From Verrucomicrobiota bacterium (GTDB taxonomy: Bacteria; Verrucomicrobiota; Verrucomicrobiia; Limisphaerales; UBA9464), in NCBI GenBank assembly GCA_025354845.1, contig JANXMD010000748.1, positions 1-33,503 of the forward strand: a DNA stretch of 33,503 nucleotides. The letters run 5' to 3'. Position 1 is the stretch's first letter; every line of letters begins with the position of its first letter. A program made the position numbers and the translations under genes. The notes beneath the pieces are model-generated. The model worked only from the letters and a program-made list of their open reading frames with translations. It had not been told where the DNA came from and did no database searches. Positions 1 to 33,503 of this stretch are shown here, one piece after another.

Positions 1-1125
1 GTTCATCCGGCGCGACTGGTAATCTTCGCAGTTGGAGCAGCTCGACACCTCAAGATACGAGCCCTGGCCGGGGGCCCAGACTTCGATGTCATAGGTCTTC
101 GCCGAGGCGAATCCCATGTCGCCGGTGCAGAGGTTGATGACTCGGTAGTGCAGACCCAGGCGGTTGAGGACGGTTTCGGCATTGAGGACCAGCTTCTCCA
201 GTTCCTCGTAGCCGGTTTCCGGGGTGACGATCTTGATTAGCTCCACCTTGTCGAACTGGTGAACGCGAATCATGCCACGGGTGCCCAATCCAGCGGCGCC
301 GGCTTCGGCGCGAAAGCAGGGCGAGTAGGCAGCGTAGCGCACGGGCAGTTGAGCGGCCGGAAGGATTTCCTCGCGATGGATGTTCCCCACCGGTGCCTCG
401 GCGGTGGGCACGAGGTACAGTTTGCCGAGCGTGGTGCCGTCGAGACCTTCCTGCACGGCGTAGGCCTGGTCCTTGAATTTCGGGAACTGGCCGACGCCGA
501 ACATGCAGTGCTCGCCCACGATGTAGGGAGGCGCGACTTCGACGTACCCGTGTTCCCTGGTGTGGAGGTCGAGGAGGAAGTTGATCAGCGCGCGCTCCAG
601 GCGGGCGCCCCATCCGGTGTAGAGAAGGAAACCAGAACCCGAAAGTTTTACACCGCGGGCAAAGTCGATGAGCTTCAGCTTCTCGGCGAGCTCGATATGA
701 GTGAGCGGCTTGAAGGCGAACGCGGGCTGGCTGCCGTGGACGCGGATTTCCGGATTGTCGGCGGCGTCCTTGCCAAGTGCGACGCTGGCATGGGGCAGGT
801 TGGGGATGCGCGCCAGGATCGTGTCCCGTGCGATCTCGGCCTCGGCTACTTTTTGATCCAGCTGCGAGATGCGGTCGCCGATGTCTCGGGTCTCGGTCTT
901 CTTAGCCTCGGCTTCGGCGAATTTCTTCTGGCCCATCAGAGCGCCGATCTCTTTGGAGACCGCATTCCGCTTGGCCTTCAATTGCTCGACTTCGGAAAGG
1001 GCAGTGCGGCGTTGCTCGTCCAGTTCGAGCACCTCGGACACGCGCGTCTCGTCGCCCCCATTCCGGGTGGCGAGGCGTTCGCGCACAAAGTCGGGTTTCT
1101 CACGCAGCAGTTTGATGTCGAGCAT
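1..1125 (-). CDS. serS: seryl-tRNA synthetase; the C-terminal end runs off the window edge
   Basis: The reverse-strand translation from the ATG (complement of 1123-1125) reads MLDIKLLREKPDFVRERLATR..., followed by a coiled-coil tRNA-binding arm. It then shows class II motifs (FLLYTGWGARLERALINF, LVPTAEAPVGNIHREEIL, YAAYSPCFRAEAGAAGLGTRGMIRVHQFDKVE) and ends ...SNCEDYQSRRMN at base 1 with no stop. This ORF is missing from the track because it is open at the edge. Confidence 0.92.
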   Translation of the reverse strand, partial: MLDIKLLREKPDFVRERLATRNGGDETRVSEVLELDEQRRTALSEVEQLKAKRNAVSKEIGALMGQKKFAEAEAKKTETRDIGDRISQLDQKVAEAEIARDTILARIPNLPHASVALGKDAADNPEIRVHGSQPAFAFKPLTHIELAEKLKLIDFARGVKLSGSGFLLYTGWGARLERALINFLLDLHTREHGYVEVAPPYIVGEHCMFGVGQFPKFKDQAYAVQEGLDGTTLGKLYLVPTAEAPVGNIHREEILPAAQLPVRYAAYSPCFRAEAGAAGLGTRGMIRVHQFDKVELIKIVTPETGYEELEKLVLNAETVLNRLGLHYRVINLCTGDMGFASAKTYDIEVWAPGQGSYLEVSSCSNCEDYQSRRMN

Positions 1126-1193
1126 GCGGGCGAGGGTAGGGAAGACCCGCCGAGGGCGGCAAGCCGGGTGTTCCGGACACGGCCGCTGCGGCC

Positions 1194-2279
1194 TCAGAAG
1201 TTTTTCGCCACCACCATGAACCCGTATCCGAGCCCAAAGGTCACCGGCAGAGTGAGGAACCAGGCCCATAGGATCCGCTCGACCACACTGAGCTTGAGCG
1301 CGCTGAACCGCTTGGCGCAGCCGACGCCCATGATGCTGGTGGTGATGGCGTGGGTGGTGGACACCGGCATGCCGAAATTCTGAGCCACCATGAGGACCGT
1401 GGCAGCGGTGGTTTCGGCGGCGAAGCCGTGGATCGGCTGCAATCGGACCATCTTATGTCCCATGGTGCGGATGATGCGCCAACCGCCCGCGGCGGTGCCG
1501 GCGGCCATGGTGAGCGCACAAGCCACCTTGATCCAGGCGGCGATGTATTCCTTGCCTCCAGTTGTCTGGATCATCGGGTGCCGGAGGAAGCCGAGCCACT
1601 CGGGGAGATTATCCAGCGCCCCCGACTTGGCGCCTGCCACGAGCGCGAGTGCAATGATTCCCATGGTTTTCTGCGCATCATTGGAACCGTGGCTGAAGCC
1701 CATGTACGCGGCGCTGGCGAGCTGGGCCTTGCCGAACACCGCGGTCACCGTGCGCGGACGCCAGTTTTTCACCAGCAGGTACAGCAGCGTCATCACCACA
1801 AACCCGATAACGAAGCCGGCCACGGGCGAGGAGAACATCGGGATGATCACCTTGATCAGCAGACCCTTTCCCTCCCACCAGTGCGCCTTGCCGGGTTCGG
1901 ACCAGATCACGGCATGCCAGTTGCCGCCGGCGGTGGCGACGGTGGCCCCAACCAGCCCGCCAACCAGTGCGTGGGTGGAGCTGCTGGGGATGCCAAACCA
2001 CCACGTGAGCAGATTCCACGTGATTCCGGCGAGGATGGCGCAGATGAGCGTCTGGGTGGTGACGAATTCGGTGTGCACCAGTCCGGAGCTCACGCTCTTG
2101 GCCACCGCGTTGCCCCACAAGGCGCCGCCGAGGTTGGTGATGGCGGCGAGCAGAATGGCCAGGCGCGGGGTGAGCACCTTGGTGGACACGACGGTGGCGA
2201 TGGAATTCGCCGTGTCGTGGAAGCCGTTGATGTATTCAAACACCAGCGCCACCAGAATGACCGTAATCAGGAGCGTCAT
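1194..2279 (-). CDS. pit: inorganic phosphate transporter, PiT (PHO4) family
   Basis: 361 aa and polytopic. It carries the duplicated PiT signatures NGFHDTANSIATVVSTKVL near the N-terminus and GFSHGSNDAQKTMG in the second half. Confidence 0.9.
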   Translation of the reverse strand: MTLLITVILVALVFEYINGFHDTANSIATVVSTKVLTPRLAILLAAITNLGGALWGNAVAKSVSSGLVHTEFVTTQTLICAILAGITWNLLTWWFGIPSSSTHALVGGLVGATVATAGGNWHAVIWSEPGKAHWWEGKGLLIKVIIPMFSSPVAGFVIGFVVMTLLYLLVKNWRPRTVTAVFGKAQLASAAYMGFSHGSNDAQKTMGIIALALVAGAKSGALDNLPEWLGFLRHPMIQTTGGKEYIAAWIKVACALTMAAGTAAGGWRIIRTMGHKMVRLQPIHGFAAETTAATVLMVAQNFGMPVSTTHAITTSIMGVGCAKRFSALKLSVVERILWAWFLTLPVTFGLGYGFMVVAKNF

Positions 2280-2288
2280 GGCCGGCGC

Positions 2289-2918
2289 TCAGGAGTTCTT
2301 CAGGACGATGTGGAAGATCACGTTGCCGGCGTCGCGGCAGCGGTCGATGACCTTTTCCAACAGCTCGTAGAGGTCCTTCAACGCGATCACGCGGACCGGA
2401 TCGGTTTCGCCGTTATAAAGTCCGCGCAGCAGCTCGATCATGAGCTTGTCGGCCTCGCCCTCCAGATATTGCAGGCGGTCATTCTGTTCCTTGACCACGT
2501 CGAGCTTGGCCGCGCGCAGCTGCTTCACCAGGCCAAGAACGGTGTCGGTGGCGCTTTCCAAAAGCTGGACCTGCCGGCTGAAATCGGAGGCTCCCACCAG
2601 GTGGCGGCAGAGGAGAAGGCGTTCTCCAAATTTTTCGAGCGTCTTGGGGATCTTGTAGAGCGCATTGCTGAGCGCCTCGATGTCCTCGCGCTCCAGGGGG
2701 GTGACAAACGTTTGGGTGAGACGCGCGCTGATCTCCTCGGTGATGCGCTTGTCCTTCTTGCGGAGGAGCGCGAATTCATCGAGGGAGGTCAGGGCTTTGT
2801 CCGGCGCGCTGAGCAGTCTCACGGCCAACCGCACGCTTTCGCGGGCTTCGCCAGCCGATTTCTCGAGCAGATCGAAGAACACGTCATCCCGGCCGAGCAG
2901 GCGCTGCAGTGAAAACAT
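2289..2918 (-). CDS. DUF47 (PhoU_div) family phosphate-transport regulator-like protein, the usual PiT partner
   Basis: 209 aa and helical, starting MFSLQRLLGRDDVFFDLLEKSA..., with the conserved GEADKL and IEREDIE-like segments of the YkaA/DUF47 family. It lies 9 nt upstream of the PiT gene on the same strand. Confidence 0.85.
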   Translation of the reverse strand: MFSLQRLLGRDDVFFDLLEKSAGEARESVRLAVRLLSAPDKALTSLDEFALLRKKDKRITEEISARLTQTFVTPLEREDIEALSNALYKIPKTLEKFGERLLLCRHLVGASDFSRQVQLLESATDTVLGLVKQLRAAKLDVVKEQNDRLQYLEGEADKLMIELLRGLYNGETDPVRVIALKDLYELLEKVIDRCRDAGNVIFHIVLKNS

Positions 2919-3158
2919 GTCCGAAGAGTGTCAGCCGTCGGGCGCCGTGGCAATGCCGGGCGTGGCCGATGAAACCGGTTCCGAGGACGAAGCCGGCGGC
3001 AAGGATTCTGCGCGGGCGCGCCCCGTCGAACTTCCCCCTTGCGGCCTCGGGACTCTCGCGTAGTTTCGCCTTGCGTCCGGCACGCGACGGAAACCCAACC
3101 GTAGCGTGTTAACCGGCGCCCCAACCACTTTTAGGCCCCTTGCCGCTGTGCTGATGCC

Positions 3159-3884
3159 ATGAGTGCCACTGCTGCTGCGCCGGTGACGGATCACGATTAC
3201 CGCGTGCAGGACGACCTGAACCGGGAGTCGCTTCCCCAATCCCAACGCGACCCTTCCCGGAAGGTGGCGTGGGCGAACGCCATCTGCGCCGCTGTGCTCG
3301 GGGTCGGCGTTTTCTTCCACGCCGAGGCCAGGCGCTTCGAATTTCAAGCCGAAGTGGTCGATTCGCTTCCGGTTGAGATTCCCGAGTTCGTTCCGGAGGT
3401 CACGCCGCCCCTCGCCCAGGACAAGCCGGAGGAGGAACAGCCGGATCAATTGGATGAGGCCCCGGCCGTACCCACTGTGGTGGTCGCCGATTCCCCCAAG
3501 GTCAATTTCGCGGTGCAGGTCACCGGCCCGACGGTGACGGCGAAGGATTTCACCTACGTTCCGCCGCCTCCGCGAAATCCGCCCAAGCAGGTGGCCAGCG
3601 CTCCGAAGGGACCGCAGTTGTTCCGCGGCGGCGCCTCCACCGACGGAGGAACCTACCCCGATGTCCCCTATCCTCGCGATGCCTTGATGCGGCGTGAAAC
3701 CGGGGAGGTGCAGCTCTACGTCGTCGTCACCGAGGACGGCGCACCGGAAAAGGTGGAAGTCCGCATCAGCAGCGGCTCACCGGTGCTTGATCGCGGTTCC
3801 CGGCAGCACGTGCAGAAGTACTGGCGCTGGCCGGCGGGACCGCGACGCGAGTACTTGGTCCCGATCGAATTTGTCATCCGCTGA
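3159..3884 (+). CDS. tonB: energy transducer TonB-family protein
   Basis: It has an N-terminal membrane anchor (WANAICAAVLGVGVFF), a Pro/Glu-rich spacer (PEFVPEVTPPLAQDKPEEEQP, PPPPRNPP) and a TonB C-terminal domain (YPDVPYPRDALMRRETGEVQLYVVVTEDGAPEKVEVRISSGSPVLDRGSRQHVQKYWRW). Confidence 0.85.
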   Translation: MSATAAAPVTDHDYRVQDDLNRESLPQSQRDPSRKVAWANAICAAVLGVGVFFHAEARRFEFQAEVVDSLPVEIPEFVPEVTPPLAQDKPEEEQPDQLDEAPAVPTVVVADSPKVNFAVQVTGPTVTAKDFTYVPPPPRNPPKQVASAPKGPQLFRGGASTDGGTYPDVPYPRDALMRRETGEVQLYVVVTEDGAPEKVEVRISSGSPVLDRGSRQHVQKYWRWPAGPRREYLVPIEFVIR

Positions 3885-3942
3885 GCCCCTGGTCGTCCCA
3901 CCTGAATCCCGAACCTCAGAACGCAAAAGCCCCTGACCCCCT

Positions 3943-4611
3943 ATGCTCCTAGCCAATGTTGCCGTTCAATACTTCAAAGATGGCGGGCCCATCATGTATC
4001 CCATTCTGGTGGTCGCCCTCGTGGCGGTCGCCGTGGTGAGCGAGCGCTTCTTCTGGTGGATTCGTGAGAGCGCCAAACGCGATTCCGACGGTTTGGAAAA
4101 GGTGCTGGCGGCAATGGAAAACGGTGATTTCAAGTCGGCCCTGCAGCATTCCCGTGGCTCCGAGGATCCCGTGGTGCGGATGATCTTTCGCGGTTTGAGT
4201 CACGTGCATGGTTCGCTTTCGGGCGCGCTGAAGGTGGCGGCAGGAGCCGAGATCAAGCGGGCCGGACGTTTCCTGATGCTGATCGATACCTGCATCACGG
4301 TGGCGCCGCTGCTCGGACTGCTGGGAACGGTGACCGGCATCATGGGCTCGTTCAAGGCGGTCGGTGGCAACGATCTGGCGGTCAGTGCGGTCTCCGGCGG
4401 CATCGGCGAAGCGCTCATCGCCACGGCGTGCGGCCTCGGCATCGCGATCTTCTGCCTGCTTCCGTTCAATTATTTCAACGAGCGTTTGGCCAAGCTGACC
4501 TTCGAGCTCGAGACGGCGGCGACAAACGTCGAGGTGATGGTCACCCGCGCCAAGCAGGAGGGCTTTGACACCATGACCTTCCGCCGCCAGACCGCTGCGG
4601 ATCAGACCTGA
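3943..4611 (+). CDS. exbB: MotA/TolQ/ExbB proton-channel family protein
   Basis: 222 aa with three TM segments and the family core LIDTCITVAPLLGLLGTVTGIMGSF...GIGEALIATACGLGIAI. It sits between the tonB-like and exbD-like genes. Confidence 0.9.
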   Translation: MLLANVAVQYFKDGGPIMYPILVVALVAVAVVSERFFWWIRESAKRDSDGLEKVLAAMENGDFKSALQHSRGSEDPVVRMIFRGLSHVHGSLSGALKVAAGAEIKRAGRFLMLIDTCITVAPLLGLLGTVTGIMGSFKAVGGNDLAVSAVSGGIGEALIATACGLGIAIFCLLPFNYFNERLAKLTFELETAATNVEVMVTRAKQEGFDTMTFRRQTAADQT

Positions 4612-4617
4612 CTCCCG

Positions 4618-5037
4618 ATGCAGCTGCACTCCTCTCCGGTGCCGCAGCGCAAGGCACGCATCGAAATCATCCCGTTGATCGATGTGATGTTCTTCCTGCT
4701 CGCGTCGTTCATGATGGTCAGTCTCTCCCTGCAAAACATGCAGTCAAAGCGGATGACCCTGCCCGAGGCCATCACCGCGCGCCCTGATTTCAAGCCCGAC
4801 ATTTTCAACGTCGGGGTGGATCAGTCCGGTAGCGTGTCCGTGGGAAAGACCAATGTCACTTTGGACAAGCTCGACGAAATGCTGGCTGCGGCGCTGAAGC
4901 GCAACACGAACGCGCCGGTGTTCGTCACCGCCGACCGCGACACTCTCCACGGCCAGGTCAATCGCGTCCTCGATCGGATCCGCCGGGCCGGAGTCCAGCG
5001 GGTGGCGTTCACCGTCGATCCGAAGGCGGCCCGATAG
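4618..5037 (+). CDS. exbD: biopolymer transporter ExbD/TolR
   Basis: 139 aa with the N-terminal signature RKARIEIIPLIDVMFFLLASFMM and a periplasmic domain ending ...VFVTADRDTLHGQVNRVLDRIRRAGVQRVAF. Confidence 0.9.
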   Translation: MQLHSSPVPQRKARIEIIPLIDVMFFLLASFMMVSLSLQNMQSKRMTLPEAITARPDFKPDIFNVGVDQSGSVSVGKTNVTLDKLDEMLAAALKRNTNAPVFVTADRDTLHGQVNRVLDRIRRAGVQRVAFTVDPKAAR

Positions 5038-5084
5038 GATCCGTTCGCTGCGCACTTTAATCTTTCACCAACTCCAAACCTATC

Positions 5085-5510
5085 ATGGCAGGCGGCGGAT
5101 CCTCACACTCAGTCGGCGGCCGAAAAAAGGCGCGCATCGAGATCATCCCGTTGATCGATGTGATGTTTTTTCTCCTCGCGTCGTTTATGATGCTCAGCCT
5201 CTCGATGCAGAAGCTGCAGGTGATCAAGATGGACCTGCCCACCGCGGTGGCTCAGAAGTCGTCGAAGAAGCCGGATGTCTTCAATATTGAGATCTCCCGG
5301 ACCGGCGATCTCACGGTCGACACGAAGCGCATGTCGCTGATCGAGATGGAAAAGGCCCTGAAGGAGCGGATGGCGGCAAACACCAACCTGCCCGTTTACA
5401 TCAAGGCGGACCAGAAGGCGACCCACGGCATGGTCCTCAACATTCTGGATGTGGTGAAGAGCGATGGCGCTCCCAAGGTGTCGTTTGCCATCGAGCCTCC
5501 GAAAGAGTAA
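5085..5510 (+). CDS. exbD: biopolymer transporter ExbD/TolR, second paralog
   Basis: 141 aa. The KARIEIIPLIDVMFFLLASFMM block is identical to the preceding gene, and the C-terminal part reads VYIKADQKATHGMVLNILDVVKSDGAPKVSF. Confidence 0.9.
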   Translation: MAGGGSSHSVGGRKKARIEIIPLIDVMFFLLASFMMLSLSMQKLQVIKMDLPTAVAQKSSKKPDVFNIEISRTGDLTVDTKRMSLIEMEKALKERMAANTNLPVYIKADQKATHGMVLNILDVVKSDGAPKVSFAIEPPKE

Positions 5511-5551
5511 GCCTGCGGCATCGGGCCGTGCGTGACGGCTCCGTTTCCGTC

Positions 5552-6814
5552 ATGGCCCCCTCCCTCCATCGCTCCGTTCACCGGATTTCGGTAGTCGTCG
5601 TTTGGGCGTCGCTCGTGACGTCTCTTGTTTCAGCAGTCGGCGCTGACTGGCCGCAGTTTCTCGGACCGCAGCGCAACGGGACAGCACCGGCGTCGCCGGC
5701 GCTCGCGGATAAGTTTCCCAACGGCAGCCCAACAAAGCTCTGGAGCGTGGACGTCGGTCAGGGCTTTGCCGGACCCGTGGTCGCCGCGGACAAGGTGGTG
5801 ATGTTCCATCGGGTGGGCGACGCTGAGGTGGTCGAGGCCTTTGCATTTTCCGATGGCAAGCGCCTATGGCATCAGGAATCACCCACCGCGTATTCCGATG
5901 ATTTCGGATTCGACGAGGGACCGCGCGCCTGCCCGAGCGTCTCCGAAGGGCGAATCTACACTCACGGCGCCGACGGAAAACTCGAATGCCGCCGGTTAAC
6001 GGACGGAGAACGGATCTGGTCGGTGGACACGCGGGCTCGCTTCGGCGCGGACAAGGGATTCTTTGGCCGTGCTTGCGCGCCGCTCATCGTGGGCAAGCGC
6101 CTCTTTCTCAATCTTGGTGGCCGCGGCGGCGCCGGCGTGGCTGCATTTTCGACCGATAACGGTGACTTGCTGTGGAAGGCGACCGAGGACGAATCCGGGT
6201 ACGCCTCGCCGATGCCTGGTCCCGCGGAGATCGCGCCGGGCAGCGTGCTCTTCTTCACCCGATCGGGGTTGCACGCCGTCGCGATGGAGTCGGGCAAAGT
6301 GATCGCATCGCATCCTTGGCGGGCGCGGATGCACGCCTCGGTTAATGCCGCCACCCCGGTCGTGTCGGGGAATGAGGTGCTGCTGACCGCCAGCTATGGT
6401 GCCGGGGCCACGCTGTTGCGCTGGCAGTCGAACGCCTGGCAGACGGTGTGGTCCGGGGATGACAGCCTCTCGTCCCACTACGCGACTCCTGTAAAACACG
6501 ACGGCCTCCTTTTCGGATTTCACGGACGACAGGAAACCGGCGGGTCGCTGCGCTGCATCGATTGGGCCACCGGAAAACTCCGCTGGGATTCTGGAACGCT
6601 CGGGTCGGGAACCGTGGCCGTTGCCGGGGATCGGTTGGTGGTGCTGTTGGAATCCGGCGAATTGATTCTGGCGCCCGCTTCCGGGGATCGCTTTCAACCC
6701 GCGGTTCGGTGCCAGATTTTGGGCACCGGGCTTCGGTCGCCCTTTGCGCTTGCCGACGGACGCCTCATAGCACGCGACAAAAAGAAGCTAGCGGTGTTCG
6801 ACCTGCGCCCGTGA
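5552..6814 (+). CDS. secreted PQQ-like (BamB/YVTN-type) beta-propeller repeat protein
   Basis: It has a signal peptide (MAPSLHRSVHRISVVVVWASLVTSLVSAVGA) followed by the typical ADWPQFLGPQRNGTA opening. Repeated W-containing blades follow (KLWSVDVGQGFAGPVV, RIWSVD, LLWKATED, LRWDSG). I prefer the ATG at 5552 to the GTG at 5528 used in the track. Confidence 0.75.
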   Translation: MAPSLHRSVHRISVVVVWASLVTSLVSAVGADWPQFLGPQRNGTAPASPALADKFPNGSPTKLWSVDVGQGFAGPVVAADKVVMFHRVGDAEVVEAFAFSDGKRLWHQESPTAYSDDFGFDEGPRACPSVSEGRIYTHGADGKLECRRLTDGERIWSVDTRARFGADKGFFGRACAPLIVGKRLFLNLGGRGGAGVAAFSTDNGDLLWKATEDESGYASPMPGPAEIAPGSVLFFTRSGLHAVAMESGKVIASHPWRARMHASVNAATPVVSGNEVLLTASYGAGATLLRWQSNAWQTVWSGDDSLSSHYATPVKHDGLLFGFHGRQETGGSLRCIDWATGKLRWDSGTLGSGTVAVAGDRLVVLLESGELILAPASGDRFQPAVRCQILGTGLRSPFALADGRLIARDKKKLAVFDLRP

Positions 6815-6850
6815 GGTGACGAGTGAAGCGGAGGGCGTCGTTGGAGCGGA

Positions 6851-7519
6851 TCAGTCTTGGATGAAGTAGCTGAGATTCTCCAATTCGATGGCTAGGTTCA
6901 CGTTGTTCACCATCACGTTCTCGGGAACCGAAAGCATGGCGGGGGAGAAATTCAGAATGCCGGCGATGCCCTGGCCGACAAGCTGATTGGCCACCTCCTG
7001 TGCCGCCGCCGCGGGCACGGTCAGGATCGCCATCCGAACCCCGCGCTCTTGAATCACGGTGGCGAGTCGATCCATCGGATGGAGTGGCGTGCTGATTGGC
7101 TTTTCCCGGTGCCGCCGCGGTTCCTGGTCAAACGCGGCGACGATTTCGAACCCCTCCTGCTCAAATCCCCGGTAGCTCAGGAGGGCCGTACCGAGATTGC
7201 CTACACCCACCAGCACCACCGGTTGCAGCCGGTTGGTGCCGAGGAGATCGGTGATCATGGTGGCCAGCTGATCCACATCGTAGCCGAGGCCGCGGGTGCC
7301 GAACTGGCCGAAGTAGGTGAGATCCTTGCGGAGCTGGGTGGGTTTGACCCCGGCCGCACGGGCGAGCGCCTCGCTGCTGACCGTCTGGAGCTGGTTCTGA
7401 CGCAGTCGCTGCAGGCAGCGAAGATAGACCGACAGCCGGTAGATAGTTTTCCGGGGGATTTCAGGACGGCCCAATTTCTTCACGTGCGCCAACGTTAGGG
7501 AATGCACGTGGCCGGGCAA
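6851..7519 (-). CDS. rex: redox-sensing transcriptional repressor Rex
   Basis: It has a winged-helix N-terminus (IPRKTIYRLSVYLRCLQRL...SSEALARAAGVKPTQLRKDLTYFGQFGTRGLGYDV) and a Rossmann NAD(H) domain (VVLVGVGNLGTALLSY). The start is uncertain: TTG at 7519 in the track, or an alternative GTG at 7483. Confidence 0.88.
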   Translation of the reverse strand: MPGHVHSLTLAHVKKLGRPEIPRKTIYRLSVYLRCLQRLRQNQLQTVSSEALARAAGVKPTQLRKDLTYFGQFGTRGLGYDVDQLATMITDLLGTNRLQPVVLVGVGNLGTALLSYRGFEQEGFEIVAAFDQEPRRHREKPISTPLHPMDRLATVIQERGVRMAILTVPAAAAQEVANQLVGQGIAGILNFSPAMLSVPENVMVNNVNLAIELENLSYFIQD

Positions 7520-7550
7520 GCGGCGCGATGCGAAATCCGGTGAGCGGAGG

Positions 7551-10403
7551 TCAGTCCACGAACACGAACTCGTTCGCCGACAACAAGGCCTGCGCGTACT
7601 GCTCGATTGGCGGCAGGGAGGTGGAGGTACCTGCGCCTGTCGGGCGTTCCAGAAAGCTCCTGGCCAGCTCCAATTCCCCGGCGGTTGGCGCCCGTTGGAA
7701 GGCGATTTGATGCATGCGTTCCAACTTCTGACTCAGGTTTGCGGCGGTGGCGATCGCGGGCTGGATGACAAACTCATGCGCCCGCGCTGCCATGAACGGG
7801 CTGTTCATCAGAAACAGGGCCTGCTGCGGAACGGTGGTCTGGTAACGCATGGCCGCGGTGCTGTCGGGACTCGCGAAGTCGAAGGCACGGAGCAGCCCCG
7901 GAAGATTTTGGCGGTCGATAAATCCGTAGAGTGTGCGCCGTGGGGTCCCAGCGCCCTCAAACACGGTCACTGGCTGGCCGCCGACCGTCGCGTCCAGCGC
8001 TCCCGAGGCCACCAGCAGGCTGTCGCGCAAGGCCTCGAAGTCGGCGCGTTTGCGGTTCATCCGCCACCAATTCTGATTGGCCGGATCGGTCGCTTCATTG
8101 CGCTCGTACGTCTTCCGGCCGGCGGGCGACGCACCAGGATCGCTCGTCTGCTGATAGGTTGCGGACAGCAGTAGGTAGCGGTGCAATTCTTTCAGCGACC
8201 AGCCGTGATCCATGAACCAGACCGCCAGGTGATCGAGCACCTCCGGATGGGTGGGTGGATCGCTTCGCAGGCCGAAGTCACCCGGAGTGCGGACCAGCGG
8301 GGATCCGAAATGCAGTGCCCACACGCGGTTCACCAGCACCCGCGCCGTAAGCGGATTGTCGCGGCTGGCGATGGCTTGCGCGAGTTCCAGCCGTCCGCTG
8401 CCGCGGGTGAACGGCTTGCGCTTCGGTCCCGAGACCACTTCGAGAAACTGTCGTGGCACGCGGGGTCCGTGGTTCCCCGGATTGCCGCGCTTGAACACCA
8501 CCGGCTCCACCGGGCTGGACTTGTCGAGCAGCGCCATCGCACGCAGGGGTGCGCCGGGATCGGTGGCCTCCAGTTCCTCAATGCGGCGCCGGAGGGCGCG
8601 CGTCTTTTGTGCCACCGGCGTGGCGAAGAATCGGTCGATGCCACCGACGACCTCGGTGATCGGGGAGCCAGCGCCGTACAATACCTGCCGCAATTCCTCG
8701 TCGGCCGGGTCCTCCAGCGCGGACGGCGCCGGTTGTGAGGCCTTGCGCGCCGCAACCACACGATTCGTCCAAGCCACCTGGACCGCGGCGAACACCTCGC
8801 CGTAGCGGTGGGCCAGGTCTTCCAGCGACTGGGGAGGGTGTTGTCGCAGCGAGGCCGCAATGCGTGGATTGACCGCGGCGCCCTCCAGGTGGGTGGCAAC
8901 CCACGCAGCGGTATTCGTCGGGGCCATCTCGGCAAGGACCACCCAGGGGCCGAAGATTCGATGCGGCTGACCCGCAGATTTCCAAGCAGACAATCGCGAT
9001 TTCCAGGCGCCTGCCAGGCCCGGATCCAGGCTGCGGGTGCGGGCCAGTGCCTCGGCCTTGCCGCCGTCGAGCGGGAGCGACTCTTGAGCCGTGCGCAGAT
9101 AGTCCGCAATCCGCTCGCGCAGGGTGGTCAACACTTCCTCGGTGCGATCGGCCCGATACTGGGCGAGCTCGTCGGTGCGTTTCTTGTGTTCGGTGGCGTA
9201 CTGGGCGGCAAGGAAGGCGTTGGGATTCGGTCCCAGCAGGGGCTTCTCACCCGGCTCTTGGCTGCTGTCGAGGATCCCGTACAGCGAGTAGTAGTCCGCG
9301 GTGGGAATCGGATCAAACTTGTGGTCGTGGCAGCGGGCGCATCCGACGGTGAGACCCATGGTCCCGCGGCAGATGACATCGATCCGGTCGTCGATGATGT
9401 CGGCGTTGTTGTTGAGGAAGCGCCGGCCGAGGGTGAGAAATCCTTGCGCGGCCATAGGCCAGGGATTGTCCGGTGTCGCGACCTGATCGCCGGCGATCTG
9501 TGCGATCAGGAATTGGTCGTACGGAAGGTCCTCGTTCAATGCCCGGACCACCCAGTCGCGGTAGGTGTAGGCGTAGGCGTAGCGGCGTTCCTCTTCAAAC
9601 ACGTACCCCTTGGAATCAGCGTAGCGGGCGACGTCCAGCCAGTGACGTCCCCAACGTTCTCCGTAGCGCGGCGAGGCGAGTAGGCGGTCCACCGCGGCGG
9701 CGTAGGCACCAGGCGAGGGATCGGTGAGAAACGCCTGGGTCTCCTCGGGGGTGGCTGGGAGCCCCGTGAGGTCGAAGCTGATCCGGCGAAGCACAGTGCG
9801 TCGGTCGGCGGCCGGGCTCGGATGCAATCCCGCCTTGTCCAAACGGGCCCGGATTAACCGATCGAGCGGAGTGAGCGACGGGCCGCCCGTTTCCGGGGCC
9901 CCGGACGTGACCACCGGGATGGGTGGCGCCACCGGACGCTGGAAGGCCCAATGGGAGTCCTGCGGACGGGGCGTGACGATATCCTCCCGAGGGTCTGCCG
10001 CCCCGGTGGTGATCCAATGGCGGAGCGCATCGATCTCCACGGCGCTCAATGCATCGCCCTTGGGCGGCATGCGGTCGAGGTCCTTGGCTTTTCCGAGAAC
10101 GCTCTGGACGAGCAGGCTTTCCTCCGGCTTCCCGGGCACCAGTAGGGCTCCTGAATCACCGCCCTTGGCCACGCCAGACTTCAGGTCGAGACGTAGATTC
10201 CCCTTCACGGATTTCGCGCGGGCGCTGTGACAGGAGAAACACTTGTCGGCCAGCAGCGGGCGGATGCGGTTTTCGAAGAACTCCGACTGATCCGCGGGGA
10301 CCGCTCCGGCCAGGGAATTCAACGACATCAGCGCCGAGGCCAGGGCCGCGAGCAGTCGGAGGCGGAGCCGGGGCGGGTGAGGGGGCTGAAAGGTTGGCGG
10401 CAT
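7551..10403 (-). CDS. PSCyt1/PSCyt2(DUF1549)/PSD1(DUF1553) planctomycete-type cytochrome-c-domain protein
   Basis: 950 aa with a signal peptide and a CFSCHS heme-binding-type motif near the N-terminus. DUF1549-like (RRISFDLTGLPATPEE, RYGERWGRHWLDVARYADS) and DUF1553-like (GLTVGCARCHDHKFDPI ... NRVWALHFG) blocks follow. Confidence 0.88.
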   Translation of the reverse strand: MPPTFQPPHPPRLRLRLLAALASALMSLNSLAGAVPADQSEFFENRIRPLLADKCFSCHSARAKSVKGNLRLDLKSGVAKGGDSGALLVPGKPEESLLVQSVLGKAKDLDRMPPKGDALSAVEIDALRHWITTGAADPREDIVTPRPQDSHWAFQRPVAPPIPVVTSGAPETGGPSLTPLDRLIRARLDKAGLHPSPAADRRTVLRRISFDLTGLPATPEETQAFLTDPSPGAYAAAVDRLLASPRYGERWGRHWLDVARYADSKGYVFEEERRYAYAYTYRDWVVRALNEDLPYDQFLIAQIAGDQVATPDNPWPMAAQGFLTLGRRFLNNNADIIDDRIDVICRGTMGLTVGCARCHDHKFDPIPTADYYSLYGILDSSQEPGEKPLLGPNPNAFLAAQYATEHKKRTDELAQYRADRTEEVLTTLRERIADYLRTAQESLPLDGGKAEALARTRSLDPGLAGAWKSRLSAWKSAGQPHRIFGPWVVLAEMAPTNTAAWVATHLEGAAVNPRIAASLRQHPPQSLEDLAHRYGEVFAAVQVAWTNRVVAARKASQPAPSALEDPADEELRQVLYGAGSPITEVVGGIDRFFATPVAQKTRALRRRIEELEATDPGAPLRAMALLDKSSPVEPVVFKRGNPGNHGPRVPRQFLEVVSGPKRKPFTRGSGRLELAQAIASRDNPLTARVLVNRVWALHFGSPLVRTPGDFGLRSDPPTHPEVLDHLAVWFMDHGWSLKELHRYLLLSATYQQTSDPGASPAGRKTYERNEATDPANQNWWRMNRKRADFEALRDSLLVASGALDATVGGQPVTVFEGAGTPRRTLYGFIDRQNLPGLLRAFDFASPDSTAAMRYQTTVPQQALFLMNSPFMAARAHEFVIQPAIATAANLSQKLERMHQIAFQRAPTAGELELARSFLERPTGAGTSTSLPPIEQYAQALLSANEFVFVD

Positions 10404-10580
10404 GCGGGCTTGGAGCCCATACTCGGTGGGTGTGGGCTGATGTCAAAAACGGAGCGCGGGCGTTCGGTATTCAAATGCGGTCCGGGAATCGGTCGCAAAG
10501 GTTCCCGCGGTCGGGTTTATGGCAGGCAGTGGCATGCCCGGGAATTGACCTTCCACACGACCCCTAGGCAGACTGTCGCA

Positions 10581-12209
10581 ATGCCTGAATCCATCGGCAA
10601 CGGGACCGCGACCGCAGGGCAGCCAAAAACTGCCGTGCGGTGGAATGTGCCGTTTTTGCTGATGCTGGCGGGCCTTTGGATCTGGGCGGTTTCCATCAAT
10701 TATCCGTTTTGGGACACCGACCCCAATTACTCCTTCGGATTCGTGGTACCGCCTTTGGTGGTATTCTTTCTGTGGAAGCGACTCGGGAGTGAGCCGGAAT
10801 CCTTCTGGAATTTTCTGCCTGACTCAGGAAAACGGTCCGCCCTGACGCCCCTGCTGTTGATCCTTCCGGGATTTGCGTTGTTTCCGGTGGAAGTGTACCG
10901 GATCGAGTATCACCAGTCGGGTATCGTGCTCTGGGCGATCAATCTGGCCATGGTGGCCTACACGATTGCGGGCGCCCGGTGGCTTGGAGGCGGCCGCCTC
11001 CTTTCGCGGGTTCTGTTTCCCGTCCTCTTCTTCCTGACCGCGGTGCCGTGGCCGGCCAAGGTTGCGGTTCCGTTTCAACAGATGCTGATGACGGGCGTGG
11101 CCCAGGTCGTCGCTGAACTCCTGTTGTGGTGCGGCATTCCGGTCAGCCTGGATGGTGCGGTGTTGCATTTGACCAAGGGCACGGTCGGGATCGTGGAGGC
11201 GTGCAGCGGCATCCGCTCCCTGCAGTCCGGCCTGATGGTCAGCCTCGCCGTGGGTGAATTGCTCGGCCTGACTCGGGCCCGCCGGACTGGGTTGGTGGGC
11301 TTCGCGATCGGGTTCGCCCTCGTCAGCAACCTGGCGCGGACCTTCACCCTGTGCTGGATCATGGAGCATCAGGGCGATCAGGCGATGCACCACTGGCACG
11401 ACCGGGTGGGAAACATCGCGATGTATTCGCTCTATGCGCTCATCTATCTGGTGGGAAAGCTGCTCGAGCCCAAAGGGGGGGCTCCCTGGCCAGATGGCTC
11501 AGGAAGCTGGACCGAACGGGCGAGGCGACTGCGCTGGACCGGGCTGCCCGACATCCGCCCGCTGCTGGCCGTTTTCGCGGGTACCTTTGTCGTCGTGCAC
11601 AGCTGGTATTTCGTCCTGAAGCTTCACGCGAAGCCGCAAACCACTCCGTACTTCACGCTGCGTCCGGGTGGGGAGACCAATGGGTTGGTTCGGATGGAAT
11701 TTGACGAGGAGGTCTGGCGTCGGCTGGGTGCCGACTCGGGGGAACAAATCCGGAAAAAAACCGGCCTGGCGCCCCTCGGAATCGTCGATGCGTACCATCT
11801 CTTCTGGCGGCCTTCGCCCATGAGCAAGATTGCACTGCATCATCGCCCAGACGTTTGCATGCCCGGAAACGGCTGGGTGCAAAAAGGGGAGGTGGAGACC
11901 GTGAATCTGGTCGTCGACGGCCAGCCCCTTCGTTTCCTGGTGTTCCGGTTTGAACGGGGCGAGACCAAGGCGGTGCAAGTCTGGGGCGTGTGGCGTAACG
12001 GGCAGCCGGTGGAGATGGACTACTCCAACCACCTGACGGCCCTGCCCGAGAAATATCGCCCGATTCCCAGCGAACGCCATCTCATGGGCGTCGAATTGGT
12101 CTCGCTGTTCATCCCCTATCAGGGCAACAACATCCCTGCCGAAGCGCTGTTTCGGACGCTGATGCCGGAGCTGTTCTCCTATCACGCCCCGGTCGCCGAG
12201 TCCCGATAG
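10581..12209 (+). CDS. exosortase fused to a C-terminal EpsI-family domain
   Basis: The N-terminal ~300 aa is polytopic and carries exosortase signatures: FFLTAVPWP, GIVEACSGIRSLQSG (Cys codon 11202-11204), SNLARTFT (Arg) and HHWHDRVGN (His). After one more TM segment, the last ~220 aa carries the EpsI hallmark HHRPDVCMPGNGW. The ATG at 10581 is preferred because the track start at 10227 overlaps the divergent gene. Confidence 0.85.
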   Translation: MPESIGNGTATAGQPKTAVRWNVPFLLMLAGLWIWAVSINYPFWDTDPNYSFGFVVPPLVVFFLWKRLGSEPESFWNFLPDSGKRSALTPLLLILPGFALFPVEVYRIEYHQSGIVLWAINLAMVAYTIAGARWLGGGRLLSRVLFPVLFFLTAVPWPAKVAVPFQQMLMTGVAQVVAELLLWCGIPVSLDGAVLHLTKGTVGIVEACSGIRSLQSGLMVSLAVGELLGLTRARRTGLVGFAIGFALVSNLARTFTLCWIMEHQGDQAMHHWHDRVGNIAMYSLYALIYLVGKLLEPKGGAPWPDGSGSWTERARRLRWTGLPDIRPLLAVFAGTFVVVHSWYFVLKLHAKPQTTPYFTLRPGGETNGLVRMEFDEEVWRRLGADSGEQIRKKTGLAPLGIVDAYHLFWRPSPMSKIALHHRPDVCMPGNGWVQKGEVETVNLVVDGQPLRFLVFRFERGETKAVQVWGVWRNGQPVEMDYSNHLTALPEKYRPIPSERHLMGVELVSLFIPYQGNNIPAEALFRTLMPELFSYHAPVAESR

Positions 12210-12244
12210 CCTCCAGTTTCCAACCCTTCTCAGATCCTCCTGCC

Positions 12245-14017
12245 GTGGATTCCCCGCCTTCCCCAAATCGTCGACCCTCTGGATCGCGGGGTCGCGTGCG
12301 CGTGGTCAAAACGACCGGGGTTCTCGCCGATGCCACGATCTGGATCCGCCGGATCGTCCTGTTTCTGGGAGTCGTCCTGGTCCTGGCTGGCATTGCAAAA
12401 CTGGCCTACGGACCGGCAAAGGTGGTTTGGGGGCGCCGACACGCCCGGGCCTCGGAAGATCTCTGGCGAAGCGGGGATGGTGCCGCCGCCAGTCAGCGCC
12501 TGCGTGCGGCCTTGCAGTTCGCGCCGCGAGATCCCGACGTGCTGCGCTGGGCGGCTCAATACTGCGCCAAGACGGGCCTGCCCCAGGGAATGATGTACTA
12601 CGAGATGCTGCTGTCCCACCCGGAGGCAACCCGCGAGGACCATGTGGCCTATGCCGAGCTCGCACTTCGCTTCAATCGGTTGGATTTCGCGGGACGCGAG
12701 ATCACCCAATTGCTCGCAAAGGAGCCTGATTCCCAGAAGCTGTTGCTGCTCCTCGTTTCCCAGCAGCGTCAGGCCCGGGATCTCGACGCCGCCGTTCGCA
12801 CTGCCCGCCGCGTCTTGCAACTGAGTCCGGTGGACGAGCAGGCGCAATTCGTTCTGGGGTCTCTCCTGCTTGAACATCGGGCCCACCCCGAGTTGGCCAG
12901 TGAGGGACAGCGTCTGCTGATGGGCGTGGTGGTTTCCCACGGAAACTCATCGATGGATGCGGCTCTGCGTCTCGCCGGCACGCGCGGATTGGAACGAGCG
13001 GATTTGGAAATTCTCAACAAGCTCCTGGTTGATTATCCACCGAAGACGATGACGGACCGACTTCTGGCCATGGATCTCCGGCTCATGGCCAATCCGGCGC
13101 GGAGCAATCAACTGGTTCTCGAAACGGTCCGGTTGGTCGTGCCCGAGTTGAAGACCACCAATGTGGGGGTGGTGGTAAACTGGGCGGTCCAGCGGGGCGG
13201 TGCCGCGCCGCTGCTCGAGGCGCTGCCGATCGGAGCGAATGAAACCAACACCGCGACCCTCTCCCTCCGGGGCGTCGTGCTGGGTCAGATGGCCGAGTGG
13301 AATGAGCTCGATGCGTTGCTGGGGCGCTACGAGTCACGGATGGAGCCGTTCATCGTGGAGAAGCTCAAGGGCCAAGTGGCGCTGGGACGCGGGCGAAATT
13401 CGGATGCCCAGATTCATTTTCAGGCGGCGATTTCAGAGAATCGGGTCACCCCCTTGCAGCTCCGGGCGCTGGGGCGGGAGTTCGAGGGGCTCCACCTTCC
13501 TTTGCTCGCGGCCCAGGCGAACGTCCGCGCGATGGCTCTCGCAAACGAGGGGGGAGATATTTCGACGACCCTGAATGCCGGTCTTGAAGTCCTGCGCCTT
13601 CTGGCGCCGACCGACGAGACAGCCTCGATTCGGGACACGCTCCGGATTCTGAGCAAAGTGCTCCCCGGTGATGATGCCCTGGCCGGGGAGCGTGCGTGGT
13701 ACGATTTACTCTACCGCGAAGACGTGGCGGCCTCGGCGGCGACGGCCGTGCGGCTCCACGCCGCGCATCCCGACGACGTGGCGTGGCGGGTGCTCCTGGC
13801 GCTCGCCGAGCTTCGATCCGACCGACCCGCGGAGGCACTCCAGGTGTTGGAGGAACCGCAGATTGAGTGGGTCAATGCGCGTCCGCGCTGGAAGGCGGTT
13901 TATGCGGCCGCACTCGGAGTCTCGCAGCGGCGCGAGGCGGCTCGGCGATTTGCCTCCCAGATTCCGGCCGGCAGCCTGAAGTCGCGCGAGCAGCAACTTA
14001 TCGAGCCCTGGCGCTGA
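12245..14017 (+). CDS. membrane-anchored TPR-like helical-repeat protein, function unknown
   Basis: 590 aa with one N-terminal TM helix (IWIRRIVLFLGVVLVLAGIAKLAY). The rest is Ala/Leu/Arg-rich helical repeats, for example AASQRLRAALQFAPRDPDVLRWAAQY and DLDAAVRTARRVLQLSPVDEQAQFVLG. It starts 35 nt after the exosortase stop. The GTG start is uncertain. Confidence 0.6.
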   Translation: MDSPPSPNRRPSGSRGRVRVVKTTGVLADATIWIRRIVLFLGVVLVLAGIAKLAYGPAKVVWGRRHARASEDLWRSGDGAAASQRLRAALQFAPRDPDVLRWAAQYCAKTGLPQGMMYYEMLLSHPEATREDHVAYAELALRFNRLDFAGREITQLLAKEPDSQKLLLLLVSQQRQARDLDAAVRTARRVLQLSPVDEQAQFVLGSLLLEHRAHPELASEGQRLLMGVVVSHGNSSMDAALRLAGTRGLERADLEILNKLLVDYPPKTMTDRLLAMDLRLMANPARSNQLVLETVRLVVPELKTTNVGVVVNWAVQRGGAAPLLEALPIGANETNTATLSLRGVVLGQMAEWNELDALLGRYESRMEPFIVEKLKGQVALGRGRNSDAQIHFQAAISENRVTPLQLRALGREFEGLHLPLLAAQANVRAMALANEGGDISTTLNAGLEVLRLLAPTDETASIRDTLRILSKVLPGDDALAGERAWYDLLYREDVAASAATAVRLHAAHPDDVAWRVLLALAELRSDRPAEALQVLEEPQIEWVNARPRWKAVYAAALGVSQRREAARRFASQIPAGSLKSREQQLIEPWR

Positions 14018-14103
14018 TCGGGAAACAGCCGGATTTCCACCCGGGATGAATCCCGCTGTTCACCGGGGTTGAAAAGACCTCCGGCCCGGGCCAGTTTGCC
14101 CGC

Positions 14104-14904
14104 GTGTTCGCCCTGTTTGACGAGCTAAGAAACCCAGCCCTGCTCCTCAGCAACCCCGTGGCATGGGTGCTGATTCCCTTCCAGCTGTGGATGCTGATCG
14201 ATGCCGTGCGCCGCGAGGACTGGATTTGGGCGGTATTCATCTTCATCGCCATGGCGTACTCCTCGGTGCTGCCCATCAGTGCGTTGTTGTACTACTTCAT
14301 GGTGTATCGCGCGCAGGGGCCCGCGGGCGGAGGCGGAGGACGGACGCGCGGGTTTGAATTGCCGGGAGCAGGTACGAGGCGCCGCATTCGTGAATTGGAG
14401 GGACGCATTCACCACCTCGACAAAGCCCGGGACCACCTTGAGTTGGCCGACATCTATTTCAGCCAAGGCAAGCTCCAGTTGGCCGAATCCAGCTATCGTG
14501 CGTCTCTGGAACGCGATCCTTCCGATCGCGACGCGGTGGCCCATCTGGGACAATGCCTGCTACGCTTGGGCCGCGCCGCGGAGGCGTTGCCGATGTTGGA
14601 ACGAGTGACCGCAGACGATTCGCGCCATGACTATGGGCATACCCTCATGGCCCTCGCCGAAACGCAGAGCGCCCTCGGCAATAACGACGGAGCCTTTCAG
14701 ACTTGGCGGCGGGTGTTGGAAAATCACGGGTATGCCCGCGCCCGGGTTCAGTTCTCCGAACTCCTCATGGTTCGCGGGGAACGAGATCGGGCACGCACCG
14801 AGTTGAACGAGGTGATCTCCGACGATCTCCACGCGCCCAAGTTCCAACGGGATCGTGACAAACCATGGGTGCGGCGCGCTCGGACCCTGCTTGGAAAGCT
14901 CTGA
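14104..14904 (+). CDS. membrane protein with a PLDc_N-like two-helix anchor fused to TPR repeats
   Basis: The N-terminus VAWVLIPFQLWMLIDAVRREDWIWAVFIFIAMAYSSVLPISALLYYFMVYR looks like the short membrane domain found at the N-terminus of cardiolipin synthases. A Gly-rich linker and TPR repeats follow (LADIYFSQGKLQLAESSYRASLERDPSDRDAVAHLGQCLLRLGRAAEALPMLE). Confidence 0.65.
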   Translation: MFALFDELRNPALLLSNPVAWVLIPFQLWMLIDAVRREDWIWAVFIFIAMAYSSVLPISALLYYFMVYRAQGPAGGGGGRTRGFELPGAGTRRRIRELEGRIHHLDKARDHLELADIYFSQGKLQLAESSYRASLERDPSDRDAVAHLGQCLLRLGRAAEALPMLERVTADDSRHDYGHTLMALAETQSALGNNDGAFQTWRRVLENHGYARARVQFSELLMVRGERDRARTELNEVISDDLHAPKFQRDRDKPWVRRARTLLGKL

Positions 14905-14905
14905 C

Positions 14906-16054
14906 ATGGACCCAGGTGCCGATCCTGCCCGGGAAGGCCGTTGGCTGAAGAACGGGCTCGCGTATTTCGACTCTCTCGAGCCCGGGCTGGCACGCGCGAA
15001 GCAAAGCATTCGTGTCGAGGTTTATATCATTGGGGACGATTCGGTGGGTCGACGGATTCGCGCGGCCTTGATCGCTGCAGTCGGTCGCGGGGTGCAGGTG
15101 ACTGTTCTCGCCGATGGGCTCGGATCCGCAGAGCTTCCCTCGGGTTGGTGGACACCGCTCGTGAAAGCAGGTGGAGAGGTCCATGTCTTCAACCCCCTCG
15201 CGTCCCGCCGCATTGGCATCCGGGATCACCGGAAGCTGGTTGTGGTGGATGACCGCGTGGCGTGGATTGGTGGGATTAACCTGTCGGATGACTACGCCGG
15301 GGATGGGGTCACCCAGGGCTGGGCCGATTGTGGATTCTGCATCGAGGGAGCCGCCGCGGGGCAACTGTCGAAGGAGTTCGATCTCATGGTTGCTAAATGC
15401 GCCTCCCGTCAGCCGAAGGTGGTCGTTGGCCGCATCCGTCGTGGCTCCCGCCCTCCGGCGCGCCTGATTGGCAGGGGGCTGGAGTTGATGGTCAGCGGCC
15501 CGGGGCGCATGGCCAACGCCTTCCAAAGATCGCTGCGCGAGGATATCGCCGGTTCACGACAGGTGCAGTTTGCAGTCGCCTACTTTCTGCCCGGATACCG
15601 CATGCGCCAACTCCTCCGTCGTATCTCGATGCGGGGAGCGTCGGTTCAAATCGTCGTGCCGGGACGGACCGATGTGCCGGTTGCCCTTCGTGCGGCTCGG
15701 CATCTCTATTCGGGGCTGATGCGGGCGGGCGTGGAGATATGGGAATATCAGCCGCAGGTGCTCCACACGAAGCTGTTTCTGGCCAATCGCGCAGCCTATG
15801 TGGGCTCATCGAACCTCGACACCCGCAGCCTCCACATCAACTACGAGCTCATGCTCCGATTGACCGATCCGGTGCTGGTGTCGCAGGCGCAATCCATGTT
15901 TGTCGAACTTCTGGAACGGTCAACCCGTGTCGATCCTGTCGTCTGGGCGACCTCGCGTTCCTGGCTCGAACGCTGGCGCGAACAGTGGGCGTTCTGGATC
16001 CTTTCCCGGGCGGATCCCTACGTGACCCGCTGGCTGGCGATGGGTCCGCGCTAG
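14906..16054 (+). CDS. phospholipase D superfamily phosphatidyltransferase with two HKD motifs (ClsB/PssA-like), no TM segment
   Basis: HKD motif 1 is HRKLVVVDDRVAWIGGINLSDDY (His codon 15227-15229). HKD motif 2 is LHTKLFLANRAAYVGSSNLDTRS (His codon 15764-15766). The ATG at 14906 lies 1 nt after the upstream stop (TGA 14902-14904). Confidence 0.85.
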   Translation: MDPGADPAREGRWLKNGLAYFDSLEPGLARAKQSIRVEVYIIGDDSVGRRIRAALIAAVGRGVQVTVLADGLGSAELPSGWWTPLVKAGGEVHVFNPLASRRIGIRDHRKLVVVDDRVAWIGGINLSDDYAGDGVTQGWADCGFCIEGAAAGQLSKEFDLMVAKCASRQPKVVVGRIRRGSRPPARLIGRGLELMVSGPGRMANAFQRSLREDIAGSRQVQFAVAYFLPGYRMRQLLRRISMRGASVQIVVPGRTDVPVALRAARHLYSGLMRAGVEIWEYQPQVLHTKLFLANRAAYVGSSNLDTRSLHINYELMLRLTDPVLVSQAQSMFVELLERSTRVDPVVWATSRSWLERWREQWAFWILSRADPYVTRWLAMGPR

Positions 16055-16076
16055 CTGTGTCCGGACGGCTTCGCCC

Positions 16077-17795
16077 TCAGGCCTGGAACAGGGCTCTCGA
16101 ACGACGGCCCACCAATCGGCGGGCCCCCGCGAGACTCACCGCGAGCAACCCCATGCCGAACAGACCCAGGGCGCAAGCCACTCCGGGCGCACCCGGGTCG
16201 ATGCGGCCCATCAACTGCCAGATTTGCTTGGTGATGGGATAAAACCGGTCGCGCTGGGCGAGGATGAGGCTGTCGCTCACTTCCAGCATGGCGAAGGCGA
16301 AGGTCAGGATCATTCCTGCCATGAGGTGCGCGCCAATCAGCGGAAGCGTAATGCGGAAGAAGGTGCGGACGGGCCCGGCGCCGAGCATGGCGCTCGCCTC
16401 TTCCAGTGCCGGACTCATCTGCTCGAAGCCGGCAAATGCGGCGCGCACCATGTAGGGCAGCCGGCGCACGGCGTAGCTGATCACCAGCAAAAAGGTGGGA
16501 TTGGTCCTGGGATCCAACCAGGCATCGAGCCAGGGATGGTGCTTTTCGTTGACCTCAAACCCGGCGAAATAGCCGAAGGCCAGTACCAGCCCCGGCACGG
16601 CGAGGGGAAGCATGGCGAGGGTGTCGAGGAGACCTGCCAGCTTACCCGCGCGACGGCTGACCAGCCAGGCGATCCCCAAACCGAGGCCCAGATCGAGCAC
16701 GCTGCTGAGACCCGCAAAAACAAAGCTGTTTCGTACCGATGAGGCAGTGAGCCCGTGGCGGGCCACCTCGCGGAAGTTCGAGAGTGTCCACGCGTCAGGA
16801 AGCGGGCTGAAGAACCAATGGCTGGAGAAGGCCACGAGGCCGACGGAGAAGTGCGGCAGCACAGAAACCGCCAGCAGCAGTCCGATCCCGCCCCAAAACA
16901 AGACGGTTCGAATCGGGCGGGCCACCGGCAGTGCCGGACGAGCGCCGCGCATGGGCGCGGGACGGGCGGTTGCGGAAGCGAATCGGCGGGTGGCGAGGAA
17001 GACGCCGGCAATCAGCCCAATAAGGGCCGCGACGAGCACGTAGCCCTGGGAACTGGAATTGAGATCGTTCAGCGAGTCGAAGATCTGCACCGGCACCACC
17101 CGGCTGTATCCGGTGATCAGCGGGGTACCGAGATCGGTGAGGGCTCCGATCCACACCACCGTGGCCCCCGCCATCCACCCCGGGCGAACCAGGGGCAGGG
17201 TGATGGTTCGAAGTTCTCGCCACGCCGACGCTCCGAGGCCGGCCGCGCTTTCGCGAAGCGACGGATCCAGTTGAGTCATCGCCGCAGAGAGAGTGAGAAA
17301 CAAAACGGGATAGAAATGCAGGACCTGAAGCAGGATGATCGCCGGCAGGCCGCCGGAACCCAGCCAGTCGATCGGCGCCTCTGGATTCATCCAGCCGTGA
17401 TGGATCAGAAAGAGATTCAGCGCCCCAAAACGGGCGAAGAGCTGCTGCAGGCCAATCGCGCCAACGAAGGGGGGAAGGAGGATTGGCGCCAGCAGGAGCG
17501 CAGAAAGCTGGGGTTTTCCCGCGAAATCCCAGCGGCTCATCGGCCAAGCCAGCCCGAGCGCGAGCATCGAAGCGAGGGCAACGGTCGTCGTCGCGATGAG
17601 GATTGAATTGAAGAATGCTTCGCGAAGAAGGGGGTTCTCGAATACCTGGGAGAGTGGGTTGACTGCCGTTTCCCCGGGCAGTCCGAAGGAATGCCGAAGG
17701 GTGAATCCGATGGGGTACAGGAGAAACACCGCGAAAAATGCCAGACAGGCGGCGGTCAGAATCGTTTCGGGGAGGCGGCGTGTCCTGCGAGGCAT
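16077..17795 (-). CDS. ABC transporter permease with two fused transmembrane domains (iron(III)/thiamine FbpB-ThiP type)
   Basis: It has two permease halves, each with an EAA-type loop (LRESAAGLGASAWRELRTITLPLVRPG and ALEEASAMLGAGPVRTFFRITLPLIGAH). The track ORF runs up to 18281, but that stretch lies antisense to a tRNA gene. I therefore prefer the ATG at 17795 (MPRRTRRLPETILTAACLAFF...). Confidence 0.8.
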   Translation of the reverse strand: MPRRTRRLPETILTAACLAFFAVFLLYPIGFTLRHSFGLPGETAVNPLSQVFENPLLREAFFNSILIATTTVALASMLALGLAWPMSRWDFAGKPQLSALLLAPILLPPFVGAIGLQQLFARFGALNLFLIHHGWMNPEAPIDWLGSGGLPAIILLQVLHFYPVLFLTLSAAMTQLDPSLRESAAGLGASAWRELRTITLPLVRPGWMAGATVVWIGALTDLGTPLITGYSRVVPVQIFDSLNDLNSSSQGYVLVAALIGLIAGVFLATRRFASATARPAPMRGARPALPVARPIRTVLFWGGIGLLLAVSVLPHFSVGLVAFSSHWFFSPLPDAWTLSNFREVARHGLTASSVRNSFVFAGLSSVLDLGLGLGIAWLVSRRAGKLAGLLDTLAMLPLAVPGLVLAFGYFAGFEVNEKHHPWLDAWLDPRTNPTFLLVISYAVRRLPYMVRAAFAGFEQMSPALEEASAMLGAGPVRTFFRITLPLIGAHLMAGMILTFAFAMLEVSDSLILAQRDRFYPITKQIWQLMGRIDPGAPGVACALGLFGMGLLAVSLAGARRLVGRRSRALFQA

Positions 17796-17923
17796 GCGGA
17801 CGGGCAGGATCTCCCCCGACGATGTCGTCGGCGAGCGGGAAGATGACCAACCTGGCGTCCGAGTTCGGATCACGTGTCGCTTGACGGTCGTCAGGTCGAT
17901 CAGCACGCTTCGGGCGTCGTTGG

Positions 17924-17997
17924 GCGGGCGTAGCTCAATGGTAGAGTTCCAGTCTTCCAAACTGGCCATACGGGTTCGATTCCCGTCGCCCGCTCCA
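17924..17997 (+). tRNA. tRNA-Gly (anticodon UCC) with encoded CCA
   Basis: Folded by hand as a 74-nt cloverleaf. Acceptor stem GCGGGCG/CGCCCGC, D arm GCTC-AATGGTA-GAGT, anticodon stem CCAGT/ACTGG with loop CTTCCAA (anticodon TCC). T arm ACGGG-TTCGATT-CCCGT, then discriminator T and CCA. Confidence 0.93.
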
Positions 17998-18141
17998 GTC
18001 ACGTTCAGTCCGCGTTGAGCGTTTTCCAATGCCAGGGTCTCGGCCCCGGCTGGAAATGAGAAGGGCGCGGATCGGCAGGTGCCGTCTGGTTTCAAATCGG
18101 CAGTCTCGGCGCTCCGTTCCTCCATACTTCCCTCTTCTCTC

Positions 18142-18357
18142 ATGCCTCCAATTCCTGAAACACCCGACGACGCGTCTCCCCCGAAGCCAAAGCATACGTA
18201 CCGCTCCGAGGAAGATCGTCCGAGTCGCGTGTTCCAGTGGGCGGTCAACCTGCCCGACAAGTTCACGGCGCGAAAGTTCAACGGCTACCAGCTGTTTCTC
18301 GTACTGCTGCTGGGCGGACTGTTCTACGTGCTGGTTCTGGAACGCTTTGGAGATTGA
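18142..18357 (+). CDS. small hypothetical tail-anchored membrane protein
   Basis: 71 aa from the ATG at 18142: MPPIPETPDDASPPKPKHTYRSEEDRPSRVFQWAVNLPDKFTARKFNGYQLFLVLLLGGLFYVLVLERFGD. The N-terminus is polar and Pro-rich, and there is one C-terminal TM helix. Third-position GC is coding-like in the second half. I recognise no family. Confidence 0.4.
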   Translation: MPPIPETPDDASPPKPKHTYRSEEDRPSRVFQWAVNLPDKFTARKFNGYQLFLVLLLGGLFYVLVLERFGD

Positions 18358-18423
18358 GTGACGTCCAGTGCGCAGCGTGTTTCGCCGCTTTTGGACTTTC
18401 GTTGATCCCTCATTTGGCGCAGG

Positions 18424-21400
18424 ATGCGACGCGTGGATTCCGTCACTGGCATGGGCGTCGGTTCTGGCGTCGGCAGTCTCAGTCCTCTTGGGGCCGATGG
18501 ATCGGCGATGATCCGAAAATTGTACGAGACGATGTTCTCCGCCCGGACGGTCGACCAGGTGGAGATGGAACTGGTCAATCGCGGCGAGGCCTTCTTTCAC
18601 GTTGGCGGCGCAGGACACGAGGCCAGCGCGGTGCTTGCGGCACATTTGGGGCCGCAGGATTGGCTCCACCTTCATTACCGCGATAAGGCATTGATGCTGG
18701 CCCGCGGGGTCTCGGCGGAAATGTTCTTCCACAGTGCGTTGTGCACCGCGGATTCGCATTCTGCCGGACGGCAGATGAGTGCCCATCTCAGCGCGCCGGA
18801 TCTTCACCTGCTCAGCCTCGTGGGTCCGGTCGGCAACAACGCGCTGCAAGCGGTCGGGGTTGCGCAGGAGGTTCGAAATCGAGCCGGGTCACCGGTCGTG
18901 GTTTGCTCGGTTGGGGATGGAACGAGCCAGCAGGGGGAATTTCTGGAGGCGGTGGCGGAGGCAGTTCGATCCCGCGCTCCGGTGCTGTTCTGGATCGAGG
19001 ATAACGGGTTGGCGATTTCAACCCACACCCGCGGTGCCACGCTGTACGATCTTCCCAGTGGACCCGCCTCTGAGTTTCTCGGGCTGCCCATTCACCGGCT
19101 CGACGGTCGGGATCCGCTGTCCTGCCTGCGGACTGCTGGGGAGTTGGTGGAATCGATTCGCCGGACCCGCGGTCCGGTGTTGGCCGTGTTCCGCGTCGAA
19201 CGATTGACGCATCACACGAATGCCGACGACGAACGGGTGTATCGAAGCGAGTCGGAGCGCCGCGAAGCTCGGACGGTGGCCGATCCGTTGTCGGCCATGC
19301 GCGCGGCGGTGCTGGGATCTGGGGTTGAGGCGCAGGAACTGGACGCACTCGAGGCTCAGTGGATTTTGAACGTCCGTGCCGCCGCGGAGCGGGCGTTGCG
19401 GTCCCCGAATCCGGCAGTCAACCTGGACGCACGAGCCCCCTTACTGCCCAACTGCGACGCGCGCCCCGAGCAGACGGGCGCCGGGCAGGCCGCGGATGCG
19501 CGTCGCACCACCATGCTGGAGGCGATGCGCGAGGTGCTTCGGCTTCGCCTGCACGCGGATTCACGGGTGACGCTTTCGGGACAGGATCTCGAGGATCCCA
19601 AGGGGGACGTCTTTGGGCTCACCCGCGGGTTGTCCACGACGTTTCCGGGACGCGTGCGAAATTCGCCCCTGGCCGAGAGCACGATCGTCGGGGTGGGAAT
19701 CGGCCGGGCCCTTGCCGGCGGTCGCCCCGTGTCCTGCATTCAGTTCGCTGATTTTCTTCCGATCGCCTTCAATCAGATTGCGAGCGAGATGGGATCGATG
19801 TTCTGGCGTAGCGTCGGCGGATGGCGCGTCCCGATGATCCTGATGGCGCCTTGTGGTGGCTATCGTCCGGGCCTTGGCCCCTTTCATGCGCAGACCTTCG
19901 AATCGCTGCTGGCCCACGTTCCCGGCATTGATGTCGCGATTCCGAGCAATGCGGGGGATGCCGCTGGCCTGCTGAATGCGGCGTTCGAGTCCGGCCGCCC
20001 GACCGTGTTTCTGTATCCCAAGGTCTGCCTCAACGACCCTTCCCTGGCCACGTCGGGCGATCTCGCCGGGCATTGGGTGAAGCCTGGCGTCGCGCGCCGG
20101 ATTCGTAACGGCAATGACCTGACTCTCGTCACGTGGGGGGGCACGGTTCCGCTGTTGTCGCGGGTCGTTGAACTGCTCCATGCGGCCGGAGTCCAGGTGG
20201 ATTTTCTCGATCTCCGAACCGTGAGCCCGTGGGATGCGGAGGCCGTGGTGGAAAGCTCGGAACGCACCGGTCGACTTTTGGTGGTGCATGAAGACAATCT
20301 CACCTGCGGGTTTGGCGCCGAGGTGCTGGCGACGGTGTTGGAACGGTCGAAGCGTCCGGTTCGCGCCCGACGCGTAACCCGGCCCGACACCTATGTTCCG
20401 TGCAATTATGTGAACCAGCTCGAGGTGCTGCCCGGAATCCGGCGGATCTTGCAGGCGGTCTCCGAGTTGTGCGGGCTTGAGGTCACCTGGGCTCCTGAGG
20501 CGGTTGCGGACCCTGGAATGTTTCTTTTGGAAGCCGTGGGATCGAGCCCTGCCGATCAGACCGTCGCGGTGGTGGACTGGAAGGTTCGCGAGGGTCAGTC
20601 GGTGACCGCAGGCGAGTTGCTCGCGGACTGCGAGGCGGACAAGGCAACCTTTGAACTGCGGGCCCCTGTATCGGGTGTCATCCGCGATCTTCGGGCGCAG
20701 GATGACCGCGTTCCGGTCGGCACCTTGCTGGCACGGATTGCCACTGAAAGGGCAGCGCCGGCGTTGCCCCGACGTACTCCGGTCGAGCCGGTACCGGCGC
20801 TCATCCGCAAGCAGCGTGTTCCAGCAGGTGGACCTCTGGAGCACGCGCCCACACCGTTGGCGGTGCCGGCCAGGATCGATGTTTCGGACTTCGTGGTGGG
20901 GATTGCCGCGGTCGCTGCCGTTCCTGCGGGTCGGATTGTGACCAACGCGGAATTGGTGAGGCGCTTTCCCGGCCGGACTGCGGCCGACATTTTGCAGCGA
21001 ACCGGAATTGAATCGCGACCACGGCTCGACGTCGGCGAATCGGTGGTGTCCCTCGCGGCGGCGGCGGCCCGAAAGGCGCTGCAGGAATCCGGACTCGAGG
21101 CCTCATCGCTCGACGCGATCTTTGTCAGTACGAGCTCCCCAGTCTCTCTCAGCCCGAGTCTCGCCTGCCTGCTTCATCATGAACTCGCACGAGACGGAGC
21201 CATTCGTGACCTGCCGGCGGTCGACCTCCTGGCGGCCTGTACTGGGTACCTCTACGCGCTGCAATCGGCGCATGATTTTTGCCGGGCGCGTCCCGGTGCA
21301 CGCGTGCTGGTGGTGACCGCGGAGGCCATGAGCACCTACACCGACCCGGATGATTTCGACACCGCAATTGTCTTTGCCGACGCCGCCACCGCGACTGTCG

Positions 21401-21855
21401 TGGTGGGGCCGTTGGCCCCGGGATTCAACCAGGCTCGAGCCCACCTGCATCGGCCGGTGCTCAGCGCCCGCGGCGAAGATGGCACCATCCTGAACCACGG
21501 GCGACGGGAGCATCCCGAGGTCAACATGGACGGGTTGAAGGTGTTCCCCATGGCGGTCCGGCAGCTGATCGCGCTCATGAAGCAGGCCTGCGAGGAATGC
21601 CAGGTGCCCATGGAGTCCCTCGAGTATATCATTCCGCACCAGGCAAACGGTCGAATTCTCGACGCGGTGGATCAACGGCTCCGCCTGCCTACCGGCCGAT
21701 TGGTCAATCGGGTGCGTCATCTCGGGAATTCCAGCAGCAGCACCATTCCCTTGGTTTTGGCGCAAATCTTGTCGGAATCCCCCGTGGGACGCGCCGGATT
21801 ATGCGCCTTCGGCGGTGGATTCACCTTCGGGGCGGCCATTTTGGAATTCCGTTAA
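18424..21855 (+). CDS. four-module fusion: 2-oxoacid dehydrogenase E1-alpha, E1-beta, lipoyl domain and FabH-type 3-oxoacyl-ACP synthase III
   Basis: A single uninterrupted 1143-codon ORF. E1-alpha spans about aa 29-330 (nt 18508-19413) and has the TPP motif GDGTSQQGEF...LFWIEDNG. E1-beta spans about aa 362-690 (nt 19507-20493: SPLAESTIVGVGIGRALAGGRPV, FADFLPIAFNQI, LRTVSPWD). The lipoyl domain spans about aa 699-773 (nt 20518-20742: VVDWKVREGQSVTAGELLADCEADKATFELRAPVSG, Lys codon 20641-20643). A Pro/Ala-rich linker covers aa 774-820. KAS III spans aa 821-1143 (nt 20884-21852), with Cys in DLLAACTGYLYAL (21238-21240), His in IIPHQANG (21637-21639) and Asn in HLGNSSSSTIP (21727-21729). The true start may be the ATG at 18508 (MIRKLYETMF). 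Confidence 0.85.
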   Translation: MRRVDSVTGMGVGSGVGSLSPLGADGSAMIRKLYETMFSARTVDQVEMELVNRGEAFFHVGGAGHEASAVLAAHLGPQDWLHLHYRDKALMLARGVSAEMFFHSALCTADSHSAGRQMSAHLSAPDLHLLSLVGPVGNNALQAVGVAQEVRNRAGSPVVVCSVGDGTSQQGEFLEAVAEAVRSRAPVLFWIEDNGLAISTHTRGATLYDLPSGPASEFLGLPIHRLDGRDPLSCLRTAGELVESIRRTRGPVLAVFRVERLTHHTNADDERVYRSESERREARTVADPLSAMRAAVLGSGVEAQELDALEAQWILNVRAAAERALRSPNPAVNLDARAPLLPNCDARPEQTGAGQAADARRTTMLEAMREVLRLRLHADSRVTLSGQDLEDPKGDVFGLTRGLSTTFPGRVRNSPLAESTIVGVGIGRALAGGRPVSCIQFADFLPIAFNQIASEMGSMFWRSVGGWRVPMILMAPCGGYRPGLGPFHAQTFESLLAHVPGIDVAIPSNAGDAAGLLNAAFESGRPTVFLYPKVCLNDPSLATSGDLAGHWVKPGVARRIRNGNDLTLVTWGGTVPLLSRVVELLHAAGVQVDFLDLRTVSPWDAEAVVESSERTGRLLVVHEDNLTCGFGAEVLATVLERSKRPVRARRVTRPDTYVPCNYVNQLEVLPGIRRILQAVSELCGLEVTWAPEAVADPGMFLLEAVGSSPADQTVAVVDWKVREGQSVTAGELLADCEADKATFELRAPVSGVIRDLRAQDDRVPVGTLLARIATERAAPALPRRTPVEPVPALIRKQRVPAGGPLEHAPTPLAVPARIDVSDFVVGIAAVAAVPAGRIVTNAELVRRFPGRTAADILQRTGIESRPRLDVGESVVSLAAAAARKALQESGLEASSLDAIFVSTSSPVSLSPSLACLLHHELARDGAIRDLPAVDLLAACTGYLYALQSAHDFCRARPGARVLVVTAEAMSTYTDPDDFDTAIVFADAATATVVVGPLAPGFNQARAHLHRPVLSARGEDGTILNHGRREHPEVNMDGLKVFPMAVRQLIALMKQACEECQVPMESLEYIIPHQANGRILDAVDQRLRLPTGRLVNRVRHLGNSSSSTIPLVLAQILSESPVGRAGLCAFGGGFTFGAAILEFR

Positions 21856-21940
21856 TCCTGTGGAAGGTGGACCGGATGGATTCCTTGGTCGCTTGCCTCC
21901 GACCTTGGCCATCCCCTAGGTTCCGCGCTCAATTCGAATT

Positions 21941-23179
21941 ATGGCGTTGCTCAACGAGAACTATCTCAAACTGAAGGCAGGGTACCTCTTTCCGGAAATC
22001 GGCAGGCGGGTGAAGGCGTTTACCGAGGCCAATCCCGAGGCGGCAAAACGGCTCATCCGATGCGGTATCGGCGACGTGACTGAGCCGCTGCCCCCGGCGG
22101 TTGTCGCGGCGTTGCATCGCGCCGTGGATGAAATGGCCCAGCGCTCCAGCTTTCGCGGCTACGGTCCGGAGCAGGGCTATGACTTCCTGCGCTCGGCGAT
22201 CGCCCAGAACGACTACCGCGCCCACGGTATCGAAATCGCCGATGACGAAATCTTCGTTAGCGACGGCTCCAAATGTGACTGCGGGGCCATCCTCGACATT
22301 CTGGGGGACCGGAACCGAATCGCCATCTCGGATCCGGTGTATCCCGTGTATGTCGATACCAATGTCATGGTGGGGCATACCGGCGCCTCGGACGCTTCCG
22401 GTGCCTACGCCGGGCTGGTGTATCTGCCGTGCACGCCGTCCAACGGATTCATTCCGGAGCCTCCGCAGGAAGCGGTTGACGTCGTCTACCTCTGCTCCCC
22501 CAACAACCCAACTGGGGCTGCGGCAAGTCGCGCTCAGCTCGAGGCTTGGGTCGCCTACGCGCTCAAGCATGGAGCGCTGTTGCTCTTTGATGCCGCCTAT
22601 GAGGCCTACATCACCGAACCGGGTGTACCGCATTCGATTTACGAGATTCCCGGTGCCCGGGACTGCGCGATCGAGTTCCGCAGCTTCTCCAAGAATGGCG
22701 GATTCACCGGCACCCGCTGCGCGTTCACGGTGGTGCCCAAAAGCCTAAAGGGTCGCACCGCAAGTGGCGACCAACTCCCCTTGCATCCCCTGTGGCTGCG
22801 TCGGATGACCACCAAGTTCAACGGGGTTCCTTATATCGTTCAGCGAGCCGCTGAGGCGCTGTACTCCCCGGACGGAAAGTCCCAGGTTCGCGATCTCATC
22901 CAGCACTACCTTGGAAACGCCGCGGTCTTGGTTGCCGGGGCTCGGGCCGCGGGACTCGAGGTCTTTGGGGGGGTGAATGCCCCTTATATCTGGGCAGCCA
23001 CGCCGGCCGGAATCACCAGTTGGCAGGCCTTTGATCGCATCCTGGGCGATGCCCACGTGGTTATCACGCCGGGAAGCGGCTTCGGTTCCAAGGGGGAGGG
23101 CTATTTTCGCGTCAGCGCCTTTAATTCTCGGGTGAACGCGGAGGAGGTCGCCCGCAGGATTCAACAGCTGAAGTGGTGA
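21941..23179 (+). CDS. dapL: LL-diaminopimelate aminotransferase
   Basis: 412 aa, starting [27 protein letters not shown]...[12 protein letters not shown], with the PLP lysine region [17 protein letters not shown]. Length and termini are typical of DapL. Confidence 0.9.
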
Positions 23180-23211
23180 CCTTTCCGGAATCACCGGGAA
23201 GGGGGATCAAC

Positions 23212-23247
23212 AAAAAACGGATCGGAGCTGTCTCCGATCCGTTTTTG
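23212..23247. terminator. bidirectional rho-independent terminator between convergent dapL and the DUF1501 gene
   Basis: AAAAAA, then CGGATCGGAG (23218-23227), loop CTGT, CTCCGATCCG (23232-23241), then TTTTTG. This is a perfect 10-bp GC-rich stem flanked by an A-run and a T-run, so it can work in both directions. Confidence 0.8.
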
Positions 23248-23273
23248 TATTTGAGGCCGACCGATTCAGTTCG

Positions 23274-24665
23274 TCAGGTGGTGAGCTGGCTGAGACGCCC
23301 GGTGCTATCGCCAAACCGCTCCGCCTGGACTCCCATTCGATCCAGCATCGAGAGGAACAGGTTGGCCATTGGAGTTTCCTTGGGAACGCGGATATGGCGT
23401 CCCGTCTGGATCGAACCACCGCCCCTTCCGGCCACCAGCACCGGCAGATTCTCATGGGCGTGGGCATTTCCGTCTGCCAACCCGCTGCCATACACGATCA
23501 TGGATTGATCCAGCAGCGTGCCCGAGCCCTCGCGGATCGATTTCAATTTGTTCAGGAAGTAGGCGAACTGCTCCATGTGGAAGCGGTTGATCTTCGCAAT
23601 CTTGGCTTTCTTCTCGGGATCATTCTGATGATGGGAGAGCGTATGATGCCCTTCGGGGACGCCAATCTGGGGATAGGCCTCGTCGCTGCCGTCATGTTTC
23701 ATGACGAAAGTCGCCACGCGGGTGGCGTCGGTTTGGAAGGCTAGCGCGAGGACGTCGAGCATCAGGCGGGAGTGGGGCGCGAAATCCGGACGGTTGCGGT
23801 CGTTCTTCGGGATTCCGGTCGGCTTTTGGAACCCTGGCAGGTCCTTGCCCGCGTTTTTCGCCAACTCAATCCGGCGCTCCAAGTCCCGAACCGAGGTCAA
23901 ATACTCGTCCAATTTTCGCTGGTCGGTCTTCCCTAGCTTGGAATTCAGCGAGCGTGCGTCTTCCAGCACAAAGTCCAGGATGCTCTTTTCAGCGCGTTCC
24001 CGCCGGATTCGGCGCTCCAGCGTCTCCTCGGGATTTGCAGAGGCGAATAGCCGATCGAAAGCGAGGGCTGGGTCCACTTCCGGAGGCAGGGGAGAGGAGG
24101 GTGTCCTCCAGGCGACGTTGAACGAGTAGGCACAGCTGTACCCGGAGTCGCAGTTTCCGGAGGTCTGTCCGCGGTCGCAGCCCAGTTCCAGGGAAGCGAA
24201 TCGGGTCTCCCGGCCAAGCCGCTGCGCGGCGACCTGATCCACCGAGACGCCGGCATGGATGTCCACGCCGTTGGTTTTGCGGATCCGGGTGGAGGTTAGC
24301 CAGGTCGCCGAAGCCCGGGCGTGATCCCCGGCTCCATCCATTTTGGCGCGGCCCGAATCTTGGGTGAGCCCGGAGAGGACGCTGAAGTCCGACTTCAGAC
24401 CCGCCAGCGGCTCCAAGATCGTCGGTAGATCAAAATCCGAGCCGACGGTCTTGGGAGTCCAGTCCGCCATGTTGACCCCGTTCGGCACATAGAGGAATGC
24501 CATGCGTCTCGGCGCGGATCCCACCGCGCCCGAAATGCCTGGGATGGAGGCGTCGGCCAACGATTCCAACGGCGAAACCGATTCCAACGCAGGCAGGGCC
24601 ATGAGTGTGCCGAGTCCGCGCAAAAACTGCCGCCGGGCCACAGGAAAGCTCTTGTTCATAGGCAT
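23274..24665 (-). CDS. DUF1501 domain protein (sulfatase/alkaline-phosphatase-like fold) with a twin-arginine signal
   Basis: 463 aa. The N-terminus MPMNKSFPVARRQFLRGLGTLMALPAL is Tat-like. The body has typical DUF1501 blocks (GAGDHARASATWLT, SGYSCAYS, FVMKHDGSDEAYPQIGVPEGHHTLSHH, IVYGSGLADGNAHAHENLPVLVAG). Confidence 0.85.
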   Translation of the reverse strand: MPMNKSFPVARRQFLRGLGTLMALPALESVSPLESLADASIPGISGAVGSAPRRMAFLYVPNGVNMADWTPKTVGSDFDLPTILEPLAGLKSDFSVLSGLTQDSGRAKMDGAGDHARASATWLTSTRIRKTNGVDIHAGVSVDQVAAQRLGRETRFASLELGCDRGQTSGNCDSGYSCAYSFNVAWRTPSSPLPPEVDPALAFDRLFASANPEETLERRIRRERAEKSILDFVLEDARSLNSKLGKTDQRKLDEYLTSVRDLERRIELAKNAGKDLPGFQKPTGIPKNDRNRPDFAPHSRLMLDVLALAFQTDATRVATFVMKHDGSDEAYPQIGVPEGHHTLSHHQNDPEKKAKIAKINRFHMEQFAYFLNKLKSIREGSGTLLDQSMIVYGSGLADGNAHAHENLPVLVAGRGGGSIQTGRHIRVPKETPMANLFLSMLDRMGVQAERFGDSTGRLSQLTT

Positions 24666-24798
24666 TTGGAAATGCTTGAGGTGGGAATGTAGGCTAGGCC
24701 CGTCCTTTCACAAAACAAGCCAAGACCTGAAAAAGCCGACGCTACCGAGCCGCAGATCTTCAACATCAAGGAGGTACAAATTATTTTTGTGTTTTCTG

Positions 24799-24827
24799 TT
24801 GACCCTAGGGCGTCTTTCGGTTGAAAT
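24799..24827 (+). promoter_or_regulatory. candidate sigma70-type promoter for the PEP-CTERM gene
   Basis: TTGACC (24799-24804), a 17-nt spacer, then TGAAAT (24822-24827). It lies in an AT-richer intergenic stretch about 57 nt upstream of the ATG at 24884. Matched to the consensus by eye only. Confidence 0.3.
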
Positions 24828-24883
24828 TGCCCCAGAAGTTGGTGCGAGTGGACCAACCTGAACTCAAAGATAAACCGTAAAAC

Positions 24884-25429
24884 ATGAAAAAAGTACTCAT
24901 CCTTGGGGCTGCCGTTGCTAGCGTGGTCGCTGCGAACGCTGCTCTTCTCACCGTGGACTTCGTGGGTGGCTCTGGTGGCCCTGGCCAAGAGGTTCCTGCC
25001 GTTACTGCGCCGGGAGCTTCGCTCTCTGCGAGTTCTGGGTTCATGTACTTCAACGAAAGCTCGCTTGCCCTTTCTATCGGCAACGTGCTGTACAACAACC
25101 TGTCGGGTCCTGCGACTGCTGCTGGGTTGTACAACGCTGGTGCGGCCGCCAATGGTCCTAAGTTCGCTGACCTCACCGTCACGACCTTGGTTCCGGGCTC
25201 CACCTCCGGTCTCCTGAGTGGCGTTGTGTCCCTCGGTTCCATCGGCTATCAGCAGCTCCTCTTGGGCAATCTGTACATCAACGTCCTGACCTCCAAGAAC
25301 GCCACTGGCGAAGTGCGTGGTCAGCTCGGTCTGACTGGTGGCAGCATCCCTGAACCCGCTGAGACCGCCGCCGTTGTCGGCCTCGGCCTCGCTGGCTTTG
25401 CTCTCTGGCGCCGTCGCCAGGCTAAGTAA
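24884..25429 (+). CDS. secreted CHRD-like protein with a PEP-CTERM sorting signal (exosortase substrate)
   Basis: It has a signal peptide (MKKVLILGAAVASVVAANA) and CHRD-like segments (EVPAVTAPGASLSAS..., LYINVLTSKNATGEVRGQL). The C-terminus IPEPAETAAVVGLGLAGFALWRRRQAK is a PEP motif, a TM helix and a basic tail. Confidence 0.85.
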   Translation: MKKVLILGAAVASVVAANAALLTVDFVGGSGGPGQEVPAVTAPGASLSASSGFMYFNESSLALSIGNVLYNNLSGPATAAGLYNAGAAANGPKFADLTVTTLVPGSTSGLLSGVVSLGSIGYQQLLLGNLYINVLTSKNATGEVRGQLGLTGGSIPEPAETAAVVGLGLAGFALWRRRQAK

Positions 25430-25464
25430 GCCATCGGAGACCTGAGTTTCAGGTCTATCCACTT

Positions 25465-25496
25465 AAAAAGGCGCAGGCGAAAGCCTGCGCTTTTTT
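25465..25496 (+). terminator. rho-independent terminator after the PEP-CTERM gene
   Basis: GCGCAGGC (25471-25478), loop GAAA, GCCTGCGC (25483-25490), then TTTTTT (25491-25496). A smaller hairpin GACCTGA-GTT-TCAGGTC precedes it. Confidence 0.85.
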
Positions 25497-25929
25497 GCTT
25501 TTCCAGTAGCGTCGCCTGGGAAATCTTGAGCCCTTGTTCGATGTGTGGAACGGATTGGATTCGTGCTCGCACTTGTTGTTTGTTAACAGCTTATAATCAA
25601 CAACCTGTGAAGTGTAGTGGGTGTGATGGGGAATCCTATGGGATTGCGTTAGCATCGCGGATTGCGGGAATCGATAGGCAGGGAAACCTGAAGTCGGTGC
25701 CACGCGTCGGTGGAAGTTCGTGGGAACTAAACGTGTTCAGGCAATTCTGCAGCGGCCAAGCTTCAGTTTTGGTCCGTTTTCGGTTCCGCTTCGTGGTCTG
25801 ACTCGATGAAGTCAAACCGCGGCAATCTCGGTTTCGAAACTCCTGGCGAGGCTTCCGACATCGGGCGATTCCAGAGCGAATCGCGCAGAATCCGGAATCC
25901 AATTCGGCTTGCTGGTGTTCACCAAAGCA

Positions 25930-27417
25930 ATGCGACAACACGACTCCATTGGCTCAAAGCCAAGGAAGTCCCCGATTGCGCTCGACGCGTTAACGGGATC
26001 GATTGGGCTCTTGCTTCTGGTGAGCTTGATTGCCTGCGGGGTTGCTTGCTGTGACGCCGCGGATCTGGAGCCCAGCGACAAGGCAACGCGACCGACCGCG
26101 GTACCCATCGTGCTTCGGTGGAACACCCAGTCTTCCCGCCTGACAGCCTCGGTTCGAAGAGTGGCGTTGGGTCGCGTTTTGGGACGGCTGGCCAAGACGA
26201 CTGGCTGGCAGATTTTCGTGGAGCCTGAGACCCACCGATCCGTGGATGTCGCGTTTACCAATTTGGCTCCTGCTGAGGCGCTACCTCGGATATTGGGCGA
26301 GTTTAGTTTCTCGTTCGCACCGACGGAGAGAGGCGGTAAGGAACTGAGGATCTACCGGACCAGTGCCGACGCGGCGACCAGTGCGATCGATCCGCTGGAT
26401 GATGATGAATTTCAAGCGCGTCCCGGTCCAATTCCCAACGAATGGATCGTTCGACTCAAGCCGGGGTCGAAATTGTCTCCGGAGGCGCTGGCGAAACGCC
26501 TGAAGGCACGGTTGGTGGGGCGTATGGATGACCTGCGCACCTTTCGGCTTCGGTTTGACTCGCCTGATGATGCTTCGAGTGCTCGCGGGACGCTGCTTGC
26601 CGACCCAGAAATTGCCGCCTTGGAGAACAACATCCGCCTGCCGATTCCGGAGCCGGGGGTATCAGGCGGTCCTCCCTCCGAATCGGTAACGCTCAGGCCT
26701 CGGGCGGGCGGTGGGGATCAGGTGGTGGTTGCCTTGATTGACACCTCGGTTCAGTCGCTAAATAGCAACATGGAATCGCTACTCCTCGGTCGTGTTTCGG
26801 TGGCGGTCGGGTCGCCGGTGGCGGATGGCGCACCAACCCATGGGACGGTCATGGCGCAGGACATTCTCCAGGGCGTGGGCCGGGCGGATAGCGGGGTAGA
26901 CGGTACCCGCGTTCGGATCCTTCCGGTGGACGTTTATGGAGGTGAGGTGTCGACGACGACTTGGAATGTGGTCCGAGGACTGGAAGCCGCGGCGGCCCGC
27001 GGGGCGACGGTGTTCAACCTGAGCCTCGGAGGGGCAGAAGACAGTCCGCTGCTGGACGAAGTCATCGCTTCAATTCGTGCCCAGGGCGGTCTCGTCTTGG
27101 CTGCAACCGGAAACACCCCGGGCATCGGGCTGACCTATCCTTCCGCCAGCCCTGGTGCGCTCGGTGTGACCGCGGTGGATTCGACCGGGGTTCCCGCCGG
27201 CTACGCCAATACCGGACCGCAGGCACGCCTCGCCGGACCGGGAACCACACTGATCCAGTTTGGCGGACAGAACTGGGTGACCCAAGGCACCTCGGGAGCC
27301 ACCGCGTGGGTCTCAGGATTGGCAGCTGGATGGATGTCCCAGTCTGGAGCATCGGCGTCGCAAGCGGGTCAGTGGCTGCAGACCGCGGTCCCCTTCAAGC
27401 CCCCCGCCGGACGTTGA
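25930..27417 (+). CDS. subtilisin-like (S8) serine protease, probable lipoprotein, with an extra N-terminal domain
   Basis: The catalytic residues are in D-H-S order: VVVALIDTSV, APTHGTVMAQ, NLSLGG (oxyanion Asn) and TQGTSGATAWVSGLAAG. An I9-like propeptide is present (EWIVRLKPGSKLSPEALAKRLKARLVGRMDDLRTFRLRF). The signal ends in a lipobox-like LIAC. The ATG at 25930 is preferred over the TTG at 25909. Confidence 0.85.
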   Translation: MRQHDSIGSKPRKSPIALDALTGSIGLLLLVSLIACGVACCDAADLEPSDKATRPTAVPIVLRWNTQSSRLTASVRRVALGRVLGRLAKTTGWQIFVEPETHRSVDVAFTNLAPAEALPRILGEFSFSFAPTERGGKELRIYRTSADAATSAIDPLDDDEFQARPGPIPNEWIVRLKPGSKLSPEALAKRLKARLVGRMDDLRTFRLRFDSPDDASSARGTLLADPEIAALENNIRLPIPEPGVSGGPPSESVTLRPRAGGGDQVVVALIDTSVQSLNSNMESLLLGRVSVAVGSPVADGAPTHGTVMAQDILQGVGRADSGVDGTRVRILPVDVYGGEVSTTTWNVVRGLEAAAARGATVFNLSLGGAEDSPLLDEVIASIRAQGGLVLAATGNTPGIGLTYPSASPGALGVTAVDSTGVPAGYANTGPQARLAGPGTTLIQFGGQNWVTQGTSGATAWVSGLAAGWMSQSGASASQAGQWLQTAVPFKPPAGR

Positions 27418-27616
27418 ATCGGGTTCCCGTTGAGGAGGAGGCTCCGCCTCAGATCCAACCGTCGTTTTCGGACTAGCATTGCCCGATCTGATTCGCCAAT
27501 TGGGACAATGAAGAACCGCCACCGTCTTCCCGGGAAGTCCAGCGTCGCGCTCAATTCGACCTTGGCGCGCAGGACTTGCGCGCTGCCCCGGGTCTCCGCA
27601 GGCTGACCGGAATACG

Positions 27617-28555
27617 ATGGCTTCCGACGTCGCCTCTCCGCGAATCCTGAATGCGTCCACACGGCTCTGCGCCGTGCTGGGCTCGCCGGTCCGCCATTCC
27701 GCGTCGCCGGCAATGCACAACGCCGCACTCGACGAACTCGGTCTCAACTGGCGCTACGTTGGATGCGAAGTAAATCCGGAACGCCTTCGCGAGGCCATCG
27801 AGGGAGCGCGGCATCTGGGATTCGTTGGACTCAACCTCACTGTCCCGCACAAGCAGCTCGCCATGTCCTGGATGGATGAGTTGGATGAGTCGGCGCGCGA
27901 GTGGGGTGCGGTGAACACCGTCGTGTTTGGTCGACGGGAGGACTCAGGAGACTGGATCCCGGTGGGGCAGGGCGATGCCAATGGGGGTCCGGTGCTTGCG
28001 CGCGGCTACAACACCGACGCCGACGCCATCATCCGGGCTCTGAATGAGGATCTCGGCATTGAACCCCGTTCGGCGCGAGTGCTGTTGCTCGGTGCCGGCG
28101 GTGCCGGGCGGGCTGCGGCGCTGCGGCTTGCCGCGGAAGGCGTCAGTGTCCTTTACCTCGTCAATCGCACCGTCGCGCGGGCGGAAGAACTCGCCAGCGA
28201 AATCGAAGAACGTTACCCGGCCGTCGAAATTCACGTCGGATATCCCGATGGCGACGTTGAGCTCGTTCTCAACGCGACATCCCTCGGCCTCAAGACAGGC
28301 GACGTGTCACCGTTCGATGGAAACCTCTATTCGTTGGGGCAGGCGGATGGGGTGTATGACATGATTTACCGTCCGTCCTCCACGCCGCTCCTGGATCAGG
28401 CTCGTGCCGCCGGCTGCAAGACGGCCAATGGACTCGGAATGTTGCTATATCAAGGAGCCGCCGCGCTCGAACTTTGGTCAGGCCGCCGTGCGCCGGTGGC
28501 GGTAATGCGCGCTGCGCTGCATCGTGAGATCTACGGTTTGGAGGGCCCGCGGTGA
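27617..28555 (+). CDS. aroE: shikimate dehydrogenase
   Basis: LCAVLGSPVRHSASPAMHNAALDELGLNWRY, GLNLTVPHKQ, NTDADAI and the NADP Rossmann motif LLLGAGGAGRAAA are all present. Confidence 0.9.
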   Translation: MASDVASPRILNASTRLCAVLGSPVRHSASPAMHNAALDELGLNWRYVGCEVNPERLREAIEGARHLGFVGLNLTVPHKQLAMSWMDELDESAREWGAVNTVVFGRREDSGDWIPVGQGDANGGPVLARGYNTDADAIIRALNEDLGIEPRSARVLLLGAGGAGRAAALRLAAEGVSVLYLVNRTVARAEELASEIEERYPAVEIHVGYPDGDVELVLNATSLGLKTGDVSPFDGNLYSLGQADGVYDMIYRPSSTPLLDQARAAGCKTANGLGMLLYQGAAALELWSGRRAPVAVMRAALHREIYGLEGPR

Positions 28556-29712
28556 TCACCATTCCAGAAAGCACTTATCTCGGAATGCCGCTCGAATTCT
28601 GGTTCACCGGACCGCTGGGAATCCCGTTCCACATCTGGACGGTGACCATGACCATCACCGGGTTGATCGTGGGCAGTTTCCTGAATGTGGTGATCCACCG
28701 GATGCCGATTGGCATGAGCGTCGTGCGCCCTGGATCCCATTGTCCCAAATGCCAGACTGCCATCCCTCTCCGTCAGAATCTTCCCATACTCTCCTGGCTA
28801 CTCCTTCGCGGAAAATGCGCGCACTGTGCGACTTCGATTTCTCCACGCTACATCGCGGTCGAAGCCCTTACGGGGGCGGTCTTCCTCGGTACGTGGTTGT
28901 ATTTTGGCCGCGAGAATCCCGGGTTGGCGTGGTCACTCTGCCTGCTGTTCGCAGGATTCATCGCGGCGACGTTTATCGACGTGGAACATCTCATCATTCC
29001 CGATGAGATCACCCTCGGTGGCATCGTGGTTGGCTTTCTCCTCTCGGTGGCCGTTCCGGCGCTTCAGGGCGTGGTGACGTTGCCCGATGCGATTCGGGCT
29101 AGCGGATTGGGCATCGTGGTCGGCGGCGGTGTGGTTTACGCCGTGTTGAGACTCGGAAAGGTTTTGTTTGGCCGGGAGCGTGTGACGATCCCCCAGGGAA
29201 CCCCGGTGGTGTTCCACGAGTCCGGTGTGGTGCTTCCCGATGGTGAAATACCCTACGAGGACGTGTTCTACCGAAAGTCCGACGCGGTGATCGCGGAGGC
29301 GTCGCGCGTCGAGCTCTCCGATCGCTGCTTTTCTAACGCACGGGTCCGACTCGAGCTCATGCGGACCCCGCCCGTGCTTCGCATCGGTGACGAGAGGTTC
29401 GAGGCGGCGGATCAGCCCTGGATGTCCCTCGAAGCCGGAGAGGTGGTTCTTCCTCGTGAGGCGATGGGATTTGGCGACGTGAAGTTTATGGCCGCCATCG
29501 GAGCCTTTCTGGGATGGCAGGCCACGGTGTTTTCTCTGTTTGCCAGTGCAGTGATCGGGTCGCTGGTTGCGGTTCTGCTCATTGCGCTCGGTCGCCAAAG
29601 ATGGACCGGCCGACTCGGATACGGACCCTACATTGCCCTGGCTGCCGTGCTCTGGGTGTTCGCCGGACGCCGCATCGTCGAGCAGTGGCTCGGCTTGCCT
29701 ATGGGCGCCTAA
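28552..29712 (+). CDS. pilD: prepilin peptidase (A24 family, PilD-like) with an inserted domain
   Basis: It has an N-terminal Cys-rich region (SHCPKCQTAIPLRQNLPILSWLLLRGKCAHCATSISPRYIAVE). The first Asp motif is ATFIDVEHLIIPDE and the second is MGFGDVKFMAAIGAFLGW. The GTG start at 28552 overlaps the aroE stop within GTGA. Confidence 0.85.
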   Translation: MITIPESTYLGMPLEFWFTGPLGIPFHIWTVTMTITGLIVGSFLNVVIHRMPIGMSVVRPGSHCPKCQTAIPLRQNLPILSWLLLRGKCAHCATSISPRYIAVEALTGAVFLGTWLYFGRENPGLAWSLCLLFAGFIAATFIDVEHLIIPDEITLGGIVVGFLLSVAVPALQGVVTLPDAIRASGLGIVVGGGVVYAVLRLGKVLFGRERVTIPQGTPVVFHESGVVLPDGEIPYEDVFYRKSDAVIAEASRVELSDRCFSNARVRLELMRTPPVLRIGDERFEAADQPWMSLEAGEVVLPREAMGFGDVKFMAAIGAFLGWQATVFSLFASAVIGSLVAVLLIALGRQRWTGRLGYGPYIALAAVLWVFAGRRIVEQWLGLPMGA

Positions 29713-29725
29713 GCGGGTGGGTTCC

Positions 29726-31534
29726 CTAGCGAACTCGAACGAAAAGGACGCTCCCCGAGAACGGCACCGTCACCTCGACCAACGCTGAGACCGAAGGCGG
29801 ATCCAGCACCCGGTAGGTCTTCCATGAGGTGCCTGAACCAAGATCCGCGAGGGTTTCGATCACGTATCCGTGACCCGCGACGGCCGTGAACGCGATGCGA
29901 ATCCCATTGGCGCCGTCCAGTGTGGCGGTGACCGCCGGCGGGGTGGAGACGACCGCATCGGTGGTCCAGTTCGTCGCGACGTTCGCGTAGAGCTTCGGGT
30001 TTATTCGCTGGAGCGCCGCGCCGGTGCCGTCGGCGGCTACCGGCCACGGGGCGGAGGCGTCGTAGGTGATCTTCTCGACCCGGATGTATGGCACGTAGCC
30101 CGCATCCGGGTGCGGGGGTTCCTGGGGCGGATCGGGCTTGAACAGTTCCACCGTGTCACCGGCGTTGTTTAAGAGGTTGGTCCATGGGCCGAAAACTTGA
30201 ATCGATGCGGGAATGGAATACTTCGCACGGAAGGCCACGGGCGAAAGCGGTGTAACGAGGCACTTCTCGTCGGGCTTCAAGACGACACCGGCTGGGAAGT
30301 CGTAGTTCACCGCATTGCGGATCCGCCAAGTATTGGTGGGAAACCGAATGTCAAAAAGCGGCAGGTTGGTACTCGCAATGTTGATGAGTTCCAGAAACTC
30401 ATCCTGGTTGGTCAGTGGGTGATACTGGATGCGGTTGAACACCAGGGGACCGACCCGGGGCAGGGAATTCGAGGCCCCGGTTCCCGTTCGGAATTGGGAG
30501 AGGAATTCCGCCGGGTAGGTCGCATCAATCGCGGTGCCCAGGGTAAGTCGCTCCATCGCCACCAGGGGGCCGGTGAAGTCCGGGTAGCGACCAAAGCTCA
30601 CTCCATGTTCCGCGGAATCAAAGCTTACCGCATCGATCCACGTCAGAAGGTTGCCGGCAGCATCCGCGGAAACAATGACCGCCTCATCGCCGTGCGCCGA
30701 GTTGAAGGTGAACTCGGGATCGTTGCCGGTCCCGCGAGAATTGAATCCCAGGGGACTCCCGGTGCCGGTGAGTTCGTAGAATACACGGAATCCGTGGGCG
30801 GGAATCAGCGTCCCGACGGGGAACCTGAATTTCTTGGGTGTGGCGCGGTTGTTCGAGAGGTACCAGCCACCGAGATCAATGGCAGCGTCGGTGAGATTGT
30901 AGAGTTCGATGGCATCCTCGATCGGAGGATCGGTGTGAGTGAGGACCTCATTGATCACGACTGATTTCTGCGCGCCAATCCCCGCGTGTCCCGGCGACCC
31001 GTTGTATTCCGTACTGGAACGCCAATTGGCCGGATCGTTCAAGTTCCCTGCGGGATCGATGCACTCGAGGGAACTGCCCAGGCCGTTGGCGCGCGACGGC
31101 CACGCTCCGGAGCTGTCGTAAGTGCATTTGAACACCCCACTGCCGACGGAATCGACCAGCGTCAGCGTGTCGCCGGAATCGCTCAACTTACCGCTGTACG
31201 AGCCCGAGCCGAGGAGGATTCCCGTCGAGCCGTAGCGCGATAGGAATGCCGAGCGGGTATTGCAGACGACGATCCTCCCGCCCGCAGGAACCACCGTGCC
31301 GGCGCTGAAGGTGTAGGTGACCCCGGTGGTGAGCTTGTAGCCTCCGATGTTCAATGGTGAGGCGGACACGTTGACGAGTTCGAGGAACTCGTAGTCCGAG
31401 CCGCCGGGGGGATTGTACTGGATCTCGGAGACCGAAATCTGCGGCGCGGCAAGCAGCGAGAACGCGCTGCCAACCGTCGCAGAACCAATGGCGAGGCGCT
31501 GACGCCACGCTCCAAGAAAAGGAATCTTCATCAA
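29726..31534 (-). CDS. secreted protein with three lamin-tail-domain (LTD) repeats
   Basis: It has a signal peptide and three LTD openings: ISVSEIQYNPPGGSDYEFLELVNVSASPLNIGGYKL, VVINEVLTHTDPPIEDAIELYNLTDAAIDLGGWYLSNN and LVFNRIQYHPLTNQDEFLELINIAS. Confidence 0.8.
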   Translation of the reverse strand: MMKIPFLGAWRQRLAIGSATVGSAFSLLAAPQISVSEIQYNPPGGSDYEFLELVNVSASPLNIGGYKLTTGVTYTFSAGTVVPAGGRIVVCNTRSAFLSRYGSTGILLGSGSYSGKLSDSGDTLTLVDSVGSGVFKCTYDSSGAWPSRANGLGSSLECIDPAGNLNDPANWRSSTEYNGSPGHAGIGAQKSVVINEVLTHTDPPIEDAIELYNLTDAAIDLGGWYLSNNRATPKKFRFPVGTLIPAHGFRVFYELTGTGSPLGFNSRGTGNDPEFTFNSAHGDEAVIVSADAAGNLLTWIDAVSFDSAEHGVSFGRYPDFTGPLVAMERLTLGTAIDATYPAEFLSQFRTGTGASNSLPRVGPLVFNRIQYHPLTNQDEFLELINIASTNLPLFDIRFPTNTWRIRNAVNYDFPAGVVLKPDEKCLVTPLSPVAFRAKYSIPASIQVFGPWTNLLNNAGDTVELFKPDPPQEPPHPDAGYVPYIRVEKITYDASAPWPVAADGTGAALQRINPKLYANVATNWTTDAVVSTPPAVTATLDGANGIRIAFTAVAGHGYVIETLADLGSGTSWKTYRVLDPPSVSALVEVTVPFSGSVLFVRVR

Positions 31535-31549
31535 GCTATGGAATGGAAC

Positions 31550-33503
31550 TTAGGGGGCCTCGGGTGCCACGACCAGCCGGTAAAAACGCTGACCGATCGC
31601 GGCGGATTCCTCGACACGGATGAACGCACCGGTGGGACGGCTTGGCGACTGATAGATCGTGGTCCACGCGCCGCCGAGAGCGTCCGAGGACTCCAGCAAA
31701 TGGGTTCGACCGGCGGCTTCATTGAATTCGATTCGGATCCCGCCGCCGGTCAACGGAGTCACCACGGGCCGCAGGACGCTGGAGGCGCTCTTGGGATCGG
31801 TGCCGGCGATGAATTCCTCCAAGTTCGATCGACCGTCGCCGTCGGAATCGAGTAGCGCGTCCGCCGGGTTCTTGGGATCCAGACCCTGGGCCAGCTCCCA
31901 GGCATCAGCGAGGCCATCGCCGTCTGCATCTTCCAGATTCGACTGACCGGGAGTGTTCAATTTGACGAAAACCACAACGTTGGTCGAGCCGTCGGGCAGG
32001 CGGCCGGAGGAGGCATCCGCGGCTTGGGCGCCAAACGAGATGGCGTCGATCTGTCCGCCGTCAGGCGCGAAGAGTCCAATGGATTCCCCCTTTGCGCTCA
32101 GCTTGAAATTGAGATGATTTGCCCCCTTGCTCGGGTGCCCGTCCGCTTGGAAGAGGGCGAATCCGTGGGGCCCGCCGCCGATGAAGGAGAGCGCGGGAAG
32201 GGTGTTCTGGGTGCGATTGAGAAGGTCGCCGGTGAGATGGAATCCCGAGATGTCGACCGGTTGAACGGCCGGGTTGAAGAGTTCGAACCAATCGTCCCCC
32301 TGCGAGGGATTGGCCATCCATTCGTTGATGCGGAGTCCGTCGGCGCTGGCGAGCTGCATGGCGCGATTGGCGCCGGCCGGCGTGGGCGCGGTGAGACTCC
32401 AGGACCCGATGCCGTCAGGGATGCGACCGATGCTCAGGTCCGCAGGTTGTAATCCGTAGCTCACGGAATCGAGCACGGCGGAACCGCGGGAGTCGACGTC
32501 GAGCAGCCAGACGCTGCCACCGCTTTTCGAAAGGCCAAACGCCGCGTTGGTGGATGAGGATTGCAGCTCAGGGCGGCATAGGACTCGGAGAAAGGCCCCA
32601 CCTTCCAATCGGGTTCCCCCGACGAAACTGAAGCGTCGCCCCAGTGCCAAGTCGTCGGTCAATCCCAGGCCACCCAGATCGACCGGCTTCGTGGTGGGGT
32701 TGTGGAGTTCGATCCAATCCGGATAAGAGCTGTCGCTGACCTCGACCAGGCTATAGTTGTGAGCGAGCACTTCGTTGAGCACTACCGCACCCACGGTGGG
32801 TGGGACCGCGTTGGTGACAGTGAGCGTGGCGCTCAGCACGGTTCCGAAAACGATGTCGGAGCTGGCCGCGGCCGATTGGTGCACCTCAACGGCGAGGGTG
32901 TTCTCACCCAATTGCAGCAGGTCGGCCGGGAGGTCGAAGGGGCCTTCGTAGGCCGCGTTGTCCACCGTCCGATTGGCAAAGGTTGATTCGGCGACCGTGC
33001 CAGCCGCCATGCCCACACGGGTCCATTCGCGGCCGTTCAGCCAGAAGACGGCACCGTCGTCGATCACCGGATGCAGCTGCAGTCGCACCCCGGCGGTATT
33101 GGTCGGGAAGGTAAACTTGGTTCGGAAGTAGTACGTCACCTTGCCCAGGGTGAGGGCGGTGTTTTTCAGGGCGGGCAGGTCGGAGTCTTCATGAAAGAGA
33201 AGCGCGGGTCCGGTCGGCCATCGCGCATCGTTGAAGTTAGTGCCCTGCCAGCCCGCGCCTGGAGCGCCGGTCTGCCAGTAGCTCCAGGTGTTGGTGATTG
33301 AAAGCAGCGGAAAGGTGAGAGTGGTCACGTTGGTGCCGCCCGGAGTCACCGTTCCGGAATTGGCCCCGCCCGGAGACGGTTGCGCGAGTGCCGTGATAGT
33401 CGATCCCCCGTTCGGTGAGCGGCCGGTCGACACATCATTCGTCTGAGGCCCGTAGACCACCGCGTCGATTGACAGCAGAGAGGCGTCACTGAGGAACAGC
33501 GCG
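31550..33503 (-). CDS. large secreted LTD-repeat protein with acidic DxDxDG calcium-binding-type repeats; the N-terminus lies beyond the window
   Basis: The reading frame stays open upstream of the GTG at 33460 to the window end (...ALFLSDASLLSIDAVVYGPQ). LTD openings are VVLNEVLAHN...YPDWIELHNPTTKPVDLGGLGLTDD and LRINEWMANPSQGDDWFELFNPAVQPVDISGFHLTGD. An acidic repeat DADGDGLADAWELAQGLDPKNPADALLDSDGDGRSNLEEF is also present. Confidence 0.8.
   Translation of the reverse strand, partial: ALFLSDASLLSIDAVVYGPQTNDVSTGRSPNGGSTITALAQPSPGGANSGTVTPGGTNVTTLTFPLLSITNTWSYWQTGAPGAGWQGTNFNDARWPTGPALLFHEDSDLPALKNTALTLGKVTYYFRTKFTFPTNTAGVRLQLHPVIDDGAVFWLNGREWTRVGMAAGTVAESTFANRTVDNAAYEGPFDLPADLLQLGENTLAVEVHQSAAASSDIVFGTVLSATLTVTNAVPPTVGAVVLNEVLAHNYSLVEVSDSSYPDWIELHNPTTKPVDLGGLGLTDDLALGRRFSFVGGTRLEGGAFLRVLCRPELQSSSTNAAFGLSKSGGSVWLLDVDSRGSAVLDSVSYGLQPADLSIGRIPDGIGSWSLTAPTPAGANRAMQLASADGLRINEWMANPSQGDDWFELFNPAVQPVDISGFHLTGDLLNRTQNTLPALSFIGGGPHGFALFQADGHPSKGANHLNFKLSAKGESIGLFAPDGGQIDAISFGAQAADASSGRLPDGSTNVVVFVKLNTPGQSNLEDADGDGLADAWELAQGLDPKNPADALLDSDGDGRSNLEEFIAGTDPKSASSVLRPVVTPLTGGGIRIEFNEAAGRTHLLESSDALGGAWTTIYQSPSRPTGAFIRVEESAAIGQRFYRLVVAPEAP

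Follow-up and report, generated by a model that had tools for sequence, protein, structure and literature searches.

A 2-oxoacid dehydrogenase-FabH fusion protein in Verrucomicrobiota suggests a coenzyme-A-free start of fatty-acid or polyketide chains

Introduction

The choice and delivery of the first acyl unit set the structure of bacterial membrane lipids and are also an antibiotic target. The textbook route in Firmicutes leads from BCKDH to FabH. Lipoyl domains are normally part of the E2 chain. In AcoC of acetoin dehydrogenase, a precedent, the lipoyl domain is linked to something other than the canonical E2 core; its catalytic partner domain, an alpha/beta-hydrolase-fold acetyltransferase, makes acetyl-CoA and is not a Claisen-condensing enzyme. 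Known initiation routes include the acyl-CoA-dependent enzymes FabH or FabY, malonyl-ACP decarboxylation (MadA/MadB) and a FabB-based route in P. putida (PMC10869286). E. coli FabH holds the adenine of CoA by a hydrogen bond to Thr28 and by stacking it between Trp32 and Arg151 (PMC4606726). A further related system is the glycolicacyl-ACP-forming QncN/QncL/QncM (and SclQ1-4) of quinocarcin-type pathways, in which QncL carries E1-beta-like, lipoyl and transfer domains in one fused protein (PMC6335953).

Here we compare with these systems a protein encoded in a window of Verrucomicrobiota DNA (GCA_025354845.1 JANXMD010000748.1:1-33503, the whole stretch of 33,503 nucleotides that was analysed). 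Its architecture suggests an undescribed coenzyme-A-free start of a fatty-acid or polyketide chain.

Gene architecture and conservation

A single open reading frame carries the following features, numbered along the window:

18424..21855, + strand: E1alpha-E1beta-lipoyl-KASIII fusion ORF, with ATG start, 1143 aa and TAA stop (ORF listing)
18424..18507, + strand: N-terminal 28 residues, not conserved, possibly untranslated; alternative starts Met10 (18451) and Met29 (18508)
18526..19416, + strand: E1-alpha, TPP-binding, PF00676; G164-D165-G166 at 18913-18921, N194 at 19003-19005, catalytic His264 at 19213-19215
19510..20421, + strand: E1-beta, with Transket_pyr at residues 363-533 and Transketolase_C at 555-666; TPP-activating Glu418 at 19675-19677, His488 at 19885-19887
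20515..20748, + strand: lipoyl domain, residues 698-775; K740 codon at 20641-20643 in E-A-D-K-A
20749..20898, + strand: Pro/Ala-rich flexible linker without PSBD, residues 776-825; conserved P-R-R-x-P-V-E-P motif
20899..21852, + strand: KAS III (FabH-like), residues 826-1143; C939 at 21238-21240, H1072 at 21637-21639, N1102 at 21727-21729
21652-21654, + strand: ACP-docking R1077, in the KAS III domain
20986-20988 and 21355-21357, + strand: replaced CoA clamp residues D855 and F978 in KAS III

Six Pfam models score above their gathering thresholds within this protein: E1_dh (residues 35-331, 124 bits against a cut-off of 22), Transket_pyr (85 bits against 27), Transketolase_C (91 bits against 25.9), Biotin_lipoyl (residues 714-772, 47 bits), ACP_syn_III (residues 934-994, 61 bits) and ACP_syn_III_C (residues 1056-1141, 68 bits). 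They bear out the four-module architecture of an earlier, sequence-only reading, which had itself proposed a profile-HMM search of the translation; its junctions (about 19414-19506, 20494-20517 and 20743-20883) agree with the Pfam domain boundaries, and the codons of the GDG...N motif, the EADKAT lysine and the KAS III Cys/His/Asn that it had pointed to were verified. It was also right in recognising no characterised precedent, as our literature and database search for the E1alpha-E1beta-lipoyl-KASIII architecture returned no paper, named family or solved structure.

This architecture recurs in many homologues. At least 120 clusters at 90% identity (1058-1207 aa) carry the identical six Pfam domains and share 53-93% identity with the window protein; 129 stretches in a species-representative genome set encode a relative, and most of the best 80 align nearly end to end. 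The fusion is plentiful in freshwater and soil Verrucomicrobiota, mostly uncultured, and 39 full-length representatives of the family were found among the best 150 clusters at 50% identity. Conservation was scored on an alignment of full-length homologues, 183 distinct sequences in all, drawn from three groups: Verrucomicrobiota/PVC, Thermoleophilia-type Actinomycetota and cultured Rhizobium. RefSeq names the Rhizobium orthologue only "thiamine pyrophosphate-dependent enzyme" and labels some homologues "transketolase".

The AF2 model of the whole protein has a mean pLDDT of 85.3, with disorder (pLDDT <50) only at residues 1-23 and at linker residues 798-818. Because residues 1-25 are unconserved (conservation 0.04, gap fraction 0.48 in the 183-homologue alignment) and disordered in the model, the real start may be Met29.

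The E1 and lipoyl modules

As in BCKDH and PDH complexes of the E1 alpha2beta2 type, the protein combines E1 alpha and beta folds and their catalytic residues with a lipoyl domain bearing a DKA lysine. It differs from these complexes in holding alpha, beta and lipoyl modules on a single chain, with no E3 encoded nearby. The TPP motif, the activating Glu and the catalytic His have established roles in E1 enzymes; G164, N194, His264, Glu418 and His488 are invariant in the 183 homologues, and D165 is conserved in all but one (182/183). In Foldseek searches, the E1-beta module matched E1-beta structures with TM scores of 0.86-0.92, normalised to the target. The nearest solved structures of the alpha module are 2-oxoacid dehydrogenase E1 enzymes (Thermus 1um9_A, 5e-36; human BCKDH alpha, 6e-27), and transketolase and DXS matches are far weaker.

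The E1 is nearest to BCKDH-type and Gram-positive PDH-type enzymes, and the PDB ranking leans, not decisively, towards BCKDH. No named E1 equivalog (PDH, BCKDH or acetoin) was assigned by NCBIfam, where the best scores fall far under the cut-offs (161 against 411 for PDH_E1_alph_x, 173 against 454 for E1 beta). Our leading guess for the substrate is a branched-chain 2-oxoacid; pyruvate and 2-oxobutyrate would be possible. The earlier proposal that branched-chain 2-oxoacids are turned into iso/anteiso membrane fatty acids is not supported by any of our tests: the E1 only leans towards BCKDH, the family also occurs in Rhizobium, and some relatives stand in ACP or KR-ACP contexts more reminiscent of specialised metabolism. 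The proposal had itself been hedged with "or a polyketide-like product".

A single chain with alpha ahead of beta is also found in the fused E1 alpha-beta proteins called "2-oxoisovalerate dehydrogenase E1 component" (JGI's name for many homologues), but these end after the beta module. In split relatives, such E1 alpha-beta genes of 657-661 aa lie directly upstream of lipoyl-KASIII genes.

The lipoyl-lysine K740, in E-A-D-K-A-T, is invariant in the 183 homologues, and the lipoyl region matches the AcoC model (PRK14875) at 47.5 bits. In the linker that follows, R784 and P786 are invariant, and at residues 801-825 conservation falls to 0.14 with gaps up to 0.44. Neither a PSBD (E3_binding) nor an E2 catalytic core (2-oxoacid_dh) gave a match in the window protein at E<=0.01. 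The PSBD position of two relatives, P0205 and P0219, is a gap in the window protein by pairwise alignment, and the C-terminal 318 residues have the KAS III fold where the E2 core would stand. The protein thus departs from BCKDH and PDH complexes in carrying KAS III in place of the E2 catalytic domain, and in lacking the PSBD.

The KAS III domain

The KAS III domain resembles FabH (E. coli 1HN9, B. subtilis FabHA 8VD9) in its fold, its Cys-His-Asn triad and its equivalents of Arg249, Arg36 and Asn247. Foldseek matches to FabH structures have TM scores of 0.90-0.93 normalised to the target. C939, N1102 and the ACP-docking R1077 (E. coli R249) are invariant in the 183 homologues, and all but one of these (182) have H1072. 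Divergent representatives in which the region is present retain the Cys and His and have Arg or Lys at the docking position; one of them has Asp in place of the Asn. Unlike FabH, the domain shares its polypeptide chain with a lipoyl domain and has ADAAT in place of GDGAG; because it scores under the NCBIfam FabH cut-offs (PRK09352, 234.9 against 249; TIGR00747, 201.8 against 292.1), we regard it as a divergent FabH.

The main departure from FabH concerns the CoA-adenine clamp. Thr28, Trp32 and Arg151 correspond in the window protein to R851, D855 and F978; in the family, Trp32 is replaced by Asp/Glu in 180/183, Arg151 by Phe in 183/183 and Thr28 by Arg/Lys in 181/183, whereas stand-alone FabHs retain Thr, Trp and Arg at these sites. 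Among 149 representatives of 50%-identity clusters, both Trp32 and Arg151 are retained in 39 solo KAS III and in no lipoyl-linked KAS III. Five lipoyl-linked KAS III that fall nearer to canonical FabHs in an NJ tree keep an aromatic residue at the Trp32 site or Arg151, so that loss of the clamp is not universal in lipoyl-linked enzymes. The substitutions show that canonical CoA binding, as read from these residues, is gone from the family's KAS III, which does not by itself prove that the lipoyl arm is bound instead. The pantetheine-contacting Arg36 and Asn247 equivalents are largely kept, and the primer might therefore be pantetheine-borne, for instance an acyl-ACP. At the position of E. coli Phe87 the family has Ser/Thr (Ser in the window protein), as in the FabH of M. 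tuberculosis, and this points to more room for the primer.

Split relatives and gene context

Some relatives encode the lipoyl-KASIII part separately. The lipoyl-KASIII gene of P0202 and the E1alpha-beta gene (661 aa) that precedes it share a 4-bp overlap, an arrangement found on three independent contigs. P0205 and P0219 are lipoyl-PSBD-KASIII proteins (E3_binding, 32 and 31 bits; gathering score 23.7), retaining the lipoyl-PSBD order of a BCKDH/PDH E2 with a swapped core; 13 bp separate the P0205 gene from an E1alpha-beta gene upstream. Because the E1 encoded in the P0205 operon shares just 29% identity with that of the window, the split operons may represent a separate lineage. The PSBD-containing split forms also fall outside the main clade, and the lipoyl-KASIII design may therefore have arisen more than once.

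At the 88 loci examined, we detected no E2, Lpd, ACP or second FabH gene within about 10 kb. No conserved neighbour genes were found in Verrucomicrobiota, where the neighbourhoods give no pathway context.

Proposed mechanism and alternative readings

We consider it more likely than not that the protein is a self-contained hybrid, part 2-oxoacid dehydrogenase and part initiation enzyme for fatty acids or polyketides, in which KAS III replaces the E2 core. Judged from its domains and conserved residues, it would decarboxylate a 2-oxoacid, pass the acyl group via the lipoyl arm straight to the KAS III Cys and condense it with malonyl-ACP, a course that we likewise favour. The central idea of the earlier reading, a physical link between the making of the primer and the condensing enzyme that uses it, has gained support from the missing E2 core, the lost CoA-adenine clamp and the split, PSBD-containing and KR-ACP relatives. 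In the first step of the predicted cycle, the fused E1 alpha-beta with TPP/Mg2+ would decarboxylate the 2-oxoacid. We infer the four later steps, as well as the quaternary structure, the identity of the 2-oxoacid and any role in bulk lipid. The E1 would reductively acylate the lipoyl group on Lys740, of its own chain or of the dimer partner's; the acyl-dihydrolipoyl arm would then swing on its flexible linkers and hand the acyl group directly to Cys939, bypassing acyl-CoA. Malonyl-ACP, docked via Arg1077, would be decarboxylated by His1072/Asn1102 to give 3-oxoacyl-ACP, and a dihydrolipoamide dehydrogenase (E3) acting in trans would re-oxidise the arm. The protein is probably a homodimer, because E1 alpha2beta2 and FabH are both two-fold symmetric.

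In this predicted route the fusion would resemble QncN/QncL/QncM, in which a ThDP enzyme charges a lipoyl arm and the acyl group enters the ACP world without a CoA ester (PMC6335953). In contrast, QncL ends in a normal E2-type acyltransferase that loads an ACP, and the fusion ends in a condensing enzyme. No Qnc-type acyltransferase domain or ACP gene was found in the window, and an adjacent ACP gene occurs only in relatives.

The same chemistry could serve a specialised role, with the protein starting or loading the synthesis of a dedicated lipid or polyketide-like product in place of bulk membrane fatty acids; the difference is one of physiology, and this reading overlaps our preferred explanation. 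We see this role as a serious possibility, though not the expected one. It would fit the roomier primer pocket suggested by the Ser/Thr at the Phe87 site, the ACP genes directly downstream of P0201 and P0206, and P0141, a 1942-aa relative with PKS-type KR and ACP domains added after KAS III. Rhizobium, moreover, has a canonical FabH and mostly straight-chain, not mainly branched-chain, fatty acids. Its orthologue lies between a di-iron fatty-acid-hydroxylase-family gene and olsC-sycA, a published ornithine-lipid hydroxylase cluster (PMC5936775). However, the gene stands alone in the window and at 51 verrucomicrobial loci, with no ACP, KR, thioesterase, tailoring gene or conserved neighbour, and its wide vertical spread in Verrucomicrobiota resembles that of a housekeeping gene more than that of a biosynthetic cluster gene. 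The broader proposal, that the fusion is the main initiator of fatty-acid synthesis in much of Verrucomicrobiota and in some Planctomycetota and Actinomycetota, with the lipoyl arm and not acyl-CoA supplying the primer and the fusion replacing both the BCKDH E2 core and canonical FabH, is tentative and to our minds rather doubtful; it would make the fusion a further, CoA-independent initiation route alongside FabH, FabY, malonyl-ACP decarboxylase and FabB.

It is unlikely that KAS III is a plain acyltransferase, a surrogate E2 core that would pass lipoyl-bound acyl groups on to CoA or holo-ACP. KAS III does occupy the place of the E2 catalytic domain in the lipoyl-PSBD-X layout and falls under the FabH equivalog cut-offs, and KAS III-like enzymes working as acyltransferases exist, such as DpsC and CerJ. 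Yet known KAS III enzymes of this type have altered triads; here Asn1102 is invariant and His1072 is present in 182/183, both are kept across divergent representatives, and their established role in KAS III is malonyl decarboxylation. The conserved docking Arg1077 also stands against a plain transferase, the lost CoA-adenine clamp speaks against a CoA acceptor, and the KR-ACP extension of P0141 implies a 3-keto product in need of reduction.

Still less credible is a fusion serving co-expression only, in which a separate conventional E2/E3 would yield free acyl-CoA for the attached FabH to use as usual. The textbook Firmicutes route and the E1's nearness to BCKDH-type and Gram-positive PDH-type enzymes would agree with it, but the lipoyl domain, in this protein as in the split relatives, is joined to KAS III, no gene for an E2 core lies close by, and the FabH residues that hold the CoA adenine are replaced throughout the 183-homologue family.

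We find it very improbable that the substrate of the TPP module is a ketose phosphate, from which, as in QncN/QncL, a C2 (glycolaldehyde-type) unit would be split off to give a glycolyl primer. Such a reading is prompted by the "transketolase" label and by QncN/QncL/QncM, which load a glycolicacyl unit on ACP via ThDP, Pyr/transketolase-C, lipoyl and acyltransferase domains (PMC6335953); the alpha module nevertheless fits Pfam E1_dh and lies nearest to 2-oxoacid dehydrogenase E1 structures, far from transketolase and DXS, QncN itself being compared by description. Finally, we found nothing in favour of an assembly or sequencing error that would have joined separate genes into the long ORF, and such an artefact is scarcely conceivable, because the architecture is uninterrupted in the at least 120 independent protein clusters and the best 80 of the 129 genomic loci, complete genomes of cultured Rhizobium included; a missed stop, frameshift or assembly join is ruled out for practical purposes by these many independent homologues.

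Implications

If the preferred mechanism holds, with the acyl group passing from the lipoyl arm to KAS III, a lipoyl-fed condensing enzyme would be both a new form of chain initiation and a novel function for the swinging arm of 2-oxoacid dehydrogenases. A single-polypeptide module leading from 2-oxoacid to 3-oxoacyl-ACP could also serve the engineering of designer-primer fatty acids and polyketides. The presence of the family in genetically tractable Rhizobium makes the hypothesis directly testable. For the bacteria that carry it, the fusion would offer a path from amino-acid-derived 2-oxoacids to lipids in which no acyl-CoA is open to catabolism.

Domain Architecture and Fold of the Fusion Protein

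Six Pfam models, all above their curated thresholds, match the fusion protein in the order E1-alpha, E1-beta, lipoyl domain and KAS III, as the sequence-only reading had proposed.

Fusion gene and Pfam domains of its product
18424-21855, forward strand: fusion ORF, ATG start, 1143 codons, TAA stop
residues 35-331: E1_dh
residues 363-533: Transket_pyr
residues 555-666: Transketolase_C
residues 714-772: Biotin_lipoyl
residues 934-994: ACP_syn_III
residues 1056-1141: ACP_syn_III_C

Neither an E2 catalytic domain (2-oxoacid_dh) nor an E3-binding domain was found with Pfam at E<=0.01. In NCBIfam, the N-terminal 690 residues are nearest to PDH/BCKDH E1 subunits, missing all equivalog cut-offs by far, and the C-terminal 318 residues are nearest to FabH, with a score slightly short of the cut-off (234.9 vs 249). 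An AlphaFold2 model computed with 47 homologues as input has a mean pLDDT of 85.3, with disorder only at residues 1-23 and in the linker 798-818. Foldseek pairs the C-terminal domain with crystal structures of FabH at a target-normalised TM of 0.90-0.93 and the middle part with E1-beta structures at 0.86-0.92; none of the PDB entries spans the complete chain, the top query-normalised TM being 0.45.

Homologues and Taxonomic Spread

Among 5.8 billion clusters searched, at least 120 protein clusters of 1058-1207 aa, 53-93% identical, share all six Pfam domains. Relatives are encoded in 129 stretches of a one-genome-per-species collection, with a near-full-length match to the fusion protein in most of the best 80 of these loci. 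This shared architecture supports the fusion as a real single polypeptide, and the cluster homologues, the genomic loci and the Rhizobium orthologues rule out an assembly artefact or frameshift.

Identity to the fusion protein by group
Verrucomicrobiota/Limisphaerales MAGs: 58-76%
Thermoleophilia/Miltoncostaeales-type actinobacterial MAGs: about 53-58%
cultured Rhizobium of the tropici/rhizogenes group: 45-46%

The Rhizobium carriers are R. leucaenae, R. freirei PRF 81, R. lusitanum, R. multihospitium, R. rhizogenes and Rhizobium sp. WW22, the last a complete genome (CP178198); in Limisphaerales, one carrier is likewise complete, the chromosome OZ260084.1. The Rhizobium orthologues are named just "thiamine pyrophosphate-dependent enzyme" in RefSeq, and their 90% cluster has 146 members. 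The few MAGs labelled Bifidobacterium, Cyanophyceae, Akkermansia or Bdellovibrionales probably reflect binning or naming errors; the Bifidobacterium label on several Thermoleophilia/Miltoncostaeales-type MAGs is probably a taxonomic mislabel. A tblastn search of the PLSDB plasmids with the lipoyl-KASIII part gave zero matches.

Conservation of Catalytic Residues and Linkers

Our alignment comprised 183 distinct full-length homologues, of which 160 come from PVC bacteria, 9 from actinobacteria and 14 from Rhizobium. In E1, no sequence departs from G164, N194, His264 (within H-T-N-A-D-D) or, in the beta part, Glu418 and His488, and all but one (182/183) have D165. By established E1 enzymology, G164/D165/N194 belong to the TPP/Mg site, Glu418 is the cofactor-activating glutamate, and His264 and His488 are the pair of histidines that serve reductive acylation. 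Lys740, in the lipoyl-type turn E-A-D-K-A, is present in 183/183. The same is true of Cys939 and Asn1102 in the KAS III domain, where His1072 is found in 182 of the 183, and of Arg1077, the equivalent of E. coli FabH Arg249, a known ACP-docking residue. The intact TPP motif, lipoyl-lysine and Cys/His/Asn triad read earlier from the single sequence thus hold across the family.

Only two stretches show a sharp drop in conservation, residues 1-25 and the linker at 776-825, which is rich in Pro and Ala; this pattern fits flexible tethers flanking a swinging arm. Within the otherwise variable linker between the lipoyl and KAS III domains, a P-R-R-x-P-V-E-P motif is conserved (20767-20790, residues 782-789), whose R784 and P786 are invariant in 47 sequences, and the AlphaFold model places a short strand right behind it (20794-20808, residues 791-795). 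This motif may be a docking element.

The Primer Site of the KAS III Domain

CoA binds to E. coli FabH with its adenine hydrogen-bonded to Thr28 and stacked between Trp32 and Arg151 (PMC4606726). These positions correspond to R851, D855 and F978 of the fusion protein, and across its homologues they are Arg/Lys (181/183), Asp/Glu (180/183) and Phe (183/183), respectively; the replacements are also seen in alignments with PDB sequences. Arg36 and Asn247, which contact the pantetheine, are for the most part retained. As a control, we ran the lipoyl and KAS III domains as query against 1.84 billion representatives of 50%-identity clusters and tabulated 149 new matches. Essentially all of these KAS III sequences retain the Cys, His, Asn and Arg/Lys249. 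Both Trp32 and Arg151 occur in 39 solo KAS III sequences among them, mostly of about 310-350 aa, and together in none of the lipoyl-linked domains. Loss of the CoA-nucleotide clamp therefore tracks lipoyl attachment.

A second difference concerns the position of E. coli Phe87, which caps the small primer pocket. It is Ser910 in the fusion protein (21151-21153), Ser/Thr throughout the family, similar to M. tuberculosis FabH, and Phe in B. subtilis FabHA according to a PDB alignment. Replacement of Phe87 by Ser/Thr may provide a roomier pocket, and so accommodate a larger primer.

Architectural Relatives

We classified the domains of the best 150 representatives of 50%-identity clusters, counting the own cluster of the fusion protein.

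Domain architectures among the 150 representatives
E1a-E1b-lipoyl-KAS: 39
E1b-lipoyl-KAS: 20, many of them fragments
lipoyl-KAS: 12
KAS only: 79

Of special interest are the relatives in which the modules are divided differently. P0202 is a 442-aa lipoyl-KASIII protein whose gene shares 4 bp with the stop end of a gene for a fused E1alpha-beta of 661 aa on three independent contigs; in this split system, the lipoyl domain remains on the KAS III chain. P0205 and P0219 (loci L087:2419-5940 and L088) consist of a lipoyl domain, a PSBD (E3_binding) above the Pfam threshold and a KAS III. Both are encoded close behind a fused E1alpha-beta gene, which for P0205 has 657 aa and ends 13 bp upstream. 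Judged from the domains, their layout is that of an E2 chain in which a condensing enzyme has taken the place of the catalytic core, and the PSBD implies E3 as a partner. Their KAS domains retain Arg151, and Trp32 is replaced by another aromatic residue, Tyr. In a crude neighbour-joining tree, 57 of the 62 lipoyl-linked KAS domains form one clade; closer to canonical FabHs are the PSBD and split forms and two fusions that retain Trp. Between the E1 of the P0205 operon and that of the fusion protein, identity is only 29%. Either the PSBD and split forms may be early branches, or the lipoyl-KASIII combination may have evolved more than once.

Other relatives are associated with ACPs. A small ACP gene lies directly downstream of both P0206 and P0201. 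P0141 (1942 aa; L081:10001-15829; GCA_029777335.1, JAKOSN010000236.1) continues after the KAS III with a PKS-type KR (1337-1518) and an ACP (1625-1683), which implies an ACP-bound 3-keto product, and ends with about 250 residues matching no Pfam model. Its neighbours are unrelated (DHH, EVE, AbiEii).

Gene Neighbourhoods

The fusion gene sits between tRNA-Gly and dapL in the window.

Other genes in the window
16077-18281, reverse strand: ABC permease ORF, 734 aa, two BPD_transp_1 domains, N-terminus over-extended
17924-17997, forward strand: tRNA-Gly(TCC), opposite to and inside the listed ABC permease ORF
21941-23179, forward strand: DapL-type LL-diaminopimelate aminotransferase (TIGR03542, 555 bits), 86 bp downstream of the fusion gene
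6851-7519 (reverse), 7551-10403 (reverse), 10227-16054 (forward), 23274-24665 (reverse) and 29726-33460 (reverse), jointly: Rex redox-sensing repressor, PSCyt/DUF1549/DUF1553 protein and DUF1552 protein (PVC signature genes), exosortase EpsH, TPR proteins, ClsB-like phospholipase-D-family protein and two lamin-tail-domain proteins

Because the ABC permease ORF spans the tRNA, its true start must be further in. The typical PVC genes (DUF1549/DUF1553/PSCyt, DUF1552, exosortase) are consistent with a verrucomicrobial origin of the window. We discarded operon context as a guide, since the ABC permease, tRNA-Gly and DapL are functionally unrelated and are not conserved beside the fusion gene. All-against-all BLAST clustering of the best 80 loci showed no conserved neighbours in Verrucomicrobiota, and the lone verrucomicrobial gene would fit a stand-alone housekeeping enzyme. 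Using tblastn with E. coli queries, we detected no Lpd, AcpP or second FabH within about 10 kb in 88 loci, the lone weak match being a pyridine-nucleotide oxidoreductase.

Synteny was found at the genus level in Rhizobium, where a gene of the di-iron FA_hydroxylase family lies directly upstream, at about 240-280 bp, on the same strand (L066-L080, e.g., L068:8694-16494), and the fusion gene is convergent with a gene for a 281-aa Asp/Asn-hydroxylase, followed by a ClC channel gene. This order corresponds to that of olsC-sycA, a cluster for ornithine-lipid hydroxylation described in R. tropici (PMC5936775), making the locus a membrane-lipid neighbourhood in this one genus. Papers on the genome and the acid stress response of R. 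tropici cover olsC and sycA, and the fusion gene is absent from their text. Luciferase-like monooxygenase genes flank the fusion in the actinobacterial MAG loci L043, L047-L054, L056 and L059.

A Possible Route of Chain Initiation

By its sequence, the fusion protein would resemble a 2-oxoacid dehydrogenase as far as the acyl-lipoyl stage and FabH from there on; unlike E2, it has neither the catalytic core nor the PSBD, and unlike canonical FabH, it lacks the CoA clamp and scores short of model cut-offs. AcoC, with its lipoyl domain attached to a catalytic domain of a non-canonical kind, is close in concept but has no condensing enzyme. The same holds for QncN/QncL/QncM, where a ThDP enzyme works with a lipoyl arm and a transferase of the E2 type to put a C2 unit on ACP (PMC6335953). 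In full-text literature outside subscription-only papers, we found this architecture described nowhere and no relevant co-mention of "lipoyl domain" and "FabH".

We propose that E1 would decarboxylate a 2-oxoacid and reductively acylate lipoyl-Lys740, whose arm would hand the acyl group straight to Cys939. Malonyl-ACP would dock at Arg1077 and lose its CO2 through His1072/Asn1102, the KAS III would condense it with the acyl group into a 3-oxoacyl-ACP, and E3 would re-oxidise the arm in trans. The net chemistry would be that of BCKDH plus FabH, minus the acyl-CoA intermediate. The domain anatomy and conservation are observed, the acyl-transfer steps are what we infer, and we consider the cycle as a whole reasonably probable.

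The alpha module best matches BCKDH-type E1 of Thermus (5e-36) and human (6e-27), ahead of PDH alpha of Geobacillus (3e-19) and human (1e-16), with P. putida BCKDH alpha at just 8e-14; for the beta module, the BCKDH and PDH types match about equally well. E1 similarity is too weak a guide to name a substrate, and the branched-chain chemistry suggested from the sequence alone is a conjecture.

As to physiological role, the same module may instead supply the starter unit of a specialised product. We regard this as a serious, though less probable, alternative because some relatives, with ACP or KR-ACP, resemble dedicated starter modules. As to mechanism, a KAS III domain serving as an acyltransferase only seems improbable to us, and an ordinary CoA route, with the fusion merely ensuring co-expression, more improbable still. 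The coupling of primer generation to the condensing enzyme, as first suggested from the sequence, is strengthened by the missing E2 core, the lost CoA clamp and the layouts of the relatives. For a widespread protein family, it predicts that chains are started by a new route, one that is open to direct testing.

Follow-up and report, generated by a model that had tools for sequence, protein, structure and literature searches.

How a 2-oxoacid dehydrogenase module could pass its acyl group onwards without an E2 acyltransferase is the question raised by a single gene on contig JANXMD010000748.1 of a Verrucomicrobiota bacterium, of which positions 1 to 33,503 were analysed (this whole stretch of 33,503 nucleotides is referred to as the window). 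In the encoded protein, E1-like modules and a lipoyl domain are followed by a KAS III (FabH-type) condensing domain where an E2 core would be expected. The original prediction, made from this DNA alone, was that the acyl-dihydrolipoyl thioester loads the active-site Cys of KAS III directly, bypassing acyl-CoA, or alternatively that the KAS III module acts as an acyltransferase and replaces E2. No published description of an E1-lipoyl-KAS III fusion was found in the literature.

Architecture of the fusion gene

The domain order that had been proposed, E1-lipoyl-KAS III without an E2 core, is one on which Pfam, NCBIfam and Foldseek agree. The gene is composed of the following parts.

18424..21855, + strand: whole gene, E1alpha-E1beta-lipoyl-KAS III fusion (1143 aa plus stop)
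18526..19416, + strand: E1 alpha-like ThDP-binding module, residues 35-331 (Pfam E1_dh)
19510..20421, + strand: E1 beta-like module, Transket_pyr 363-533 and Transketolase_C 555-666 (Pfam)
20518..20742, + strand: lipoyl domain, residues 699-773 (Pfam Biotin_lipoyl, AlphaFold2 model)
20743..20895, + strand: flexible Arg/Pro/Ala/Val-rich tether, residues 774-824 (pLDDT, length in relatives)
20896..21852, + strand: KAS III (FabH-type) condensing domain, residues 825-1143 (Pfam, NCBIfam, Foldseek)

The Pfam matches are to E1_dh (residues 35-331, E 6.6e-36), Transket_pyr (363-533, E 6.2e-24), Transketolase_C (555-666, E 8.6e-26), Biotin_lipoyl (PF00364; 714-772, E 2e-12), ACP_syn_III (934-994), and ACP_syn_III_C (1056-1141). 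Positions 5-321 of the 322 in the NCBIfam FabH profile PRK09352 align with residues 825-1142; the score of 234.9 is below the cut-off of 249, as is that of the KAS III domain against TIGR00747 (201.8, cut-off 292.1). The only PDB folds returned by Foldseek were those of FabH (TM on target 0.91-0.93) and of E1. The AlphaFold2 model has a mean pLDDT of 85.7, with disorder only at residues 1-24 and 798-819. The true start of the gene may be the ATG at 18508 (M29), given the disorder of residues 1-24 and the fact that alignments with homologues begin at about residue 18-33.

Proteins of this kind are named by JGI as a fused E1 alpha-beta "2-oxoisovalerate dehydrogenase E1 component", in keeping with the presence of alpha and beta in one chain and the same N-terminal domain order. 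However, that annotation spans only the first ~690 residues and takes no account of the lipoyl domain or KAS III.

Distribution and gene neighbourhood

At least 583 species-level genomes encode the same fusion, including those of Verrucomicrobiota, Planctomycetota, Spirochaetota, Kiritimatiellia, Thermoleophilia, and others; it is not an assembly artefact. The same domains are present in all 120 of the homologous clusters listed (53-93 % identity), none of which has PF00198 or PF02817. The fusion goes far beyond what chance or misassembly would give; it is genuine and selected for, and its three active centres (E1, lipoyl, and KAS III) are intact and co-conserved throughout the family. A single neighbour-joining (NJ) clade holds 53 of the 56 fusion KAS domains.

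No conserved neighbour family was found beside the gene at the 80 loci compared. The commonest neighbour, a lineage-specific aconitase, is present at 15 of these and a dedicated ACP gene adjoins the fusion at one; no partner therefore seems to be required close by. One relative, P0141, has the arrangement E1-lipoyl-KAS III-KR-ACP in one chain, which is expected if the product of KAS III is 3-oxoacyl-ACP. Another, probably a truncated fusion, is followed by its own ACP gene.

Absence of E2, E3, and lipoate ligase from the window

It had been reported that no E2 core, peripheral-subunit-binding domain (PSBD), E3, or lipoate ligase is present in the window, and Pfam and six-frame motif scans gave the same result. 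Pfam scans of 20 large ORFs detected no gene for E2, E3, or lipoate ligase, and no E2 DHRxxDG or E3 redox-disulfide motif was found in the six frames of the window, in which the sole lipoyl-type motif is the fusion's own. Within the 1143-aa fusion there is no Pfam match to 2-oxoacid_dh or E3_binding, even at E<=1, and no CAT-like E2 fold was found in its model by Foldseek against the PDB. A cryptic E2 within residues 774-1143, which would have refuted the original prediction, was not detected by Pfam, PRK09352, or Foldseek; since PRK09352 covers residues 825-1142, a cryptic E2 core of ~230 aa would not fit. No E2 motif lies within 10 kb of the fusion at any of the 80 loci, and an E3-like motif was seen at two of the 80. 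Two features of a canonical E1-E2-E3 complex, an E2 core and an E3_binding domain, are not present in the fusion.

The E1 half

18913..19005, + strand: ThDP/Mg2+ motif G164-D165-G...D193-N194 (alignment)
19213..19215, + strand: His264 in THHTNADD, reductive acylation (alignment to human BCKDH)
19675-19677, + strand: Glu418 of the E1 beta-like module (invariant)
19885-19887, + strand: His488 of the E1 beta-like module (invariant)

G164, N194, H264, E418, and H488 are each kept in 37/37 distant fusions. The THHTNADD segment containing His264 aligns with GHHSTSDD of human BCKDH, the site of His291alpha (title of PDB entry 1OLS). Inferred from motifs only, Glu418 would be the ThDP-activating Glu and His488 the equivalent of His146beta'. 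The nearest solved relatives of the E1 alpha-like module are branched-chain 2-oxoacid dehydrogenase E1 alpha subunits (BCKDH 1um9, 1.5e-36; PDH, 9e-20) and the E1 beta-like part has a TM on target of 0.93 to T. thermophilus E1b beta (Foldseek). All NCBIfam equivalog matches are far below their curated cut-offs, and the assignment of E1 to BCKDH rather than PDH rests on scores alone. The E1 half is predicted to be competent, its activity being inferred in the absence of biochemical data.

Lipoyl domain and tethers

20641..20643, + strand: Lys740 (AAG) in EADKA, predicted lipoylation site (motif, conservation)
20767..20796, + strand: PRRTPVEPVP motif at the start of the tether (conservation)

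The codon first assigned to the lipoyl Lys is AAG and encodes K740 in CEADKATFE. This residue is invariant among close relatives and present in 36/37 distant fusions. The motif is of the E-x-D-K-A hairpin type, not the biotin-type M-K-M, lipoylation itself being a prediction. A short tether of near-constant length (14-17 aa) joins E1beta to the lipoyl domain. That between the lipoyl domain and KAS III varies from 40 to 69 aa in 121 relatives, with a pLDDT < 50 for residues 798-819 in the AlphaFold2 model. The Pro/Ala-rich linker string originally quoted for this segment is present as given, the tether being rich in Pro, Ala, and Arg, and residues 774-824 resemble a swinging-arm linker in how long and how variable they are. 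In the PRRTPVEPVP motif, R784 is found in 121/121 relatives and P786 in 98 %, and a short beta-strand is predicted after it. This segment was ruled out as a PSBD because it has no PF02817 match.

Catalytic residues and CoA contacts of the KAS III domain

21238..21240, + strand: Cys939 (TGT), nucleophile, equivalent to E. coli FabH Cys112 (invariant)
21637..21639, + strand: His1072, equivalent to E. coli FabH His244 (invariant)
21727-21729, + strand: Asn1102, equivalent to E. coli FabH Asn274 (invariant)
21652..21654, + strand: Arg1077, equivalent to E. coli FabH Arg249 (conservation)

The active-site Cys had been placed correctly, at a TGT codon encoding C939 in AACTG. The Cys939-His1072-Asn1102 triad is present in 121/121 close relatives and 36/36 distant fusions, and by this measure the KAS III is not catalytically dead, which was another outcome that would have refuted the original prediction. 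His1072 and Asn1102 are predicted to be the decarboxylation/condensation residues. Arg1077, whose E. coli equivalent Arg249 is an ACP-docking residue, is found in all 121 close relatives, and among 36 distant fusions there are 33 with Arg and three with Lys. Although there are no biochemical data, the domain is, judging from these residues, competent for condensation. None of the 36 distant fusions has Phe where E. coli FabH has Phe87, which hints that the primer may be larger than acetyl.

Three further positions bear on the use of CoA.

20974..20988, + strand: Arg851 and Asp855, at the positions of E. coli FabH Thr28 and Trp32 (alignment)
21355..21357, + strand: Phe978, at the position of E. 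coli FabH Arg151 (alignment)

In structures of E. coli FabH with CoA, the adenine is hydrogen-bonded to Thr28 and stacks between Trp32 and Arg151 (PMC4606726). In the fusion, Thr28 is replaced with Arg, Trp32 with Asp, and Arg151 with Phe, as in 118-121 of 121 close relatives, all 121 of which have Phe at the position of Phe978. Separate HMMER alignments, with B. subtilis FabHA and V. cholerae FabH, gave an identical mapping of the CoA-contact positions. Both Trp32 and Arg151 are kept in 0/36 divergent fusions, against 45/67 FabH-length proteins (Fisher p 9e-13, uncorrected for phylogeny); the remaining 22 of the 67 lack one or both, several of these being truncated fusions. The loss is essentially confined to one clade and so counts as little more than one evolutionary event. 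PDB entries 2AJ9 and 2AHB are of M. tuberculosis FabH mutated at W42, R46, and R161, which presumably correspond to E. coli W32, R36, and R151 (by a numbering offset of 10, without alignment). On the evidence of these replacements, which is evidence from sequence, the CoA nucleotide site of the fusion KAS III is dismantled. The pantetheine contacts Arg36 and Asn247 (E. coli numbering) are kept in the window protein, therefore a pantetheine thioester could still enter the domain; these residues are needed anyway for the ACP arm.

Proposed mechanism and alternative explanations

It is somewhat probable that E1 loads the lipoyl group on K740, that the arm then acylates Cys939 directly, and that KAS III condenses the acyl group with malonyl-ACP, bypassing both E2 and CoA. 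The direct loading put forward in the original prediction is supported by the loss of the adenine contacts and by the kept ACP-docking Arg, although this remains an inference from sequence and structure, without an assay of CoA independence.

In such a mechanism, the fused E1 alpha-beta with ThDP would decarboxylate a 2-oxoacid, most likely a branched-chain or other short one (its identity is inferred), and would reductively acylate the lipoyl group on Lys740 of the same chain. The lipoyl domain, ~15 residues from E1beta and ~50 flexible residues from KAS III, would swing to the KAS III entrance, where the acyl-dihydrolipoyl thioester is inferred to acylate Cys939, standing in for the acyl-CoA of an ordinary FabH. 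Malonyl-ACP would dock at Arg1077 and be decarboxylated via His1072 and Asn1102, and the malonyl unit would condense with the acyl-Cys to give 3-oxoacyl-ACP for type II fatty-acid synthesis. Re-oxidation of the dihydrolipoyl arm may be carried out in trans by a free dihydrolipoamide dehydrogenase, as for the glycine-cleavage H protein; this too is inferred and the E3 is unidentified. As its KAS III has lost the CoA contacts, the fusion probably starts fatty acids from keto acids without CoA, and a role in bulk lipid synthesis is inferred. If this reading is true, the fusion is a self-contained 2-oxoacid-to-3-oxoacyl-ACP synthase for which neither E2 nor CoA is needed. Against direct loading, the lipoyl-lysine arm is shorter than the phosphopantetheine arm and its reach to Cys939 is unverified.

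Consecutive pathway enzymes are often fused, and this could be a Rosetta-stone fusion giving co-expression or proximity only, in which E1-lipoyl serves a separate E2 core and E3 and KAS III takes acyl-CoA from solution like any FabH. Co-expression alone, however, needs no lipoyl domain between E1 and KAS III, yet its Lys is kept in all but one of the distant fusions, and there is no PSBD to recruit E1 or the lipoyl domain to an E2 core. An E2 in trans is not excluded, the search having covered the window and the loci rather than whole genomes, but no E2 motif is near the fusion at any locus. Likewise, retention of the Arg36 and Asn247 equivalents is compatible with acyl-CoA as donor, but the equivalents of Thr28, Trp32, and Arg151 are all replaced and no divergent fusion has both Trp and Arg. 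This explanation is considered unlikely. Also improbable, and slightly more so, is that KAS III is a non-condensing acyltransferase replacing E2, with transfer from lipoyl to Cys939 to CoA or holo-ACP and acyl-CoA or acyl-ACP as the product. KAS III does occupy the exact position of E2, and DpsC and CerJ are KAS III-like proteins that act as acyltransferases. Known acyltransferase-type KAS III proteins have an altered triad, with Asn or His lost or Cys changed to Ser, but no such alteration is present in the fusion, in which the triad is fully intact and the His and Asn for malonyl decarboxylation are invariant. A transfer of this kind has a parallel in QncN/QncL/QncM, where the unit carried by the ThDP/lipoyl module is passed on to an ACP (PMC6335953). 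The KR-ACP-extended relative of the fusion implies a 3-oxo product needing reduction, and CoA is unlikely as the acceptor since the adenine site is lost. The second proposal of the original prediction, an E2-replacing acyltransferase making acyl-CoA, is disfavoured by the lost adenine contacts, the intact condensation residues, and the KR-ACP extension.

The same chemistry might have a different role, priming a specialised lipid or polyketide-like metabolite while a normal FabH carries out housekeeping initiation. The PKS-like E1-lipoyl-KS-KR-ACP megasynthase and the probably truncated relative with its own ACP gene would fit this role, and branched-chain fatty acids are not a known feature of many planctomycetes. 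It is nevertheless doubtful, as no biosynthetic cluster was found in the window or the 80 loci, where neighbours are housekeeping genes and not conserved, a dedicated ACP is the exception, and the fusion is very widely and vertically distributed. In addition, branched-chain fatty acids dominate the membranes of Verrucomicrobia such as Akkermansia (PMC9328018).

Comparison with known systems

Direct loading of Cys939 from the lipoyl arm can be set against several known systems. For Akkermansia, a BCKDH complex (E1alpha2beta2-E2-E3) feeding acyl-CoA to FabH has been assumed (PMC9328018). The fusion resembles the BCKDH and FabH of Bacillus and Staphylococcus in E1 chemistry, lipoyl carrier, KAS III condensing triad, and the overall conversion of 2-oxoacid to 3-oxoacyl-ACP, but it is one chain, with no E2 core, no PSBD, and a CoA adenine site that is predicted to be dismantled. 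The acyl-CoA intermediate of that route is probably skipped.

QncN/QncL/QncM (quinocarcin) and SclQ1-4 combine a ThDP module with a lipoyl domain and an acyltransferase to load a C2 unit onto an ACP (PMC6335953). An E1-like ThDP module with an attached lipoyl domain, and delivery of the acyl group to a carrier protein and not to CoA, are the points of likeness. QncL still has the catalytic domain of an E2-type acyltransferase and does no more than transfer the unit, whereas in the fusion KAS III takes the place of that domain and should form a C-C bond. The Qnc genes are in a natural-product cluster, whereas the fusion gene stands alone and has neither the acyltransferase catalytic domain nor, at all but one of the 80 loci, the dedicated ACP of a QncN/QncL-type system.

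DpsC and CerJ, examples of KAS III-like enzymes that act as acyltransferases or receive their primer from a protein-bound thioester, share with the fusion a FabH fold and an acyl donor other than free short-chain acyl-CoA. Their donors are phosphopantetheine-bound and their triad is often altered, whereas the donor of the fusion would be the lipoyl arm and its triad is intact. The glycine-cleavage H protein, a lipoyl carrier without PSBD or E2 core that is re-oxidised by freely diffusing dihydrolipoamide dehydrogenase, is a model for re-oxidation of the arm, although it is a separate small protein and carries an aminomethyl group rather than an acyl thioester.

The best full-protein NCBIfam match of the lipoyl segment is PRK14875, the AcoC-type acetoin dehydrogenase E2, in which the lipoyl domain is followed by an alpha/beta-hydrolase-like domain and not by a CAT-like core. 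AcoC differs in its partner fold, in still making acetyl-CoA, and in being fused to neither E1 nor a ketosynthase, but it sets a precedent for a lipoyl domain without a canonical E2 core behind it.

Domain architecture of the fusion protein

The fusion is encoded by a single long ORF, in which the following features were identified, the domains being those assigned by Pfam.

18424-21855, + strand: fusion ORF, 1143 aa
residues 35-331: E1_dh
residues 363-533: Transket_pyr
residues 555-666: Transketolase_C
residues 714-772: Biotin_lipoyl
residues 934-994: ACP_syn_III
residues 1056-1141: ACP_syn_III_C

The original prediction, that KAS III stands in place of the E2 core and that an E3-binding domain is likewise missing, was confirmed by Pfam, FabH profile coverage and Foldseek. 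Neither 2-oxoacid_dh nor E3_binding was found in the fusion by Pfam, even at E<=1, and positions 5-321 of the 322-position NCBIfam FabH profile match residues 825-1142, therefore a hidden E2 core is not possible in the C-terminal third. An AlphaFold2 model, built with 44 homologues as input, is confident (mean pLDDT 85.7), with disorder limited to residues 1-24 and 798-819. Foldseek comparison with the PDB returned solely FabH folds (TM on target 0.91-0.93) and E1 folds. The lipoyl lysine codon was correctly placed at 20641-20643 (AAG, K740, within CEADKATFE), as was the KAS III cysteine codon at 21238-21240 (TGT, C939, within AACTG).

In-frame ATG codons are present at 18424, 18451 and 18508, corresponding to M1, M10 and M29. 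Since residues 1-24 are disordered and homologues align from approximately residue 18-33, M29 (18508) may be the true start. No clear Shine-Dalgarno sequence or sigma-70 promoter was seen for the fusion, and scanning its flanks for promoters and terminators gave nothing informative.

Condensation residues and apparent loss of the CoA nucleotide site

Judged by its residues, the KAS III module is catalytically alive: C939, H1072 and N1102, equivalent to C112, H244 and N274 of E. coli FabH, are all intact and invariant. R1077 is the equivalent of E. coli Arg249, which serves in ACP docking; it is conserved in 121/121 close relatives, and 36 distant fusions have 33 Arg and 3 Lys here.

In E. coli FabH-CoA structures, Thr28 hydrogen-bonds the adenine, around which Trp32 and Arg151 stack, and the pantetheine is held by Arg36, Asn210 and Asn247 (PMC4606726). 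In the fusion, Thr28, Trp32 and Arg151 are replaced by Arg851, Asp855 and Phe978; among the close relatives, Asp is present at the Trp32 position in 118/121 and Phe at the Arg151 position in 121/121. Asn210 is replaced by Leu, Val or Met, and ADAAT stands in place of the GDGAG loop. This mapping comes from an alignment of excised KAS domains and was cross-checked with HMMER alignments to B. subtilis FabHA and V. cholerae FabH, which gave the same mapping and both of which retain the Trp and Arg. Structures of M. tuberculosis FabH mutated at W42, R46 and R161 are present in the PDB; by a numbering offset of 10, without alignment, these would be W32, R36 and R151 of E. coli.

Among 50%-identity representatives, Trp32 and Arg151 are both kept in 0/36 full-length fusions, compared with 45/67 FabH-length proteins (Fisher p = 9e-13, uncorrected for phylogeny). 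Because the fusions form nearly one clade, this loss is close to one evolutionary event, maintained since. Several of the 22 FabH-length proteins without the pair are truncated fusions. As far as can be read from sequence, then, the CoA nucleotide site of the fusion KAS III domain is gone, which is a new observation.

Four proteins of the representative library depart from the general pattern. Trp32 is present and Arg151 absent in P0191 and P0194, the reverse is seen in P0222, and P0163 has Asn instead of the lipoyl Lys. Intermediate forms, decay of the gene copies or errors in sequencing could account for them.

Active centres of E1 and the lipoyl domain, and the tether

The ThDP motif of E1 (G164-D165-G...N194) is intact in the fusion. 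The title of PDB 1OLS names His291alpha and His146beta' for reductive acylation; His291alpha lies in the human BCKDH segment GHHSTSDD, which aligns with THHTNADD in the fusion. H65, Y85, R86, G164, N194, H264, D268, E418 and H488 are each present in 37/37 sequences (the query and 36 divergent fusions). K740 is invariant among the close relatives, and the lipoyl Lys is found in 36/37 divergent fusions, always in the context E-x-[DSNE]-K-[AS] and never in the biotin-type M-K-M.

The link from E1beta to the lipoyl domain is short and constant, at 14-17 aa. Between the lipoyl and KAS domains lie 40-69 aa of variable sequence with a high content of Arg, Pro, Ala and Val, as is typical of swinging-arm linkers. 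This tether is opened by PRRTPVEPVP (window 20767-20796, residues 782-791), in which R784 is conserved in 121/121 and P786 in 98 %; a predicted short beta-strand follows. Docking to an as yet unidentified partner is a possible role of the segment. It is not a PSBD, nor is PRRxPxEP a universal tether motif, being restricted to near relatives; distant clades have another short conserved segment at the same place (...TRENPGxPVITG).

Distribution, kinship and gene neighbourhood

The fusion represents a large, old family, encoded in at least 583 genomes in a scan with one genome per species. The best 80 of these include Verrucomicrobiota (20), Spirochaetota (22), Planctomycetota (21), Kiritimatiellia (3), Actinomycetota/Thermoleophilia (4) and others; among the matches listed, the closest named relatives are verrucomicrobial. 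The same domain set is present in 120/120 of the best clusters (90 % identity; 53-93 % identical to the query), with PF00198 or PF02817 in 0/120. Among library representatives at 50 % identity, full-length fusions have KAS III domains whose identity to the query falls as low as approximately 31 %. In a neighbour-joining tree (no bootstraps, midpoint rooted), 53/56 fusion KAS domains form one clade, which includes 0/47 FabH-length proteins bearing the CoA-type Trp32/Arg151 signature.

Database names for the fusion are 'transketolase', 'thiamine pyrophosphate-dependent enzyme', 'beta-ketoacyl-ACP synthase 3' and '2-oxoisovalerate dehydrogenase E1 component'. No published description of the E1-lipoyl-KAS III architecture was found in open-access papers and bioRxiv; publication elsewhere is not excluded.

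Split forms, with separate E1-lipoyl and KAS III genes, are not supported by the candidates inspected. These, the short fusion-signature proteins P0121, P0133 and P0230, start 21-43 nt off a contig edge, their frames remaining open up to it, and are truncated fusions or undecidable. Intermediate-length proteins begin within E1 domains. A fusion-bearing locus labelled 'uncultured Akkermansia sp.' in a MAG (L016, CAZDYB010000325.1) was rejected as a lead to a cultured host, since a homologue search gave only environmental sequences and no named isolate. The label may be unreliable and is not evidence that A. muciniphila carries the gene.

When the ORFs of the 80 loci were clustered, no conserved neighbour or operon partner was identified among them. 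The best neighbour family, aconitase, occurs in 15/80 loci, in spirochaetes only, and the other families are housekeeping genes. A motif scan of the 80 loci gave 0 E2 and 2 E3-like motifs, and ACP genes are near the fusion in 1/80 loci, with none in the window in a scan including small ORFs (<90 aa). The fusion protein is therefore self-contained, its further needs being met by housekeeping genes elsewhere in the genome. The expectation that the window has no E2, E3 or lipoate ligase gene was borne out: none is present among its 20 large ORFs, and a six-frame scan of the window found neither the E2 DHRxxDG motif nor the E3 redox-disulfide motif.

Extended and ACP-linked relatives

One homologue, P0141 (1942 aa; L084, 10001-15829; GCA_029777335.1), has the order E1alpha-E1beta-lipoyl-KAS III-KR-ACP and ends in a further 259 aa. 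It retains the lipoyl Lys and the catalytic triad and has neither Trp32 nor Arg151; its unassigned segments, including the C-terminus, have no Pfam match. The gene stands alone, beside AbiEii and DUF6088 genes. From its domain order, P0141 is a putative megasynthase of PKS-like type, for which a keto-acid dehydrogenase module provides the primer. A KR and a carrier protein are the downstream needs of a 3-oxoacyl-ACP-forming ketosynthase and would make little sense after an acyl-CoA-forming transferase.

At another locus (L081, 44-2030), there is a fusion-signature KAS III ORF whose frame is still open where the contig ends. An 84-aa ACP gene (PP-binding, E 5e-12) comes next, overlapping this ORF, and after it a 246-aa ORF without a Pfam match. 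This may be a lineage whose module has its own carrier protein.

Proposed mechanism, substrate and alternative explanations

In the proposed cycle, E1 would decarboxylate a 2-oxoacid with ThDP and reductively acylate the lipoyl group on K740. By inference alone, the acyl-dihydrolipoyl arm would then enter the KAS III tunnel and acylate Cys939. Malonyl-ACP would bind at Arg1077 and be decarboxylated by His1072 and Asn1102, condensation giving 3-oxoacyl-ACP. Finally, it is inferred that the arm would be re-oxidised in trans by free E3, as is the lipoyl arm of the glycine-cleavage H protein. These steps would add up to 2-oxoacid + malonyl-ACP + NAD+ -> 3-oxoacyl-ACP + 2 CO2 + NADH, without CoA. 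The E1 reactions and the condensation rest on established family chemistry and intact residues. Direct loading of Cys939, as first hypothesized, is supported, and strengthened by the CoA-site loss, but not proven; it is judged somewhat probable.

The E1 is closest by score to branched-chain E1s, and Phe is present in 0/36 fusions at the position of E. coli FabH Phe87, which caps the acyl pocket. Akkermansia (Verrucomicrobia) membranes contain approximately 92 % branched-chain fatty acids (PMC9328018). On these grounds the substrate is probably larger than pyruvate; it may differ between phyla.

It is conceivable that the fusion merely joins proteins of one pathway, in Rosetta-stone fashion, with a separate E2 acting in trans and an acyl-CoA intermediate. 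This is considered unlikely, since the adenine site is lost, a PSBD is missing and the in-chain lipoyl Lys is conserved. That the KAS III module is a non-condensing acyltransferase is very doubtful in view of the invariant His and Asn and of the KR-ACP variant. The same chemistry could also serve a specialized product instead of bulk fatty acids, which the PKS-like variant leaves open; the broad vertical distribution and the solitary gene in a housekeeping context make it improbable.

Direct lipoyl-to-ketosynthase loading, the preferred explanation, leads to a broader proposal, which is made tentatively and with slightly less than even confidence. The fusions would be a widespread, unrecognized enzyme class in which the ketosynthase receives its acyl group from the lipoyl arm instead of from CoA or ACP, one polypeptide converting 2-oxoacid and malonyl-ACP to 3-oxoacyl-ACP without E2 or CoA. 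They would be the main, perhaps only, fatty-acid initiator in many Verrucomicrobiota, Planctomycetota, Spirochaetota and other phyla, and in some lineages would be built into PKS-like E1-lipoyl-KS-KR-ACP megasynthases.

Comparison with known systems

The fusion resembles a single-chain version of a BCKDH complex plus FabH that dispenses with E2 and CoA. Canonical 2-oxoacid dehydrogenase complexes have an E2 core and a PSBD, whereas the fusion has neither. Unlike acyl-CoA-primed FabH, it lacks the CoA contacts, and it scores under the NCBIfam cut-offs; unlike QncN/QncL-type loaders (PMC6335953), it has no acyltransferase domain. The novelty is a new architecture and, probably, a new acyl hand-off.

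If loading of the ketosynthase by the lipoyl arm is correct, this would be the first 2-oxoacid dehydrogenase system able to do without an E2 core, and also the first case of a ketosynthase taking its primer from a lipoyl thioester. The textbook view, repeated in recent verrucomicrobial lipid papers, that keto-acid-derived primers must go via acyl-CoA would be overturned, and fatty-acid initiation in several large, poorly studied phyla would be accounted for. Thousands of entries named 'transketolase', 'thiamine pyrophosphate-dependent enzyme' or '2-oxoisovalerate dehydrogenase E1 component' would be corrected. It would also offer synthetic biology a compact one-gene module from amino-acid-derived keto acids to fatty-acid or polyketide synthesis, leaving the CoA pool untouched.

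Other features of the window

6851-7519, - strand: Rex-like protein (Put_DNA-bind_N and CoA_binding)
7551-10403: PSCyt1-PSCyt2-PSD1 protein, 950 aa, adjoining the Rex-like gene
10227-14904, + strand: exosortase (EpsH family, 660 aa), then two TPR proteins
14855-16054, + strand: two-domain PLD-type protein (PLDc and PLDc_2), approximately 2.4 kb upstream of the fusion
17924-17997, + strand: tRNA-Gly(TCC), between the upstream ABC permease and the fusion
21941-23179, + strand: class I/II aminotransferase, starting 86 nt past the fusion stop

The aminotransferase gene is not conserved next to the fusion across the 80 loci; its N-terminus gives us the impression, no more, of an LL-diaminopimelate aminotransferase. 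The PLD-type protein is probably a cardiolipin or phospholipid synthase, and its gene is not conserved beside the fusion in other loci. The Rex-like protein is probably a redox-sensing repressor, and the exosortase and TPR proteins suggest a PEP-CTERM/exosortase sorting system. Further proteins are DUF1552, shikimate dehydrogenase, prepilin peptidase and lamin-tail-domain proteins. Overall, the window has the look of a Planctomycetota-Verrucomicrobiota genome.

Three sizeable ORFs, of 374, 520 and 268 aa (259-2912 and 24656-25462), are without any Pfam match at E<=0.001. A small overlap of the first two lies at 1350-1383. The 734-aa ORF of the ABC permease (16077-18281, - strand) overlaps the tRNA-Gly and has a Pfam match only from residue 255. 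Since this ORF runs across the tRNA, the real start of the permease must be downstream of it.
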